Assembly (NCBI GenBank): GCA_020632875.1
Contig: JACKET010000025.1
Location: forward strand, 312 to 64,311
DNA: 64,000 bases
Source of the DNA: Alphaproteobacteria bacterium
GTDB taxonomy: Bacteria > Myxococcota_A > UBA796 > GCA-2862545
Reading direction: 5' to 3'
Shown: one piece after another, positions 1 to 64,000 of the stretch
Position numbering within the stretch: the first letter of the stretch is position 1
How the letters are laid out: every line of letters begins with the position of its first letter
Program-made: the position numbers and the translations under genes
Notes under the pieces: model-generated
What the model was told of the DNA's origin: nothing
Seen by the model: only the letters and a program-made list of their open reading frames with translations
The model's database searches: none

Positions 1-339
1 CGCGGAGCCGGGCGAGCGGCTCCATCACGACGAGGGCGAGGGCCTCCGGCGCGGCGACGACCACGCGGCCCCCGACTCCCGAGCCGTGCCGCAGGAGCTC
101 GCGCTCCATGCGAGACACCCGCGCCTCCACGTCCGCCGCGGCCTCGAGCGCGATCCGCCCCGCGTCCGTCGGCTTCAGCGAGCCCTGGCGACGGTCGAAC
201 AGCGGCAGCCCGAGCTCGTCCTCCAGCCGATCGAGCCGTCGGTACAAGGTCGACGGCGCGACCCCCAGCGCCCGGGCGGCCGTGGCCACCGAACCGCTAC
301 GCGCCAGCCGCGCGACCCACTCGAGATGGTTCCAGTCCA
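1..339 (-). CDS. LysR-family transcriptional regulator (N-terminal part; C-terminus lies beyond the window start)
   Basis: Reverse-strand translation from the GTG at 339 reads VDWNHLEWVARLARSGSVATAARALGVAPSTLYRRLDRLEDELGLPLFDRRQGSLKPTDAG, a typical LysR winged-HTH. It is absent from the ORF track because it runs off the window edge. Confidence 0.8.
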
Positions 340-743
340 CCCGCCTCCTCCGCACCCGGAGCGTACACAGCCCGCGCCGACAGCACGAACGCTCCGACGA
401 GCTCCACGCACACGAGCAGCACGAAGTCCCGGTGCGGAAGGCCCTCCAGCGCCATCGACAGCACCCGCGAGAGCGGCGTCACCCAGAACAGGAACAGCAC
501 GAGCCGCGTGATCCGCGGGTCGACGAACACGTCCCGACGCAGCGTGAAGAGCGCGACGCCCCACGCGAGCTCGAGGGACTTCAGGAACCGCTGCTGGTTG
601 CGGAGGGTCACGAGGTCCCCCGCGACCTCCACCGGGTACAGCCAGGTCGACTCGAACCAGCTGGTCATCACGCCGAGCGCGCCCACGGCGACGAACACGA
701 CGATGGCGACCCAGAGCACGACCCTCGCGAGACGATCGATCAT
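297..743 (-). CDS. Small multi-pass membrane protein (DUF4345-like, uncertain)
   Basis: Internal ATG at 743 of the 297..1547 shadow ORF gives MIDRLARVVLWVAIVVFVAVGALGV..., with about four hydrophobic helices. The start overlaps the SDR stop (ATGA). Confidence 0.6.
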   Translation of the reverse strand: MIDRLARVVLWVAIVVFVAVGALGVMTSWFESTWLYPVEVAGDLVTLRNQQRFLKSLELAWGVALFTLRRDVFVDPRITRLVLFLFWVTPLSRVLSMALEGLPHRDFVLLVCVELVGAFVLSARAVYAPGAEEAGGLEPSRVGRAAGA

Positions 744-1522
744 GCCGCCGTCTCCCGGAGCGCCGGCGTGAACGCGTCCATCAGCCAGCGCGTCACCGCG
801 GGGAACCACCGCGTCAGCGCGTAGAACCGCGGGTGGACGAGCCGCGCCCGGCCCGCGAGCGCCGCGCGGACGACGCGCTCCGCGAGCACCTCCGCGGTGA
901 CGACCGGCTGCAGGCGCAGCGCGAGCGACGGGCCGAACGCGCGGATGGCGGCGTCCGCCATGTCGGTCTGCACGATGCCCGGGTACACCGTGGTGACCGT
1001 GACTCCGCTGCCTGCGAGCTCGCCGCGGAGCGCCTCGGAAGCGGCGGCGAGCCCGCCCTTCGCCGCGTTGTACCAGGTCATCCCGGGCGTCGGCGCCAGG
1101 GCCGCGGCCGACGCGATGTTCACGATGCGCCCGGCTCCCCGCGCGGTCATGGCCGGCAGCACGGCGCGCACGAGGCGCAGCGGCGTGACGAGGTCCAGCA
1201 CGAGGCTCCGCTCCGCAGCCGCGATGTCGATCGACGCCGTGCGTCCGACCACCTGGGACCCGGCGTTGTTCACGAGCACGTCGACCGGCCCGCTGGCCTC
1301 CACGGCGCGGCGGAGCACGTCCTCCGCGGCGTCGGGATCGGACAGATCGCAGGGCAGCACCACGGCAGAGGCGCCGAGAGCGCGAAGATCGGCCGCGACC
1401 CGCTCCAGCGCGGCCGCATCGCGGGACACGATCGACAGGCGCGCGCCGGGCACGCGCCGGGCGAGCTCCCGCGCGAGGGCGGCGCCGATTCCGGCCGAGG
1501 CGCCGGTGACGAAGACGTGCAT
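740..1522 (-). CDS. Short-chain dehydrogenase/reductase (SDR)
   Basis: Start reset to MHVFVTGASAGIG (the TGxxxGxG cofactor motif). NNAG, a YNAAK catalytic pair and about 260 aa are present. Confidence 0.9.
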   Translation of the reverse strand: MHVFVTGASAGIGAALARELARRVPGARLSIVSRDAAALERVAADLRALGASAVVLPCDLSDPDAAEDVLRRAVEASGPVDVLVNNAGSQVVGRTASIDIAAAERSLVLDLVTPLRLVRAVLPAMTARGAGRIVNIASAAALAPTPGMTWYNAAKGGLAAASEALRGELAGSGVTVTTVYPGIVQTDMADAAIRAFGPSLALRLQPVVTAEVLAERVVRAALAGRARLVHPRFYALTRWFPAVTRWLMDAFTPALRETAA

Positions 1523-1590
1523 GACAGCTCCAGGTTGCGCCGTGCACGTAGGCCGTCCGCCGCTCGCACGGACGCGAGACCCGATTCGCC

Positions 1591-2499
1591 TCAGCGCAAT
1601 CCCTGGTGGAGCGGCCGGATCTCGACCCCGTCCCGCAGATCGGAGGTCGAACGGTACCTCCCGCCGAGATCGAGGCGCAGGTAGCGCTTCAGCGGGTCGT
1701 ACAGCCCGAAGCTCGTCGAGACGCACACGTGGTGGTCGCTCTCGACGACGTAGCCCTCGCGCACGATGTCGTGCCCGAACGCCACGAATCCCTCACGGCT
1801 CCCCGTCAGGCTCGCGAGCAGCGCACGGGCGTCTTCGGCCGCGCAGGCCCGCGCCCACAGCAGCGCGCCCACGACGCCGCTGCGCATCATCTGGTGGAAC
1901 GCCAGATCGTCGTATCCGGCGTACTCGAGCGCCTCGAACGACTCCGCGTCGGGCAGTGTGGAGGCGGGTGCCGCATGGGTCAGCACGACGCCGCAGGGCG
2001 CCACCGCGACGAGCGGGAAGCTCTCGAAGAACGACCGCATCCGCAGTGCGTCCGCACCGAGCGCGTCCTCGAGCACCTGCGCTTCGTTCGGATAGAACTT
2101 CGGGACCACCGGACCGCCGATGTGCGCGTGCTCGTGGTTCCCGACGAGGCTGAACATGCGGTGGTCGCGGCTCAACGCCTCGAACGCCCGGATCAGCTCG
2201 ACCGACTCGTCGCGGTAGGGCGTGCCGAGGTGCGACGGCCAGCTCTCTTCGACGTCGGGCGACGGGCCGTGCACGAGGTCGCCGCAGAACGCGAGGACGG
2301 GCTGGTTGCCGGCGGCCTCCTCCTCTTCGTAGATCGCGAGCATCCGCTCGAAATCGCCGAAATTCCCGTGCAGATCGGTGCACACGAGCAGCACGCCCTC
2401 GTCGGGCAGGCGCGCCACCTTCCGATTCCACACCCCGGAGAGAGCCCTTCGCACCGAACGCCCATACCACCCCTGTGCCGATGGGCTACCTTTCGACAT
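1591..2499 (-). CDS. Calcineurin-like metallophosphoesterase
   Basis: Motifs LLVCTDLHGN, FCGDLVHGP, VGNHEH and THAAP are present. The start is uncertain: ATG at 2499 or GTG at 2418. Confidence 0.8.
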   Translation of the reverse strand: MSKGSPSAQGWYGRSVRRALSGVWNRKVARLPDEGVLLVCTDLHGNFGDFERMLAIYEEEEAAGNQPVLAFCGDLVHGPSPDVEESWPSHLGTPYRDESVELIRAFEALSRDHRMFSLVGNHEHAHIGGPVVPKFYPNEAQVLEDALGADALRMRSFFESFPLVAVAPCGVVLTHAAPASTLPDAESFEALEYAGYDDLAFHQMMRSGVVGALLWARACAAEDARALLASLTGSREGFVAFGHDIVREGYVVESDHHVCVSTSFGLYDPLKRYLRLDLGGRYRSTSDLRDGVEIRPLHQGLR

Positions 2500-4099
2500 G
2501 CTCCGGACCTGGCCGCTGCTGCTGCTGCTCGGGTGCCCCGCGCCCTCCGACACGGCAGCCCCTCACCCGACCCCGCCGCCCGACACGGGCGACACGCCGC
2601 GGCCGGCCATCGTCGTCGAGGCCCTGCCCTCGCTGGCGTGCGCCGACCCCGCCACGCGCATCTCGGCGGGCCCATTCGCGACGTACGAGGCGGGCGACTG
2701 GGGCGAGCAGCCGTTCGATCCGCCGCGCGACCACTTCGTGATGGGGTCGGGGCTCGCGGTCGGCGACCTCGACGACGACGGGTGGAACGACATCGTCGTC
2801 CCGCGGCGCACGGGACTCGAGCTCTACCTCGGCGACGGCGCCGGCGGGCTGGTCGAGCACTCCCTGCCGGACGTGGGCGAGGGCGGCGTTGGGGCGGCGG
2901 TCGTGGACTTCGACGGCGACGGCGACCTCGACGTGTACCTCTCGCAGTACCAGGCGCACGACCGGCTGCTCGTGAACGAGGGCGGAGCGCGCTTCCGCGA
3001 CGGCACGGCCGAAGCGGGGATCGGCGAGCACCCGTACGGCGTCGGGTCGAGCTGGGCCGACTTCGATCTCGACGGCGACCTCGACCTGCTCGTGCTCGAG
3101 CACGGCAACTGGCTCATCGTGAAGTCGGTCGAGTCGCACCTCTACGAGAACCTCGGCGACGGCACGTTCGCGAGGATGGAGGGCGTCTTCTCCGGGCTCG
3201 ACGGCTACGGCCACACCCTCGCGGGCGGCTTCCTCGACCTCGACCACGACGCGCTGCCCGACCTCTACCTCGTCAACGACTACGGCTGGATCCGCCCCAA
3301 CCACGGGTTCACGAACCGCGGCGACGGCGTGTTCGAGACGGTGCCGCCGGCGATGGGGCTCGACCTGCGCGTGTGCGGGATGGGGCTCGCGGCCACCGAC
3401 CTCAACGGCGACGACCTGCCCGACCTGTTCATGCCCTCGTGGACCGAGCTGCGGCTGCTCCAGAGCTACGAAGGCATCGGGTGGGTCGACACCACCGCGA
3501 CCTCGGGCATCACCGCGAGCACCGACGACGGGCGCCATGTGGCGTGGGGCTCCGACTTCGGGGACGTCGACAACGACGGCGACGAAGACCTGATCGTCGG
3601 GTTCGGCTTCATCCCCGCCAACATCCCGAACCCCGTCGCGCAGCCCGATGCGCTCTACCTCCAGCAGGAGGGCGCGTTCGTCGAGGTCTCCCAGCTCTTC
3701 GGCGTCGCCGACCCCGGCGTCACGCGCGGAACCCTGCTCGTCGACGTCGACGGAGACGGCTGGCTCGACCTCGTGAAGCGCAACCGCAACGCCCCCGCCG
3801 TGCTGCGCCCCGCACGCTGCGGGCTCGGGTCCTGGCTCGGCGTGCAGCTGTTCGACGAGACGTCCGCGAACACCCGCGGCGTCGGGGCGACCATCCGGGT
3901 GCAGGCGCTGGGCCGCTCGCTGTCGCGCGTGGTGCGCGCGGGCGGGCGGAGCCTCGCGTCCGGCGGGCCTCCCGAGGTGCACTTCGGGCTCGACGGCGTC
4001 GAGGTCGTGACCCTCGAGATCGAGTGGCCCGACGGCCGCCACGACGTGCTCGAAGACGTCCCCGCCCGGCAGCGCGTCCGCGTGCGTCGGCTCGAATGA
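2498..4099 (+). CDS. FG-GAP/VCBS repeat plus ASPIC/UnbV-type exported lipoprotein (CRTAC1 family)
   Basis: MLRTWPLLLLLGC is a lipobox-like signal. Repeated DxDGDGxxD motifs occur (VGDLDDDGWNDIVV, VVDFDGDGDLDVYL, ADFDLDGDLDLLV). The C-terminus GVGATIRVQALGRSLSRVVRAGGRSLASGG is typical of the ASPIC/UnbV domain. Confidence 0.85.
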   Translation: MLRTWPLLLLLGCPAPSDTAAPHPTPPPDTGDTPRPAIVVEALPSLACADPATRISAGPFATYEAGDWGEQPFDPPRDHFVMGSGLAVGDLDDDGWNDIVVPRRTGLELYLGDGAGGLVEHSLPDVGEGGVGAAVVDFDGDGDLDVYLSQYQAHDRLLVNEGGARFRDGTAEAGIGEHPYGVGSSWADFDLDGDLDLLVLEHGNWLIVKSVESHLYENLGDGTFARMEGVFSGLDGYGHTLAGGFLDLDHDALPDLYLVNDYGWIRPNHGFTNRGDGVFETVPPAMGLDLRVCGMGLAATDLNGDDLPDLFMPSWTELRLLQSYEGIGWVDTTATSGITASTDDGRHVAWGSDFGDVDNDGDEDLIVGFGFIPANIPNPVAQPDALYLQQEGAFVEVSQLFGVADPGVTRGTLLVDVDGDGWLDLVKRNRNAPAVLRPARCGLGSWLGVQLFDETSANTRGVGATIRVQALGRSLSRVVRAGGRSLASGGPPEVHFGLDGVEVVTLEIEWPDGRHDVLEDVPARQRVRVRRLE

Positions 4100-5571
4100 C
4101 CGGGGGCCCCGGGTTCGACCCCGTCGATGCGCTCGATCGCGAGCTCGTGGCGCTCACCCACCCGCCGGACTGGGTCAATCCGGTGCCGGACGGTCGCTAC
4201 AACCTGGTCGCCGTCGGCGGTGGCACGGCCGGCCTGGTCGCGGCGATCGGCGCGGCGCGGCTCGGGGGGCGGGTCGCGTTGATCGAAGGCGGCCTGATGG
4301 GTGGGGACTGCCTGAGCTGGGGGTGCGTGCCGAGCAAGGCGCTGCTCGCGAGCGCCCGGGCGGCGCAGGCCGCGCGCGATGCCGGGCGGTACGGCGTGCG
4401 GACGGGCCCGGTCGAGGTCGACTTCGCGGCCGTGATGGCGCGGATGCGGCAGCTCCGAACGCACATCGCGCACCACGACTCGTTCGAGCGCGTCCGGGGC
4501 GAAGGCGTCGACACCTACCGCGGCATGGCGCGCTTCACGGGCCCCGACACCCTCGAGGTCGGCGGGGCCACGCTGACGTTCGCCCGGGCGGTCGTCGCGA
4601 CGGGCGCGCGGGCCGCGATCCCCGACGTGCCGGGGCTCGCAGACGTGGCGCCGCTCACCAACGAGACCGTGTTCCAGCTCGACGCCCTGCCCACCCGGCT
4701 GCTGGTGCTCGGCGCGGGGCCCGTGGGATGCGAGCTCGGCCAGGCGTTCCGCCGGTTCGGGAGCGACGTGACCCTGGTGGAGCAGGCGCCCCGCGTGCTG
4801 CCCGCCGAAGACCCCGACGCGAGCGCGGTGCTCGAGGCCCGCCTCACCCGCGAGGGCGTGCAGGTGCTGACCTCCGCGGCGGCCGAGCGCTTCGCCGCGG
4901 GCTCGGCGACGGTGCGGGTGGGTGGCGAGGTGCGCGAGGTGCCGTTCGACCGCGTGCTGGTCGCGGCGGGGCGCACGCCGAACGTCGCGGGGCTCGGGCT
5001 CGAAGCGGCCGGGGTCCGCTGGGACGCCGCCGGCGTGCACACGAACGCGTGGCTGCAGACCGACAACCCGCGGATCTACGCGTCGGGCGACGTGGCCGCC
5101 GGCGTGCCGCGCCTGACGCACGCCGCCGACGAGACCAGCCGGCGGGTGCTGCGGAACGCCCTGTTCTTCGGCCGACAGTCCCGCGAGGACATGGTGATCC
5201 CGCGCGTGACGTACACCGAGCCCGAGGTCGCGCACGTCGGCGCGGATGCCGGGAGCGAGGTCCACCGCTACGCCTTCGCGGAGGTCGACCGCGCCATCCT
5301 CGACGGCGACACGGAGGGCTTCGTGAAGGTCGTCGTCGACGGCGGCATCGTCGTGGGCGGCACGGTCGTCGGGGCCCACGCGGGCGAGCTGATCGGGCTG
5401 CTGTCCGTCGCGGTCACCTCGCGGATGCCGGTGGCCCGCCTCTCCGAGGCCGTGCAGCCCTACCCCACGCGGGTCGACGCGCTGCGACGTGCGGCGTTCG
5501 CGTCCCAGCAGGCCCGCCTCGGCCCCACGGCCCGCGAGACCCTCGCGACCCTCCTGCGCTGGCGGCGTTGA
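4096..5571 (+). CDS. FAD-dependent pyridine nucleotide-disulfide oxidoreductase (dihydrolipoamide dehydrogenase / mercuric reductase-like)
   Basis: VAVGGGTAGLVAA is the FAD fold. GGDCLSWGCVPSK is the redox CxxxxC. LGAGPVGCELGQ is the NAD(P) fold, and a C-terminal dimerisation region is present. The ATG at 4096 overlaps the upstream stop (ATGA). Confidence 0.9.
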   Translation: MTGGPGFDPVDALDRELVALTHPPDWVNPVPDGRYNLVAVGGGTAGLVAAIGAARLGGRVALIEGGLMGGDCLSWGCVPSKALLASARAAQAARDAGRYGVRTGPVEVDFAAVMARMRQLRTHIAHHDSFERVRGEGVDTYRGMARFTGPDTLEVGGATLTFARAVVATGARAAIPDVPGLADVAPLTNETVFQLDALPTRLLVLGAGPVGCELGQAFRRFGSDVTLVEQAPRVLPAEDPDASAVLEARLTREGVQVLTSAAAERFAAGSATVRVGGEVREVPFDRVLVAAGRTPNVAGLGLEAAGVRWDAAGVHTNAWLQTDNPRIYASGDVAAGVPRLTHAADETSRRVLRNALFFGRQSREDMVIPRVTYTEPEVAHVGADAGSEVHRYAFAEVDRAILDGDTEGFVKVVVDGGIVVGGTVVGAHAGELIGLLSVAVTSRMPVARLSEAVQPYPTRVDALRRAAFASQQARLGPTARETLATLLRWRR

Positions 5572-5616
5572 GATCTCGCGGGCACGACGCCCGCTTGCGG
5601 GCGGTGGCCGACGGAC

Positions 5617-6279
5617 TCAGCGCAGGGCGGCGAGCTGCCCGGCCGTGAGCCCCGCCGCGCAGGTCGGGTCGCGCACCTCGTTCATCGCGTTGCCCGGCGT
5701 GCCGTCGTGGGCGAGGCCCAGCGCGTGCCCGAGCTCGTGGGCGAGCAGCGAGCGCGCGGCGTCCGGCGAATCGAGCGCATCGGCGTCGACGAGCAGGAAG
5801 GGCGTGAACGGCGCCTCGCCGAGCCCCTCCCGGATGACCTGCCCCTCCGGGCTGCCGAGGGCCTCGGGGTGCAGGCCGAGCCCCTGCAGCGCGACCGTTC
5901 GCGCGAGCCGCGAGCGCGGGTCGACGATCTCCCGCACGACCACGAGGTGGACCGCCGTCTGCGCGGGCCGAGCGTGGGCATCGAGGAACCCGCGCAGCCC
6001 GGCCAGCTCGTCCTGTCCGCTCTCGGGGTGGGCCCCGAGCAGGCTGCCCTCCACGCGGCCCACCCGGCCGACCGGCGCGAGCTCGAGGCCCCAGCGGTGG
6101 ACCCGTCCCGCCAGGAGCCCGTAGGCACGGGCGACCTCGGCGTCCGTCACGCCATCTCCCCGCCACAGTCGGACCTCCAGCGCACGGGGCTCCGCGAGGG
6201 CCGGCAGCGCGTCACAGGCCGGCAGCGCGTCGGGGATCGGGCCCGGCGCGGCGGCACACGCGACGAGCCAGGGGATCAC
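5617..6279 (-). CDS. Metzincin-type zinc metalloprotease, lipoprotein
   Basis: GTG start gives VIPWLVACAAAPG (lipobox). HELGHALGLAHD matches HExxHxxGxxH(D), followed by a Met-turn-like NAMN. The start overlaps the upstream stop (GTGA). Confidence 0.8.
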   Translation of the reverse strand: MIPWLVACAAAPGPIPDALPACDALPALAEPRALEVRLWRGDGVTDAEVARAYGLLAGRVHRWGLELAPVGRVGRVEGSLLGAHPESGQDELAGLRGFLDAHARPAQTAVHLVVVREIVDPRSRLARTVALQGLGLHPEALGSPEGQVIREGLGEAPFTPFLLVDADALDSPDAARSLLAHELGHALGLAHDGTPGNAMNEVRDPTCAAGLTAGQLAALR

Positions 6280-7634
6280 GGGAGCTGCGCGGCCCAGCTC
6301 GCCGTGTCGACGTCGTAGATCGGCAGGGCAGCCGCCTCGTCGGTCATCCCGAGGGTGCGCAGCAGGTGCGGCGGGAGCGGCCGGAAGCGCAGGCGCGCCT
6401 GGGCCGTGAGCTCCTGCGCGCCCGCCGGGATGGGCACGAACAGCGACCACGTGCGCGTGTACTCCGGCGAGAGCGCGGCGCTCGTGTGCTCGGTCGCGAC
6501 CCACGAGAACAGGGTGAGGTCGCCGTTCGCGTCGGTGAACTGGCTGGAGAGCGAGATCAGGTCGTCGTCGCCGTACGGGTCGAGCGCGCTCCACCGGTCG
6601 CGCAGGTCGCCGTTCGCATCCAGCGTGCCCGTCTCGAAGACCGTCACACCGTCGGCCTGCACCACGAGCTCGACCCAGACCTGGCGCAGGAAGGTCGAGC
6701 CGGTCGGGAAGTTGTGCGCGTCGATGCGGTTGTGCACCGTGACGACGGCCGTTCCGAGCTGCCCCGGTGTGGCTTCGACGAGGTCGAGCTCGATGTCGGC
6801 GGCGCTCTCGAGCAGCGCGGTGATGCGCTGGGTCATCAGCTCGCGCGTCGGCGCGTCGACGAAGCCCTCGGTCAGCGGGAGGTCGACGCCGATGAACCGG
6901 TGCTCGTGCAGCGTGCGGTCGGCCGCGCCGATCGCCGCGGGCCCGATGCGCTCGGGCATGTGGCACGACTGGCACGGACGTCCCTCTTCGGCCGCGCGGC
7001 TCTCCCGCCACTCGGCGAACGGGCGCTCGAGCGGCAGCCCGCTCGTCTCGCGCACGTCGTGGCACGAGCCGCAGAAGTCGGACTGGCCGAGCACGGGGAG
7101 CGTCTCGGTCGCGTGGAACGGGCTCGTGGAGGTGCCGGTGCCGCGCATCGGGCCGGTGGGATCGAGCTCGTGGCCGGCGTTGTAGGGCCGCACGACCGCC
7201 GAGACCTTGTGGCAGCTCTCGCAGGTGATGCCCTCGAGCACGATGGGCGGCAGCGCATCGAACTCGAACGCGCTGACGCACTCGCCTCCCCGGGTTCCGA
7301 TCGCGGAGTGGCACTGGGTGCAGAACTGGTCTTCACGACCGCCGAGATCGACCTGGCGGAGCTCGACGAGCCGCTGGAACACCGGGTCGACCATCGCGTA
7401 GGCGTGCATCGAGCTCGACCACTCGGTCACGTGGTCGGGGTGGCACGTGGCGCAGACCTGGGCGCTCTGGAACTCGGACGGGTCGTGCGTGGGCGTTCGC
7501 GGCATCGACAGCGGGTCGTGCACGAGGCCGTCGCCCGTGTCGGTGTCGGGCGTGTCGGTGTCGGTGTCCGTGTCGGTGTCGGTGTCGACGGGCTTCTTGC
7601 AGCCGAGCACGGCGAGCAGGAGCAGGCCGCTCAC
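6276..7634 (-). CDS. Multiheme (five CxxCH) cytochrome c lipoprotein
   Basis: VSGLLLLAVLGCKKPVDTDTDTDTDTDT forms a signal, lipobox and DT linker. Heme motifs are CATCH, CTQCH, CESCH, CGSCH and CQSCH. GTGA overlaps occur at both ends. Confidence 0.85.
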   Translation of the reverse strand: MSGLLLLAVLGCKKPVDTDTDTDTDTDTPDTDTGDGLVHDPLSMPRTPTHDPSEFQSAQVCATCHPDHVTEWSSSMHAYAMVDPVFQRLVELRQVDLGGREDQFCTQCHSAIGTRGGECVSAFEFDALPPIVLEGITCESCHKVSAVVRPYNAGHELDPTGPMRGTGTSTSPFHATETLPVLGQSDFCGSCHDVRETSGLPLERPFAEWRESRAAEEGRPCQSCHMPERIGPAAIGAADRTLHEHRFIGVDLPLTEGFVDAPTRELMTQRITALLESAADIELDLVEATPGQLGTAVVTVHNRIDAHNFPTGSTFLRQVWVELVVQADGVTVFETGTLDANGDLRDRWSALDPYGDDDLISLSSQFTDANGDLTLFSWVATEHTSAALSPEYTRTWSLFVPIPAGAQELTAQARLRFRPLPPHLLRTLGMTDEAAALPIYDVDTASWAAQLP

Positions 7635-10024
7635 AGGGTCTCCAGGAACGCCAGCAGCGCGGCCTTCTCGGGGCCGGACAGCGCTTCGAACGCGTCGCGG
7701 ACGGTGACGGCTTCGCCATCGTGCCCGAGGATCGCCGCGTCGAGCGTCTCGGCGCGCCCGTCGTGCAGGTACGGGGCGGTCTTCGAGATGCCCCACAGCG
7801 GCGCGGTGCGGAACTCCTCCATCGTGGCGCCGGCCTCTTCGATTCCGGCCGATCCGGGCGGGAGGATCGCGTGGAGCAGGAGGTCGGAGTACAGCGGCAC
7901 GTCGCCGTCGGGACCGGGGAGCGCCGGCACGTGGCAGCTCGCGCACCCGACGGAGGCGAACAGGCCCTCGCCCTGTGCGGCGAGCCCGGGATCGGCCGGA
8001 GTCTGCCGCGGGGGCGGGCCGAGCATCCGCAGGAAGCCGGCGACCTCTTCGGCGAAGGCGAGCCCCAGCTCGGGATCGGCGATCTCGTCGTTGTCCTGGA
8101 TGCGGCCGAACGTGAGGCCGGGCTGGTCGGTGAGCGTCATCCCGAGCTCCATCGCGACCGCGTCGCGGACGAACTCGGCGATGGACGGCACGCTGCCCTT
8201 CCACCCGAAGCGACCGAGGCGGCCGTCGTCCGTCCACGAGGGGCGGCCGGAGATGCCGTCGGCGTCGAGGTCGTCGGGATCGGCGTTGGCGAGGATGTCG
8301 GCCTCGTCGATCGCGTCGATCAGGCCGAGCCCGAAGACGTGTGGGGTCTGGCGCGGCTCGTACACGTTGACGCCCTCCTGGGCGCGGTTCGCGAGCTGAT
8401 CCGGCCGGCGGAGGCGGTGCAGGATGGTACCCACGGCGGGTGGCACGAACTCGCCCTGGCCGTTGAGGATGCCGTGCCGCATGACGTTGAGCCCGAGCGG
8501 ACCGGCGCCGCCGGGCACGGGCTCGAAGTGGCAGGCGCGGCAGCTGTCGCCGTTGAACCGGGGCCCGCCGAGGCCGTCCTGGAAGGCGAGCTCGGTGTCG
8601 AACGCCGTGCGGTCGCGGACGAAGTCGGCCGCCTCGGTGGCGTCGAGCGCACGCACCGGCCCGCCGTACTCGCCGACGGGCGGGACGGGGGCATCGGCCG
8701 GGATGAGGCCGGCGGAGGCCTGGCCGCGGCCGCCGAGCGACAGGAGGAACTCGCGGAGATCGGCCTGCCGGCCCTCCCCCATCGCGAGGTACCGGTCGCG
8801 GCTGGCGGACCCTTCGCCGCCGTGCATCTCGATGGCCTGGTGCAGCGTCTTCGCGCGCCCGTCGTGCAGGTAGGGCCCGACCGCGGCCACGCCCCAGAGC
8901 GGCTGGGTGCGGAACTCGGAGCCCGTCGCGTCTTTCTGCTGGAGGCCGTCGGCGAGCTCGGGCCCCATGTCGTGGAGCAGGAGGTCGGAGTACACGGGGA
9001 GCTTGCCGCGGGGGCTCGTGAGCCGCGGCGTGTGGCAGTCGAAGCAGCGCGCTTCGTTGAAGGCGTCGCGGCCGCGCGTGGTGACCTCGTTCAGCGGCTC
9101 GACCTCGGGCGCCGCGAGCAGCATGGCGTAGCTGACGAGGTCGAACAGGTCGTCGGTGGACATCTCGGGGTCGGGCGCGCCGTCTTCGTCGGTCAGCGGG
9201 CCGTCGGGCGCGGCGGCCTGGCCGAATCCGCGCAGCGCCTCGCCGAGCCGGAACAGGGCGCCGGTCTGGCCGCCCGAGCTGTCGACGGGGAGGAGGGCGC
9301 GCTGGGCGTCGCTGAGCGGGTCGGTCGTGACGCCGAGGTGGTTGAAGAGCGGGCCGCGGATGAAGCCCTCGATGCTGACGGTCTGCGACTTGCGGCCGAA
9401 CCGACCGACGAACCCGCGGTCGTAGTTCGCCTTGCCGCTGATGCCGTCGCCGTCGCTGTCGTCGGGGTCTGCCCGGCGGAGGATCTCGTCGTCGGTGATC
9501 TCGGCGAGCAGCCCCACGCCGAAGAACGGGATCGGGTTGCGCTGCGCGATGATCGTCGTCTCGTCGGGCACCTGGGGACGCGCGTCGAAGTCCTCGCCCA
9601 CGTAGTTGAGCCGGATGACGCCCCCGCCGTTCCCCGCGCTCTCGCCGGGCAGGAACGCGCCGTCGTTCGTGAGCCGGCCGGTCAGGAAGAAGCTGCGGTA
9701 CATGCCGGCGGAGCCGCCAGGCGTGGGCTTCTCGTGGCACGACAGGCAGAAGACCGTGTTGAACGCGGGCCCGAGGCCCTCGGTGACCGTGAAGCGGTGC
9801 TGCCCCACGGCGAGCCCGCGCTCGAAGGTCGCGAGCTGCTCGGGTGTGGCGCTGGGACGGGGCTGGCCGAGGGGCGCCAGGATGCCGTCGGCGATGGGAC
9901 CGTGGTCGGTCCAGTCTTCTTCGACGTCGGTGTCGGTGTCGGTGTCCTCGTCCTTGTCCTTGCAGGACGCGAACAGCAGTGCGGCCGCGATGGCCGGCAG
10001 AATCAGGGCATTTCGCGTACCCAT
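7631..10024 (-). CDS. Tandem-duplicated di-heme oxidoreductase (two DUF1111 / putative peroxidase modules, four CxxCH), lipoprotein
   Basis: MGTRNALILPAIAAALLFASCKDKDEDTDTDTD opens the protein. Module 1 has CLSCH, CFDCH and VYSDLLLHDMG...YLHDGRAKTLHQAIEMHGGEG. Module 2 has CRACH, CASCH and LYSDLLLH...YLHDGRAETLDAAILGHDGEA. Confidence 0.85.
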   Translation of the reverse strand: MGTRNALILPAIAAALLFASCKDKDEDTDTDTDVEEDWTDHGPIADGILAPLGQPRPSATPEQLATFERGLAVGQHRFTVTEGLGPAFNTVFCLSCHEKPTPGGSAGMYRSFFLTGRLTNDGAFLPGESAGNGGGVIRLNYVGEDFDARPQVPDETTIIAQRNPIPFFGVGLLAEITDDEILRRADPDDSDGDGISGKANYDRGFVGRFGRKSQTVSIEGFIRGPLFNHLGVTTDPLSDAQRALLPVDSSGGQTGALFRLGEALRGFGQAAAPDGPLTDEDGAPDPEMSTDDLFDLVSYAMLLAAPEVEPLNEVTTRGRDAFNEARCFDCHTPRLTSPRGKLPVYSDLLLHDMGPELADGLQQKDATGSEFRTQPLWGVAAVGPYLHDGRAKTLHQAIEMHGGEGSASRDRYLAMGEGRQADLREFLLSLGGRGQASAGLIPADAPVPPVGEYGGPVRALDATEAADFVRDRTAFDTELAFQDGLGGPRFNGDSCRACHFEPVPGGAGPLGLNVMRHGILNGQGEFVPPAVGTILHRLRRPDQLANRAQEGVNVYEPRQTPHVFGLGLIDAIDEADILANADPDDLDADGISGRPSWTDDGRLGRFGWKGSVPSIAEFVRDAVAMELGMTLTDQPGLTFGRIQDNDEIADPELGLAFAEEVAGFLRMLGPPPRQTPADPGLAAQGEGLFASVGCASCHVPALPGPDGDVPLYSDLLLHAILPPGSAGIEEAGATMEEFRTAPLWGISKTAPYLHDGRAETLDAAILGHDGEAVTVRDAFEALSGPEKAALLAFLETL

Positions 10025-10974
10025 GCCATCCCCTTGTCGTACGGCGGCTGGAACGTGCCACCCACCCCATATGTGCGCCCCGCGCCGTCGGACCACATCG
10101 CGTGGATGTCGGCCTGGGTGTCGGCGGCGCCGGTCTCCTGGACGAGCGCGCCGCCCTCCCATCGCCCGACGAAGCCGTACTGCCCCCCGACCAGCACGTC
10201 GCCGTCGATCACCGAAACGGCGTTGAGCCCCGGGTAGCCCGCAGGCGCCTCGGTGTTCCACGCCTGCCCGTCGAGCTCGGCGACACGGGCACCCGAGCGC
10301 CCGCCCACGGCGAAGATGCCGTCGTCGGGGGTGCCCCAGAGCGAGACGAAGTCCTGATCGGCGGACGGGCCCGTCGACATCTGGGACCACTGTGTGCCGT
10401 CCCACTCGATGATCAGGCCGCCCTGGCCGACCGAGAACACGCGCCCGGCCATGCCCCACACCTTGAACATCGACTTCGCGCCGCGGTCGTTCTGGGACGG
10501 TTCGAGCGGGACCGGCGTGAAGCCCGTGCCATCCCAGTGGAGGAGCAGCGGATCGCCGACGGCCACGTCGCCCCCGACGACCCACATGTCGTCGGGACCC
10601 GCGCCCCAGACGCCCCACAGCGCTTCGGTCGTGCCCGCGTCGCGAACCTCCCAGCTCGATCCGTCGAAGTGGACCACCGCGCCGTCGACGCCCACGGACC
10701 ACACGTCGTTCGGGCCGAAGCCGTAGACCCAGACGAGCAGGGGCACGCCGCCAGGCAGGGCGACGGGGCTCCATTCGGTGCCGTTCCAGTGCGTGATGGT
10801 GCCTTCGTCGGGCGTGCCGCCGACCACGTACACGTCCGCCGGACCCGAGCCCCAGACGCCCGACTGGTCGCCGCGATCGGAGGCATCGAACGCCACGGAC
10901 CAGGATGGACCGGGCGGATCGGTGTCCGTGTCGTCGGTGTCCTTGCAGGCCATCAACAGGAACGCGACCAGCAT
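10003..10974 (-). CDS. Beta-propeller-like lipoprotein (repeated VWG..DVW.VG blades)
   Basis: MLVAFLLMACKDTDDTDTD forms a lipobox and DT linker. Recurring units include SGVWGSGPADVYVVGG, VYGFGPNDVWSVG, WGVWGAGPDDMWVVGG, FKVWGMAGRVFSVG and SLWGTPDDGIFAVGG. Confidence 0.7.
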   Translation of the reverse strand: MLVAFLLMACKDTDDTDTDPPGPSWSVAFDASDRGDQSGVWGSGPADVYVVGGTPDEGTITHWNGTEWSPVALPGGVPLLVWVYGFGPNDVWSVGVDGAVVHFDGSSWEVRDAGTTEALWGVWGAGPDDMWVVGGDVAVGDPLLLHWDGTGFTPVPLEPSQNDRGAKSMFKVWGMAGRVFSVGQGGLIIEWDGTQWSQMSTGPSADQDFVSLWGTPDDGIFAVGGRSGARVAELDGQAWNTEAPAGYPGLNAVSVIDGDVLVGGQYGFVGRWEGGALVQETGAADTQADIHAMWSDGAGRTYGVGGTFQPPYDKGMAWVREMP

Positions 10975-11018
10975 CCGTCCTCCGGAGCGCCATTGTGCCA
11001 CCCCGATCCGCGGCTGTC

Positions 11019-12161
11019 TCACGGCTCGGGCGTGAACAGGCGCACCGATCGTTGCACCCCCCGGAGCGCGTGCGACCCGAGGTCGACGAGACCCTCCTCC
11101 GACCCCAGCAGATCGACGAATGCGTCGGACAGCACGAGCGGAGCGAGCTCCTTCGTGAGCTTCTCGAGCCGCGCTGCTTCGTTCACCGGGCGCCCGATCA
11201 CCGTGAAGTCGATGCGCGCCCGCGAGCCGATGTTGCCGTAGGCCACCTCGCCCGCGTGCAGGACGTAGCCCATCGCCAGCGGAAGCCGCCCTTCCGGCAG
11301 GGCCGCGGAGCGCTCCGCCAGGCGCACGAACGAGTCGCGCGCGGCATCGAGTGCCAGCCGGGCCACGCCGGCCGGGTCGTCCCCGACGGGGAAGATGCCG
11401 AGCACCGCGTCGCCGATGAACTTGAGCACCTCGCCCCCGCGCTCGACCCAGGGCTCTGCGACGCACTCGAAGTAGGCATCGAGATCCTCGAGCACCTCTT
11501 CGAGCGGCCGGTGGTCGACGCGCTCGGTGAAGCCGCGCAGATCGCACGTGAACACGATGGTCTGGATGCGCTGGCCCACGGCGCGGCGGTATTCGCCGTG
11601 CAGCACGCGCTGGGCCACGTTCTGGCCGAGGTAGGCGCGCAGCAGGGAGCGGTTGATGTGCCGCGTGGTCGAGAGCTCGAGACGCAGCGAGAGCACCCGC
11701 CGGATGCCGAGGAGCAGCGCCAGGTGCGCCTCCTCGAACCCACCCGGTGCCTTCGTGGTCACCGAGAACATCTGATCGCGCCGGCCGGGGAGCCGCATGA
11801 TGAGGTAGTCGGTGGCGCCCTGCTCGCGGAAACGCTCGAGCAGCGCGTAGCGAGACTGCGCATCCAGTCGGATGCGGAGCGCGTCCTCCGAGCTCTCCCT
11901 CAAGGCGTTCACGGGCGACACGAGCAGCTCGGGCATCATCCGACCGAAGTCGACGTCCTCGGTGCGAACGCCATCCTCGGCGGTCCACCAGATGCTCACC
12001 ACCGCGACGTCGGGGTGCATCGTCATGATGGCGGTCGAGATCCGCCAGACGGGGACGTGCTGCAGGAGCCGATCCGCGAGGGCCTCGACCAGCTCGTCGG
12101 ACCGCAACAGCCGGCTCTCCTCCGACACGAGCCAGTCCACGATCGCTGCCGCTGCATCCAT
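11019..12161 (-). CDS. Class III adenylate/guanylate cyclase with an uncharacterised N-terminal domain
   Basis: The C-terminal half reads IVFTCDLRGFTE...KFIGDAVLGIFP...GEVAYGNIGSRARIDFTVIGRPVNEAARLE, which are cyclase catalytic motifs. Confidence 0.85.
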   Translation of the reverse strand: MDAAAAIVDWLVSEESRLLRSDELVEALADRLLQHVPVWRISTAIMTMHPDVAVVSIWWTAEDGVRTEDVDFGRMMPELLVSPVNALRESSEDALRIRLDAQSRYALLERFREQGATDYLIMRLPGRRDQMFSVTTKAPGGFEEAHLALLLGIRRVLSLRLELSTTRHINRSLLRAYLGQNVAQRVLHGEYRRAVGQRIQTIVFTCDLRGFTERVDHRPLEEVLEDLDAYFECVAEPWVERGGEVLKFIGDAVLGIFPVGDDPAGVARLALDAARDSFVRLAERSAALPEGRLPLAMGYVLHAGEVAYGNIGSRARIDFTVIGRPVNEAARLEKLTKELAPLVLSDAFVDLLGSEEGLVDLGSHALRGVQRSVRLFTPEP

Positions 12162-12170
12162 GCCCGGAGC

Positions 12171-13049
12171 CTACCGCGCGGCGCGGAACGGCTCGACCCG
12201 GAAGGCCTCGACGAGGTGGTCGATCACGACCCTGAGCCGCGGCACGTCCTGACGGCCGGCCCGGCACACCAGGTGGATCGCGGGCCCCTCGCCCTCCCAC
12301 CGCTCGAGCACCGGCACGAGCCTCCCCTCGCGCACGGCCTCGTCGGCGACGAAGTCGAAGACGCGGATCACGCCCACCCCCGCCACCGCGGCCTGCACGA
12401 GCGCATTGCCGTCGCCGATGCGGAGGGACGTGGGCACGGCGACCCCGTCGAGGTCCCACTCCGTGACGCGCCCGTGTGGACCGAGGAACTTGAGGCACCG
12501 GTGCGCGACGAGATCCGCCGGGCGCTTCAGCTCGGGCGCCCGGGCCAGGTAGGCGGGCGCGGCGACCGTGACCCAGCGGCAGGTCGCGAGCCGGCGGGCC
12601 ACGAGCGCCGAGTCGTCGAGCGAGCCCATGCGCACCGCGAGATCCGCCTCGTCGGCCGCGAGGCTCAGGTAGTCGTCGGTGAACGTGCAGGTCACGTCGA
12701 GCTCGGGGTGCCGGTCGAGCAGCCGGCCCAGCGCGGCCCCCACGCGCATCCCGAGCACCGGCGACGCCGTGATGCGCACCTCGCCCCGCACGGCGCCGCT
12801 GCTCGCCTGGATGCGGTCGCGCCCGGCCTGCAGGGCGTCGAGTGCGACGCGGCAGTGCTCGAGCCACACCTCGCCTTCCGCGGTGAGGCCCACGCGGCGC
12901 GAGGTGCGTTCGAGCAGTTGCACGCCGAGCTCCTCCTCGAGCCGCGCCACGGCCTTGCTGATCGCGGCGGGCGAGACGCCCAGCCGGCGCGCAGCCGCAG
13001 AGAAGCTCGCCAGCTCGGCCGTGTGCACGAAGGGCTCGACGTTCAACAT
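12171..13049 (-). CDS. LysR-family transcriptional regulator
   Basis: FVHTAELASFSAAARRLGVSPAAISKAVARLEEELGVQLLERTSRRVGLT is the HTH, followed by a LysR substrate-binding region. It ends 9 nt upstream of the cyclase gene and is divergent from 13173. Confidence 0.9.
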   Translation of the reverse strand: MLNVEPFVHTAELASFSAAARRLGVSPAAISKAVARLEEELGVQLLERTSRRVGLTAEGEVWLEHCRVALDALQAGRDRIQASSGAVRGEVRITASPVLGMRVGAALGRLLDRHPELDVTCTFTDDYLSLAADEADLAVRMGSLDDSALVARRLATCRWVTVAAPAYLARAPELKRPADLVAHRCLKFLGPHGRVTEWDLDGVAVPTSLRIGDGNALVQAAVAGVGVIRVFDFVADEAVREGRLVPVLERWEGEGPAIHLVCRAGRQDVPRLRVVIDHLVEAFRVEPFRAAR

Positions 13050-13172
13050 GGCGCCATGGCTCCGCTCCGGGTCTCCCGATCATCTACCACAGGTTGATGA
13101 TTGCATGACGCGGCCCCGCATTGTTGAGCCACACGGCCCACCCTAGATTCGGAACGTCACCTGGAGGTCCCC

Positions 13173-13817
13173 ATGAAGATCGCAGTCCTCGGCACCGGAG
13201 ATGTCGGACAGATGCTCGCCAACCGCCTGCTCACGCAGGGGCATGCCGTGCGGCTCGGCTCGCGCAGCACGACCAACGACAAGGCGCAGGCCTGGGCGGC
13301 CGCTGCGAGCGGCGACGCCGGCGTGGCGACGTTCGCGGACGCGGCGGGCTGGGCGGATCTCGTCATCCTCGCGGTGTCGGGCGTGCACGCGCTGTCGGTC
13401 GTCGATGCGGCGAGCGCCGGGCTCGACGGCAAGGTCGTCGTCGACCTGACCAACCCGCTCGACTTCAGCAAGGGCTTCCCGCCCACGCTGTTCGTGAGCA
13501 ACGACGACAGCCTCGGCGAGCAGATCCAGCGGGCCGTGCCGGGCGCGAAGGTCGTGAAGACGCTCAACACGCTCGCGAATCCGCTGATGCTGAACCCGGC
13601 GCTCCTGTCCGAGCCGACCGACATCCTGCTGTGCGGCGACGACGCCGGCGCGAAGGGCACGGTCGTCGAGCTGCTCCAGTCCTTCGGCTGGGCCTCGCCC
13701 ATCGACCTCGGCGACATCACGAACAGCCGCGGCCTCGAAGCGTGGCTGCCCCTGTGGGTGCGGTTGTTCGGCGCGCTCGGCACGCCGATGTTCAACCTGA
13801 AGCTGGTGCGCCAGTAG
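13173..13817 (+). CDS. NADP oxidoreductase, coenzyme F420-dependent family (NpdG-like)
   Basis: MKIAVLGTGDVGQMLANRL is a Rossmann fold. LCGDDAGAKGTVVELLQSFGW is typical of this family. Confidence 0.75.
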   Translation: MKIAVLGTGDVGQMLANRLLTQGHAVRLGSRSTTNDKAQAWAAAASGDAGVATFADAAGWADLVILAVSGVHALSVVDAASAGLDGKVVVDLTNPLDFSKGFPPTLFVSNDDSLGEQIQRAVPGAKVVKTLNTLANPLMLNPALLSEPTDILLCGDDAGAKGTVVELLQSFGWASPIDLGDITNSRGLEAWLPLWVRLFGALGTPMFNLKLVRQ

Positions 13818-13820
13818 GCG

Positions 13821-14618
13821 CTACCCGTCCATCCCGAAGAGCGCCTCGTCTTCGAGCGCCGTCGCGACGGCCTCGAGGACGTCGGAGCGCGTGACGATGC
13901 GGATGGCCCCGCCATCCTTGTCGAGCATCGGCAGGCACCCGATGTGCTCCTCGCTCATCCGCGACGCGGCCTTCTTCAGCGACGAGCCGCGCTCGACGGT
14001 CGACAGCTTCGACCCCATGTAGCGCTCGACCGCGGCGCTCTCGCCCTTCCAGCCGGACACCAGATCGCGCAGCGACACGACGCCCAGCGCGACGCCGTCG
14101 TCGGCGACGACGAGGTGCCGGATGCCGAGCGACTTCATCTTCGCGATGGCGTCTCTCGCGCTCGACGACGAGCGGACCGTCTGCACCGGGGTCGTCGACG
14201 CGTCGTCGACCGTGCGCGAGGCCGGCAGGATGGCGGGTGCCACGCGGACCACGTCGTGCTCGGACAGCACGCCCACCACGGCGCCGTCTTCGGTGACGAC
14301 CGCCGCGCCCTTCCCGCGCATCTCGCGCAGGGCCGTCGCGAGGTCGTCCTCGACGTCGACCACCACGGCGGGCTTCGCGACGTCGCCGGCCTTCTCGGGG
14401 CCGCCCGCGTCGAAGCGGAACCACAGGGCCCCGCCGTCGACCAGCACACCCGCGCCGAACACGCCGCCGTCGTCGACCAGACCCACGACCGTCGTGCCGT
14501 CGACCACGGGCAGGTGCCGGATGCCGAGATCCATCATCTTCACGGCGCAGTCGACCAGGCTCGCCTCGGAGCCCACGACGACCGGCTGGGAAGTCATCAC
14601 GTCGCGAACTCGATCCAT
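13821..14618 (-). CDS. CBS-domain protein (about four CBS repeats)
   Basis: The sequence begins MDRVRDVMTSQPVVV. Repeated GIRHLPVVD / GIRHLVVAD / GCLPMLD CBS signatures follow. Confidence 0.8.
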   Translation of the reverse strand: MDRVRDVMTSQPVVVGSEASLVDCAVKMMDLGIRHLPVVDGTTVVGLVDDGGVFGAGVLVDGGALWFRFDAGGPEKAGDVAKPAVVVDVEDDLATALREMRGKGAAVVTEDGAVVGVLSEHDVVRVAPAILPASRTVDDASTTPVQTVRSSSSARDAIAKMKSLGIRHLVVADDGVALGVVSLRDLVSGWKGESAAVERYMGSKLSTVERGSSLKKAASRMSEEHIGCLPMLDKDGGAIRIVTRSDVLEAVATALEDEALFGMDG

Positions 14619-15337
14619 CAGGCCACCTCCGTGGTCGCGAGCACGGCGCGCATCAGGTCGACCCGCGTCGCGATGCCCGCGAGCATACCGTCCGGCTCGA
14701 GAATGGGAATGGCCCCGACCCGGTGCGCGACCATCATCCGCGCCACCTCGCGCAGCGGAGTGCTCCAGGCGGCCGTCCACGGCGGGCGCGTGACCAGCGT
14801 GCCCACGTTCGTGGCGCCGTCGCGACCCTCGAGATCCCGCCAGCTGAGCACGCCTTCGAGCGAGCCGTCGGCGCGCACCACCGGAAGGTGCCGCACCCAC
14901 TTGCGGGCGAGCAGGTCGAGGGCCTCGGCGACCGTCGTGTCGGGCCCGACCGTCTCGACGGGGACCGAAGCGACCGCCTCGACGGTGAGATCCGCGGGGA
15001 TCCGGTCTTCGGCCGCACGGACCGCGTCGTGCTCGGTGAACACCCCGACGAGCTCGCCGTCGGTGACCCAGATCGCGTCGTGGCGGGAGCCGCGGAGGCG
15101 CTGCAGCGCCTCGTCGAGGGTCGCGTCGACCGGCAGCACGAGCGCCGTGTGCAGCGCCAGGGAGCCCACCACCGCGGCCGGATCCGCACGTTGGAGGTCG
15201 GTCGTGTGGAGGTAGCCGCGCAGCTCGTCGTCGACGACGGCGAGGTGTCGGAACGACCCGATCCGCTCGAGAGCCTGCGCCACCGTCGCGGACGGGCTCA
15301 CCGCCACCGGGTCGGGGGTCATCCATTGAGAGAGCAT
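14618..15337 (-). CDS. CBS-domain protein (about four CBS repeats)
   Basis: The sequence begins MLSQWMTPDPVAV. It contains FRHLAVVDD, VRHLPVVRADGSLEGVLSWRDL and VGAIPILEPDG. The stop overlaps the next start (TGATG). Confidence 0.8.
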   Translation of the reverse strand: MLSQWMTPDPVAVSPSATVAQALERIGSFRHLAVVDDELRGYLHTTDLQRADPAAVVGSLALHTALVLPVDATLDEALQRLRGSRHDAIWVTDGELVGVFTEHDAVRAAEDRIPADLTVEAVASVPVETVGPDTTVAEALDLLARKWVRHLPVVRADGSLEGVLSWRDLEGRDGATNVGTLVTRPPWTAAWSTPLREVARMMVAHRVGAIPILEPDGMLAGIATRVDLMRAVLATTEVA

Positions 15338-15398
15338 CCGGGCCTCCAGCTCGACGTGAATCCCTACTACACACGGAGCCCGGAGGATAGCCGGGGCC

Positions 15399-17036
15399 AT
15401 GTCGTCCGCACGTCCCGCCTGGTGGATCGCCCTCGCGTTCGCATGTGCGTTCGCGCTCGCGGCGATCGCGCCTGCCCCGTGGCCCTCCGGCCCCGCGTGG
15501 CTGGCGATCACCGGGCCCGACGGGGCCGTCCGGTTCCCCGTCGAGCTCGGAGTGGACGGGGTGGTCGAAGCGCAGGACGGGGCCTGGCACGCGCGATGGA
15601 CCCAGCGCGACGGGGCCATCGCGATCGACGTCGAGAACGGCGAGGCACCCCTGCAGCTCGGCGACATCCGGATCGGGATCGAGCTGACCGACGGGCGGGA
15701 CGCCCTGATCCCCGCCGTCCACGCGCGGGACGGCGTGCTGCACGCCGAGCGCCGCCTGCCCGTGCGGAGCGCGCTGGTGCTCGGGCTGCTCGGGCTCGTC
15801 GTCGTGCTGTGGCTCAGCGAGACCCTGCCGCTGTGGGTCACGTCGATCGGCATCCCCGTGGTGCTCGTGGCAGGCGGGATGGCGACGGCCAGCGGTGCGC
15901 TCGCGCCGTTCTTCCACCCGATCATCGCGCTGTTCCTCGCCGGGTTCGCCCTGGCCGACGCGCTCTCGCAGGCGGGCCTCGACCGGCGCGTGGCCCTCGC
16001 GCTGGTCGCAGGCGCCGGGGGCCATCCGGCGCGCCTGTTCGCTGCGATGCTCGCGCTCAGCGCGCTGCTGTCGATGTTCATGAGCAACACGGCCGCAGCC
16101 GCGATGCTCGTGCCGATGGCCATCGCCGTGAGCCAGCCGCTCGGGGAGCGGGGCGCGGGCTTCCGGCGCGCCTCGGTGCTCGGGATCGCCTACGCGGCCA
16201 CGCTCGGCGGGGTCGGCAGCGCCATCGGGACCCCAGCGAACCCGCTCGCCATCGAGTTCCTCGCGCGCTCCGGCCGCGACGTGGGCTTCGTGGGCTGGTT
16301 CCTGTACGGCCTGCCGATGGTGGCGCTGTTCCTGCCGGTGATCGGGCTGTGGGTGTGGTGGTGGTTCGGAGCCGCGGCCTCCGGCGGGTTCGAGCTCGGC
16401 GCGGCGTCGGGCGATCCGCTGCCCCCGCTCACGCGCCGGGAGCGGCGGGTCTCCGCCGTGTTCGTGCTCGTCGTGCTCGGCTGGCTCACGGAGTCGCTGC
16501 ACGGCGTCCATCCGGGGCTCGTGGGGCTCGGCGGGGTCGTGCTGCTGAACGCGCTCGGCTGCTTCGACACGGCCGGGCTCGGGCGGCTGGACTGGGGCGC
16601 CCTGCTGACCTTCGGCGGCGGCCTGACGCTCGGCGCGACGCTGTCCGACACGGGCACGGCGGACTGGATCGCGACGCGCCTCGAGTCCTTCGCCGCGCTC
16701 CCGCCGATGGCCGGGGTCGTCGCGGTGGGCGTGCTGGCGCTGGTGCTCACGGCGGTGGCGTCGAACACGGCCTCGGCGGCGATCCTCATCCCGCTGGCGA
16801 TCCCGCTCGCGAGCGTGCTGGGCGTCGACCCGGTGCTGCTCGTGATGGTGGTGACCATCGCGTCGTCCATCGATTTCGCGCTCGTCATCGGCACGCCGCC
16901 CACGATGGTGGCCTACAGCACCGGCGAGGTGACGGCCGGCGAGATCTTCCGCGTCGGCATCGCCCTCGACCTGCTCGGCCTGGCGGTGCTGCTCACGGCG
17001 GTGGTGGGCTGGTGGACCCTGCTCGGGCTCGTGTGA
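15399..17036 (+). CDS. DASS/SLC13-family anion:Na+ symporter with about 120-aa N-terminal extension
   Basis: The polytopic core contains FMSNTAAAAMLVPMA and AVASNTASAAILIPLA, the duplicated SNT hairpin motifs. The N-terminal 120 aa has no match that I recognise. Confidence 0.8.
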   Translation: MSSARPAWWIALAFACAFALAAIAPAPWPSGPAWLAITGPDGAVRFPVELGVDGVVEAQDGAWHARWTQRDGAIAIDVENGEAPLQLGDIRIGIELTDGRDALIPAVHARDGVLHAERRLPVRSALVLGLLGLVVVLWLSETLPLWVTSIGIPVVLVAGGMATASGALAPFFHPIIALFLAGFALADALSQAGLDRRVALALVAGAGGHPARLFAAMLALSALLSMFMSNTAAAAMLVPMAIAVSQPLGERGAGFRRASVLGIAYAATLGGVGSAIGTPANPLAIEFLARSGRDVGFVGWFLYGLPMVALFLPVIGLWVWWWFGAAASGGFELGAASGDPLPPLTRRERRVSAVFVLVVLGWLTESLHGVHPGLVGLGGVVLLNALGCFDTAGLGRLDWGALLTFGGGLTLGATLSDTGTADWIATRLESFAALPPMAGVVAVGVLALVLTAVASNTASAAILIPLAIPLASVLGVDPVLLVMVVTIASSIDFALVIGTPPTMVAYSTGEVTAGEIFRVGIALDLLGLAVLLTAVVGWWTLLGLV

Positions 17037-17376
17037 GCGCGGCCTCGAGCTCCACGACCCCGTCCTCCCCCACCGCATCGACGAGCGCCGCGTGCAGGGC
17101 GTCGACGTGGAGCTGCAGGTCGTGGCCCTCGTCCACGGCGAGGCGGACGAGCTCGCGGGCCGCGAAGAGCCGCTCGGGCGCGGTGTCGCCGAACCGCTGC
17201 CCGATGAGGCGCACGACCATCGACGGCGGGAGCGAGCCGAGCACGCGGAGCTTCATCCCGGCGAGCGCTTCGAGCTCCGCGTCGATGGCCTCGTCGCGCT
17301 GCTCGGCACCGAGCGCGTTCGCGAGGGCCCGCGCGAGCTGGTGGATCTGTTGGAGGAGCCAGTCGGTCCGATACAT
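16993..17376 (-). CDS. Hypothetical helical protein
   Basis: The 127-aa ORF has plausible composition (MYRTDWLLQQIHQLARALANALG...). It converges on and overlaps the transporter 3' end by 44 nt. Confidence 0.45.
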   Translation of the reverse strand: MYRTDWLLQQIHQLARALANALGAEQRDEAIDAELEALAGMKLRVLGSLPPSMVVRLIGQRFGDTAPERLFAARELVRLAVDEGHDLQLHVDALHAALVDAVGEDGVVELEAALTRARAGSTSPPPP

Positions 17377-17490
17377 CCCGCGAAGCTGGCCACCGCACGG
17401 GAGACGTCAACCCCGCCGTACACGGACGATTCACACCGTTTCGAAGCCGCTGCGACACCCGGGCGCGAGACAGGGGCAGGAGGTTCCCCC

Positions 17491-18156
17491 ATGGTCCGCA
17501 CCCTCGCCCTCACCCACGACCGCTGGGCCCGCAGCGTCGATCCGTACCGCCCGGCGCTCGAGCTCGGCGCCGTCGCCGTCACGGCCGCGCTGCACCTGGC
17601 CTGGCCGCTCACGGAGCTCTCGCGCGCGTTCCTCGTCATCCCGCTGGTGGCGTGGTGGGCGGGGTACCTCGCGCTGCGCTGGAAGGTCGATCCCGACGCC
17701 GTGGCCGCGCTCGGCCTGCGCCGCGAGGGCCTGAAGCAGTCGGCGCTGGCGTGCGCGGCGCTGCTCGCGGTCGCGGGGCCGGCGATGGTGGGCTGGGGCC
17801 TGCTGCACGGCGCCGAGGTGCCGTGGACGACGTGGCTCACGCTGCTCGTCTACCCGGTCTGGGGGCTCGTCCAGCAGCTGCTCGTCCAGGGGCTGGTGAC
17901 CGCGAACCTGCGCCGGCTGGCGCCCGCGGCCGTGGCGGTCTTCGTCTCCGCCGCGCTGTTCGGGCTCGTGCACTGGCCCCACGGCGTGCTGATGGTGGCG
18001 ACGTTCGCGCTCGGGCTGGTGTTCGGTCCGCTCTACCTGAAGCACCGCAACCTGTGGGCGCTCGGCGTGGCACACGGCTGGCTCGGCACCCTCATCTACA
18101 CGTTCGTGCTGATGCGGGACCCGCTCGCCGAGTACCTCACCGGGCTCGCGCTCTGA
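17491..18156 (+). CDS. CPBP-family intramembrane glutamic endopeptidase (CAAX protease/Abi-like)
   Basis: The product is a multi-pass membrane protein. It contains YPVWGLVQQLLVQGLV and SAALFGLVHWPH, positions that resemble the conserved CPBP motifs. Confidence 0.6.
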   Translation: MVRTLALTHDRWARSVDPYRPALELGAVAVTAALHLAWPLTELSRAFLVIPLVAWWAGYLALRWKVDPDAVAALGLRREGLKQSALACAALLAVAGPAMVGWGLLHGAEVPWTTWLTLLVYPVWGLVQQLLVQGLVTANLRRLAPAAVAVFVSAALFGLVHWPHGVLMVATFALGLVFGPLYLKHRNLWALGVAHGWLGTLIYTFVLMRDPLAEYLTGLAL

Positions 18157-18159
18157 CGG

Positions 18160-20553
18160 TCAGGCGCGCTCGGCCTCGGTGATGACCTTCAGGCCGTGCG
18201 GGACCGCGTCCGGCGTGAGGCTCACCGACGAGATGCCCTTCGACACCAGGAACGCCGCGAACGCGGGGTGATCGGAGGGTGCCTGCCCGCAGATGCCCAC
18301 CGGGGCGCCCGCTTCGTGCGCCGCGTCGAGGAGCATCGAGACGGCCTTCTGGAGCGCGGGGCCGTCGTCGTCGAACAGGTGCGCGACCTCCTTCGAGTCG
18401 CGATCGACGCCGTACACGAGCTGCGTCAGGTCGTTCGACCCGATCGAGAAGCCGTCGAACAACGCCGCGAACTCCTTCGCCAGCAGCACGTTCGCCGGGA
18501 TCTCGGCCATCACCCAGACCTTCAGCCCGCCGCGCCCGCGCTCCAGCCCGCCGGACGCGAGCACGTCGAGCACGGCCTTCCCCTCCTCCGGGGTCCGGCA
18601 GAACGGCACCATCACGTGCAGGTTGTCGAGCCCCATGTCCTCCCGGACGTGCTTGACGGCGGCCACCTCGAGCAGGAACGCCTCGCGGAACCGCTCGTCG
18701 TAGTACCGGGACGCGCCGCGCCACCCGATCATCGGGTTCTCTTCGCGCGGCTCGAGCGCCGCCCCGCCGAGCAGGCCGGCGTACTCGTTGGTCTTGAAGT
18801 CCGAGAAGCGCACGATCACGGGACGCGGGTTGAAAGCGGCAGCGAGCGTCGCCATGCCCTCGGCGAGCAGGTCGCGGTACCACGCGGACGGTTCCTTGCC
18901 GCCACACTTCGCGAGGAGCGCGGCGCGCTCGGCCTCGTCGAGCCGCTCGGGATGCAGGGTCGCCGTCGGATGGACGCCGATCCACGACGACAGGATGAAC
19001 TCCATCCGCGCGAGCCCCACGCCGTCGACCGGCAGGCGCGACAGGTCGAACGCCGTGTCGGGGTCGCCGGCGTTCACCATGACCTTCGTGCGCAGCGAGA
19101 CGGGACGCTCGATGGGCACCTCCTCCACCGTGGCATCGATCCGGCCGCGGTACACGCGTCCCGTCGATCCCTCGGCACAGCTGACCGTCACGTCCCCCTC
19201 GCCCGCGAGGGCCCGCATCGCGCCCTCCGCGCCGACGATGGCGGGCAGCCCGTGCTCGCGCGCGACGATCGCGGCGTGCGACGTGCGGCCGCCGCGCTCG
19301 GTGATGATCGCGGCGCAGCGCTTCATCACCGGCTCCCAGTCGGGGTCGGTGCTCTCCGCCACCAGCACGTCGCCGTCCTGCACCCGATCCATGTGCTCGG
19401 GCCCCTGCACGACGCGCACCGGCCCGAACGCCACCTCCGAGCCCACCGCGAGGCCCTCGATCAGCGGTGGGCCGCCGGCCGAGACCTGCCAGCGCCGCAT
19501 CACGAGGTCGCGGTTGCGCGCGTGGACGGTCTCGGGGCGCGCCTGCACGACGTAGAGGTCGCCGGTGACGCCGTCCTTCGCCCACTCGATGTCCATCGGC
19601 ACGTCGCGGCCGGCCTTCCGGGAGAAGTGCTGCTCGATCCGCACGCCCCAGCGGGCGAGGGCGAGCACGTCCTCGTCGGAGAGCGTCCACTGCGCGCGCC
19701 GCTCGGCCGAGACCTCGCGCTCGACGGGGTGCTGGTCGGCGCCGAGCACCATCTCGACGCGCTTGCTGCCGAGCTGGCGGCGCACGATGGGCGAGAACCC
19801 ACGCTCGACCGTGCGCTTGTGCACATGGAAGGCGTCGGGGACCACACGCCCCTGCACGACGGTCTCGCCGAGGCCCCAGGCGCTCGTGACGTACACCACG
19901 CCCGGGTGGCCGGAGTCGGGATCGAGGGTGAACAGCACGCCCGAGCAGCCCACGTCCGAGCGCACCATCTGCTGCACGCCCACCGACAGCGCGACGTCGA
20001 GGTGCCGGAACCCGTGCTCGGTGCGGTAGCTGATGGCCCGGGCCGTGAAGAGGCTCGCGAAGCAGCGCCGCACCGCGTCGACCACGTCGTCGGCGCCGAC
20101 CACGTAGAGGTACGTCTCCTGCTGGCCCGCGAAGCTCGCGGTCGGCAGATCCTCGGCCGTGGCCGAAGAGCGCACTGCCGTGGCCGCGTCGTCGACCCCG
20201 GCGCGGTGCGACAGCTCCGCGTAGGCGGCGCGGATCCCGAGCTCGAGGTCTTCGGGGAACGCGCCCCCCAGGATGTGCTCGCGGATGGTGCGCGCCCGTT
20301 GCTCGAGGGCGTTCACGTCGCGGGTGTCGAGGCCCTCGAGGGCATCCGCGATGCGCACGACGAGCCCGTTGTGGTCGAGGAACCGACGGTAGGCGGAGGC
20401 CGTGACGGCGAAGCCGCCCGGCACGCGGACCCCGGCGGCCGTCAGCTCGCCGATGAGCTCGCCGAGCGCGGAGTTCTTGCCCCCCACGAGCGCCACGTCG
20501 GAGGAGCGGAGGTTCTCGAACCACAGGATGGGAGCGTTGGGATCAGCGGGCAT
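18160..20553 (-). CDS. ppsA: Phosphoenolpyruvate synthase
   Basis: The product is 797 aa. It contains VGGKNSALGEL, AVRSSATAEDLPTASFAGQQETYL, GGRTSHAAIVAREHGLPAIVG (the phosphohistidine loop) and a C-terminal PEP-utilising TIM barrel (GFSIGSNDLTQL). Confidence 0.95.
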   Translation of the reverse strand: MPADPNAPILWFENLRSSDVALVGGKNSALGELIGELTAAGVRVPGGFAVTASAYRRFLDHNGLVVRIADALEGLDTRDVNALEQRARTIREHILGGAFPEDLELGIRAAYAELSHRAGVDDAATAVRSSATAEDLPTASFAGQQETYLYVVGADDVVDAVRRCFASLFTARAISYRTEHGFRHLDVALSVGVQQMVRSDVGCSGVLFTLDPDSGHPGVVYVTSAWGLGETVVQGRVVPDAFHVHKRTVERGFSPIVRRQLGSKRVEMVLGADQHPVEREVSAERRAQWTLSDEDVLALARWGVRIEQHFSRKAGRDVPMDIEWAKDGVTGDLYVVQARPETVHARNRDLVMRRWQVSAGGPPLIEGLAVGSEVAFGPVRVVQGPEHMDRVQDGDVLVAESTDPDWEPVMKRCAAIITERGGRTSHAAIVAREHGLPAIVGAEGAMRALAGEGDVTVSCAEGSTGRVYRGRIDATVEEVPIERPVSLRTKVMVNAGDPDTAFDLSRLPVDGVGLARMEFILSSWIGVHPTATLHPERLDEAERAALLAKCGGKEPSAWYRDLLAEGMATLAAAFNPRPVIVRFSDFKTNEYAGLLGGAALEPREENPMIGWRGASRYYDERFREAFLLEVAAVKHVREDMGLDNLHVMVPFCRTPEEGKAVLDVLASGGLERGRGGLKVWVMAEIPANVLLAKEFAALFDGFSIGSNDLTQLVYGVDRDSKEVAHLFDDDGPALQKAVSMLLDAAHEAGAPVGICGQAPSDHPAFAAFLVSKGISSVSLTPDAVPHGLKVITEAERA

Positions 20554-20724
20554 GGGGGACCTCCGTACGCCGGGGCGCAGGTGCACGGCCCGTGCCAGTC
20601 GATACCCCGACGGGGCCTCGCGCACACGGTTCCTCCAGGTACGCCCTCGGATGACGCGTTGGCGCGACCGCGATGGATCGCATAGACGCGCGGCGTTCTG
20701 TCCGTTCTGTCTCTGGAGGACCGT

Positions 20725-21381
20725 ATGTCCACCACCAAGGCCGCCGCCGTCGTCGTCGCCCTCGCTTCGGGCACCTGCAACTCCGCCGACGAGCCCGCGC
20801 CGCCCGCCGCTCCGACCTATGCGTGCGCGAACGCGTTCGACGTCGGCTGTCGGTACCGCGCCGACGTGAGCGTCACCGGGGGAACCCTCGTCGACGCCGC
20901 CATCGCGCCCCTCCCGGACTGGGGTGTCGCGAGCAGCGGCACGTTCACGGGCCTCTCGGGCACCGTCACGCTGACGGACGCCCAGGGCATCGACCCCGCC
21001 GTGACGTGCGGATTCACCGTCGACCTCGCCTTCCACTCCGACATCCAGGGCGGGCGTTCGGTGGTGTCCGTCGACGGCCAGCCGACGCTCTCGGCCGGGT
21101 GCCCGGCGACCTGCGCCTGGTTCCTGCCGACCGGCGGCGACTTCGCATCCGAGGGCGGGCAGTTCCGGCTGAAGATGTTCGAGGGCCAGTGGGAGCTCGA
21201 GCTCGGCGCGTCCGACCCGGACGAGCCCGAGTACGGCCCGCTGTGGCTCTACACCGGGCAGAGCGCGGTGGAGTTCGGCGAGGGCGTCGCGCTCACCGCG
21301 CCGGTGGGCGTGGCCGGGGGCGCGTGGGCCGTGCCGATGGCCGCTCCGCCCGGCAGCCACCCCGACGACGTCTGCCTCTGA
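20725..21381 (+). CDS. Hypothetical exported protein
   Basis: A GGAGG RBS precedes MSTTKAAAVVVALASGTC, a signal-like N-terminus. G/C third-position bias is high. Confidence 0.55.
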   Translation: MSTTKAAAVVVALASGTCNSADEPAPPAAPTYACANAFDVGCRYRADVSVTGGTLVDAAIAPLPDWGVASSGTFTGLSGTVTLTDAQGIDPAVTCGFTVDLAFHSDIQGGRSVVSVDGQPTLSAGCPATCAWFLPTGGDFASEGGQFRLKMFEGQWELELGASDPDEPEYGPLWLYTGQSAVEFGEGVALTAPVGVAGGAWAVPMAAPPGSHPDDVCL

Positions 21382-21382
21382 T

Positions 21383-23008
21383 TCAGAGCGGGAACTCGCG
21401 CCTCGGGTCGGTGCCGCTGAACGTGGTCTCGAACACGACCCGCAGGCCCTTCTCGCTGGCGGGCCCGTCGAAGCAGAGCGGCCCCTCGACCTTCTGGTGC
21501 GGCCCGAACGACGCGGTGGGCCGGAGCGAGCCCTGGAGCGCCATGTGGCACCCGAGCGCCGCGTCGTACTCGGTGCCGTCGGGGCCGACGAGCGACCACG
21601 GGAAGCCCGGATCGACCTCGTGATCCAGCAGGTTCTCGGCGGTCACGTCGACGATGTAGAGCCTGCCGCCGGGATTCTCGGGCGCATAGCGCAGCACGCC
21701 GTTCCGCACGCTCGTCTCGGTGCGGTAGCGATGGACCTCGATCCTCCACTCTGGCGCGCGGGGCGCGTCGACGCGCTGCACCCGCTCGCCCACCAGCACC
21801 TCGTCGAGGCCTTCGAGCTCGTCGAGGCCCTCGAGCTCGTCGAACCCGTCGAAGCCCTCGAGGTCGACGACGATCCCGGTGTCGACCTCACCTGCCGTCA
21901 GGGCGACCAGCGCGACGGCCCCTCCCGACAGCAGCACGCTGCCGACGACCGCGATCAGGGCGACCAGGAGCGCGACGACGGCGAGCGCGAGCGCGAAGAT
22001 CGGCAGTCCCAGCCCGGACCGCTGGGGCGGCACGGGCGGCGGAGGGGATACCGGACGCGGCTCGGGCACCGGACGCGGTTCGGGCACCGGGTGCGGCTCG
22101 GGCACCGGATGCGGCTCGGGCGGCGGGATGGCGACGGTCTCGGCGGCGGCCTGCTTCGGCGCGAGGGGCTCGGGCGCGTCGCCACCGTCGAGGAGCGCGA
22201 GCAGCGCCGCGCAGTCGGGCGCACGCTGGGCCACGTCGGGCACGAGGGCCGCGCGGATGGCGTTCTCGACGTGGCGCGGCACGCCGGGCTCGACGTCGCG
22301 GGGCGGGGTGTAGTCGCCGCGCACGATGGCCCCGAGCACCGAGAGCATGTTGTCGCCCGGGAACGCGCGCCGGCCGCAGAACAGCTCGTACAGCACGCAC
22401 CCGAGCGCGAACACGTCGGCGCGCTGGTCGACGCCGGCCGCGTCGTTCGCCTGCTCGGGCGGCATGTACGCGGGCGTGCCGAGCGCGAGGCCCGCCTTCG
22501 TGCCCGGCTGCGTGCGGTCCGAGAAGTACTCGCCGAGCACCTTCGCGATGCCGAAGTCGGCGACCTTCGGGAGGTATCCGCCGTCGAACGGCGCCATCAG
22601 GATGTTGTCGGGCTTGATGTCGCGGTGCACGAGCCCGCGCTTGTGGGCATACGCGACGGCGCCGAGGATCTCGCGGAACCACGCCTCGGCGACCTCGAAC
22701 GAGGGTCGCTCCGCCGCGAGCAGGTCGGCGAGGGACGGCCCGTCGACGAGCTCCATCACGAGCGCGGGGTGCCCGTCGACCTCGATGACGTCGGTGACCG
22801 AGACGATGTTGGGGTGCCGGAGCGACGCCTGGATCCGGCCTTCCTGCAGCAGCCGCTTCCGGATGCTCTTCGAGGTCAGGTCGAGCACCTTCACCACGTG
22901 CGTGCTGTCGAGCTGCAGGTGGCGGACGCGGTACACGGTCGCGGTGCCGCCCTGACCGAGCACCTCTTCGATCACGTACCGTTCGGCGATGGTCTGGCCG
23001 GCGTACAC
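21383..23008 (-). CDS. Ser/Thr protein kinase with Pro-rich linker, one TM helix and an extracytoplasmic C-terminal domain
   Basis: Kinase motifs are GQGGTATVYRV, VVKVL, HRDIKPDNIL, DFGIAK and GTPAYMPPE. PEPHPVPEPHPVPEPRPVPEPRPV repeats and a TM segment (LPIFALALAVVALLVALIAVVG) follow. Confidence 0.9.
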   Translation of the reverse strand: MYAGQTIAERYVIEEVLGQGGTATVYRVRHLQLDSTHVVKVLDLTSKSIRKRLLQEGRIQASLRHPNIVSVTDVIEVDGHPALVMELVDGPSLADLLAAERPSFEVAEAWFREILGAVAYAHKRGLVHRDIKPDNILMAPFDGGYLPKVADFGIAKVLGEYFSDRTQPGTKAGLALGTPAYMPPEQANDAAGVDQRADVFALGCVLYELFCGRRAFPGDNMLSVLGAIVRGDYTPPRDVEPGVPRHVENAIRAALVPDVAQRAPDCAALLALLDGGDAPEPLAPKQAAAETVAIPPPEPHPVPEPHPVPEPRPVPEPRPVSPPPPVPPQRSGLGLPIFALALAVVALLVALIAVVGSVLLSGGAVALVALTAGEVDTGIVVDLEGFDGFDELEGLDELEGLDEVLVGERVQRVDAPRAPEWRIEVHRYRTETSVRNGVLRYAPENPGGRLYIVDVTAENLLDHEVDPGFPWSLVGPDGTEYDAALGCHMALQGSLRPTASFGPHQKVEGPLCFDGPASEKGLRVVFETTFSGTDPRREFPL

Positions 23009-23028
23009 GCTGAAGCTCTATCCGGCCG

Positions 23029-23433
23029 TCAGCCCGTCGCTTCGAGGATTTCGAGCAGGTAGTCGAGCAGGTCCTCGGCGGTCACGATGCCGACGAGCTC
23101 GTGGGTCCACACCGGGATGGCGCCCACGCGGAAGTCGCGCAGCGTGCGGATCGCCGTGGTCGCGGGCGTGTCGGGGTCCATCCCGAACAGCGTCTCGGAG
23201 CAGTACCAGGACACCGGGTCGTAGAGCATGCGGGCCGCGTCGCCCTCGATCTCGAGCGTGCGCTTCACCGGGCGGAGATCGCGGTCGGACAGCATCGCGA
23301 CCAGCTCTCCCCCCTTCACCACCGGCAGGTGCCGGATCCGGTGGGCCTGCATCAGCTCGAGGGCATCCTTCACCGTCGCGGTGTAGTCGACGGTGATGGG
23401 GTCGGCGGACATCAGGTCGCGGAGCGTCTTCAT
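23029..23433 (-). CDS. CBS-pair domain protein
   Basis: The sequence begins MKTLRDLMSADPITV and contains HRIRHLPVVKGGELVAMLSDRDL and VGAIPVW. Confidence 0.8.
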   Translation of the reverse strand: MKTLRDLMSADPITVDYTATVKDALELMQAHRIRHLPVVKGGELVAMLSDRDLRPVKRTLEIEGDAARMLYDPVSWYCSETLFGMDPDTPATTAIRTLRDFRVGAIPVWTHELVGIVTAEDLLDYLLEILEATG

Positions 23434-23498
23434 GGCTCTCTCCCGGGATGCCGAAGGCTCCCACGGACGCCGCCCGGTGTCCACGACCCCCGCGGCGG

Positions 23499-23897
23499 TC
23501 AGCGCCGCGCGACGATCGCGGCCGTCCAGCGCAGCTCGTTCGCGAACGAGGGCGGGAGCGCGCCATCGAGCTGCCCGGCGAGCGCGCTGGCCTCGTCGAC
23601 GGACTGCACGCGCCCCTCGAGCGCCAGCCCCCCCGCGGCATTGGCGAACCGCACGACGCCCTCCTCGAAGCGGGCCGGCACGCACGAGTCGATCCGCAGC
23701 TTCCCACCCGGGACGCGCAGCTCGAGGTCGTAGCAGGCCCTGAGGTCGTCGCCCTCCCGTCGGATCTCGACCGACCCCGTGCCCGTCACGCCCTCCCCTT
23801 CGAGCTCGACCTCCCACGTGCCCTCGGGGGCCAGGACCTCCTGCGCATGGGCCGGGGGTACGGAAACGAGGAGCAGGAGCGGAGCGAGGAACGGCAC
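23499..23897 (-). CDS. Hypothetical secreted protein
   Basis: A GTG start gives (M)PFLAPLLLLVSVPPAHAQEV, a signal peptide with an AHA-Q cleavage-like site. The protein is 132 aa. Confidence 0.5.
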   Translation of the reverse strand: MPFLAPLLLLVSVPPAHAQEVLAPEGTWEVELEGEGVTGTGSVEIRREGDDLRACYDLELRVPGGKLRIDSCVPARFEEGVVRFANAAGGLALEGRVQSVDEASALAGQLDGALPPSFANELRWTAAIVARR

Positions 23898-24095
23898 GGC
23901 TTGATCTCCATGCCGGAACTGTAGACCGGTGGCCCGTGGAAACGGCCGTCCGGGCGACGTCAGCGCGATGACCGTTCGGATCGTCAAAACACTGTCATGC
24001 GGAGACTTCGCACCAACCACACGCACACGGGCTGGTACGATCTCCGTGCGCTCGTCGAGCGTGCTTTTTCTTGGTTGTGTCTTTGTGAGGTTGTG

Positions 24096-25367
24096 ATGTT
24101 CTTGCTCACTCTGGGCGCCTTTGCCGCCCCGTTCGTCGATGTGTCCGACCCTTCGCTCCGTCCCGCCGATCCGCCCGCGGGTGTCGAGCTGCCCGAAGTC
24201 GACTCGCCCGATTCCTTCGTCGTGGGCGGCGCTCCGTCCGCCCCCGGCACCTGGCAGAGCACCGTGTCCGTCATGTACGGCTCGATGCCCGGATGCACCG
24301 GCACGCTCGTCGCGCCCAACGTCGTGATCACCGCCGCTCACTGCGTGACGCCCGAGGCGCCCACCGCGGTGCGGACGGGCAGCGTCAACGCGGTCCAGGG
24401 CGGGCAGCTGATCCCCGTCGCGAACGCGACGTTCCACCCGAGCTACGACGGCTACGCGGGCGTCGACCTCGCGGTCCTCCAGCTCCAGACGCCGAGCAAC
24501 TCCCCCATCACGACCATCGCGACCGACTGTGTCGAGGCGGAGGCCGTCTACGACGGGGCTCCCGCGGCAATCGTCGGCTTCGGCTCGACCAACCCGCAGG
24601 GCACGCAGTACCCGGACGTGCTGTACGAGGCGATGTCGTCCATCCGCGACGCGGACTGCAGCCAGGACGTGCTGAACGGCATGCAGACGACCTGCGAGCC
24701 GGCGCTCCGGCCCGCGGGCGAGCTCGCGGCGGGCGGCAACGGCATCGACTCCTGCTACGGCGACTCCGGCGGCCCGCTCTACGTGCAGGGCGACGACGCG
24801 ATCTGGTACCTCGCCGGCGTCACGTCGCGCGGCTTCGCGGCACAGAACTGCGGATCGGGCGGCGTGTACGTGCGTCCCGACACGCACCTCGCATGGATCG
24901 AGGGCATCGTCGGGCCGCTTCCCCGTCCCGGCTGCGGCCAGCCGCCGACCGACCAGATCGACGACGGCCCTCCGGCGCCCGTGCCCGACCCCAAGCCCGA
25001 CAACCCGCAGGAGACCGGCCTCCTCACCATCACGTCGACCTGGATGCCCGTCCGCAAGAACCGCCTCGGCGGCCTCGAGCTCACGGCCGACGGCGCGGAC
25101 GGCGAGCTCGTCTGGACGCTCGAGGTCGACGGCCAGATCGGCACCGCCGCGATCGACGGCTCGATGCTGTTCTACACGCCTCCGCTGCACTGGGCGGGCG
25201 AGGACCTCGTGGTCGTCTCGGTGACGGACGCGACCGGGCACCGCGCCGAGGCCGAGATCGCCGTGTACGTGGGCGCGGCCGGCGGGTGCGATCAGGGCGG
25301 CGGCGCTCCGGCGGGCTTCGCGCTGGTCGGGCTGCTGGCGCTGCTCGGACGCGCCCGGAGGGACTGA
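24096..25367 (+). CDS. Trypsin-like (S1) serine protease with C-terminal Cys-containing sorting tail (MYXO-CTERM-like)
   Basis: MFLLTLGAFAAP is the signal. VVITAAHC (His), GVDLAVLQL (Asp) and CYGDSGGPL (Ser) form the triad. The tail reads GGCDQGGGAPAGFALVGLLALLGRARRD. Confidence 0.85.
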   Translation: MFLLTLGAFAAPFVDVSDPSLRPADPPAGVELPEVDSPDSFVVGGAPSAPGTWQSTVSVMYGSMPGCTGTLVAPNVVITAAHCVTPEAPTAVRTGSVNAVQGGQLIPVANATFHPSYDGYAGVDLAVLQLQTPSNSPITTIATDCVEAEAVYDGAPAAIVGFGSTNPQGTQYPDVLYEAMSSIRDADCSQDVLNGMQTTCEPALRPAGELAAGGNGIDSCYGDSGGPLYVQGDDAIWYLAGVTSRGFAAQNCGSGGVYVRPDTHLAWIEGIVGPLPRPGCGQPPTDQIDDGPPAPVPDPKPDNPQETGLLTITSTWMPVRKNRLGGLELTADGADGELVWTLEVDGQIGTAAIDGSMLFYTPPLHWAGEDLVVVSVTDATGHRAEAEIAVYVGAAGGCDQGGGAPAGFALVGLLALLGRARRD

Positions 25368-25389
25368 ACGGGCTAGCCTCCCCGCGGAG

Positions 25390-25752
25390 GTGCCCGTGCT
25401 TCTGTGGCTCGTCGCCTGTGCGTCGCTCGCGGGGCTCGAAGAGCTCGATGCCCTGCCGGCCGACTTCCCCCTCGCCCTCGAGGGGGAGACCGGGAAGATC
25501 ACCCGGATGGCCGGGCCCGACGGGCAGCTCGCGGTCGACGTGGTCTTCGACGACGAGGAGCACGCCCGGGCCGGCTACGCCGCGCTGCGCGCGCAGGCCG
25601 AGTCCCGCGGCTTCGCGTTCGTCGACGAGCACCACATGAAGAAGCGCGACGAGACCGTGCTGCAGGGCCCCGACGGCAAGCTACAGCTCGGTTGCTGCCA
25701 GCAGCGCGCCGACCGTCGGTGGCTGTTGTTCGTCAGCTGGTGGAAGCGCTGA
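25390..25752 (+). CDS. Hypothetical lipoprotein
   Basis: A GTG start gives (M)PVLLWLVACASL, a lipobox. The protein is 120 aa. Confidence 0.55.
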   Translation: MPVLLWLVACASLAGLEELDALPADFPLALEGETGKITRMAGPDGQLAVDVVFDDEEHARAGYAALRAQAESRGFAFVDEHHMKKRDETVLQGPDGKLQLGCCQQRADRRWLLFVSWWKR

Positions 25753-25754
25753 CC

Positions 25755-26513
25755 ATGTCGCCCCTCGACCCGTACTGGCACCAGGCCACGGTCACCGCGC
25801 TGCTCGTCCTCGCCCTCCCCGTGTTCGCCATCCTGTGGTGGCTGCCCGCTCCGTACGGCCGGCACGGCGACCCGCGCTTCGGCCCCATGATCCCGGGCCG
25901 GATCGCGTGGTTCCTCATGGAGTGCCCCACCCTGCTCGTGTTCGTCCCCGTCCTCGCGATGGGCGAGCACGCCACCGAGCCCGTGGTGCTCGTGCTCGCG
26001 GCGCTCTGGCTGCTGCACTACGTCAACCGCACGCTGGTCTACCCGATGCGGCTCCCCTCCGTCCGGCCCATGGCCACCGCGGCGGTCGTCAGCGGCTTCG
26101 CGTTCCAGATGCTGAACAGCTCGGCGAACGCCGCCGCGCTCGGCCAGCTCACCGACTGGTCGGGCTGGGCGACCGATCCGCGCTTCGCCATCGGCTGCGC
26201 GCTCTTCCTGGTGGGCCAGGCGGTCCACCACCACGGCGACGGCGTGCTGATGGGCCTCCGGAAGCCCGGTGAGACCGGCTACAAGGTGCCGGAAGCCGGG
26301 CTCTACCGCTGGGTGACGAACGTCGCGTACCTCGGCGAGATCACGAGCTGGACGGGCTGGGCGCTCGCCACCGGCACGCTCGCGGGCCTCGCGATGCTCG
26401 TGTTCACGCTCGCGAACCTCGTGCCGCGCGCGGCGAGCCACCACCGCTGGTACCGCGAGACCTTCCCGGACTACCCGTCCGACCGCCGGATCCTCGTCCC
26501 GTTCGTTTGGTGA
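25755..26513 (+). CDS. 3-oxo-5-alpha-steroid 4-dehydrogenase (steroid 5-alpha-reductase) family membrane protein
   Basis: The product is polytopic. The C-terminal signature LYRWVTNVAYLGEITSWTGWAL...HHRWYRETFPDYPSDRRILVPFVW is present. Confidence 0.8.
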   Translation: MSPLDPYWHQATVTALLVLALPVFAILWWLPAPYGRHGDPRFGPMIPGRIAWFLMECPTLLVFVPVLAMGEHATEPVVLVLAALWLLHYVNRTLVYPMRLPSVRPMATAAVVSGFAFQMLNSSANAAALGQLTDWSGWATDPRFAIGCALFLVGQAVHHHGDGVLMGLRKPGETGYKVPEAGLYRWVTNVAYLGEITSWTGWALATGTLAGLAMLVFTLANLVPRAASHHRWYRETFPDYPSDRRILVPFVW

Positions 26514-26541
26514 GGTCACGCGCGCCGGACTATGAGGGCGC

Positions 26542-27132
26542 ATGCTCGCGTTGCTGGCCATCCTCGCCGGCACCGGCGCGCTCGCTGCCGAGCCGCCGCC
26601 GCCGACCGAATCGGAGCTGAAGGCCGAGGCCTACCGCCTGTCCGGCGAGATGCACCGCGCTGCCCAGAAGAACGCATGGGAGCGGGTCGAGCGGTACTAC
26701 AACGACGCCCTCGCGACGGGAATGCCGCTCGGCGCCGACGCGCACATGACGGCCGCCGAGGCTGCGAAGACCCGCGGCGACCTGGGCCGGATGTACGCCC
26801 GGCTCGTGTCCGCGCTGCGTGCCGACCCCGCCAATTCCGACGCCAGCCAGCGCCTGGCCGGGCTCGACGCGATCTACGGCCGCGTCCAGCTCAAGGCCGT
26901 GAAGGGCGCGACCCTCGAAGACTACGAGCATCCGTTCGATCCGAACCAGATCCGCGCGGTCGACTACGCGATCGCGACGATGCGCGACACGGGCGAGTTC
27001 GTCGGCCTGCTCCCGCCCGGCCCGTACAGCATCGACGGCGACCCCTTCGAGGTCGTGGCCGGCCAGGTCCTCGTGCTCGACCTGAGCCCCCCGCCTCCGC
27101 CGCCTCCCGAGAAGAAGCCGAAGAAGCGCTGA
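26542..27132 (+). CDS. Hypothetical secreted protein with Pro/Lys-rich tail
   Basis: MLALLAILAGTGALAAEP is the signal. The protein ends in PPPPPPPEKKPKKR. Confidence 0.6.
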   Translation: MLALLAILAGTGALAAEPPPPTESELKAEAYRLSGEMHRAAQKNAWERVERYYNDALATGMPLGADAHMTAAEAAKTRGDLGRMYARLVSALRADPANSDASQRLAGLDAIYGRVQLKAVKGATLEDYEHPFDPNQIRAVDYAIATMRDTGEFVGLLPPGPYSIDGDPFEVVAGQVLVLDLSPPPPPPPEKKPKKR

Positions 27133-27561
27133 CTACTTCCGCACGATGAGCACGAGGCAGTGCGCCAGGCGCGCCACGCGCTCCGCGACGGACCCGAGCA
27201 GCAGGTGCGCCAGCCCCGTCCGCCCATGGGACGCGATGACGATCAGGTCGGCGTGGATGGACTTCGCGACATCCGTGATGCGCTTGCCGGGGTCGCCGAC
27301 GCGCGTGTGGACGGTCGCGGCCTGGAGGCCCATCCCGTCGAGCTTCTCGCGCAGGGCGGTCGTAACGCTCTCGGCGCGACTCTCGTCGTCGACGGCGTCC
27401 CAGACCGAGCCCGGATCGCCGGGATGCAGCGGCAGGAGCACGTGGATCACGTGCAGGTGGGACGGGTCGTCGACGATGGCCCGGCCGTGCTCGAGGGCCT
27501 CCCACGAGGTCTCGGAGAAGTCGATCGGGACGAGGACGCAGCTTCGCGACCAGTTGCTCAT
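27133..27561 (-). CDS. Universal stress protein (UspA family)
   Basis: The sequence contains VLVPIDFSETS and ADLIVIASHGRTGLAHLLLGSVAERV. Confidence 0.85.
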   Translation of the reverse strand: MSNWSRSCVLVPIDFSETSWEALEHGRAIVDDPSHLHVIHVLLPLHPGDPGSVWDAVDDESRAESVTTALREKLDGMGLQAATVHTRVGDPGKRITDVAKSIHADLIVIASHGRTGLAHLLLGSVAERVARLAHCLVLIVRK

Positions 27562-27599
27562 GGGGCTCTCCGCGGTGGACCAGTGATACCACCCGCGGC

Positions 27600-28415
27600 T
27601 CACGGGATCCGCAAGCCCACCGTGGTGCCGCCTTCGCGGACGAGCAGGGCCGGCGCCGACGGGCCTCCCGAGCGCCCGTCCACGACGCGCGCTTCGGAGA
27701 CACCGCCCTCGAGCGCCGTGCGGATCGCGGCGATCTTGGGGCGCATGCCGCTGTGGATGGCGCCCGTGCGCTCGAGCGACGCCAGCTCGTCGAGCGTCGT
27801 GGTGCGGAGGGTCGTCGTGGGATCGGCGGGATCGCGGAGGATGCCGGGCGACCGCGTGAGCAGCACGAGACGCGTGGCGCCGAGCGCGATGGCGACGTGG
27901 GCCGCGACGGTGTCGGCGTTGACGTTGAGCACCTGCCCCGCGTCCGACACGGCCAGCGGGCTGATGACGGGCACGAGCCCGGCTTCGAGCAGCGCGACGA
28001 GCGGCCCCGTCCGGACGGTGTGCAGGTCGCCGACCTCGCCGAAGTCCACGAGCTGGCCGTCGATCTGCGTCGGCGGACGGCGATTCGCGCCGAGGATGGC
28101 GCCGTCGACGCCCGACAGCCCGATCGACGGCGCACCCGCAGCCTGGAACGCCCGCACCCACTGGACGGACAGCGTGCCCCGCCAGATCTCGACGGCCCGC
28201 GCGAGCACTTCGGGCGTCGTGGCGCGGCGGCCGGCCACGCGGGTGATCGGCAGCCCGGATGCCTCGAGCGCCGCGTCGAGCTGGGGCCCGCCGCCGTGCA
28301 CGAAGACGACCTTCGCGCCCCCGGCGCGCAGCCCCGCCACGTCGCTCGCGACGCCAGCGAGCCAGTCCCCGCGCGTCGCGAGATCCCCGCCCGCCTTGAC
28401 GACGATCACGTCCAC
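27600..28415 (-). CDS. argB: Acetylglutamate kinase
   Basis: The GTG start gives VDVIVVKAGG. The sequence contains VFVHGGGPQ, VLNVNADTVA and GMRPKI. Confidence 0.9.
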   Translation of the reverse strand: MDVIVVKAGGDLATRGDWLAGVASDVAGLRAGGAKVVFVHGGGPQLDAALEASGLPITRVAGRRATTPEVLARAVEIWRGTLSVQWVRAFQAAGAPSIGLSGVDGAILGANRRPPTQIDGQLVDFGEVGDLHTVRTGPLVALLEAGLVPVISPLAVSDAGQVLNVNADTVAAHVAIALGATRLVLLTRSPGILRDPADPTTTLRTTTLDELASLERTGAIHSGMRPKIAAIRTALEGGVSEARVVDGRSGGPSAPALLVREGGTTVGLRIP

Positions 28416-29350
28416 GAGCCCTCCAGCATGCGCTCGAGCGCGGCCATGGCCGTCCACATCCGCAGGTGCGCGGTCTCGTAGACCCACGAGGCGTCGAGGA
28501 CCTCGTCGGTGACCACGACGTTCCGCCGCACGGGCAGGCAGTGCATGAACCCGGCCCCGCCGAGCTTCTCGCGCTCGATCCGCCACTCGTGGTGCACGTC
28601 GCTCTGCGCCGGCTTCCCGAAGGGCGACCAGCTCTTCGCGACCACCACGGCGGCCCCCTCGAACGCCTCGCGCTGGTCGTGGCAGATGCGGGGTCCCGTC
28701 GCCGCGACGACCTCCGGATCGAGGTCCCAGCCCTCGGGGCACGCGACGGTCACGTCCATCCCGAGCAGGCTCGCGGTGGTGAGGACCTGGTTCGCGACGG
28801 CCGTGGGCAGCGGCTTCGGGTGCGGGGCCCACGAGAGCACGAGCTTCCTCCCCACCGGGTCGCCGAGGCGGGACACCAGCGTGGCGGCGTCCGCGAGCCC
28901 CTGGAGGGGGTGGAACCGCGTGCTCTCGAGGTTCAGCACGGGCACCGACGACTCCTCGCGGAACGCCGCGAGCACGGGGTCGGCGCGATCGAACGCCGGA
29001 TCCATGGTCGCGAACGCGCGCACGGCGAGGATGTCGGCGTAGCCCGAGAGCACGCGGACCGCGTCGATCACGTGCTCCGGGTCGGGCCCGTCCATGACGG
29101 CGCCCCTGCGGAGCTCCCAGCCCCACGACTGCGTGCCGGGCTGCGACACCATGGGCTGCACGCCGAGCGCGCCGCACGCGGCCTCGACGCTCATCCGCGT
29201 CCGCAGGGACGGATTCAGGAAGAGCGCCGCGAGCCGCATGCCGGGGAAGCGCTTCGGCGCCGCGCCCGCGCGCAGCTCGAGCGCGCGGTGTGCGATGGCG
29301 TAGAGCCCGTCGCGACCGGGCTCGGTGCCGTCGTAGAGATCAGGCCGCAC
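28406..29350 (-). CDS. argF: Ornithine / N-acetylornithine carbamoyltransferase family enzyme
   Basis: SLRTR (carbamoyl-phosphate site), HPLQ and MHCLPVRRN are present. The HCLPxRRN form recalls the acetylornithine (argF') subtype, but that cannot be settled here. The GTG start at 29350 is tentative. Confidence 0.8.
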   Translation of the reverse strand: MRPDLYDGTEPGRDGLYAIAHRALELRAGAAPKRFPGMRLAALFLNPSLRTRMSVEAACGALGVQPMVSQPGTQSWGWELRRGAVMDGPDPEHVIDAVRVLSGYADILAVRAFATMDPAFDRADPVLAAFREESSVPVLNLESTRFHPLQGLADAATLVSRLGDPVGRKLVLSWAPHPKPLPTAVANQVLTTASLLGMDVTVACPEGWDLDPEVVAATGPRICHDQREAFEGAAVVVAKSWSPFGKPAQSDVHHEWRIEREKLGGAGFMHCLPVRRNVVVTDEVLDASWVYETAHLRMWTAMAALERMLEGSWT

Positions 29351-30485
29351 TGGAGATCCGCGGAGCGAGCGCGATGGCCCGCTCCAGCGCATCGGCCAGC
29401 TCGAAGACCGCGGAGACCGGCGTGACGGCCGGCGGCGCGAGGCGGAGCACGAACGGATCGGACGCCGTGCCCACCATGAAGCCCATCTCGAGCAGCGCCG
29501 CAGCGACGGGACGCGCGGGACGATCGAGGACCACGCCCGCCCAGGCGCCACCGCCGCGGATGCACTGCACACCCGGCACGGCCAGCGCGGACTGCATCGC
29601 CGCGAAGAGCGCGTTCGACTTCTCGAGCAGTCCCTCCGACTCCACGATGTCGATCGTGGCCTCGACGGCCGCGCAGGCCAACGGGCCGCCACCGAACGTC
29701 GTGCCGTGCTCGCCGGGCTTCACCGTGCCCGCCATCTCGTGCGTCAGCAGCACCGCGGCCACGGGGAACCCGCCGCCGAGGCCCTTCCCGACCGTCACGA
29801 GGTCGGGGCGGATGCCCTGGGACGTGCTGACGAGCGGCACGCCCATGCGCCCGATGCCGCACTGGACCTCGTCGCAGATCATCACGGCGCCCACGGCGTC
29901 GCAGCGCTGGCGGATCGCCTGGAGGAAGCCGGCCGGCGGCACCACGACGCCCGCGATGCCCTGGACGGGCTCGACGATCACGGCCGCGACGTCCGGGCCG
30001 AGCGCCTCGTCGAGCGCCGCGAGATCGCCGAACGGGACGAACCGGGTGGCGCCGTACGCGGGCGTGTGCTGATCGCGGTACTTCCAGGTCGCGCCGAGCG
30101 CGCCCATGGTGCGGCCGTGGAAGCCGTGCTCGAACGCCACGACCACGGGCCGACCCGTCGCCTTGCGGGCGATCTTCAGCGCGCCTTCGTTCGCCTCGGC
30201 GCCGCTGTTCACGAAGAACACGACGTCCATGCCCGTGAACGCGGTGAGCTTCTGCGCCGCGCGGTCGCGCACCGGCACGGGAGCGAGCGTCGTGAAGAAC
30301 GACAGCTTCTTCGCCTGGTCGGCGATGGCGGCCACCCAGCGCGGGTGGCCCTGGCCGAGCAGGGTCACGGCGTGCCCGCCGTAGAAGTCCCAGTACGTCT
30401 TGCCGTTGGTGTCCCAGAGCAGGGCGCCCTCGGCGGAGCAGGGAGTGATGGGGAGGGCGGTCGTGCCCACGTTGTCGAGGATCAT
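29340..30485 (-). CDS. argD: Acetylornithine aminotransferase
   Basis: The sequence contains GGHAVTLLGQGHP, VNSGAEANE, DEVQCGIGRMG and TVGKGLGGGFP (the PLP lysine). Confidence 0.9.
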   Translation of the reverse strand: MILDNVGTTALPITPCSAEGALLWDTNGKTYWDFYGGHAVTLLGQGHPRWVAAIADQAKKLSFFTTLAPVPVRDRAAQKLTAFTGMDVVFFVNSGAEANEGALKIARKATGRPVVVAFEHGFHGRTMGALGATWKYRDQHTPAYGATRFVPFGDLAALDEALGPDVAAVIVEPVQGIAGVVVPPAGFLQAIRQRCDAVGAVMICDEVQCGIGRMGVPLVSTSQGIRPDLVTVGKGLGGGFPVAAVLLTHEMAGTVKPGEHGTTFGGGPLACAAVEATIDIVESEGLLEKSNALFAAMQSALAVPGVQCIRGGGAWAGVVLDRPARPVAAALLEMGFMVGTASDPFVLRLAPPAVTPVSAVFELADALERAIALAPRISSAA

Positions 30486-30497
30486 CGTGTGGAACCT

Positions 30498-31448
30498 TCA
30501 GGGAATGGCGGCGGGGACGGGGGTGGCCGGCGTGAGGCCGCCCATGTGCTCGAGGCACTGGATCGCCTGCGTGGCGGCGCCCCGTCCGAGGTTGTCGATA
30601 GCGGCGAGGACGACGGCGAGGCCTTCTCCGCCGTCGTGGATCGCGAGGTCGCAGAAGCCCGTGCCGCGCACGAAGCGCAGCTCGGGGGTGGCCTCGCGGA
30701 TCCGGACCAGGGGGTGGTGCGCGTAGGCGTCGACCACCACGGCGCGGGCGTCGATGTCGGGGTCGACGGGCACGAAGCTCGTCGCGAAGATGCCCCGATC
30801 GAACGGACCGCTCTGCGGCACGAACGCGAGCTGCGGCGCCTCGCCCAGCGACCCGAGGAACGCGCGGATCTCCGGCACGTGCTGGTGGCTCAGCACCTTG
30901 TACGCGCGGAGGTTCGCGAAGCGCTCGGGGTGATGGGTGCCCCCGGAGGGGGTGGCGCCGGAGCCCGTCGACCCGGTGATCGCCGCGACGTGCACGGGCC
31001 CGCGAACCGCTCCCGCCGCGACCAGGGGCGCGAGGGAGAGCGAGATCGCGGTGGCGAAACATCCCGGCACGGCGACTCTGGCGGCGTTCACGAGGAATTC
31101 GCCGTTCCACTCGGGCTGGCCGTAGACCCAGCCCGCCGCGTGGCGGTGATCCGCCGACAGGTCGAGGATCCGCGGCACGCCGGCCGCCTCGAGCGCCGGC
31201 ACGAGGTGCTTCGCGACGCCGTGGGGCGTAGCGAGCGCGACCACGTCGAGCTTCGCGAGGTCGGACGGCACGAAGTCCGCCACGACGTGATCGACGAGCC
31301 CCGCCAGCGACGGGAGGATCGCGTCGAGGCGCTGCCCCACGGCCGACCGGCCCACCACGGCGCCGAGCTCGAGCTGGGGATGCTGGAGGATCCAGCGGAC
31401 CAGCTCGGCCCCGACGTACCCGGTGACGCCGACGACGCCGACGTTCAA
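30498..31448 (-). CDS. argC: N-acetyl-gamma-glutamyl-phosphate reductase
   Basis: A TTG start gives LNVGVVGVTGYVGAELV. The active-site Cys lies in VAVPGCFATA. The start overlaps the upstream stop. Confidence 0.85.
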   Translation of the reverse strand: MNVGVVGVTGYVGAELVRWILQHPQLELGAVVGRSAVGQRLDAILPSLAGLVDHVVADFVPSDLAKLDVVALATPHGVAKHLVPALEAAGVPRILDLSADHRHAAGWVYGQPEWNGEFLVNAARVAVPGCFATAISLSLAPLVAAGAVRGPVHVAAITGSTGSGATPSGGTHHPERFANLRAYKVLSHQHVPEIRAFLGSLGEAPQLAFVPQSGPFDRGIFATSFVPVDPDIDARAVVVDAYAHHPLVRIREATPELRFVRGTGFCDLAIHDGGEGLAVVLAAIDNLGRGAATQAIQCLEHMGGLTPATPVPAAIP

Positions 31449-32497
31449 GGCATGACCCGGAGCATCGGGCTCGCCGGGAAGATCCGGTCGAGCACGATGG
31501 CCGCGAGCAGCTCGGCCTCGGTGCGTGCGTTGGCCGCCGGCACGTTGAGGTGCGCGATGGCGAGGCCGCCCGCGGCATTGTCGGTGGCCGGGCCCGTCAC
31601 GACGGTCGCTTCGAGGTTCAGCGCGCGGAGCAGGTGGATGCCGCCCCACGCCGCCACGGGGTCGGTCGCGGAGAGCACGATGCCCGACGCCACGGGCCCG
31701 AGCTCGGCGAGCAGCTCGGACACGCCGTACTCCCCGAGCAACCCGTCACCGAGCTCGACGACGACGAGATCGACGTCCCGCTCGGCGACGTACTGCAGGC
31801 AGCCGCGCGCCACGGGCAGCGGATCGACGTCGCACGTGCTCGGCAGGCCGGCATCGGCGAACGTGCACACGACGCGGGCACCGTGATCGCGCATCTCGAG
31901 CGAGTCGCGGCGGAGCGCGACGCCCGTCACCTTGGTGGCGCCGACGCGCAGGCCGCGGGCGGTCGCCTGGCGGATGAGCGAGCAGGCCGCCGCGGTCTTG
32001 CCGGCGTGCATACAGGTGCCGGCGAGCAGGATCATCGGGGGCAGCGACGCGGGCAGCGCGTCGGCCGGCTTCACCGGGCCCTCGTGGATGGTGGCGGGCA
32101 CGCTCGGCCCGATGTCGGGCACGCACAGCACGGCCCCGAGCACCTCGACCCGCGCCGGAGGCCCGACCTCGGGGTTGTACGACGAGCACAGCCCGATCAC
32201 GCCGCCCTTGTTGAGCAGGTGCAGGATGTCGCCCACGCGGACGGAGGTCGGCACCTCGCCCGTGTAGCCGCGCAGCGCCTTGCGCCCACCGAGCACACCC
32301 GCGAGCAGATCGCCGGCGTGGATCGTCATCATCCGGCCGTGCGGGTCTTCGACCTCGTTGTAGCTCGTCTTCTGATCCAACACGCGAACGGCCAGCACCA
32401 CGCCGCGTTCGGCGGGGATCTCGGAGGTCAGGACGACGGAGTGCGACAGACCCGCGTTGCGGGTGCTGGAGGCGATCTTGTCGAGCTCGAGATGCAT
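31445..32497 (-). CDS. Uncharacterised two-domain protein: N-terminal domain plus BioD/CobB-like P-loop domain (first gene of the arg operon)
   Basis: The start is MHLELDKIASS at 32497. A P-loop-like ILLAGTCMHAGKTAAACSLIRQATARGLRVGATKVTG and a Walker-B-like DLVVVELGDG are present. I recognise no arg-pathway family. Confidence 0.6.
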   Translation of the reverse strand: MHLELDKIASSTRNAGLSHSVVLTSEIPAERGVVLAVRVLDQKTSYNEVEDPHGRMMTIHAGDLLAGVLGGRKALRGYTGEVPTSVRVGDILHLLNKGGVIGLCSSYNPEVGPPARVEVLGAVLCVPDIGPSVPATIHEGPVKPADALPASLPPMILLAGTCMHAGKTAAACSLIRQATARGLRVGATKVTGVALRRDSLEMRDHGARVVCTFADAGLPSTCDVDPLPVARGCLQYVAERDVDLVVVELGDGLLGEYGVSELLAELGPVASGIVLSATDPVAAWGGIHLLRALNLEATVVTGPATDNAAGGLAIAHLNVPAANARTEAELLAAIVLDRIFPASPMLRVMP

Positions 32498-32521
32498 GTA
32501 CGGATCCTCGGGGGCGGTTGA

Positions 32522-32535
32522 TGCATAAAATGCAT
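32522..32535. promoter_or_regulatory. AT-rich palindromic operator candidate (ARG-box-like) upstream of the arg operon
   Basis: TGCATAAAATGCAT has inverted half-sites TGCAT/ATGCA. It lies in a locally AT-rich 194-bp argR/arg-operon intergenic region. Confidence 0.5.
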
Positions 32536-32635
32536 GCGGTATGCCTGTCAACGAAATCGCTCCATGTTTTCCAGAATCTCCTGTAGTCACGGGCGATTTC
32601 GAGGGGTCAGACGCGCGACCACCTTCCCCTATTCC

Positions 32636-32663
32636 TGCATAATTGCGCATGAATATGCGCATA
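32636..32663. promoter_or_regulatory. AT-rich palindromic operator candidate (ARG-box-like) upstream of argR
   Basis: The sequence is TGCATAATTGCGCATGAATATGCGCATA. Its 18-bp core TGCGCAT-GAAT-ATGCGCA (32644-32661) has perfect 7-bp inverted arms, the same length as a classical ARG box. Confidence 0.5.
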
Positions 32664-32691
32664 CTTTCACAGGGCGTGGTACACGGGGGGC

Positions 32692-33108
32692 ATGTCGTGG
32701 CGCACCATCCTCGAAGACCTCATCGAGACCGGCACTTTCCGCACCCAGCGCGAGCTCGCCCGCGCGGTCGAGGCGCGCGTCGGGCGGCGACTGAACCAGG
32801 CCTCGATCTCACGCGAGCTCACGTCCCTCGGGGCCCGCAAGGTCGACGGGGTCTACCGGATCGGGCCGGAGATGGATCTCACGACCCACATCCGGAAGTG
32901 GGGGCGCACGGCGAACGGGTGCCTGGTCGTGCTCCACACCGATCTCGCCTTCGCATCCATCGTCGCCCAGATGATCGACGGCGCGGCCATCGATGGGGTG
33001 CTCGGCACGATCGCGGGCGACGACACGGTCTTCGTCGCCACGGATGGGCCTGCCGCGCACGCCGCGCTGCTCGAGGTGCTCGGCCTCGACGGCACCGAGC
33101 CGCTGTAG
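32692..33108 (+). CDS. argR: Arginine repressor
   Basis: The protein is 138 aa. It has an N-terminal wHTH (FRTQRELARAVEARVGRRLNQASISRELTSLG) and a C-terminal oligomerisation/arginine-binding region (GTIAGDDTVFV). Confidence 0.85.
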   Translation: MSWRTILEDLIETGTFRTQRELARAVEARVGRRLNQASISRELTSLGARKVDGVYRIGPEMDLTTHIRKWGRTANGCLVVLHTDLAFASIVAQMIDGAAIDGVLGTIAGDDTVFVATDGPAAHAALLEVLGLDGTEPL

Positions 33109-33744
33109 TCAGCGCCGCCGCAGGAGCAGGGGCCCGAGCAGCGCGAGCCACGCCCCGCCGGGCGCGGTGGAGCACCCCGAGGTCGGCGCGACCGGTGCGG
33201 CCCCGACCGGCTCGACGCAGATGCGGGGCGCGGCGTACAGCGCCGCCAGTCCCACGCGATCGTCGATCGACAGCTCGGCTGTGCCGCAATCGCCGAATGC
33301 CTCCATCACGCCGGGCTCGGCGGACGTGTCGAGCCCGAGCACGACGCCGAGGTAGCGCTGCAGCACGCGGGTCTGCAGCTCGCGCCCGTCGCACGTGCCG
33401 GCGGCGGTACCCACGGGCGCGGACCAGTCGATGTCTCCGGAGAACGCGACACGCGCCTCGCCCCGCGCGATCGACGTGTAGCCACACTCCCCCGTCCACC
33501 AGTCGTCGGGGAGCAGCGCGAACTGCGCGAGCGGGCCGGGGTTCTCGCGCTCGTAGCGCACGGTGACGTGGGGCTCGCCGCAGTCGAGGACGAACCAGGC
33601 CCCCGTCTGGTTCCAGGTGTCGACCGCGTCGCCGACGACCTCTTCGAGCCCCTCCTCCGCGCACACGCGCAGCGGCAGCGCCGGGTCGTCCCAGACGTGC
33701 CCGCGGTGAGTCCAGGCCAGCGCGACCGACGCGAACAGGAGCAT
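33109..33744 (-). CDS. Exported metzincin-like protein lacking the catalytic His/Glu residues, with MYXO-CTERM-like tail
   Basis: LQRYLGVVLGLDTSAEPGVMEAF aligns by eye to HExxHxxGLxHS...M-turn, with the His/Glu positions replaced. The tail reads TSGCSTAPGGAWLALLGPLLLRRR. Confidence 0.6.
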   Translation of the reverse strand: MLLFASVALAWTHRGHVWDDPALPLRVCAEEGLEEVVGDAVDTWNQTGAWFVLDCGEPHVTVRYERENPGPLAQFALLPDDWWTGECGYTSIARGEARVAFSGDIDWSAPVGTAAGTCDGRELQTRVLQRYLGVVLGLDTSAEPGVMEAFGDCGTAELSIDDRVGLAALYAAPRICVEPVGAAPVAPTSGCSTAPGGAWLALLGPLLLRRR

Positions 33745-33812
33745 GTGACGATCATGTCACAGTCGCGTGCCTTGCGGGTGAACGACCGCGCGATCGATCG
33801 TACGGACGGGAG

Positions 33813-34208
33813 GTGTGCATGGCGGAGCAGATCGAGCGTGTCGCGGTGATCCCGGCGGCACCGGAGGCCATCTTCGACGCGTGGGTCGACGCAGCGGGCC
33901 ACGCGGCGATGACGGGGAGCCCCGCGACGAGCGAGCCCGTGCCGGGCGGGCGATTCACGGCCTGGGGCGGCTACATCCAGGGCACCTGGGAGTCGCTGGA
34001 GCGACCCGGGCGCATCGTGATGGCGTGGTCGACCTCGGAGTTCCCCGACGGGGCTCCGCCGAGCCGGGTGGAGGTGGTGCTCGCGCCGATCGACGGGGGC
34101 ACCGAGGTCGCGATCCGCCACAGCGGGATCCCCGACGGCCAGGGCGCGTCGTACCACCAGGGCTGGCTCGACCACTACCTCGAGCCGATGGCGACGCACT
34201 TCGGCTGA
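33813..34208 (+). CDS. SRPBCC-superfamily protein (AHSA1/START-like)
   Basis: The protein is 131 aa. It contains ERVAVIPAAPEAIFDAWVDAAGHAAMTG and IVMAWSTSEFPDG, a typical Aha1-like pattern. Confidence 0.7.
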   Translation: MCMAEQIERVAVIPAAPEAIFDAWVDAAGHAAMTGSPATSEPVPGGRFTAWGGYIQGTWESLERPGRIVMAWSTSEFPDGAPPSRVEVVLAPIDGGTEVAIRHSGIPDGQGASYHQGWLDHYLEPMATHFG

Positions 34209-34314
34209 CGATCCCGTTCGGTGGATCATGTCCCAATTGCGACGTATGGCGATTCCGCGCGAGGAGACATCCCGCTGTCATCGCGCGCTGGCAGCGGACC
34301 GATACCCTTAGACC

Positions 34315-34734
34315 ATGACGAATGGCTTCGGCGATCGCAGGTCGACGGTGGTGCCCCCCGGGATGGAGGGGCTGGGGCACGACGTGCCCACCACGAAGGC
34401 CATGATCGGCGAAGAGCGCGTGCTCGTCCGCACCGACGCGCCGCCCGTCCGCAATCCGAGCCTGCCGCCCGAGCTGCTGTTCGGCTTCGGTGGCGAGACG
34501 CCCACCCTGCCGGGCGATCGAGATCCGGGCGACAACGGCGGCGAGCTCGTGGTGGACACCCGGATCTCCGGCGAGTCGGCCGCCGAAGCGCGGGCGGCGA
34601 TGATGTTCGTCGTCGGCTTCGCCGTCACGCTCGTGCTCGCGAGCGGCGCGTTCCTCGCGCTCTGGTCGCTCTCCGGGCCCAGCGCGTCGGAGGGGCCCGA
34701 GCCCGCGGGCCACTTCGTCGTCGAGCGCGGCTGA
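34315..34734 (+). CDS. Hypothetical single-pass membrane protein
   Basis: G/C third-position bias is strong. One TM helix (AAMMFVVGFAVTLVLASGAFLALW) is present. The gene ends 27 nt upstream of the radical SAM gene. Confidence 0.6.
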   Translation: MTNGFGDRRSTVVPPGMEGLGHDVPTTKAMIGEERVLVRTDAPPVRNPSLPPELLFGFGGETPTLPGDRDPGDNGGELVVDTRISGESAAEARAAMMFVVGFAVTLVLASGAFLALWSLSGPSASEGPEPAGHFVVERG

Positions 34735-34761
34735 CGCCCGACCCCGGGGTATCGTGAGCGC

Positions 34762-36279
34762 ATGTCGCGCCCCGACATCGCCCTGCTGTTCCCGCCCCAG
34801 TGGTACTTCGCGGCGGTCCCCGCCGATCTGTCGCACACGGCCGGGACGCTCCGAAGCCGCGGTCGCACGGTCGTCGCCTGGGACGGGTCCGCGGCGCTGC
34901 TCCACGCCCACCTCGGCGATCACCCGGCGCTGCGTGCGTACCGCGACCCCGCGACCTTCGCCGACCCCGCGCGGCACGCGGCCGCCGAGGATGCGCTGTA
35001 CGCCGAGACCCGCCGGCTCTCGGTGCAGTACGGCTGCGACTGGGGCCCCCGCCACCTCCGGTTCCCCGACACCGACGAAGCGGACGTGCCGCGGGCCCTG
35101 CTGCGCGGGCGCGACCCGTTCCGGAACCCCGCCCTGCCCCTGCTGGAGGCCGTCGCGAACGACGTGATCGCGAGCGGGGCGCGGGTCGCCGCGATCGCGC
35201 TCGTGCACCCCGATCAGCGCGTCCAGGCGCTCACGCTCGCCTCGCTGCTGCGCCCCCGCCACGCGCGCGTGATCCTCTATGGCTGCCTCGAGGACGTGCT
35301 CGCGCCGACGGACTTCGCCGAGGCGCTGCTCGGCGATCACGCCCTGTGGGACGTGTTCCACGGGGTGGTGCTGGGCGACGCGGACGACGCCCTCGATCGC
35401 CTGTGCGACGCGCAGGTGGATGCGGCCTCCGTCCCGAACCTGCTGGTGCGCGGGATGACGGCCCTGCCCGCGCGGGTCGAGCAATCGCTGTCGGCCCCGG
35501 CCGACTTCTCGGACGTCCGCCGCGAGCACCACCTGGCGCCGAGCCCGGTCGTCGACCTGCGCCTCGGCCGCGGCTGCCCGTGGGGACGGTGCCGGTTCTG
35601 CGGGATCCAGGCCCACCATCCCGGCTACCGCGCCGGTCCGCTGGAGCGGGTCGTGGAGTCGATGCGGCGGGCCCACGACGCGCTCGGGAGCACGGTGTTC
35701 CGCGTGCGCGACGACCTGCTCACGCCCCGCCAGCTGCGCGAGCTCGGCGAGGCGACGCGCGCCCTGCCCTTCCGGCCGCGGTGGATGGCCCGGGCGCGGT
35801 TCACGTCGGGCCTCACCGCCGACACGCTGCGCACCGCGCGGGACGGCGGGCTCGAGGAGCTGTGGCTGGGCCTCGAGAGCGCGGTGCCCCGCGTGCGCGC
35901 CCTGATGGACAAGGGTGTCGAGCAGGATGTGGTGCTACGGGGCCTCGACGCATGCGCCACGACGGGCATCCGGGCGCGGCTGCTCTGCATGGTCGGCTAC
36001 CCCGGCGAGACCGAGGCCGAGGCGCGGCAGACCGTCGCCTTCCTGCGCGACCACCCGACCGCCGGGTTCTCCGTCACCCCCTTCATGGAGGTGGGGAGCG
36101 CGCCGCTGTCCTCCGCCCCTGCGCCCGACACCCGCACGCGCATCGATCACGTCGTGCCCCACGCACCCCCCGCCTGGCTCGGATCCGTGATGGAGGAGGC
36201 CGTCGCGCTGGGCGCGTCCCGCGCGAGTCCCGGGCCGGATCCCGTGCACCGGTGGCTCTCCGACCTCGCGTCCGGGTAG
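34762..36279 (+). CDS. B12-binding-domain-type radical SAM protein with CX4CX2C cluster motif
   Basis: The N-terminus IALLFPPQWYFAAVPADLSHTAGTLRSRGRTVVAWD resembles class B rSAM proteins. The cluster loop is RLGRGCPWGRCRFCG. LWLGLESAVPRV follows downstream. Confidence 0.75.
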   Translation: MSRPDIALLFPPQWYFAAVPADLSHTAGTLRSRGRTVVAWDGSAALLHAHLGDHPALRAYRDPATFADPARHAAAEDALYAETRRLSVQYGCDWGPRHLRFPDTDEADVPRALLRGRDPFRNPALPLLEAVANDVIASGARVAAIALVHPDQRVQALTLASLLRPRHARVILYGCLEDVLAPTDFAEALLGDHALWDVFHGVVLGDADDALDRLCDAQVDAASVPNLLVRGMTALPARVEQSLSAPADFSDVRREHHLAPSPVVDLRLGRGCPWGRCRFCGIQAHHPGYRAGPLERVVESMRRAHDALGSTVFRVRDDLLTPRQLRELGEATRALPFRPRWMARARFTSGLTADTLRTARDGGLEELWLGLESAVPRVRALMDKGVEQDVVLRGLDACATTGIRARLLCMVGYPGETEAEARQTVAFLRDHPTAGFSVTPFMEVGSAPLSSAPAPDTRTRIDHVVPHAPPAWLGSVMEEAVALGASRASPGPDPVHRWLSDLASG

Positions 36280-36288
36280 GCTCGCACC

Positions 36289-37893
36289 GTGATCGAATCC
36301 GCAGTCGCCGCCGCCCTCGAGTCCCTCGGCCTCCCGCCTCCGCGCCGGATGTTCGCCGTTCGTCACGGCACGGCACGCACCTTCGAGGTCGAGCTGCACG
36401 GCGGCCGATCCGTGTGGGTGCGGGTGCCGATCTCGCGCGCCGGGCTCGCCGCGCTCCGCCGCGAAGAGGCGGCGCTCGCGCTGCTCCGCAGCTCGCCGGC
36501 GGGCGACCCGATCGCCTCTCCCTACAGCGTGATGGCCTACGGCGATCTCGTGCTCGCCGTGCTCCCGCGCCCGCCGGGCCGCCCCGCGAGCGACGCGCTG
36601 GGCGCCGACGGCACCGCGATCGCCCGCGCCGTGGGCGCCTGGTTGGCCCGGGTGCCCGCCGATCAACCGGCGCACGGCACGATGGCGCGCGACGGGGTCT
36701 TCGTCCGCGACCAGCCCACCTGGGCAGCGACGCTCGACGCGCACCTCCAGCGCATCCGCACCCGGCTGGCGCGGTCCGGCTGGGGGCTCGGCACCGTCGA
36801 AGAGCAGCTCGCACGCCGCGTGAGCGACGGCCTGGCCGCCGCGGCGCGCGCCGACGCGTTCGCCGTCGTCCACCGCGATCTGGCGCCCGACCGGGTGTAC
36901 GTCCGCGATGGCCTGATCACGGGCGTCGTCGACTGGGAGCGCGCGTGGCTCGCCGATCCCCTGCTCCAGTGGGCGCCGCTCGTCGTGCAGCCCCCCGCCG
37001 TGCTCGGCCCCATGCTCGACGCCCACGGCGCCGAGGCCGTGCGCGACGGCGCCGATCGGCTCGAGGGCTACGCGTCCTTCGAGGTGCTCGCGCGCTACGA
37101 GGCCCGGCTCGACGCCGCCATCGACGACAACGCCCGCGCGGCGGCCGCCGGCCTGGCCGTGCACGAGGCGGGCGTCCTGGGCTCCGGCGTGCGCGCCCTG
37201 CTCGACGCCGCCGTCCCGACCGGCGGGGTGTGGCCGGGCTGGGTTCCGGATCCCGCCGCGGTGCTGCTGCGGCGCGTGCTCGTGCTGCTCGCCACCGAGC
37301 CCGACCCGTTCGACCGGCGCATCGAGCACCTGCTCGCGGGCGCCCTGCTCTCCGGGCACCCCGAGAACCCCGAAGGCGAGGCGTGGCGCGCGCTGACGTT
37401 CGACGCGGCGCGCGGCGTCGACACCGCCGGCGAAGCGCTCCCCGGCCCCACCGACGACCGTCTCGACCGGGCGCTGCGCGTGCCCGGCCCGTTCGCCTCC
37501 GGTGCGCTGACCGCGTGGCTCGTGCGCACCGCGCTCGAGCGCGTCGACACGGTGGATCCCGCGGTGCGCGCCGCCTGCGCGCGCCGCGTCGAGTGCCTGG
37601 CGTGCCTCGACGAGCGGCCCGCCATCGTCGAGCCCGAGGTCACGCTCCTGCACCTGCTCCTCGGCCTCGCTGCCTCGATCGGCACGGCGCACCAGCGCAC
37701 CTGGGCACGCCGGCTGCGCGAGGAATGGTCCGACATCGCGCCCACGGTCGACGCCGCACCCTTCGAGGATGCGCTGCGCGATCCCCGCGCGACCATCGCC
37801 AGCGCGCCCGCGCTGCTGGCCCTCCTCACGATCCCCGCCGATCAGCTCCCGGCCGATCGCGCGGCGGTTCTCGCAGCGGTTTCTTCCAGATAG
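36289..37893 (+). CDS. Kinase-fold phosphotransferase (APH/ePK-like) with about 270-aa helical C-terminal extension
   Basis: The GTG start lies 9 nt after the rSAM stop. The catalytic loop is AVVHRDLAPDRVYV, and GVVDWERAWLADP is the DxD/DWE metal site. Confidence 0.7.
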   Translation: MIESAVAAALESLGLPPPRRMFAVRHGTARTFEVELHGGRSVWVRVPISRAGLAALRREEAALALLRSSPAGDPIASPYSVMAYGDLVLAVLPRPPGRPASDALGADGTAIARAVGAWLARVPADQPAHGTMARDGVFVRDQPTWAATLDAHLQRIRTRLARSGWGLGTVEEQLARRVSDGLAAAARADAFAVVHRDLAPDRVYVRDGLITGVVDWERAWLADPLLQWAPLVVQPPAVLGPMLDAHGAEAVRDGADRLEGYASFEVLARYEARLDAAIDDNARAAAAGLAVHEAGVLGSGVRALLDAAVPTGGVWPGWVPDPAAVLLRRVLVLLATEPDPFDRRIEHLLAGALLSGHPENPEGEAWRALTFDAARGVDTAGEALPGPTDDRLDRALRVPGPFASGALTAWLVRTALERVDTVDPAVRAACARRVECLACLDERPAIVEPEVTLLHLLLGLAASIGTAHQRTWARRLREEWSDIAPTVDAAPFEDALRDPRATIASAPALLALLTIPADQLPADRAAVLAAVSSR

Positions 37894-37909
37894 CGCAGAG
37901 GATGCGCTA
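37891..37909 (+). promoter_or_regulatory. Perfect 7-bp inverted repeat at the kinase stop codon (hairpin or protein-binding palindrome)
   Basis: The sequence is TAGCGCA-gagga-TGCGCTA, and no U-tract follows. It lies in the 81-nt gap before the large repeat-protein gene. Confidence 0.3.
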
Positions 37910-37974
37910 CACTGTATTCGACCCGGGATCCTCACCTGTGTCTGTCTCGCTCTGAACTCCTCCAGAGGTGATCT

Positions 37975-40962
37975 ATGGAACGCACCCGCCGTTCGTCTCA
38001 GTCGCTCGAACAGCCGAAGACCCGTACCGCTTCGCTCGACGCGCCCACGAACAACGAGAAGGCCTCGAACTGGGGCAACGGTCTGAGCGCCGAGAGCGTG
38101 CACGCTCCGTCCGGCAGCGGCTCGGGCTCGGGCATGGCCAACAGCTTCCTCGGCATCAGCCAGGATCTGAGCGGCAGCACCAGCCAGTTCGGCCAGCCCG
38201 GCGAGCGCACGTGGAGCGACTGGACCGCAGGCGGCTTCGGCGCGGCCTACGGCGGCGAGTTCGGCGCGGGCCCCTACGAGCGCACGCTCGGCGGCGGCAT
38301 CGGCGCGGGCGGTGGCTTCGGCCAGTGGTCCGAGGTCAACGGCAAGCGCACCAGCAACGGCTTCGGCGGCGGCGCCGCGGTGGCCGGACGGTTCGACGAG
38401 AGCACCAGCCTGTGGGGCCAGTCCCTCGGCATGGGCGGCGACGTCTACAGGGGTGTGGGCGGCAGCGCCTACGAGTTCAGCGAGGGCAACAAGTCCGGCT
38501 ACGGCATCACCGGCGGCTACACGCCCCTCGGGTTCAACGACGCCTATGCGTCCGTGAACACCGGCCTCGGCAGCAACCGCACCAGCGTCGGCCAAGCCGA
38601 GATCGGCCGCGTGGGCGGCAACCTCGAGGGCTACACCACCGACAAGGGTGGCTGGGGCCTCAACGGCGGCTGGTCGCAGGGTCGCAACACCTTCCGCGAC
38701 ATCAACAGCACCACCACCACGGGTCTCGGCACCACCGACATCAGCGTCGGTCAGGTCTCCCAGGGCAAGTACATGCAGGGCAAGGCCGGGCGCGACGACG
38801 ACGGCCGGTACTTCGTGGGCGGCAAGAAGGGCGGGTCGCTCAGCGTGAACGATGTCGACCTGAACCACACGTGGGGCAACGGCATGCAGACCACGGCCCA
38901 CCTCGGCAGCTACGGCGGCAACGGCAAGGAGTTCGAGGCGGGCTTCAACCCGAACACCATGACCGCCGACTTCCAGGGCGTGTACGGGTCCGGCAAGAAG
39001 ATCAAGGATGTGAGCGTCGGCACCGACCTGCCCGGCGGCGGCAACTTCAACGCCTCCCTCGGCCAGTTCCAGAACGGCAGCCAGGTCCGCATCGACCGGT
39101 CCACCATCGGCCCCGACGGCGCGCACATCCGCGGCGGCGGCCACATGAGCGACGGCTTCGAGCTGCAGAACGCCAAGGTCGGCGGCGGCTGGGATGGCGT
39201 CTACACCACCGAAGCGAGCCTCGGCCGGTTCTCGAACCGCACGCAGATCGACGGCGCGTCGCTCGACATCGACGGCAACGGCATCCGCGCGGGCGTCCAG
39301 CAGGTCCGCACCGGCGGGTTCGTCGCGCAGAACATGCACGCCGAGCAGAATTTCGGCGACGGCGCCCTGAAGACCAACGCGAACGTCGGCGAGGTGTCGA
39401 ACGACATCCTGCTCAACGGCGGGCGCGCGAGCATCGACGGCAGCGGTGTCCACGCCGGCTTCGACGAGCTCGACTTCGGTGGCGTGCGCGTGAAAGACGT
39501 GAACTACAACGCCAGCGTCATGAACGGTGCGGCCGAGCTCGACGCGCGGATGGGCAGCTTCACGAATGGCAACAACATCAAGGGCGGCAACGTCGACATC
39601 ACGCGCAACGGCGTGAACGCGTCGGTCGAAGAGTTCGGCATCATGGGCACCGACGTGAACGACGTGCACGTCGGTGTCAAGGGGCCGGGCGGCACGCACG
39701 CCAACGCCGACCTCGGTGCGTACCACACCGGCATCAGCGGCAAGAACGCCTACGCCGAGATCAACGGCAGCGGCGTGAACGTCGGCGCCGAGCACCTCGA
39801 CTACAACCAGCACCAGCTGAAGGACGTGAACCTCGAGGGCGGCATCGACGGCATCTACAACACGCACGCGCGGTTGGGCGAAGGCCACCTGAACCAGGCG
39901 TCCGCCGACAACGTGAACCTCTCGCTGAACGGCGACGGGCTCTCGGGCTCGGCCGACAACCTGAACTACAGCTACCTCGGCGTCGAGGACTTCAGCGCCG
40001 GCCAGTCCTTCGGCGACGGAGCGGTCGAGACCGAGCTCTCCCTCGGCAAGGGCGACTACCTCGGCGCGGGCGCCGATCACGTCGAGTTCCAGTCGAACCT
40101 GATCGACTCCAGCGGGTCGGTCGACGGGCTCAACGCGCACGGCCTCAACCTGCAAGACCTCAACGCGCACGTGGGTGTCGGCGATGCCGGCCTCGACGTG
40201 GGCGCGAAGGAGCTCGACGTGCTCGACCTCAACGTCGGGCACGCCGACTTCCACCGCGAGAACTTCGGCCTCTCCGGCGGCGGCAACATCCAGGATGCCC
40301 AGCTCGACGTGCTCGACGCGAAGGGTCTGGGTGGTGGCCTCTCCTGGGGCGACGACAAGATCGCCGAGGCACGCACCGATCTGAACCTCTCGGCGGGCGT
40401 CGACCAGGCGAGCGGCGAGTGGGACGTGCTCTCCGGCACGGCCAACGGCCAGTTCACCAACGCGAACGCCTCGCTCATGACCGACAACACCCACCTCGAA
40501 GCGTTCGGGCACAGCCTCGACCTCGGGCGCACGGGCGCGTCGATCAACGCGAGCGGCGCGGGCGCCGTCGACCTCTCGAAGGGCCAGGCCAGCGGCAACG
40601 TCAACTTCGCGGGCTCCGAGCTCGCGCTGTTCGGCAACAGCGTCACGGTCGGCGACTGGGCGCAGGCGAGCGGCAGTGTCGACGCCTCGAAGGGCCAGGC
40701 GAACTTCAACGTCGGTGGCGAGAACGGCGTCGGCGCGGATGTCGACATCGGCGCGGGCAACCTCGACATCAACGCGTTCGGTCACAAGATCGACGTCGAC
40801 GAGGGCATCCGCGACGGCGTGTCTGCAGTGAAGGACGGCGCCGCTTGGGTCGGCGACAAGGCGAGCAGCGCGGCCAACTGGGCCGGCGACCGCCTCTCCG
40901 ACGCGGGCAGCGCGATCTCCAGCGGCGCCAGCAAGGCCTGGGACGTCGTCACCAGCTGGTAG
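37975..40962 (+). CDS. Large (995 aa) Cys-free Gly/Asn/Asp/Ser-rich repeat protein, no signal peptide, unknown family
   Basis: An AGAGGTG RBS lies 5-6 nt upstream of the ATG. Third positions are consistently G/C in this frame; the 1690-aa antisense ORF is a shadow. The repeat architecture is described in the findings. Confidence 0.85.
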   Translation: MERTRRSSQSLEQPKTRTASLDAPTNNEKASNWGNGLSAESVHAPSGSGSGSGMANSFLGISQDLSGSTSQFGQPGERTWSDWTAGGFGAAYGGEFGAGPYERTLGGGIGAGGGFGQWSEVNGKRTSNGFGGGAAVAGRFDESTSLWGQSLGMGGDVYRGVGGSAYEFSEGNKSGYGITGGYTPLGFNDAYASVNTGLGSNRTSVGQAEIGRVGGNLEGYTTDKGGWGLNGGWSQGRNTFRDINSTTTTGLGTTDISVGQVSQGKYMQGKAGRDDDGRYFVGGKKGGSLSVNDVDLNHTWGNGMQTTAHLGSYGGNGKEFEAGFNPNTMTADFQGVYGSGKKIKDVSVGTDLPGGGNFNASLGQFQNGSQVRIDRSTIGPDGAHIRGGGHMSDGFELQNAKVGGGWDGVYTTEASLGRFSNRTQIDGASLDIDGNGIRAGVQQVRTGGFVAQNMHAEQNFGDGALKTNANVGEVSNDILLNGGRASIDGSGVHAGFDELDFGGVRVKDVNYNASVMNGAAELDARMGSFTNGNNIKGGNVDITRNGVNASVEEFGIMGTDVNDVHVGVKGPGGTHANADLGAYHTGISGKNAYAEINGSGVNVGAEHLDYNQHQLKDVNLEGGIDGIYNTHARLGEGHLNQASADNVNLSLNGDGLSGSADNLNYSYLGVEDFSAGQSFGDGAVETELSLGKGDYLGAGADHVEFQSNLIDSSGSVDGLNAHGLNLQDLNAHVGVGDAGLDVGAKELDVLDLNVGHADFHRENFGLSGGGNIQDAQLDVLDAKGLGGGLSWGDDKIAEARTDLNLSAGVDQASGEWDVLSGTANGQFTNANASLMTDNTHLEAFGHSLDLGRTGASINASGAGAVDLSKGQASGNVNFAGSELALFGNSVTVGDWAQASGSVDASKGQANFNVGGENGVGADVDIGAGNLDINAFGHKIDVDEGIRDGVSAVKDGAAWVGDKASSAANWAGDRLSDAGSAISSGASKAWDVVTSW

Positions 40963-41006
40963 ACGGCGCCGGCTGCGGTACAGTCGCGGCCTGACAGGGA
41001 GTCCCA

Positions 41007-41462
41007 ATGCAAGTCTTCGCCCTCACCCCCGAGGGGATCCTGGGCTGGGCACAGCGCAAGAACGTGCGCCTGCTCGAGAACAAGGAGCTCGGCCAGCTCG
41101 CGCTCCAGCGGCCGGGTGATCCGCAGCAGAACCTGCGGTTCATCCCCCGCCCCGACCGGAACCTGATGACGTTCGCGCTTCCGCTGCTGTTCACGGTGCC
41201 GGAAGACCGCATCCCCGCGTTCTGCGTGGCGCTGTCGCTCGCGAACAGCGCGACGTTCGCGGGCTGCTGGACGCTCAACCACCAGCGCGGCGAGCCCTAC
41301 TTCCGGCTCACCGTGCCGTCGGCGGGCACCGGCTGGACCGACACCGCGCTCGACTTCACGGTCGGCCTGATGTTCTCGAGCGGCGACCGCGTGGGCCCGA
41401 ACCTCATGAAGATCGCGCTCGAGGGCGCGGATCCCGCGACGGTTCTCGACCCCCCGAAGTAG
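41007..41462 (+). CDS. Small YbjN-family / type III secretion chaperone-like protein (tentative)
   Basis: The protein is 151 aa and has a GGGAG RBS. Its start lies 45 nt after the repeat-protein stop. The pattern ...LRFIPRPDRNLMTFALPLLFTVPEDRIPAFCVALSLANSATFAGCWTLNHQRGEPYFRLTVP... resembles YbjN-like folds. Confidence 0.55.
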   Translation: MQVFALTPEGILGWAQRKNVRLLENKELGQLALQRPGDPQQNLRFIPRPDRNLMTFALPLLFTVPEDRIPAFCVALSLANSATFAGCWTLNHQRGEPYFRLTVPSAGTGWTDTALDFTVGLMFSSGDRVGPNLMKIALEGADPATVLDPPK

Positions 41463-41477
41463 CCACCGGCGCGACGC

Positions 41478-42254
41478 TCACCGCATCTGATAGGGCGTCG
41501 CGTCGTTGATCGTGCTCTCGAGCTTCAGCGAGTGCGTGGGCACCGAGCCCGCGATCAGCCCCTGGATGCCGCCCGCACGCGTCGTCGTGACGAGCATGTC
41601 GCCACCGGGCCCCCGGATGTACAGGCGGTCGTGCTCGACCGGGTATTCGTACGTGTAGATGGCGGAGCGCGTGCCCTGCGGCACCTCGACCGTCACGCTG
41701 TACACCTTCGCATCGGGGTGCGCCTCGTAGGCCTGGCGGAACGCGCGGTACACGTGCTCGGGCTTCAGCTCGCGCTCTTCGACCGCATCGGACTTCGCGA
41801 TGTTCCAGCCGGAGCGCATCACCTTCTCGAGCGGGCCGGGCGCCCAGCCGAGCTCGACGTGCACCCGGTCGCCCTCGCGCGTGATCGGCGGGTTCTCGAA
41901 GTGCTGGCGCACCTTCTCTTCGACGCGCGCGCGCAGCTCGGGCGTGTCGGTGAGCGCCGTGGTGTACATGCCCTTCGAGATCCGGATGAAGGCGTCGAGC
42001 TCGTTCTTGTCGTTCGGCAGCTCGCCCTTCCACTGGCGGCGGCGCGTGTTCATCGCCTTGTCGATCACCGGATCGACCACGGCGGGGTCGTCGAGGTTGT
42101 ACGCCGCGGTGTGCGCCCAGTTGGCGGGGTGCTCGACGAAGGCCTGACGGACGTAGGCACGGGGATCGGACACGGTCTCGGACACTTGGCCTCCCTGGGG
42201 GGACGGAACGGAAGCGGGCGGCGAGCCGCAGGCGAGGAGGAGCAGCCAGATCAC
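41478..42254 (-). CDS. Hypothetical lipoprotein
   Basis: The GTG start gives VIWLLLLACGSPP, a lipobox. The start overlaps the upstream glycosyltransferase stop (GTGA). Confidence 0.65.
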   Translation of the reverse strand: MIWLLLLACGSPPASVPSPQGGQVSETVSDPRAYVRQAFVEHPANWAHTAAYNLDDPAVVDPVIDKAMNTRRRQWKGELPNDKNELDAFIRISKGMYTTALTDTPELRARVEEKVRQHFENPPITREGDRVHVELGWAPGPLEKVMRSGWNIAKSDAVEERELKPEHVYRAFRQAYEAHPDAKVYSVTVEVPQGTRSAIYTYEYPVEHDRLYIRGPGGDMLVTTTRAGGIQGLIAGSVPTHSLKLESTINDATPYQMR

Positions 42255-43408
42255 GGTTTCGCTCCGAGGTGGGACAGGTACAGCGCCGCACCGGTGGGGA
42301 GCGCGCGTGCCTGCTGAACGTAATCGGCCCGGCGCCGCGCTTCTTCCGCGCGTCGCTCGCGATCGGACAGCAGCCCCATCGCCGTGGACACGAACGCCTC
42401 GGGGGCGCGGATCTCGGTGGGGTTGAGGAGCGCACCGTACGGATTGCCCGCGAGGACGGGGCCGAGCGTGTCCCACATGCTGTAGGGCCACATCAGGAAG
42501 CGGTACACGTCGATCCCGCCGAGCGGGCCGGCCTCGCTGTTCACGACCGTCATCACGGGCACGCCGGACGCGATGGCGAGGGCGTTCGTCATCGCGGACG
42601 CGTTGAGCGACAGCACGCAGTCGACGGACGCGACGAGCCCGCGGAACGCCTGCGGGGGCAGGTTCGGGATCCAGTGGAACCGGTCGCCCAGGTGCTCCTT
42701 GAGGCGCAGCGGCACGGGGCCGAGCTGCACGACGTGGACGTGATCCGGCAGGCTGCGCAGGCGCTCCGTGAGGACGGGAGGCACCGCGCGCATCACGGCA
42801 TCCACCTCGGCGAGCGCGTACTTCCGGTGCTGCCAGGCCGACGTGGCGAGGAACAGGATGGGCGCGTCGTCGGGCAGCCCGTAGCGCCCGCGCTCCACGG
42901 GGAGCTCGGGATCCGGGAGGATGCAGAACGTCTTCTCGGCGCTCGGCCGGATGAACGGGACGGGCGCCATGCGCCACGGGAACCCCGCCAGCTTCGGAGA
43001 GAACCCGAGCCCGTCGCTCGGGTGCGCATCGAGCCCCGTGACCTCGGGCGCGTGCCACGTGTCGACGAACACGATCCGCCCACCGAGCTTCGCAAGGAAT
43101 CCGGGGTCGACCCGGCGGCGCTCGAGGCTGTTCGAGGCCATCGCGAAGTCGGCCAGCAGCACGCCGTCTGGACGCCCCTTCGCGATCGCGTCGGCGAACA
43201 CGGGCTCGATGGCGCCCCACCCCTCCGGCGGCGCGACGTGCAGCTCGAAGTCCTCGCCGGCGAACACCTTGTGGACCGCGGGATCCGCGACGACCACGAC
43301 CTCGTCGCCGCGGGCGCGCAGCTCGCGGCCGATGTCGCGACCGACCTGCGCCTCGCCCGTTCCGGAGCGACTCAGCGCGACGATCAGATGGCGTCCCCGA
43401 CGGCTCAT
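42251..43408 (-). CDS. GT-B-fold glycosyltransferase-like protein (family uncertain)
   Basis: The protein is 385 aa with a two-Rossmann-like layout: an N-terminal HLIVALSRSGTGEAQVGRDIGRELRARGDEVVVV and a C-terminal half with VDCVLSLNASAMTNALAIASGVPVMTV. Confidence 0.55.
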   Translation of the reverse strand: MSRRGRHLIVALSRSGTGEAQVGRDIGRELRARGDEVVVVADPAVHKVFAGEDFELHVAPPEGWGAIEPVFADAIAKGRPDGVLLADFAMASNSLERRRVDPGFLAKLGGRIVFVDTWHAPEVTGLDAHPSDGLGFSPKLAGFPWRMAPVPFIRPSAEKTFCILPDPELPVERGRYGLPDDAPILFLATSAWQHRKYALAEVDAVMRAVPPVLTERLRSLPDHVHVVQLGPVPLRLKEHLGDRFHWIPNLPPQAFRGLVASVDCVLSLNASAMTNALAIASGVPVMTVVNSEAGPLGGIDVYRFLMWPYSMWDTLGPVLAGNPYGALLNPTEIRAPEAFVSTAMGLLSDRERRAEEARRRADYVQQARALPTGAALYLSHLGAKP

Positions 43409-43488
43409 GCCGCCAGCATACGCCCCCTGGCTCCGCGGGCGGCGGCGTCATACCCAGGGCGCGTCCCTCCCCCGCCCGGACGGCCGGT

Positions 43489-45450
43489 TTGACAGGGTTC
43501 CTGCTCTCCAACCTCGCACTCGCCTTCGCTTCGTGGCGGGCCGCGGAGTCGTTCGACGACCTCGATGACCCGTGGGCGCGCGCGGCGACCGGTCTGCTGG
43601 CGTTCCAGCTCGGCGCCGCGGGGCTGGCGCTGCTGCTGGCGCTCGCCGGGCTGCTCACGCCGACCGCGCAGATGGCGGGCGCGGGCGTGCTCGCCGTCGC
43701 GAGCCTCGGCCTGAAGCGCGCCGGGCCCGCGGCCTCCGCGCCGCTCGAGCGCGCCGACCACCTCGGAGTGGCGGTGCTCGTCGCGACCCTGGCGGTCTGG
43801 GCGCTCGGCCCGCCGCTCACGGGCACCGAGCTGACCTACGACGACGCGACGTACCACGCGGCCATCCCAGCCTGGATGCTGACCGAGGGGCACTTCGCCA
43901 TCGCGCCGTTCACGTACCAGGCGTACTACCCGCTGCAGACCGAGCTCGTGTCGCTCTGGTTCATGATCCCGACGCACGACCTGACCCACGCCGGGCTCGG
44001 TCCGTTGCTGCACGCCCTGCTGTTCGCCACGGCCGGCACGGCGCTCGCGCGCCACCTCGGCGCCAGCACGGGCAGCGGCGCGGCGTTCGTCGCCACCCTG
44101 CTCGTGTCGCGCCGCACCCTGCAGGGCCTGCACTCGACGTCGGCGCCCGACCTCTGCGCTACCGCGAACCTGGTGACCGCGCTGTTGTTCGCGATGACCG
44201 TGCCCGGGCGCCTCGGCGCCCTCCTGTTCGGCGTGGCGGCCGGCGCCGCGCTCTCGACGAAGATCACGACGGCTTCGGCGCTCGTGCTCGCCGCGGCCTG
44301 GTACGCGTGGCAGAACCGCGCGCAGCCCGCGCGGATCGGCATCGCCGCGGGGGTCGGCATCGCGCTCGGGTGCGGCTGGTACGTGCGGAACCTCGTGCTG
44401 ACGGGCAATCCGCTGTTCCCCGCCGCGCTCGGCCCCTTCGAGGGCCCGCTCGACCCGGAGACCCAGTACGTCAGCTCGCTGCGTCCGTTCCTCGACCCCG
44501 CCCACCCGCGGATGGTGTGGAACGTCGTGAAGACGCGCCTCAACTGGCCCACGGTGCTCGGCATCGGCGCGCTGGTGGGGCTCGGCGCGTCGATCGTCGC
44601 GGGATGGCGGCGGCGGCGCGCGGATCTGGTCCTCGTCGGGATCATCGGGATCCTCGGGATCCTCCTGCTCCCGCGACAGCCGTTCTCCGGCACGGTGAAT
44701 CGCCCGGACCAGCCGCTCCACGCGCTGATCCGCTTCGTGATGCCCGCCGTGGCGATGGGCCTCGTGGGCTTCGCGGGCGCGGTGGGGCCGTCGGCGCGCG
44801 GGGTCTTCGCGGGTGTCGCGCTGTGGGCGCTCACCCTGTTCGGCAGCACCGACCTCGTCCGGACGCGCGACTTCGCGGCGCTCGGCCTCGGCATCGCTGT
44901 CGCGGTGGGCCTCGGCGCCCTCGCGGTGCGCGGGCGGGCCCCCGGGCGTCGGACGGTCGCGGCGCTCGTGCTCGGCGTCCTGCTCGTGCTGGCGGCGCGA
45001 ACGCCGGCGAAGCGGCGGGCGACGATCCTCCAGCTCCCCCGGATCTCGCTGTCCGCGGGCAACCAGGTCGAGCTGTTCGTGGCGATCAACCGCCTGAAGC
45101 GCGGCTCCGTGCTGGCGCAGGTCGCCGACGTGCCGGTGTCGAACGACCACTCGGTCCGGGCGCTGGGGATGTCGCTCCAGCACCGGTACTTGGCGATCGA
45201 CCTCGACGGCACGCCCCTGCGCCCGCTGCACGAGCGCTGGCGCGACGAGCCGGCGGGCTGGTGGTGGCGCTGGGGGCGCGCGCAGTCGGACGGGTTCCTC
45301 GAGAACCTCGCGCAGACCGACGTGGACTTCCTGATCGTGTCGACGTGCAACGAGGTCGACACCTGGCCCCCGGTGCGCGAGAAGCTGCTCGAGCACCCCG
45401 AGCGGCGCATCCACGCGTCGGACTGCGGCGAGATCTGGCGCGCGCGCTGA
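43489..45450 (+). CDS. GT-C-fold polytopic membrane glycosyltransferase (PMT/ArnT-like)
   Basis: More than ten TM helices are present. The first-loop acidic motif is TYDDATYHAAIP. A C-terminal soluble domain follows. The TTG start is tentative. Confidence 0.6.
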   Translation: MTGFLLSNLALAFASWRAAESFDDLDDPWARAATGLLAFQLGAAGLALLLALAGLLTPTAQMAGAGVLAVASLGLKRAGPAASAPLERADHLGVAVLVATLAVWALGPPLTGTELTYDDATYHAAIPAWMLTEGHFAIAPFTYQAYYPLQTELVSLWFMIPTHDLTHAGLGPLLHALLFATAGTALARHLGASTGSGAAFVATLLVSRRTLQGLHSTSAPDLCATANLVTALLFAMTVPGRLGALLFGVAAGAALSTKITTASALVLAAAWYAWQNRAQPARIGIAAGVGIALGCGWYVRNLVLTGNPLFPAALGPFEGPLDPETQYVSSLRPFLDPAHPRMVWNVVKTRLNWPTVLGIGALVGLGASIVAGWRRRRADLVLVGIIGILGILLLPRQPFSGTVNRPDQPLHALIRFVMPAVAMGLVGFAGAVGPSARGVFAGVALWALTLFGSTDLVRTRDFAALGLGIAVAVGLGALAVRGRAPGRRTVAALVLGVLLVLAARTPAKRRATILQLPRISLSAGNQVELFVAINRLKRGSVLAQVADVPVSNDHSVRALGMSLQHRYLAIDLDGTPLRPLHERWRDEPAGWWWRWGRAQSDGFLENLAQTDVDFLIVSTCNEVDTWPPVREKLLEHPERRIHASDCGEIWRAR

Positions 45451-47179
45451 GCCGGGTGGCCGCTGTGGGGTCTGACCCCACTGAGGCCACCTGACATGGG
45501 TGGCCGCTGTGGGGTCTGACCCCACTGAGGCCACTGGAGAGATGATCCGCTTGCGCAGCAAGTGGAGCTTCTCTCGTTGTTTCGTCGCCCGGCCTGTCGG
45601 CGGCTGATGACGCCGGATGGGTTACACTGTGGAAGGTCTTGCGCACAAGTGCCACGGCCAGCTTTGGTCGCGTCCGGGCGGGACAGTCCATCAGGGCCTC
45701 GGACTGGCCGAACCGACGCGCATGCTTTGCAGGAGACCGTTCGGACTCGATCGCCGCACGACTGGTCGTAGTGGAAGCGACGACCGCTGCAGCAAGTCGC
45801 GAGTCCTCGATGCTGCCTTCGCATCCGGAGAGGGCACACGAGGGCGCGAGCGGCTCTGACCGAAACCAGCGTGGCGAGCGCGGCCTACGGATCTGTCCCC
45901 GGTCAGTGCGGAGTGAGTCGCTGAACAACGCGATGCCGGGTACCCGCCGGGTGTGGCGAGCTCCGGCGGGGCGGAGCCGTGGCCGGGCGAAATGAGACGA
46001 CGCCTGCCACCCACCTGCCGGTTGAGCGTGAGCCCGCGGTAGCGGCTCACGGCTCCTAACGTATGGAAAGCGCTTCTTCAACGCCAGGAAGCGCGACTCG
46101 AACACGTGGTACGACGCGGCCGCCAGGACGAAGGTCGCCACCGAGAGCACCACGCTCATCACGAGCATCGTCGCGAGCCGCGACCCGAACAGCGGCCCGC
46201 CGCGGCCGGCGAGACGCGCGAAGTGCAGCAGGATGGGATGCAGCACGTACATCCCGTAGCTGTACGTCCCCACCCGCATCAGCGGGCCCCACGAGAGCGC
46301 GCGCGACACGAGCGAATCGCGCGCGTTGGTCAGGATCAGGCCGAGCAGCCCGGTGTAGACGACGGCGATCTCGGAGTACAGCAGCACCTGCACGGCGAGG
46401 TTCGGCCGCCGCCACTGGATGCCGCCGTTCCGGATGCCCTGCAGCACCATCAGCCCGCCCGCGATGGCCACCATCCAGCCGAACACGGCCCTCCAGCGGT
46501 CGAGCCCACCCTCCCGATGCGCCAGCACCGCGAGCACGGCACCGCCCGCCAGCGTGTCCATCCGGGTGAACGGGTACGTGTAGATCGACACGGGCCCCTG
46601 CGGCGCGAGCGGCGTCCCGAAGATCAGGCCGCGCAGCACGGCCGCCGCGACGACGAGCGACAGGCACACGGCGAGCAGGCGCTTCGGTGGCGTCCACAGC
46701 ACGACGAACGGCCACACCAGGTAGAACTGCTCCTCGACCGCGAGCGACCAGAGGTGCGTGAGGCCGGGCGTGCCCTGGTTCCAGCCGTACAGCGCAGCCT
46801 TGAAGTTCGACAGGTACAGCCAGTGCCACCACAGGCCCGCCCGCGGGTCGTAGTGCAGGAGCGGCGAGCTGCGGAACAGCGTCAGCAGGCCGATGAACAG
46901 GTAGAACAGCGGGAAGATCCGCAGGAACCGGCGTGCGTAGAAGGCCTTGAAGTACCGCGGCGAATCCCGCGACTCGATGAGCAGGCTCGTGATCAGGAAG
47001 CCCGACAGCACGAAGAACAGGTCCACGCCGGACCACCCGCTCCCGATGACGGCCACGAGCGCGCGGTCCACGGGCCCGACGGGGTCGTAGCGCGCGGTGA
47101 AGTGGTACAGCATGACCCCGAGCACGGCGATGCCCCGCAGCCCGTCGAGCGGCGCGAGGTGTGCGTCCCGGATGCGCAT
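45086..47179 (-). CDS. Acyltransferase family 3 (OafA/YrhL-like) membrane protein; only about 46060-47179 looks coding, and the ORF lacks a stop at the expected end
   Basis: The N-terminal 370 aa is a typical acyltransferase_3: LDGLRGIAVLGVMLYHF, GVDLFFVLSGFLIT, HLWSLAVEEQFYLVWP and YHVFESRFLALKKRF. The remaining roughly 330 codons have A/T-ending codons and low-complexity R/A/S/P sequence. They overlap the convergent GT-C gene. Confidence 0.6.
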   Translation of the reverse strand: MRIRDAHLAPLDGLRGIAVLGVMLYHFTARYDPVGPVDRALVAVIGSGWSGVDLFFVLSGFLITSLLIESRDSPRYFKAFYARRFLRIFPLFYLFIGLLTLFRSSPLLHYDPRAGLWWHWLYLSNFKAALYGWNQGTPGLTHLWSLAVEEQFYLVWPFVVLWTPPKRLLAVCLSLVVAAAVLRGLIFGTPLAPQGPVSIYTYPFTRMDTLAGGAVLAVLAHREGGLDRWRAVFGWMVAIAGGLMVLQGIRNGGIQWRRPNLAVQVLLYSEIAVVYTGLLGLILTNARDSLVSRALSWGPLMRVGTYSYGMYVLHPILLHFARLAGRGGPLFGSRLATMLVMSVVLSVATFVLAAASYHVFESRFLALKKRFPYVRSREPLPRAHAQPAGGWQASSHFARPRLRPAGARHTRRVPGIALFSDSLRTDRGQIRRPRSPRWFRSEPLAPSCALSGCEGSIEDSRLAAAVVASTTTSRAAIESERSPAKHARRFGQSEALMDCPARTRPKLAVALVRKTFHSVTHPASSAADRPGDETTREAPLAAQADHLSSGLSGVRPHSGHPCQVASVGSDPTAATRLSARARSRRSPTRGCAARGARAASRAPGARCRPRCTSTRSGSPRRSARGSRGTRPTARAPSATTSPPARRASARAAGAGACRRGRSPSTGAGATSPAPGPSGRSTPARRRPAPARSRASGG
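45454..45534. repeat. Two tandem copies of a 37-bp palindromic (hairpin-forming) repeat
   Basis: GGGTGGCCGCTGTGGGGTCTGACCCCACTGAGGCCAC occurs at 45454-45490 and identically at 45498-45534. The outer arms are GTGGCC/GGCCAC and the inner arms GTGGGGTC/GACCCCAC. Confidence 0.9.
45537..45585 (+). terminator. Putative intrinsic terminator after the GT-C gene
   Basis: The hairpin is GAGAGA-tgat-CCGCTTGC-gca-GCAAGTGG-agct-TCTCTC. It is followed by GTTGTTTCGT. Confidence 0.4.
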
Positions 47180-47319
47180 CGCGCTCAGGGCAGCTCCGGA
47201 CGGACCGGGTTCGGGGAGGCGCGCATGCCCCGAGGATAGCCGACCCCCCGCGAAATCCGGTCGACATCCCTCCGAAGCCGCGATGTGCCAGGATGGGCCG
47301 ATTCAACGTGGGAGGCCGG

Positions 47320-48348
47320 ATGTCGAGGCTGAAGCTGATCGCCGCGGGCGCAGGCGGCGTGGGGGTGCTGGTCCTCATGGGCGCGGGGAGCACGTGGATG
47401 TGGGCGAACAGCGCCGTCACCGCCGTGTTCGACAAGGACTGGGAGAGCCACGAGGTCGACTTCCCCATCCCCTTCCCGCTCACCGAGGCCGAGAAGCAGG
47501 CGCTCCGCGACGAACGCACGGCGGAGATGCCCGAGCCGTCGGACGGAGAGCCGGTCGACCCGCTCGAGGGCGTCGATCTCGACGCCATCGCCATGGAGCG
47601 CGCCGTGGCGCGCGGCCAGCACTACGTCACGTCCATCTACGCCTGCACGGCCTGCCACGGCGCGGACTTCGGCGGCGGCTCGATGATCGACGACGGCGCG
47701 ATCGGCCAGATCTTCGGCCCCAACCTCACGAAGGGCGGGAAGACGGCGAGCTACCGGCCCGCCGACTGGGACCGCGCCGTCCGCCACGGAATCCTCCCGA
47801 ACGGCAAGACCTCCATGATGCCCGTCCTCGACTTCAAGCGGCTCACCGACCGCGAGCTGTCCGACATGGCCGCCTTCATCGGCTCCCTCCCCGCGAAAGA
47901 GGGCGGCGAGACGGTCCGCACGTGGGGGCCCATCGGCACGATGCTGGTCGCGACAGGTCAGCTCGTCCCCGACGTCGAACGCGTGAAGGACCACATGGCA
48001 GCGCACGAGGCCGAGCCCCCGGTGCCCACGCCCGACGCCGCGTACGGCACGCACATCATCAACGTCTGCACCGGTTGCCACCGCGAGGGCCTGAACGGCG
48101 GTCCGATGCCTTTCGGCCCGCCCGACTGGCCTCCCGCGGCCAACCTCACGCCCCACGAGAGCGGCATCGCAGGCTGGTCGTTCGAGGACTTCGAGAAGGC
48201 GCTGAAGACCGCGGTCCGGCCCGACGGGCGCACGCTGCAGGTGCCGATGTCGGAGCTCATCCCGTTCGCGAACAACATGACCGACACCGAGCTGCGGGCG
48301 ATGTACGCCTACCTCGTCGCGCTCCCGCCCACGCCCACGGGCGAGTGA
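47320..48348 (+). CDS. Membrane-anchored di-heme cytochrome c
   Basis: A GGAGG RBS sits 4 nt before the ATG at 47320. MSRLKLIAAGAGGVGVLVLMGAG is the anchor. Heme motifs are CTACH and CTGCH. Confidence 0.8.
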   Translation: MSRLKLIAAGAGGVGVLVLMGAGSTWMWANSAVTAVFDKDWESHEVDFPIPFPLTEAEKQALRDERTAEMPEPSDGEPVDPLEGVDLDAIAMERAVARGQHYVTSIYACTACHGADFGGGSMIDDGAIGQIFGPNLTKGGKTASYRPADWDRAVRHGILPNGKTSMMPVLDFKRLTDRELSDMAAFIGSLPAKEGGETVRTWGPIGTMLVATGQLVPDVERVKDHMAAHEAEPPVPTPDAAYGTHIINVCTGCHREGLNGGPMPFGPPDWPPAANLTPHESGIAGWSFEDFEKALKTAVRPDGRTLQVPMSELIPFANNMTDTELRAMYAYLVALPPTPTGE

Positions 48349-48358
48349 GGCGGCGCGG

Positions 48359-49492
48359 CTACCCGAGCAGGGCGAGCAGGACGCCGGCGGCCACCGCGCT
48401 GCCGATGACGCCGGCGACATTCGGGCCCATCGCGTGCATCAGCAGGAGGTTCGAGGGATTGGCCTCCTGACCCACGCGGTTCACGACCCGCGCCGCCATC
48501 GGGACCGCCGACACGCCCGCCGCGCCGATCAGCGGGTTGATCGGGTCGCGGCTGACGAGGTTCATGAGCTTCGCGAGCAGCACGCCCGCGGCGGTGCCGA
48601 TGCAGAACGCGACGAGGCCGAGCGCCAGGATGCCGAGCGTCTCGGGATGCAGGAACTTCTCGGCCGACAGCTTCGAGCCGACCGCGAGCCCGAGCAGGAT
48701 CGTCACGATGTTGATGAGCTCGTTCTTCGCGGCACCGGCGAGCCTGTCGACCACACCGGACTCCGAGAGCAGGTTCCCGAACATCAGCGCGCCGATGAGG
48801 GGCGTCGCGCTCGGGAGCAGCAGCGCGCACAGCACGAACACGACCAGCGGGAACACGATCTTCTCGACCCGACGCACCGGGCGGAGCTGCTTCATCACGA
48901 TGCGGCGCTCGTCCTCCGTCGTGAGCGCCCGCATGATGGGCGGCTGGATGAGTGGGACCAGCGCCATGTACGAGTAGGCGGCCACGGCGATCGCGCCGAG
49001 CAGATCGGGCGCGAGGCGCGTCGCGAGGAAGATGGCCGTGGGCCCGTCGGCGCCCCCGATGATCCCGATGGCCCCGGCGTCCTGCATCGAGAAGTCGATC
49101 CACGGCGTCATGTCGGACAGGGCCACCGCACCGATGAGCGTCGCGAAGATGCCGAACTGGGCGGCCGCTCCGAGCAGCGCCGTGCGTGGATTGGCGAGCA
49201 GCGGCCCGAAGTCCGTGAGCGCCCCGACGCCCATGAAGATCAGCAGCGGGAACAGCCCGTTCGCCACGCCCGCCGCGTAGATGATGCCGAGGAACCCGTC
49301 GGGCTCGGAGATCCCGGCGCCCGGCACGTTGGCGAGCAGCCCGCCGAACCCGATCGGCACGAGCAGCAGGGGCTCGAAGCCCTTCTTGATGGCGAGCCAC
49401 AGGAGCGCGAAGCAAACGGCGGCCATGAGCGCGTGGCCCCACGTGGCCTGCGCGATGCCGGTGTCGTGCCAGAGCCGGACGAAGCCCTCCAT
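48359..49492 (-). CDS. oadB: Na+-translocating decarboxylase beta subunit
   Basis: The sequence begins [15 protein letters not shown]. The membrane protein is polytopic and contains [13 protein letters not shown] and [14 protein letters not shown]. The start overlaps the oadA stop. Confidence 0.85.
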
Positions 49493-51318
49493 CAGGAAAG
49501 CACCACCAGCACGTCGCCGGAGCCGACCTGCGCGCCGGGCTCGGCGGGGATCTCGACGACCTTGCCCGCGGCTGGCGAGCTCACGGCGATCTCCATCTTC
49601 AGGGCCTCCATGACGAGGAGCGTCTGGCCGGCCGTCACGGCGTCGCCGGGCTTCACCTCGAGGCGGAGGATCTTGCCGGGCATCTCGGCGGCCACCTCGG
49701 TGCGCGGACCGACCGGAGCGGCCTTCGCAGCGCCCGGCGCCGCGCCCTCCGCGACGGCGAACTCGTAGCGGACGCCATCGATGATCGCGACGCCCCCGTC
49801 GAGCTCGACGGCGTAGCTGCGGCCCGAGACGGTCACGGACCAGGCGTTCGTCGCCGCGGGCTTCGCGACGGGCTTCGGGGGCTCGTTCTTGCGGATGCCG
49901 ATGGGTCGATCGCCCTTCAGGAACGCGATGCCCTTGTCGCCCAGCGCAGACGCGATGAACACGTTCTCGTCGGTCGCCGTCAGGCCCGCGGCCGCGAGCT
50001 TCGCCTTCGCCGGGGCCGCGCCCTTCTTCGGGTCGCGGTCGTCGATGTCGCGCGGGTTCTCGGTGGTGGGCTCGAGGCCGAGCTGCTCGGCGGCGAGCGC
50101 CACGATCTCGGGGTCGGCGGGGACGGGCGTGCGCCCGAAGTACCCGAGCACCATCTTCCCGTAGCCGTCGGCGATGCGCTTCCAGGGCCCGAAGATGACG
50201 TTGTTGAAGGCCTGCTGGAAGTAGAACTGCGACACCGGCGTGACCGACGTGCCGAACCCGCCGCGCTTCACGACCTCGGACATGGCCGCCAGCACCTCGG
50301 GGTACCGGTCGAGCATGCCGTTGTCGCGCATCATCTGGGTGTTCGCCGTGAGCGCGCCGCCCGGCATGGGCGAGATGGGGATGAGCGGCTCGACGGCCGT
50401 GGCCTCGGGCGGGATGAAGTAGTCCTTCATGCACTCCTTGAAGACGTTCTCGGCCTCGAGCACCTTGCGGTAGTCGAGCCCGAGGTCGAACTCGGAGCCG
50501 CGCAGGGCGTGCCACATCGTGAGCACGTCGACCTGCGAGGTGCCCCCGGAGCACGGTGCCATCGCGAGGTCGATGCCGTCGGCGCCCGCCTCGAGGGCCG
50601 CGCGGTAGGTGGCCACCGAGATGCCCGCGGTCTCGTGCGTGTGCACGCGCAGATGGACGTCGGGACCGAGCAGCGCCCGGGCCTGCTTGATGGCCTCGTA
50701 GACCACGGCGGGCGTGGCGGTTCCGGACGCATCCTTGTAGCAGACCGAGTGGAACGGCACGCCGTCGTCGAGGATCTGGCGCAGGATGGCCGTATAGAAC
50801 TCGGGCGAGTGGGCCTGCACCTCGGTGCCGTCGGGCGCCCGGTACGTGCCCTCGGCCCCCGGCGGCAGCGCCATCAGCGCGACGACCACCTCGTGCTGGA
50901 GGCCGGCTTCGGCGATGCAGCGCCCGCTGTACGAGAGGTTGCGCACGTCGTTGAGCGCGTCGAAGTTCCGGATCGTCGTGATGCCGTGCTTCTTGAAGAG
51001 CTTCGCGTGCAGGTCGATCATGTCGGAGCTCTGGGAGTCGAGCCCGACGACGTTCACCCCGCGCGCGAGGGTCTGCAGGTTGGCGTCGGGCCCGGCCGCC
51101 GTGCGGAACGCGTCCATCATGTCGAACGCGTCTTCGCCGCAGTACAGGTAGAGCGCCTGGTACCGGGCGCCTCCGCCGGCCTCGAAGTGCGTGAACCCGG
51201 CGTCGCGGGCCGCTTCGACGGCGGGCAGGAAGTCGGCGGTGGCCACGCGGGCCCCGAAGACCGACTGGAAACCGTCGCGGAACGCGGTGTTCATGACGGA
51301 TACGCGCTTCATCGCCAC
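49492..51318 (-). CDS. oadA: Oxaloacetate decarboxylase alpha subunit (carboxyltransferase plus biotinyl domain)
   Basis: The sequence begins [12 protein letters not shown] and contains [14 protein letters not shown]. The C-terminal biotinyl domain reads [12 protein letters not shown]. Confidence 0.85.
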
Positions 51319-51322
51319 GGGA

Positions 51323-51523
51323 TCAGCCCCCCTTCCGGTGTGCTTCGAGGGCCGCCAGGATCACGGCGATCTCGGGCGCAGGGCCCGGCGCGGCGGCCTT
51401 GCGCGGCGGTACGGGCTCTTCGAAGTACGCGCCGTAGCGCTCGAAGAACGCCGCCGACGCGTGCATCGTCGCGACCATCAACGTCAGGAAGCCGAACACG
51501 GCCGTCATCCCGACGCCCATCAA
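51323..51523 (-). CDS. oadG: Decarboxylase gamma subunit-like small membrane protein
   Basis: The protein is 66 aa with one TM helix (GMTAVFGFLTLMVATM). Its position immediately upstream of oadA supports the call. Confidence 0.6.
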   Translation of the reverse strand: MMGVGMTAVFGFLTLMVATMHASAAFFERYGAYFEEPVPPRKAAAPGPAPEIAVILAALEAHRKGG

Positions 51524-51566
51524 CCAGAGCCCTTCGACCAGAATGCACCTCGGGCCGCAGCATACG

Positions 51567-53366
51567 TCAGCGCCCCGGCGCGTGCCTCCGGCGGGCGGCC
51601 AGCCCCACGAGCAGCAGACCCGTCAGCCCGGACGCTCCACCGGGAGCGGCGCATCCGCAGCCCTTGTCGTCGGTATCCGTGTCCACGTCGGTGTCGGTGT
51701 CCGCGTCGGAGTCCGTGTCCGCGTCGGAGTCCGTATCGGCGTCGGAGTCCGTGTCGGCGTCGCTGTCCGCGTCGGCATCGCTGTCCGCATCGGTGTCGGC
51801 GTCTGCATCGGAGTCCGCGTCGCTGTCGGTGTCCGCGTCCGCATCGGTGTCCGCATCGGCATCCGTGTCCGTGTCCGCGTCGCCGCCGGTGTCCTGCCCG
51901 CCGCCGAATGCCACGGTCAGGGTGCCGTCCGCCGCGGGAGCGGGGACGGTCGTGACGGTGCCGTCGGGCCACCGCACGCGGAGCGTCGTGATGGCGGTGG
52001 TGGCGCCGAGCCCGAAGTGCTGGATGTGGCTGTGGGTCACGCCGTACCCCTCGCCTCCCCGCACCTCGCGGATCTGCGTGCCCCAGACGCCGTCGATCTC
52101 CACACGCGCACCGATGGCGCTGCGGTTCTCGGGCGGCCCCTCGAGGCGGACCTTCAGCCAGTGGTTCGTGTTCCCGTCGTTCAGGATCAGCCGATCGGGC
52201 GTGCTGGACGGGTTGTTGTAGCCGTTGGCGAAGCCCGCGAGGAGGTCGGGGAACCCGTTGTCGTCGAGATCGCCCACCGCGGCGCTGTGGATGGTGTTCC
52301 CGCCCGTCGGGAACGGGTTGGAGGCCTCGGTGAAGGTGCCGTCGCCGTCGTTGAAGTACAGGAAGTGGTTCCCGGCGTTGGCGGTCAGCAACAGGTCGAC
52401 GAAGGTGTCGTTGTCGAAGTCCTCGAAGACGACCTGGATGCCCCCGACGAGGTCGATGGCCGAGATGCCCGACCCGGCGGTGGCGTCGGTGAAGGTGCCG
52501 TTGCCGTTGTTCAGGTACAGCCGGCTCGGGATGTCGTGGTTGATGACGAACGCGTCGAGGTCGCCGTCGAGATCGATGTCCGCGAAGTCCGTCGACCAGC
52601 TCTGCCCCTGGGGACGGAGCCCCGCGGCCTCGGCCACGTCGGTGTAGTTGCCGGCGCCGTCGTTCTGGAAGAGCAGGTTCAGCCGGCGACCGTCCATCGG
52701 ATCGACGACGTTGAGCCGGCACTTCGACAGGTACATGTCGAGGTCGCCGTCGTTGTCGTAGTCGGTCCACACGATCCCGTAGTTGCCGCTGTTGTCGGAC
52801 GGGACGGTGGTGGCCGCGACGATGAGGCCGGGGTCGTAGGTGAGCACGCCGGTCCCGTCGTTCGAGAACGGGGCGGAGATGCCGTCGTCGTGGCAGACGA
52901 ACAGGTCGACGTCCCCGTCGACGTCGATGTCGACGAAGCTGGAGCACTGCGTGAACACGCCGCCGGACGGGCCCGGGATCACGTCCGAGAACCAGGCGGT
53001 GCCGAGCCCGTTGGCCGAGAGCAGCCGGACGTTGTTGTAGGAGCCACCCGTGAAGATGTCCGGGAAGCCGTTCCCGTCGACGTCCGCGATGGCCACGCTC
53101 CACTGGTGCATGTTCGACGTGGTGCCGTGGACGTACCGGACGAACGAGCCGCCGGGCTGCTGGAATTCGATCTCGAGGTCGGTCGCGTCGTCGAAGCGGA
53201 CGATGTCGTCGCGCCCGTCGGCGTTCATGTCCGTGACGCCGATGGCCACGCCCGACGTGAGCGCCCCATTGACGAGGTCACTGCTGCCGTTCGAGAAGGT
53301 CACCTGTGCGAGGGCCGCCGAGGGAGCCAGCGCGAGCAGGGGCGTGAGGAGGAGTCGGACGTGCAT
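51567..53366 (-). CDS. FG-GAP/VCBS plus ASPIC/UnbV (CRTAC1-family) surface protein with long acidic (D-[TAS])n linker and MYXO-CTERM-like tail
   Basis: [21 protein letters not shown] is the signal. Calcium-binding-like repeats include [48 protein letters not shown] and [22 protein letters not shown]...AIGARVEI marks the ASPIC domain. The tail reads [26 protein letters not shown]. Confidence 0.85.
51668..51881 (-). repeat. In-frame imperfect hexanucleotide tandem array encoding (Asp-Thr/Ala/Ser)n, about 71 residues
   Basis: The plus strand reads GTCGGTGTC / GTCGGCGTC / GTCGGAGTC-type units. The translation is [71 protein letters not shown]. Confidence 0.9.
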
Positions 53367-53378
53367 GGGACCTCCGGG

Positions 53379-55526
53379 TCAGAATCCGTTGGAGACGGGG
53401 CCGTAGAGCGCGACGTCCCCTGCGGGGCCGGCCGGGCCGAGGGACTGGAGCCCGCCGTGCCCCTGGTACCCGCCCACGTTGGGCAGGTGGACGCAGCGCT
53501 CGCCCGCCTCGCAGAGCAGGTTGTCGTTGCCCACGCCGTCCTGGCCGATCTCGCGGGCATGGACGAGCAGCATCGAGCGGCAGCCGCTCGCGGTCCACAT
53601 GGCGCCCTGGAGGCTCGCGCAGGCGGCCTGATCCGCGGTCCAGCGGTGCGGGACCACGACCGCGTCGGCATTCACGGGCACCTCGAGCAGGCCGCGCGCC
53701 ACGGCGTCGGTCTCGCGCAGCGCCCAGTCCCACACCTGGCACGACGGGTTGGTGAGGTCGCAGTCGCCGCGCAGCGCGTTGTCGGGCAGCGGTGCGGCGC
53801 GGCCCCATCCCCGCCACGCCGTGTCCCACAGGATGCGCTCGTTCGCGAGGCTGTACGTCGCGAGCCCTGTCGCGTCGTCGTCCGGGTTCGCTGCGTCCGC
53901 CACGGCGCCCACGAAGCTCGTCGCGAGCGTCACACCGGTCGATTCGACGACCCCGGGCGTATCGGAGAACGCGCTGCACGCGGTCGGCGTGACGCCCACC
54001 ACGCAGAGCGCATCGAGCCCGCCGGTCTGGAATCGGCCCGACAGGGTGACCGCGCTGTTGGCGCTGCGCGAGGCTCCGATGCCCGCGACGCCCGTGCCCA
54101 GCCACTGATCCGTGAGGATGGCGTCGTGGAGCCGCACCCCGAGCGTGTCGTCGACCGTCACGCCGCGGAAGCCGTTGATGGAGGCGTACGCGAGCACGGT
54201 CGTGTCGTCGGCGTCGTTCAGCCAGAGCGAGTGCGAGCCGCTCGCGTTGGACGTGGCGCCCAGCAGGGCGTTCGAGTGGCCGCCGAGCACGTAGATGCCG
54301 ACGTTGCTGTTCCCCACGACCACCGACGCCAGCACGTTGTCGTCGCCGTTCAGGCGGAGGCCCGAGGCGTGGCCCTGGAACACGGCCAGGCCCTCGAACA
54401 GGTTGTGGTGCGAGTTCGGGTCGACCTCCACGGGGTCGTTGGTGGTCGAGAATCGCGCGCCCTGGACGCGGTTGGCGCTCGACCCGACGAGCCTCAGGCT
54501 GCCGTCGCCGCGCACGTTGCGCACCACCGAGAACCGCGTGTCGTACAGGCGGATCACGAAGCTGTTCGTGCTGTCGAAGTCGCCTTCGAGCCACAGGAAC
54601 CGCCGGCCCTGGTTGGGCGTGAGGTTCGACACGCCACCGAGCATCCGGGCCCCCGGCCCCGTGACCAGCGCCACGCGGTCGGCGGTGATCAGCGGTGACG
54701 CGGCGGTGTCCGACGGGATGACGTAGACCGTGCCGGCCGTGTTCAGCACCGAGACATTCGTCACGACCTGGACGGGGTTGTCGTGCCACGGCCCCGGCTC
54801 GGAGCTCGCGACCACGCCCGTGCCGTCTTCGACGACCAGGCGGTTGTCGCGCCACGCGAGGGCGGCGAAGTCGAGCAGGTCGGCGAGGCCCCTGCCCTCC
54901 TTCAGGCCCGTCGAGACGAAGCGGATGCCGCCATCGTCGACGCAGGACCACTGGAAGGCGTCGAGATCGTCGGTCGCCGTGAGGCCCGCGCAGGCCGTCG
55001 CACCCGGGACGGGCATCGCGAGCCACTCGCCGGCGTGGAGGCACGCGCTGTAGAACCCCGGCTCGGTGCCCGCGCACGCCGCCCCGGACGCGTCGAACGG
55101 CGTGGCGCCATCCGACACGACGTAGTCGTTCCAGTGCGCCGACCCGCCGCCGAACCAGGCCGTCACTGCGGGGGGCGGGACGGCCGTGTCGCCCGGAGAG
55201 CCCGTGTCGGACGCGGTGTCCGCGGGGGCGGCCGTGTCGGCGGCCGTGTCCGCATCGGAATCGGTGTCGGCGTCCGTATCGGTGTCCGAGTCGGAATCGG
55301 TGTCGGTGTCGGTGTCGGCGTCCGTGTCGGTGTCGGCGTCCGTGTCGGTGTCGGCGTCGCTGTCCGCGTCGGAATCCGTGTCTGCATCGGAATCCGTGTC
55401 CGCGTCGGAATCGGAGTCCGAGTCGGCGTCGGTGTCGGTGTCCGCGTCGCCGTCGGGCACGGTGTCGGTGTCTTCGACCCGACCCTTGCACCCGAGCGCG
55501 AGCAGCAGCGCGAACGTGAGACGCAT
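53379..55526 (-). CDS. Lipoprotein with long N-terminal acidic (D-[TAS])n linker and right-handed beta-helix-like repeats
   Basis: [15 protein letters not shown] is the lipobox. About 95 residues of DTD/DSD/DAD repeats follow. The central region has NxxG/SxN-type periodic strands: [56 protein letters not shown]. Confidence 0.7.
55190..55475 (-). repeat. In-frame imperfect hexanucleotide tandem array encoding (Asp-Thr/Ser/Ala)n (core about 55247-55450)
   Basis: The unit family matches that at 51668-51881, on the same strand. The translation is [74 protein letters not shown]... Confidence 0.9.
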
Positions 55527-55729
55527 GCGACCTCCGCGGCCCGGTATAGCCGCTCAGCGCCCGCGGCGAGACGCGTTCGCCGATAGCGCCCGGCGCACCC
55601 GGGTCACCGGCGAGCTCGACCCCGCGGGTCGCGGCGTTCCAGGCCCACTCCCGAAGAAATTGTATCCGGTCGATATCCACCGGTGTACGGAGGGAATGAG
55701 GCATCCGCCTCAGGAGATCGACGAACGTC

Positions 55730-56302
55730 ATGATCCATCCCCACACGCGGCTGGCCCACATCGGCGAGCCCATCGGATTCGGCGTGGTCGCGACGCGCCC
55801 GATCCCCAAGGGAACCATCGTCTGGGTACGCGACCCGCTCGATCAGCGAATCCCCCGCGACCAGGCGCGCAGCCTCGGGCCGCTCTTCCGCGACGCGCTG
55901 CGCCACTACACCTTCTGGGAGGTCGAGCGCGGCGACCTCATCCTGTGCTGGGACCACGCCCGCTACGTGAACCACTCGTGCGAGGCGAACTGCCTCGGCG
56001 GCGGCTTCGAGTTCGAGATCGCCGTGCGCGACATCGAGCCGGGCGAAGAGCTCACCGACGACTACGCCACCTTCGGCTATGCGTCCGAGCTGCCCTGTCA
56101 GTGCGGGGCGCCGACCTGCCGCGGCCTCGTGAAGCGCAGCGACGCGATGGAGATGGGCCCCGTGTGGGACGCCCGTCTGATCGCCGCGATGGCCCGGCTC
56201 TCCGCGGTCGAGCAGCCGCTCTGGCCGCTGGTCGAAGACAAGGCCCGCGTCGACCAGGCGCTCCGCGACCCGCGAAAGACGCCGCTGCACCGGGTCGCCT
56301 GA
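55730..56302 (+). CDS. SET-domain protein (putative lysine methyltransferase)
   Basis: ARYVNHSCEANC is an NHSCxxN motif and ELTDDYA is an ELxxDY motif. The post-SET-like Cys cluster is LPCQCGAPTCRG. Confidence 0.8.
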   Translation: MIHPHTRLAHIGEPIGFGVVATRPIPKGTIVWVRDPLDQRIPRDQARSLGPLFRDALRHYTFWEVERGDLILCWDHARYVNHSCEANCLGGGFEFEIAVRDIEPGEELTDDYATFGYASELPCQCGAPTCRGLVKRSDAMEMGPVWDARLIAAMARLSAVEQPLWPLVEDKARVDQALRDPRKTPLHRVA

Positions 56303-56307
56303 GGCAC

Positions 56308-57618
56308 CTACGGGCAGAACGCCCGTACCGACGCGCTCCACCACGCCGCGTTCCACCGCGCGGACCCGTCGGGCTGCACGAGCAGGGCGGCGTGGAGCAC
56401 GCCGTCGCGGTGGAGGAAGGTGCGCGCCGCGGCTCCCGGGATGCTCCCGAAGACCTCGGCCCCGTCGGTGTAGCCGGGAGGGCGCTCGACCGGGCCGTGC
56501 ACGTCCCACGTCCCCGACCCCTCGCAGCGTGCGCCGAAGTACACCCACGGGCCCGGGTCGTCCTCGGTCTCCCACATCAGGAAGGCGTTCCCGTCGACGA
56601 GGACGAGCTTCGGCTGGCGATGCCGCGGGCCGGGCGGGTCGATCACGCTCGCACGCCACGGCTCCTCGTCGAGGCACTCGCCCGTGCACTCCCAGAGCAG
56701 CAGCTCGTCGCGGTTGGTGGAGCTCGCCGCGGCCACGGCGTAGTGGTCGCCCTCCACCGCCACCGCCGGGAAGTTGGCGCCCTCGTGGCCCGGCGGGAAC
56801 CCGAGGTCGAACGGACGCCCGACCTCCCAGCCGTCCGGACCGAGCCGGTCCATGCGCGCCTGGATCGCGTCCCCGTCGGGCTCCGAGTGCCACACCGACA
56901 AGCGCCGCCCGTCGGATCCGAACCCGAAGTCGCAGTGGTCCTGCACGCCCGCGGCGTCGGCGACGGCCTCGAGTGGCCGCGTGTTCCAGGCCTCGGCGCC
57001 CGCGCGGGTCTTCACGAAGACGTCCTGCTCGGGCTCGTCGTCGTACGCGGTGACGCACAGGTGGTCGGTGGCGAGCACGGGGTCGCGGTCGACGTGCGCG
57101 CGACCGAAGCGCAGCCCGAGCCCCGGCGGGTCGACCCGCACACGCGAGACCGGCGCGGCCAGGTCGGTGCGCGACTGGGTGATCAGCTCGAGCTGGGGAC
57201 GCGTCTGGAGCACGTTCTGCTTCGCGACGACCTGCACCGTCGCGTCGCCGTCGTCCACGAGGATGGCCGGGTAGTGGCCGGTGAGCGGTGTGAGGCGCGA
57301 TTCGCTCACGACCTTCGCGGCCAACGCGGTCCCGTCCCACCGGATCAGGTCGACGTCGGCGCGGCCGAGCGCCCAGGTCGCGTGCTCCACGGCGATCCAG
57401 ATCTCGTCGTCTGCCGCGGCGATCGACACGGTGAACCCCGTGCGCCCCGACGACGCGAGGTCGCGGACCTCGACGGAGTGCGGCTCCACCAGCGCCTCGC
57501 CCGTGTCGGCCGTCGCGACGGGCACCGCCGTGTCACCGGTCTCCTCGGGTTCGGGCGTCGGCACGGGCGGTGTGGACGGGGGGCCCGGGCACCCGATCAG
57601 TCCGGCCAGCACGAGCAC
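56308..57618 (-). CDS. Hypothetical lipoprotein (beta-rich, propeller-like)
   Basis: The GTG start gives (M)LVLAGLIGCPGPP, a lipobox followed by a Pro/Thr linker. I recognise no catalytic motif. Confidence 0.6.
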   Translation of the reverse strand: MLVLAGLIGCPGPPSTPPVPTPEPEETGDTAVPVATADTGEALVEPHSVEVRDLASSGRTGFTVSIAAADDEIWIAVEHATWALGRADVDLIRWDGTALAAKVVSESRLTPLTGHYPAILVDDGDATVQVVAKQNVLQTRPQLELITQSRTDLAAPVSRVRVDPPGLGLRFGRAHVDRDPVLATDHLCVTAYDDEPEQDVFVKTRAGAEAWNTRPLEAVADAAGVQDHCDFGFGSDGRRLSVWHSEPDGDAIQARMDRLGPDGWEVGRPFDLGFPPGHEGANFPAVAVEGDHYAVAAASSTNRDELLLWECTGECLDEEPWRASVIDPPGPRHRQPKLVLVDGNAFLMWETEDDPGPWVYFGARCEGSGTWDVHGPVERPPGYTDGAEVFGSIPGAAARTFLHRDGVLHAALLVQPDGSARWNAAWWSASVRAFCP

Positions 57619-57719
57619 AGACGCCTCCCCCGGCTCCAGCGCCGTCGCCGCAGCCTATCCGGCGGCGGCGCCACTCGCCCGGAGCGGGCGCAGAGCGTCT
57701 CGAATCGATTCAGTGTGAT

Positions 57720-58298
57720 TCAGCTCGCCGAACCCTTCTGACGCGGCTGCGGCGCCGAGCCGAACCGCGCGAGCACGACCCGAACGAGCGTGACCGCGAA
57801 CCACACGAGCGGCGCGCCGTGCATCACGAGGTCGAACCAGTCCATCGCGCCCATGCCGACGGCCCCGCCGGCCACCCAGCGGATCTTGCCGACGATGTGG
57901 GGCTCGGGCGTCAGCGGCGCCAGACCGAGCGTGAGGGACAGCATGAGCGGGATGGCGAGGGCCCCGAGCTCGGGCCCGGCGCCCGCCTTCGACGACCAGG
58001 CCGTCATCGGGCCGAGATCGACGGCCTTCTCGAAGCCGGCGCCCTTCAGGATGCGCACCGCCGACGCGCTGCGCGCCCCGGAGCGGCAGTACACCACCAC
58101 AGCCTTGTTCCGGTCGAGCTCGCCGACCCGCGACTGGAGCGCGTGCACGGGGATGTTCCGCGCGCCCTTCAGGTGGCCGGAATCGAACTCGGACGGGGTG
58201 CGCACATCGAGCAGGACGGCGCCTTCCTCCACCATCCCCTGGGCTTCTTCGCCCGACACGCGGGCGGCGCCTCCACCGAACAACGAGAGCAGGGACAT
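57720..58298 (-). CDS. Rhodanese-domain protein fused to a C-terminal membrane region
   Basis: The start is reset to MSLLSLFGGG. LLDVRTPSEFDSGHLKGARNIP and the active-site loop VYCRSGARS are present. The C-terminal roughly 90 aa is hydrophobic. Confidence 0.75.
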   Translation of the reverse strand: MSLLSLFGGGAARVSGEEAQGMVEEGAVLLDVRTPSEFDSGHLKGARNIPVHALQSRVGELDRNKAVVVYCRSGARSASAVRILKGAGFEKAVDLGPMTAWSSKAGAGPELGALAIPLMLSLTLGLAPLTPEPHIVGKIRWVAGGAVGMGAMDWFDLVMHGAPLVWFAVTLVRVVLARFGSAPQPRQKGSAS

Positions 58299-58338
58299 CG
58301 GGACCTCCGACCGGCGCCAGTGCAATGCGCGTGCCGGA

Positions 58339-58962
58339 CTATCCCTGCCCGCAGTCGGTGAACAGGCACGACGCCGGCGTCTGCTCGCACAGGTCTTCGC
58401 CGGCGTTCAGGATGTCGAGCTGGCAGTCGATGATCTGGCCGAGCGTGCCGCAGCCGCCGAACCCGAACCCCGCGCAGGCGTCGGGGATGGGCTCGAAGGC
58501 GATGGGCCCGTCTTCGCACTCGATGCTGAAGGCCTCGTAGTCGTTCGTGACCGCGCAGACCGCGAGGATGTCGCTCTCCTGCATCGACTCCAGCGCGAGC
58601 CCGCCGTCGAGGCCGAGTGCCGCGCTCCACAGGTGCAGGCCGCACGCCTCGAGGGGCGCACACGCATCGGAGCCCACCTGCAGGGTGCAGGCATCGGCGG
58701 CGATCGACGTCTGGCACGCCTCCCACTGCTCGACGGTGACCTCGCACGCGTCCGCGGGGAACCACGTGGCGGCGCACGTCTCGTGGGCCAGGGGCTCGAC
58801 GCGCACCGGGATGACGAGCCCGCAGTCGGCGAGCACCGCTTCGCTCACGCCATAGGCGTCTTCGCAGAGGGCGGCGCGGTCGACGTCGTCGAGCGCGACC
58901 AGCGGCGTATCGGGGCCGTACGGCCGGCATGCGAGGAGGAAGAGCGGGAGGATCCGGGTCAC
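58339..58962 (-). CDS. Cys-rich lipoprotein (17 Cys; recurring [DE]-A-C motif)
   Basis: The GTG start gives VTRILPLFLLAC, a lipobox. Motifs include PADACE, WEACQ, AADACT, SDACA, LEACG and PDACAG. Confidence 0.6.
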   Translation of the reverse strand: MTRILPLFLLACRPYGPDTPLVALDDVDRAALCEDAYGVSEAVLADCGLVIPVRVEPLAHETCAATWFPADACEVTVEQWEACQTSIAADACTLQVGSDACAPLEACGLHLWSAALGLDGGLALESMQESDILAVCAVTNDYEAFSIECEDGPIAFEPIPDACAGFGFGGCGTLGQIIDCQLDILNAGEDLCEQTPASCLFTDCGQG

Positions 58963-59005
58963 ACGAGCTCCGTTGCAGGTGCCTATGATCACCTGAGGAG
59001 GACCG

Positions 59006-59566
59006 ATGTTGGCGATGATTCTCGCGGCCCTGGCCGCCCCGCCGTCGTCCCACCTGAAGGGCGCCAGCGGAGAGCTGGTGTGGGAGATCGAAGCACGCGA
59101 CGGCGGCGTCCACGTCGAGGGGCGCTCGCCGAAGTGGCGCGTCGTGCACGAGGCCGCGGCCGACCTCTCGCCCCGCCACACCGAGCGCACGGTCGACGGG
59201 CAGACCACGGTGGTCGACTACACCGCGCAGGGCGCGACGGTCACGTTCCCCGGCGGCCGCACGGTGGTGATCGAGACCCCCGGCATCTGGGACGGCGACA
59301 CGCTCGACGTCCGGCTCGGTCAGGCCTACGCCGACGGGCGTCCGGCGCAGGTCTTCAAGGCCGTCGACACGGCGAGCGGCAAGGTCTACCGGTTCGACAG
59401 CCAGCTCGTCGGTCCCGACCAGTGCGGCGCGCAGGCCTGCGGGCACGTGCTCGTGCAGCTGACCGGGATGCTGCGCGCGCTCGGGCCGAGCTTCCACTAC
59501 TGGTTCGCGGCCGACGGCCGGTTACTCCGCTTCGAGGGGCCCGCCGGCGAGTTCCGCGCCGAGTAG
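59006..59566 (+). CDS. Hypothetical exported protein
   Basis: A GAGGAGG RBS is present. MLAMILAALAAPPSS is signal-like. The protein is 186 aa. Confidence 0.55.
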   Translation: MLAMILAALAAPPSSHLKGASGELVWEIEARDGGVHVEGRSPKWRVVHEAAADLSPRHTERTVDGQTTVVDYTAQGATVTFPGGRTVVIETPGIWDGDTLDVRLGQAYADGRPAQVFKAVDTASGKVYRFDSQLVGPDQCGAQACGHVLVQLTGMLRALGPSFHYWFAADGRLLRFEGPAGEFRAE

Positions 59567-59673
59567 GCAGCGGCGGATGGCGGGCGGGCGGAGCAACCAC
59601 CGGTTGCGTTGCTCCGGCGCCTCGCCGGGCTAGGTGGGCAGACCGGGCGACCCACGTCCGGGAGGGAGGCTCC

Positions 59674-60585
59674 GTGCGCTCCAACCGACTGTCCACGCTC
59701 GCGTTCGCCCTGGTCGCCACGACCTGGGGCCTGCTGGTGTTCGGCGCGTCCGTACGGGTGCACGGTGCCGGGCTCGCCTGCCCCGACTGGCCGCTGTGCT
59801 TCGGGCAGGTCGTCCCCGCGATCGACTTCGGCGTCGCGTTCGAGTTCGGCCACCGCGTCGTGGCCGGCGTCGTCAGCCTGTGGTTCCTCGCGCTCGGCGG
59901 CCTGATGTGGCGCCGCGGCGTCAGCGGCTCGCTCCAGGCGATGTGGGGCTTCGGTCTCTTCGTGCTGGGCGTGCAGATCGTGCTCGGCGGGCTCACCGTG
60001 CTCGAGCTCCTCGCCGAGTGGACCGTCACGAGCCACCTGCTGGCCGGCAACACCTTCTGCCTGTCCGTGCTCCTCGTCGCGCTCGGCCTTCGCGCCGAAG
60101 AAGACGGCTGGCCCGCCCTCGAGCCCGTGTCGCTCGTGCAGCGCGTCGCGGCCGCTGGCATGGCGATGCTCCTGCCCGTGCAGCTCGCGCTCGGCGGCCT
60201 CGTCAGCAGCAGCTACGCGGGGCTCGTCTGCCCGAGCTGGCCGTCGTGCGCAGGGGGCGTCTGGTTCCCCACGTTCGAGGGGCTCGTCGGGCTGCAGCTC
60301 TCGCACCGCCTCGTGGGCTACGCGCTCGCCGGCGTGGCACTCGCCGCGTTCACCACCTCGGTGGGTCACCGCCGGCTCCGCGCTCCGACCGCCCTGATCC
60401 TCGCCCTCGTGCTGGTGCAGATCGGGCTCGGCGTCGCGAACGTGCTCACCCGCCTGCCGGTCGAGGTCACCCTCGCGCACACGGGCGTGGCGGCGTGGCT
60501 CGTGCTCGCCACCACGTGGCTGAACTGGCGCGCCTTCCGCGCTCCCCTTTCCCACCCGGCCCTGCAGCCGGCGGAGGCCCGATGA
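59674..60585 (+). CDS. ctaA: Heme A synthase (COX15/CtaA)
   Basis: A GGAGGGAGG RBS precedes the GTG start. ACPDWPLCFG and VCPSWPSC are the paired Cys motifs. Conserved His residues lie in TM helices (FGHRVVAG, LSHRLVGY). Confidence 0.85.
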   Translation: MRSNRLSTLAFALVATTWGLLVFGASVRVHGAGLACPDWPLCFGQVVPAIDFGVAFEFGHRVVAGVVSLWFLALGGLMWRRGVSGSLQAMWGFGLFVLGVQIVLGGLTVLELLAEWTVTSHLLAGNTFCLSVLLVALGLRAEEDGWPALEPVSLVQRVAAAGMAMLLPVQLALGGLVSSSYAGLVCPSWPSCAGGVWFPTFEGLVGLQLSHRLVGYALAGVALAAFTTSVGHRRLRAPTALILALVLVQIGLGVANVLTRLPVEVTLAHTGVAAWLVLATTWLNWRAFRAPLSHPALQPAEAR

Positions 60586-61505
60586 GCCAGACCAGCGCAC
60601 CGGTCGCCGAGCGCCTCGAAGCGACCGCCTCCTGGCGCGATTCCGTTCGGCTCTACGTCGACATCACGCGGCCGCGTGTCATGGCCCTGGTCGTGTTCAC
60701 CGCGCTCCCCGCCCTGCTGCTCGGCAAGACCGCCTGGCCGTCGCTCTCCGAGGCCTTCTGGGTGCTGCTCGGCACGGCCTTCGCGGGGGGTGCGTCCAGC
60801 GCCTTCAACGCGCTCGTCGAGCGCGACGCCGACGCGCGGATGGCCCGCACCCGCCGGCGTCCCCTGCCCGCTGCCAGCGTCGCGCCCCGCGCCGTGTTCG
60901 CGTACGGCGTGCTGCTGACGCTCGGCTCGAGCGTCATCCTGTACGCCGTGGGCGGCGTGTGGCCGATGCTCATCGCGCTCGCGACCATCGTGTTCTACGT
61001 GGCGGTCTACACGCTCTACCTGAAGCCCCGCACGCCGCAGAACATCGTGATCGGCGGGGCGGCCGGCAGTACGGCCCCGCTCATCGCCAGCGCCGCGATG
61101 GATGGCTCGGTGAGCCTCGGCGCGTGGATCCTGTTCCTCATCATCTTCCTGTGGACCCCGCCCCACGTCTGGGCCATCGCCATCTTCCGCAAGCGCGAGT
61201 ACGAGGCGGCCGGCTTCCCGATGATGCCGTCGGTCGTCGGCGACCAGCCCACGCGGTGGCGCAGCCTCGGCTACACCCTGCTGCTGGTGCCCGTCACCCT
61301 CGCACCGTGGGCGCTCGGCTACCTCAGCGCGCTCTACGGCGTCGCGGCCGTGGGCCTCGCGGTCTACTTCACGGCCGTGGTCGTGCGGTCGATGCAGCTG
61401 CAGAGCCCGAAGTACGACTACAAGGTGTTCAAGCACTCCATCGTGTACCTGTCGCTGCTGTTCCTCGTGATGTTCGTGGACGTGGCGCTGCTCGGGGTGA
61501 GCTGA
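60582..61505 (+). CDS. ctaB: Protoheme IX farnesyltransferase (heme O synthase)
   Basis: The sequence contains a UbiA-family acidic motif (NALVERDADARMARTRRRPL) and WTPPHVWAIAIFRKREY. The ATG overlaps the ctaA stop (ATGA). Confidence 0.9.
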   Translation: MSQTSAPVAERLEATASWRDSVRLYVDITRPRVMALVVFTALPALLLGKTAWPSLSEAFWVLLGTAFAGGASSAFNALVERDADARMARTRRRPLPAASVAPRAVFAYGVLLTLGSSVILYAVGGVWPMLIALATIVFYVAVYTLYLKPRTPQNIVIGGAAGSTAPLIASAAMDGSVSLGAWILFLIIFLWTPPHVWAIAIFRKREYEAAGFPMMPSVVGDQPTRWRSLGYTLLLVPVTLAPWALGYLSALYGVAAVGLAVYFTAVVVRSMQLQSPKYDYKVFKHSIVYLSLLFLVMFVDVALLGVS

Positions 61506-61512
61506 CCTCGCC

Positions 61513-62283
61513 GTGGGGTTCCGGCCTTCCGCGATCTCGACCGTGACGGTGCTGGTGGGCATGGGCCTCACCATCCGGCTCGGCTTCTGGCAGCTCTCCC
61601 GGTACGAGTCGAAAGAGACGATGCTCCAGGAGCGCCGCGACCAGCACGCGCTCGCACCGCTCGACTCCCTCGACGGGGCCCCGAGCGACGGGTTCCGCCG
61701 GGTACGGCTGTCCGGCCACTACCGTCCCGAAGCCGCCGTGGTCTCGGGTGGCATCCCGTTCGGCCGCAACGGGTACGCGGTCATCGCGGTGCTCGACCTC
61801 GACACGGGGGGTAGCGTCCTCGTCCAGCGGGGCTGGATCCCCGCCGACGACTGGGCGCCCTACCGCACACAAGACACCGCTCCACGCGCGGTCGAGGGCA
61901 TCCTCCACACCATCGAGGGCCCGCCCGACGTGCAGCCCGTGCAGGACGTGCGCACGGGGCTCCCGCTGTGGCCCCTCGAGCGCGAGGCCTTCCTCGGCGT
62001 GCTGAGCCGCGGCGTCCGCATCCCGTGGTCGAGCCTCGTCCGCGACATCCCCGGCGTGAATCCGGCGGTAGCGGTCATCGAGGGCCCCGAGCTCCCCGAC
62101 GCCGAGGCGCGCAAGACCAACCGCCTGCCCGCGCCGGGCTACGTCATCGAGCAGAAGACGTTCCACCACCTCGAGTACGCCGTGCAGTGGTTCAGCTTCG
62201 CCGGGATCATGGCGGTCATCTGGGGCATCGTCGGCTGGCGCCGCGCGAGGCTTCCGCAGGCGACCGCTTCGTCTCAGACCTGA
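61513..62283 (+). CDS. SURF1-family cytochrome oxidase assembly protein
   Basis: The sequence contains LGFWQLSRYESKE, VLVQRGWIP and HHLEYAVQWFSFAG. Confidence 0.8.
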   Translation: MGFRPSAISTVTVLVGMGLTIRLGFWQLSRYESKETMLQERRDQHALAPLDSLDGAPSDGFRRVRLSGHYRPEAAVVSGGIPFGRNGYAVIAVLDLDTGGSVLVQRGWIPADDWAPYRTQDTAPRAVEGILHTIEGPPDVQPVQDVRTGLPLWPLEREAFLGVLSRGVRIPWSSLVRDIPGVNPAVAVIEGPELPDAEARKTNRLPAPGYVIEQKTFHHLEYAVQWFSFAGIMAVIWGIVGWRRARLPQATASSQT

Positions 62284-62513
62284 GGCTCGCCCTCGGGCAC
62301 GCGGTCGCTCACGGGCACCGGAACCGACACCGGCAGCTCTTCGGGCATCGTGCGCACCTTGTACACGACGAAGCCCACGATGGCGCCGAGCATGATGAGC
62401 GGCGACAGCGACATGAAGACCATCGTGTCGACGAACGCCTGCTGGTTGGGACCCGCGCCGCCGCACACCGGGCAGGCCCACACGGGCGCGCTCCACAGCA
62501 GCAGCACGGCCAT
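62274..62513 (-). CDS. Small membrane protein with N-terminal CPVC motif
   Basis: MAVLLLWSAPVWACPVCGG is followed by one TM helix (LSPLIMLGAIVGFVVY). The 79-aa protein lies directly downstream of the cox genes. Confidence 0.5.
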   Translation of the reverse strand: MAVLLLWSAPVWACPVCGGAGPNQQAFVDTMVFMSLSPLIMLGAIVGFVVYKVRTMPEELPVSVPVPVSDRVPEGEPQV

Positions 62514-62527
62514 CGCGACGCCGCGCC

Positions 62528-63121
62528 TCACAGGTACACCTGCCAGTACAGCATCGGCCAGATGAGGACGACGAAGTACCAGAGCATCCGGCCCGCCTGG
62601 AACGACTCTTCGGTGAGCCAGCCCTTCTGGAGCCGGAACAGCAGCACGAACAGCCAGCCGATGGCGCCGACCGCGTGGAGCGCGTGCGTGCCGACGATCA
62701 TGTAGAAGAAGCTGCCGTAGCTGCTCGACGAGAGCGTGAGGCCCTCGCGGATGAGGCCCTGCCACTCGTAGCCCTGCAGCAGCACGAACAGCGCGCCGAG
62801 GGCCACCGACAGCACGAACGGCCGACGTGCCGCATCGGCGGACTCGCGGAACCGACGGCCCGCGTAGAACAGGATAGCGCCCGAGGCCAGCAGGAACAGC
62901 GTGTTCACCGCGGTGGACGCGACGGGCAGGCGGGGCTGACCGGGAGGCGGCCAGCCGCCCATGGCGTTGGCCTCGACGATGACGTGGCCGCTGACGAACC
63001 CGAAGAAGAGCATGGCCTCGGCGACGATGAAGAACGCCATTCCGAGGACCGCGTCCGGGAGGACCGGCTGGCGACGCCGATGCCGGTATCCCGGGGCTGC
63101 AGAGGTCAGGTCCTGTGCCAT
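62528..63121 (-). CDS. Cytochrome c oxidase subunit III-like protein (short form)
   Basis: The start is reset to MAQDLTSAAPG. FFIVAEAMLFFGF, SYGSFFYMIVGTHALHAVGA and a YWQ ending are present. Confidence 0.75.
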   Translation of the reverse strand: MAQDLTSAAPGYRHRRRQPVLPDAVLGMAFFIVAEAMLFFGFVSGHVIVEANAMGGWPPPGQPRLPVASTAVNTLFLLASGAILFYAGRRFRESADAARRPFVLSVALGALFVLLQGYEWQGLIREGLTLSSSSYGSFFYMIVGTHALHAVGAIGWLFVLLFRLQKGWLTEESFQAGRMLWYFVVLIWPMLYWQVYL

Positions 63122-63122
63122 G

Positions 63123-63596
63123 TCAGTGGCCCCCTTCGTGCGCTCCGCCGTGGTTCTCGGTGCCGTGCTCTTCGGGCGTTCCGTGCTCTCCGCCATGCTC
63201 TCCACCGTGGTCGCCGTGGTGTGCAGCCGGGTCGCCGTACGCCTCGCCGCGCTCGATCTCGGCGATGGCGGCGATGTTGGTCCAGTTGGTGCCGGTGTGG
63301 TTCTTCACGTCGGGCGCGACGGCGAAGAAGAACAGGCACATGAACGCGAGCGAGACCGACAGGATGTACCAGATGAACTTCGGCTCGTGGTCGAGGTGCA
63401 TGAAGTACTTCACGACCAGGCTCGCCTTGACGAGCGCGATGCCGAACGCCGTGATGAGCGTGAGGATCGGGATCTCGAGCATCGGGCCGAGGATGCTGAC
63501 GATCAGCAGCGTGAGGAGGATGCCCCAGATCCGCACGTACTGCTTGGCGTGGGAGTGGTACTCGTGGGATTCGTGATGAGCGGTGTTCTCGGACAT
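63123..63596 (-). CDS. Prokaryotic cytochrome oxidase subunit IV-family protein with His/Gly/Glu-rich C-terminal tail
   Basis: The sequence begins MSENTAHHESHEYHSHAKQYVRIWGILL, and LVKASLVVKYFMHL marks the COX4_pro-like core. The tail reads DPAAHHGDHGGEHGGEHGTPEEHGTENHGGAHEGGH. Confidence 0.7.
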   Translation of the reverse strand: MSENTAHHESHEYHSHAKQYVRIWGILLTLLIVSILGPMLEIPILTLITAFGIALVKASLVVKYFMHLDHEPKFIWYILSVSLAFMCLFFFAVAPDVKNHTGTNWTNIAAIAEIERGEAYGDPAAHHGDHGGEHGGEHGTPEEHGTENHGGAHEGGH

Positions 63597-63601
63597 CGTG
63601 C

Positions 63602-64000
63602 CTACTTCGCGATGTAGAGGAGCGGGAAGAGGAAGATCCAGACGATGTCGACGAAGTGCCAGTACAGGCCGATGAACTCGACCCGATGCAGCTCCTTCCC
63701 CTGCCATGCGTCCTTGGCGATGAAGAGCATCACGATGCAGCCGCCGATGACGTGCGACGCGTGGACTCCAGCGGCCGTGTAGTAGAACGACCAGAACACG
63801 CTCGAGGTGATCGTGTAGCCGTGGGCGATCTCGTTGCTCCACTCGACGGCCTTGATGCAGAGGAACACGCCCCCTCCGGCGACCGTCGCGAGCAGCCACT
63901 GCGCCGCCTTCTTGCCGTCCTTCATCTCGGCCGCGTCATGCGCGAGCACCGCGAAGAGGCTGGAGGTGAGCAGCACGAAGGTGTTGATGCCGCCCGCGAG
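63602..64000 (-). CDS. Cytochrome c oxidase subunit III (C-terminal part; N-terminus beyond the window end)
   Basis: The sequence contains SSVFWSFYYTAAGVHASHVIGG and FIGLYWHFVDIVWIFLFPLLY. Confidence 0.85.
   Translation of the reverse strand, partial: LAGGINTFVLLTSSLFAVLAHDAAEMKDGKKAAQWLLATVAGGGVFLCIKAVEWSNEIAHGYTITSSVFWSFYYTAAGVHASHVIGGCIVMLFIAKDAWQGKELHRVEFIGLYWHFVDIVWIFLFPLLYIAK

Follow-up and report, generated by a model that had tools for sequence, protein, structure and literature searches.

Proteins of the YbjN fold, which is also the fold of class-I type-III secretion chaperones, often have non-secretory partners (PMC5398634, PMC3575483, PMC13466201), and the needleless T3SS* of Myxococcus xanthus serves predation (PMC12075869). 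In this report, we describe a locus, within a 64,000-nucleotide stretch of DNA (the window), at which a small protein modeled with this fold is encoded after a large, Cys-free repeat protein and beside a lipoprotein, and we show that these three genes form a conserved module. Because the large protein is nearly always encoded with both partners, an unusual exported cell-envelope structure is suggested; our favored reading, to which we give a probability of roughly 0.4, is that it is a chaperone-assisted envelope or extracellular beta structure, presumably exported without Sec.

A rare acidic repeat protein

The gene for the large protein, here called BIG (positions 37975-40962, plus strand; MCB9679378.1, 'hypothetical protein'), starts with ATG, carries GAGGTG 6-11 nt upstream and has GC1, GC2 and GC3 values of 0.63, 0.48 and 0.948; its assignment as a Cys-free all-beta repeat protein of 995 aa draws on the open reading frame, composition, GC3, homologues and an AF2 model. 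The acidic product (pI 4.6) contains 0 Cys and 10 Pro, with 19.3% Gly, 7.8% Asn, 8.9% Ser and 7.7% Asp, and is a clear compositional outlier when compared with the 18 neighboring genes (9447 aa), both in what is enriched (Gly 19.3 vs 10.3%, Asn 7.8 vs 2.0%) and in what is depleted (Pro 1.0 vs 6.8%, Arg 3.2 vs 7.3%, Cys 0 vs 1.08%); at the Cys frequency of the neighbors, 995 residues without Cys would arise with a chance of 2e-5. Hydropathy over 19 residues peaks at only 0.64 on the Kyte-Doolittle scale, and BIG therefore has neither a signal peptide nor a transmembrane helix. The original prediction had described a native gene with G/C third positions, a product with no Cys and about ten Pro, its outlying composition, the missing signal peptide and transmembrane helix, a polar N-terminus and the ending ...SKAWDVVTSW, and the counts and the translation agree with it throughout.

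It had also been unable to place BIG in a known family, and BIG indeed has no matches in Pfam, NCBIfam, PADLOC, PHROGs or PDB sequences. A library of 1.84 billion representatives contains only 76 clusters of the family; every one derives from a metagenome or MAG, and the named sources are mostly labeled Myxococcota; BIG is a real, rare and uncharacterized protein of uncultured Myxococcota-like bacteria. Among the 29 long family members, 22 have no Cys and the remainder at most two, and 24 end in W or F; across the family, Gly ranges from 14.5 to 21% and pI from 4.0 to 5.9, with P0054 (7.6) as the sole exception. Reading the 29 N-termini by eye, of which P0038 and probably P0054 appear 5'-truncated, we saw no obvious signal-peptide-like hydrophobic stretch. 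Low Cys, acidic pI, high Gly, Asn at four times the local level and the lack of a signal peptide in every subfamily are characteristic of Gram-negative proteins that are extracellular or leave the cell by non-classical routes.

Predicted hairpins, C-terminal module and tail

The AF2 model of BIG, built on only 9 sequences (pLDDT 76, pTM 0.61, 329 residues at a pLDDT of at least 90), has disordered ends and, between them, a succession of about 46 antiparallel beta strands. DSSP assigns the beta-meander core to residues 84-941 (38224-40797, plus strand), in which the predicted strands are joined by 2-4-residue turns, measure 22-25 residues across 84-273 and 491-866 and are split into halves of about 11 residues at 279-488. 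The sequence autocorrelation is highest at a lag of 55 residues (z 3.9), and this peak, a repeat HMM and a turn motif together delimit five clear tandem 55-aa repeats at residues 427-701 (39253-40077, plus strand), each of them a single long beta hairpin whose turn reads [LIV]-[DN]-G-[NSD]-G-[LIV]. The motif [LIV][DNTS][GR][NSD]G[LIV] occurs 5 times (positions 432, 487, 542, 596 and 651) vs 0.09 expected, and the HMM from the five copies finds more degenerate copies at residues 285-426 and 712-758 (E 2e-7 to 2e-4). The repeat unit first proposed, of 20-25 aa, thus has to be replaced by one of 55 aa, of which 20-25 aa is a single hairpin strand. The homologue P0003 carries an insertion of about 110 aa, a size that fits two additional units, and the repeats are old, since the DNA of BIG holds no 165-nt tandem repeat.

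Upstream of the core, the N-terminal stretch of about 86 residues (37975-38232, plus strand), delimited from pLDDT, alignment A1 and the 29 N-termini, is polar and predicted to be disordered, with pLDDT below 50 over residues 1-86. W33, G36 and L65 are invariant among the nine homologues of alignment A1, 'SWGNG[FL]' is a conserved motif, and the region is a candidate for partner binding or export.

The best-conserved segment of the family is a C-terminal beta module of about 100 aa (40519-40809, plus strand), recognized from representative-library matches and alignment A6, with the consensus 'NFAGSELALFG..GDWAQASG.VD..G.A.FNVGGENGVGADV..G.GNLD.N.FG..IDVDEGIRD' and no PDB sequence match. It recurs on signal-less lipase-like proteins, whose library matches fall at profile positions ~850-990 only; these proteins are unrelated passengers that bear the motif GHSGGGQ and have no chaperone gene nearby. 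A conserved module common to unrelated signal-less passengers is as expected of a targeting domain, but it is not a strictly C-terminal signal, since P0066 and P0054 continue for hundreds of residues beyond it; the module has sub-repeats of about 17 residues, one unit being missing in some homologues, and the tails that follow it range from 10 to >450 residues. In BIG, the tail (residues 941-995; 40795-40959, plus strand) consists of five 11-residue repeats, as judged from AF2, the 11-mer register and the helical hydrophobic moment (muH); residues 945-973 are modeled as a low-confidence helix, the tail would be moderately amphipathic in that form (muH 0.35-0.49 at 98-100 degrees), and it ends in the conserved motif AWDxVTSW. 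Tail length among homologues changes in steps of about 11 residues.

This order of passenger, Gly/Asp-rich beta module and C-terminal tail in an acidic, Cys-free, signal-less protein would also suit a type-I (T1SS) substrate, either an RTX-like adhesin or an S-layer analogue, whose ABC exporter, membrane-fusion protein and TolC-like channel would be encoded elsewhere. The Gly/Asp/Asn-rich module would then form a beta roll of non-canonical type, with a C-terminal secretion signal beside it, consistent with its ~17-residue sub-repeats and with the homologues one unit short, and the lipase-like proteins would be the counterparts of family I.3 lipases (in which a lipase domain, a beta roll and a signal follow one another) and use the same exporter; their GHSGGGQ resembles GHSLGG, the nucleophile motif of T1SS lipases. 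We regard this as very unlikely, however: GGxGxD occurs zero times in BIG, as the original prediction had remarked in finding no RTX array, HemolysinCabind gives no match, ABC exporter, membrane-fusion and outer-membrane-factor genes were not found near any locus, and the tails past the module vary widely in length. T1SS substrates are not known to require T3S-type chaperones.

No global structural match to the BIG model was obtained, all Foldseek matches being local with TM at most 0.16, and the best of them are lipid-binding beta belts or grooves: ApoB100 (E 3.8e-8, probability 0.89), LPD-3 and vitellogenin. They raise the possibility that BIG is never exported and instead coats a membrane or lipid surface from the cytoplasm (inner leaflet, lipid bodies or vesicles), where lipid would be bound by the beta belt, which is weakly amphipathic, and by the amphipathic 11-mer helices of the C-terminus, the small protein, SMALL, would be a holdase or regulator, and the module-sharing lipase-like proteins would be targeted to the same surface. 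This would agree with the 11-residue repeat tails past the module in BIG, P0085, P0102 and P0003, with a weak match of P0085 to the Senescence domain (E 1.4e-4, below cut-off), which binds lipid droplets, with the lipase-type GxSxG motif of the module-sharing proteins and a patatin-like gene in the L005 cluster, and with a BIG that lacks a signal peptide, has no exporter nearby and, at L010, adjoins a lipoprotein homologue that is itself signal-less. We nevertheless think a lipid coat rather unlikely. The likeness to ApoB and LPD-3 is local, because the TM-scores are only 0.08-0.12, and the apolar strand face is weak (mean Kyte-Doolittle about +0.6, with many Gly, Ala and Ser); Cys avoidance and Asn enrichment would be unusual in a cytoplasmic protein, and the partner proteins are true lipoproteins in 8 of 9 cases.

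The YbjN-fold partner and conserved gene order

SMALL (151 aa; 41007-41462, plus strand; MCB9679379.1; GC3 0.947) starts 44 nt past the BIG stop behind the ribosome-binding site AGGGAG, and no terminator-like site lies between the two genes, much as had been read at first (a GGGAG site, no terminator). PF10722 matches 17 of 24 SMALL relatives, and the AF2 model (pLDDT 94) has a TM of 0.70-0.74 to E. coli YbjN and a Foldseek probability of 1.00 against YbjN, AmyR, ExsC, SpcU, SycE and CesT; the modeled fold is that of YbjN and the class-I type-III chaperones, which the original prediction had suggested from the size and pattern of the protein. Its proposed pairing of the genes also held in relatives: both are present at 11 of 12 distinct loci with flanks examined, and the synteny persists to about 31-33% identity. 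At 10 of the 11 BIG loci, SMALL is the next gene downstream of BIG; in L003, the two are 1.3 kb apart, and at L021 a SMALL homologue (61% identity) occurs with no BIG on its 7.7-kb contig. As stated earlier for the window, no secretion apparatus is seen in its annotated parts, nor in related loci.

The fold of SMALL and its bicistronic place after a presumed client would suit a type-III-like or contact-dependent substrate, such as a translocator, a pore former or a toxin against prey. SMALL would here be a class-I-type secretion chaperone binding an N-terminal chaperone-binding region, with delivery by a T3SS-like machine (e.g., the needleless T3SS* known in predatory Myxococcota) or a T4SS. 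The polar, Ser/Thr/Arg-rich N-terminus of BIG is disordered over about 85 residues, close to the size of a chaperone-binding domain, and the long-strand sheet gives weak, local Foldseek matches to outer-membrane barrels. We find this reading unlikely, given that no T3SS genes lie near any locus, that the strands of BIG offer no hydrophobic belt of the kind that a membrane would call for, that a strict partnership with a lipoprotein and glycosylation-type enzymes is atypical of effectors and that the module-sharing lipase-like proteins do without a nearby chaperone gene. Moreover, whereas class-I chaperones are acidic, the SMALL family is neutral to basic (pI 5-9).

Lipoprotein, accessory genes and proposed route

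The third member of the module is a lipoprotein of 258 aa (41478-42254, minus strand) from an unannotated family with no Pfam or PDB match, recognized by tblastn, alignment A5, synteny and hhalign. Its gene has a GTG start and encodes the lipobox LLLAC|GS, and the protein is 53% identical to the L001 homologue (tblastn). A lipobox is present in 8 of 9 family members in alignment A5, the L010 homologue lacks a signal peptide, and the L011 copy is recovered by hhalign at a probability of 99.5%. A homologue adjoins BIG at all 11 loci examined; in L003, it lies directly upstream of BIG on the same strand. Neither this gene nor the accessory enzymes described below, nor the portability of the C-terminal module, had figured in the original prediction.

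A partner exported by Sec/Lol argues for an envelope function of BIG. In the Sec-independent envelope reading that we favor, BIG would be made in the cytoplasm and bound by SMALL, which is probably dimeric, as its structural relatives are, most likely at the conserved, disordered N-terminal ~85 residues, so that the aggregation-prone Gly/Asn-rich hairpin region is kept from premature folding or aggregation. It would then leave the cytoplasm by a route without local genes, probably targeted by the C-terminal module plus the amphipathic 11-mer tail, the same element that is fused to the lipase-like proteins. Outside, the ~46 antiparallel strands would fold into a stack, which for an open sheet would measure about 20 nm in length, and BIG would work with the lipoprotein as anchor, platform or plug. 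Several observations count against this reading, namely the lack of a local secretion system, the pI of SMALL, L021 without BIG, the non-secretory partners of YbjN-fold proteins, the signal-less L010 homologue, the P0066 and P0054 extensions and the nine-sequence basis of the AF2 model.

The DUF6365 protein (385 aa; 42251-43408, minus strand; PF19892, E 8e-41) is probably a GT-B-type glycosyltransferase, judging from weak Glyco_transf_4 matches in the N-terminal domain of two homologues (E 0.013-0.016). The DUF6365 and lipoprotein genes share the sequence GTGA, in which the TGA stop of the former runs into the GTG start of the latter, an arrangement suggestive of coupled translation, and DUF6365 is present at 6 of 11 BIG loci. 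Another frequent accessory gene encodes a sugar-1-phosphate nucleotidyltransferase resembling RmlA, GlmU and MurU, and in many genomes these two enzymes would probably modify BIG or its anchor, by glycosylation or in some other way. A same-strand run leading to BIG is opened by a class-B (B12-binding-type) radical SAM enzyme (505 aa; 34762-36279, plus strand; PF04055), with weak NCBIfam matches to PhpK, ApyD, rSAM_ocin_1, HpnJ and other class-B members, all far below cut-offs. It continues, immediately upstream of BIG, with a kinase-like protein of the APH fold (534 aa; 36289-37893, plus strand), whose homologues match PF01636, with weak PDB matches to hygromycin and macrolide phosphotransferases. 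The radical SAM gene is kept in the window, L001, L002, L004 and L010, and the kinase-like gene in the window, L001, L002, L004 and the P0004 contig; in the clade of the window, both enzymes would probably also modify BIG or its anchor.

That one clade carries the genes for both enzymes directly before BIG, in the same orientation, could instead mark BIG as a giant scaffold or substrate made mainly for modification by the two enzymes, and its top predicted viral structure match, a putative tail fibre of Pseudomonas phage phiPMW (E 5.5e-11, probability 1.00), as a fibre of phage-tail-fibre type with SMALL as the assembly chaperone, the gene for which often comes after the tail-fibre gene. We give little credence to either version: the TM-score to the phiPMW protein is 0.09, PHROGs yields no matches and no phage genes surround the locus, and L003, L005, L011, L012 and L017 lack both enzyme genes yet keep BIG, SMALL and the lipoprotein together.

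The large repeat protein and its family

The open reading frame at 37975-40962 (+) (MCB9679378.1) is a real gene that begins with ATG behind a GAGGTG ribosome-binding site, and its GC content at third codon positions (GC3 0.948) is like that of the neighbouring genes, in agreement with the native codon usage claimed in the original prediction. The same prediction described its 995-residue product as a Cys-free, Pro-poor compositional outlier, and counting bore this out: the protein has 0 Cys and 10 Pro, consists of 19.3% Gly, 8.9% Ser, 7.8% Asn and 7.7% Asp, and differs from the products of 18 neighbouring genes in Asn (7.8 versus 2.0%), Gly (19.3 versus 10.3%), Pro (1.0 versus 6.8%), Arg (3.2 versus 7.3%) and Cys (0 versus 1.08%), the chance of finding no Cys in 995 residues being 2e-5. 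The proposed lack of a signal peptide and of a transmembrane helix also held, since the highest 19-residue Kyte-Doolittle score is 0.64. The repeat unit, in contrast, had been put at 20-25 residues and is in fact 55 residues long, as indicated by an autocorrelation peak at lag 55. Five clear copies occupy residues 427-701, a hidden Markov model (HMM) built from them detects degenerate copies flanking this stretch on both sides, and the turn motif [LIV][DNTS][GR][NSD]G[LIV] occurs at residues 432, 487, 542, 596 and 651, with 0.09 occurrences expected by chance. No long tandem repeat is visible in the DNA beneath the 55-residue repeats; thus, the repeats are old, and a recent expansion is rejected.

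The large protein could not be assigned to any known family, as had been anticipated. Up to E<=1, no family of Pfam or NCBIfam matched it, those of RHS/YD-repeat shells, autotransporters, curli/Fap amyloids, S-layer families and ice-nucleation proteins included, nor did anything in PADLOC or PHROGs, and a search of PDB sequences with a profile of nine homologues gave no match. A word-indexed search of 5.8 billion proteins found nine relatives, and the nine-homologue profile, run exhaustively with HMMER against 1.84 billion cluster representatives, matched 76 clusters at E<=1e-3, of which some 25 are full length (850-1283 aa). When one genome per GTDB species was scanned, 12 loci were recovered, all in metagenome-assembled genomes (MAGs) and most labelled Myxococcota, Myxococcales or Polyangia. 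The characteristic composition extends across the family: 22 of 29 long members have no Cys, Gly makes up 14.5-21%, every member except one has a pI of 4.0-5.9, 24 of 29 end in W or F, and inspection of 29 members by eye revealed no obvious signal-peptide-like hydrophobic N-terminus. The closest relative of the window is a Myxococcota MAG, with 71% identity in the large protein and 75-79% in the neighbouring genes. The NCBI record (locus tags H6737_30010/30015) bears the label 'Alphaproteobacteria bacterium', five genes of the cluster have their closest relatives in one Myxococcota MAG (L001/L008; 54-83% identity), and the window, at 72% GC, encodes a PknB-like kinase; the organism is probably mislabelled.

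Two conserved partners and a variable set of enzymes

The gene for the 151-residue small protein (41007-41462 (+)) starts 44 nt after that of the large protein and has AGGGAG in front of it, with no terminator-like site between the two, as first noted, a scan for sigma-70 promoters and intrinsic terminators being uninformative at the 72% GC of the window. Synteny of the pair, which the original prediction required in relatives, was found in 13 of the 14 entries compared. The small gene lies directly downstream of the large one in the window, at L001/L008, L002/L009, L004, L005/L006, L010, L011, L012, L017 and L020 and on the contigs of two homologous large proteins, P0004 and P0021; at L003 the two genes are 1.3 kb apart and on opposite strands. 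The pairing fails at L021 alone, where a lone small-protein homologue (L021:2340-2789; 61% identity) lies among an RNase T-like gene, a glyoxalase and three tandem AIM24 paralogues on a 7.7-kb contig that has neither a large-protein gene nor a detectable lipoprotein gene. At L020 the large-protein homologue (L020:4962-7916) is split into three frame-shifted pieces, and at L004 the small-protein homologue (L004:13039-13479) was called as a 76-aa fragment, although 145 residues align by tblastn; both cases are assembly errors or pseudogenisation.

A second partner had been missed. On the opposite strand, 41478-42254 (-), located by tblastn, encodes a 258-residue lipoprotein ('IWLLLLACGS') of a family of about 230-290 aa, eight of nine members of which have a lipobox and which matches nothing in Pfam or the PDB. 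Eleven loci with the large protein were considered here, namely the window, L001/L008, L002/L009, L003, L004, L005/L006, L010, L011, L012, L017 and the P0004 contig, and lipoprotein homology was tested on DNA in all but the last; a family member stands beside the large protein in each of these ten (at L011 with an hhalign probability of 99.5%), at L003 directly upstream of it on the same strand. The P0004 and P0021 contigs carry genes of matching size and position between the small gene and a DUF6365 gene (256 and 265 aa, and 258 aa, respectively), here taken for lipoproteins by position only, and at L020, whose contig ends about 60 nt after the small gene, no lipoprotein gene was detected. 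The L010 homologue (L010:8255-8992 (-); 'MAKTPWEIARS...') has no signal peptide or lipobox, unlike the other eight, and is either a cytoplasmic variant or a product of a mis-assembled 5' end. In the window, the DUF6365 gene ends in a TGA that overlaps the GTG with which the lipoprotein gene begins, as GTGA (42251-42254 (-)), and this suggests translational coupling of the two genes.

The enzymes encoded around this triad are less constant. Upstream of the large protein, on the same strand, lie genes for a class-B (B12-type) radical SAM enzyme (34762-36279 (+)), whose NCBIfam matches (PhpK, ApyD, rSAM_ocin_1, HpnJ and AprD4) are all far under the cut-offs, and, directly 5', for an APH-fold kinase-like protein (36289-37893 (+)); both are kept in the window, L001, L002, L004 and partly L010 and are absent from five more distant loci that retain the triad. 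The DUF6365 gene (42251-43408; PF19892, E 8e-41, 140.7 bits against a Pfam gathering cut-off of 32.5) is found in 6 of the 11 loci, usually alongside an RmlA/GlmU/MurU-like sugar-1-phosphate nucleotidyltransferase, which is absent from the window and from L001, and often with a phosphoesterase or sulfatase-type enzyme. A literature search on DUF6365 returned no papers, and the only hint that its product could be a GT-B glycosyltransferase comes from weak Glyco_transf_4 matches. An APH-fold anomeric sugar kinase, a nucleotidyltransferase and a glycosyltransferase together constitute a route of sugar activation and transfer (as with AmgK and MurU), and this analogy suggests that the accessory enzymes may modify the large protein or its anchor. 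A gene for a repeat-rich beta protein beside one for a soluble glycosyltransferase-like enzyme, here the GT-B-like DUF6365 protein together with the sugar-1-phosphate nucleotidyltransferase, is also the arrangement of AIDA-I/Aah, TibA/TibC and HMW1/HMW1C; however, those adhesins belong to known families and use Sec and type V secretion, and glycosylation of the large protein is something that we infer, NxS/T sequons showing a mild and inconsistent enrichment (0 to 3.5 sd across seven homologues).

The flanks of the window are of a housekeeping type (arginine biosynthesis and ArgR, PEP synthase, the PknB-like kinase, a DASS transporter, cytochrome c and a biotin carboxylase subunit). The arginine cluster (28406-33108, 5-10 kb upstream; carbamoyltransferase, class-III aminotransferase and semialdehyde dehydrogenase, with an ArgR-like repressor) confirms the chromosomal housekeeping context. 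An anti-phage defence system or prophage element is rejected in view of these flanks and the lack of PADLOC and PHROGs matches, and an Rfam scan of the whole window gave nothing. The cluster is also flanked by genes for a 653-aa membrane protein with a weak LIC_10190-family match (43489-45450 (+)) and a 697-aa Acyl_transf_3 protein (45086-47179 (-)), which are not conserved in L001, the closest relative, and are thus probably unrelated envelope-modification genes.

Predicted structures and a possible chaperone-client pair

The AlphaFold2 (AF2) model of the large protein, built on a shallow alignment of nine sequences, has a mean pLDDT of 76.4 and a pTM of 0.61, with 329 residues at a pLDDT of at least 90. 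Residues 1-86 and 943-995 are of low confidence; the first segment combines predicted disorder with invariant residues (W33, G36 and L65), and the second contains a helix (945-973). Between them, the model arranges residues 84-941 as about 46 antiparallel strands in succession, each linked to the next by a turn of 2-4 residues. Strand length is 22-25 residues in 84-273 and 491-866, and the units in 279-488 are split into two halves of about 11 residues, a pattern whereby one 55-residue repeat corresponds to one long hairpin. Foldseek comparison with the PDB gave significant E-values, the best for the ApoB100 beta belt, LPD-3, vitellogenin and the TcdB-TccC shell and the next for numerous outer-membrane barrels, with every TM-score normalised by query length (TMq) at or below 0.16 and the TcdB-TccC match being local (TM 0.06). 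We read the matches of the model as local hairpin-ribbon similarity and neither as homology nor as a common global fold. Among predicted viral structures (BFVD), the best match was a putative tail fibre of phage phiPMW (E 5.5e-11, TM 0.09). With a TM-score this low, and with radical SAM genes restricted to part of the family, we regard it as extremely improbable that the large protein is tail-fibre-like or a scaffold for radical SAM modification.

Like outer-membrane barrels with lipoprotein partners (LptD/LptE, TonB-dependent transporters and SusC/D), the large protein has Gly- and aromatic-rich antiparallel strands, a C-terminal aromatic residue and a lipoprotein gene in the cluster, and Foldseek gave weak matches to such barrels. 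Nevertheless, the family lacks a signal peptide and a hydrophobic belt, and TM-scores to such barrels do not exceed 0.23. The two strand faces differ only weakly in hydrophobicity (averages of about +0.6 versus -1.5 or less, with hydrophobic residues spread along the 24-residue strands), and Ala, Gly, Ser and Val abound on the apolar one, which argues against a lipid-embedded barrel. The terminal W is a feature of beta-signals, and the residues before it do not show the alternating beta-signal pattern. An outer-membrane barrel was rejected, because the protein lacks both a signal peptide and a hydrophobic belt that would face the lipid on every other strand residue. The predicted sheet might close on itself, or it might be a rod of about 20 nm, either open or two-layered.

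For the small protein, the original guess of a YbjN or type III secretion chaperone fold proved right. Its AF2 model (pLDDT 94.2, pTM 0.87) aligns with E. coli YbjN at TM 0.70-0.74, and Foldseek gave a probability of 1.00 for YbjN (6vu7), AmyR, ExsC, DR1245, SpcU, SycE, SicP and CesT. It shares the alpha/beta fold and the length of about 150 aa with the YbjN family PF10722 (YbjN 6vu7, Erwinia AmyR 5fr7 and Deinococcus DR1245 4h5b), which Pfam places in one clan, CL0097, with the class-I type III chaperones ExsC, SycE, SicP, CesT and SpcU. By sequence, the window copy has no Pfam match even at E<=1, while PF10722 recognises 17 of 24 members of the family at E<=0.1 (best 5.5e-8); nothing matched in NCBIfam, PADLOC or PHROGs, and PDB sequence searches with the profiles of the small protein and the lipoprotein gave no meaningful one. 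We class the small protein as a new, divergent member of a fold family that is already known. What it does can be inferred less firmly than how it folds: AmyR, of the same fold, showed no evidence of a secretion-associated role (PMC5398634), and the partner of DR1245 is the DNA-repair protein DdrB (PMC3575483).

As with type III chaperone genes, the small gene adjoins that of a much larger, partly disordered protein, and a large client with disordered ends beside a class-I-like chaperone is an arrangement of a known kind. In contrast to class-I type III chaperones, however, the small-protein family is neutral to basic (pI 5-9): the window copy has a pI of 6.6 and the family spans 4.9-9.1, mostly above 5.5, whereas acidic chaperones have a pI of about 4-5. 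The presumed client, a 100-kDa all-beta repeat protein, also resembles no known client. Harpins, which are secreted by the type III system (T3SS) of plant pathogens, resemble the large protein in being Gly-rich, Cys-free, acidic and signal-less; they are much smaller (about 35-45 kDa), for the most part helical or disordered, and their genes lie in hrp T3SS clusters, whereas the large protein is 100 kDa, predicted to be all beta and outside any T3SS context, the annotated parts of the window and all related loci having shown no T3SS genes. A T3SS* has been reported in Myxococcus (PMC12075869). It is quite unlikely, in our view, that the large protein is a substrate of a T3SS*-type or other contact-dependent system used in predation.

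Our preferred reading, to which we give a probability of about 0.4, is that the large protein would leave the cytoplasm without Sec and form a beta structure in the cell envelope or outside the cell. The small protein would be its dedicated cytoplasmic holdase, binding most likely at the disordered but conserved N-terminus (W33, G36 and L65); a conserved C-terminal beta segment of about 100 residues (the module) and the tail that follows would target or export it; the lipoprotein would be its envelope partner; and the neighbouring enzymes would modify it or its anchor. This functional reading draws on composition, predicted structure and gene neighbourhood. In its favour are a composition of extracellular type that the whole family retains, the small protein's chaperone fold and its tight synteny, the constant presence of the lipoprotein and the portability of the module. 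Counted against it are the absence of an exporter gene nearby, the functional promiscuity of the YbjN fold, the non-acidic small protein, its solitary occurrence at L021, the signal-less lipoprotein homologue at L010 and the shallow AF2 alignment. The triad is robustly conserved and structurally unusual, and it provides the YbjN family with a concrete candidate client. If the export reading is right, this would be a dedicated chaperone-client pair outside the known secretion islands, with a client unlike the characterised ones, and would give a member of the widespread, poorly understood YbjN family a concrete partner and job and add a large beta-hairpin-repeat architecture to bacterial envelope or extracellular structures. 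Myxococcota are known for predation and complex surfaces, and the lineages concerned here are all uncultured; in practical terms, the large-protein family is very rare and has no cultured host.

The portable C-terminal module

Many matches in the exhaustive search were confined to profile positions of about 850-990 of the large protein, that is, to the module, whose consensus, 'N[LF]AGS..L....GDWAQASG.VD.S.G.A..N.GG.NGVGADV.L..GNLDLN.FG..IDVD.GIRD', is the best-conserved part of the protein. A PDB sequence search with the module profile gave no match and, like the large protein and the lipoprotein, the module belongs to no described family. It also ends a set of signal-less proteins of 520-735 aa that have a disordered Gly/Ala/Pro-rich N-terminus and a central GHSGGGQ region of the lipase type (GxSxG) and that have no Pfam match (L007:673-2721, L013:39-2201, L014:8261-10453, L015:803-3007, L016:4911-7103, L018:837-3032 and L019 at about 8900-10600; P0069, P0074, P0081, P0082, P0085, P0087 and P0102). 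At these module-only loci, neither the small protein nor the lipoprotein is present. Because it is conserved on unrelated passengers, the module behaves like a targeting, export or anchoring domain, and it offers a testable handle on the export or intracellular targeting of signal-less Myxococcota proteins.

Type I secretion (T1SS) substrates such as RTX adhesins, RsaA and family I.3 lipases offer a parallel. Like them, the large protein is large, acidic, Cys-free, Gly-rich and signal-less, with a conserved beta-rich region near the C-terminus, and one C-terminal element is common to a repeat protein and to lipase-like enzymes. Unlike them, it has no HemolysinCabind match and no GGxGxD nonapeptide, in keeping with the original statement that no canonical RTX array is present (0 motifs; an RTX array is rejected), and it has a chaperone-fold partner and a lipoprotein partner. 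As also claimed at the outset, no secretion-system genes were found in the annotated parts of the window, and the related loci were alike in this; ABC exporter, membrane-fusion and TolC-like or other outer-membrane-factor genes were seen neither in the window nor at related loci. We therefore hold a non-canonical T1SS substrate to be very unlikely. A bolder proposal, and in our judgement a doubtful one, is that the module and its amphipathic tail of 11-residue repeats are a new portable export or surface-targeting signal of an unrecognised non-Sec pathway in uncultured Myxococcota, with a beta-hairpin rod or belt of about 46 strands and lipase-like enzymes as cargoes. If so, the rod or belt cargo would need a YbjN-fold chaperone and a dedicated lipoprotein; the machinery for secretion or assembly would be of a new kind, and so would the beta architecture, whether fibrous or belt-like.

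The tails bear on a different explanation, in which the large protein stays in the cytoplasm as a coat on a lipid or membrane surface. ApoB beta belts combine with amphipathic helical repeats, to be compared with the core and 11-residue-repeat tail of the large protein, and the predicted long, unbroken antiparallel beta meander is like those of the ApoB100 beta belt (9ea7), LPD-3/BLTP1 (9cap) and vitellogenin. Local matches of the ApoB/LPD-3 type, amphipathic tails and lipase-like relatives speak for such a coat; the large protein nonetheless differs from these proteins in its weak apolar face, its bacterial origin and its far smaller size, with TM-scores of 0.08-0.12 and no sequence relationship, and we consider a cytoplasmic coat unlikely.

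The tails that follow the module vary in length between 10 and more than 450 aa and often consist of 11-residue repeats, of which the window protein has five (helical hydrophobic moment, muH, 0.35-0.49) and P0085 and P0102 have long arrays. AWDxVTSW and its variants are conserved at the extreme C-terminus of the large-protein family, and the tails of many members carry an aromatic motif (AWDxVTSW, NWLTG or NWLFG) at their end or within them. In P0066 (921 aa) and P0054 (918 aa), the 55-residue hairpin repeats and the module lie in the N-terminal half and are followed by about 270-470 low-complexity residues (Gln/Ala/Ser/Lys-rich in P0066); with hundreds of residues after it, the module is thus not a strict C-terminal signal.
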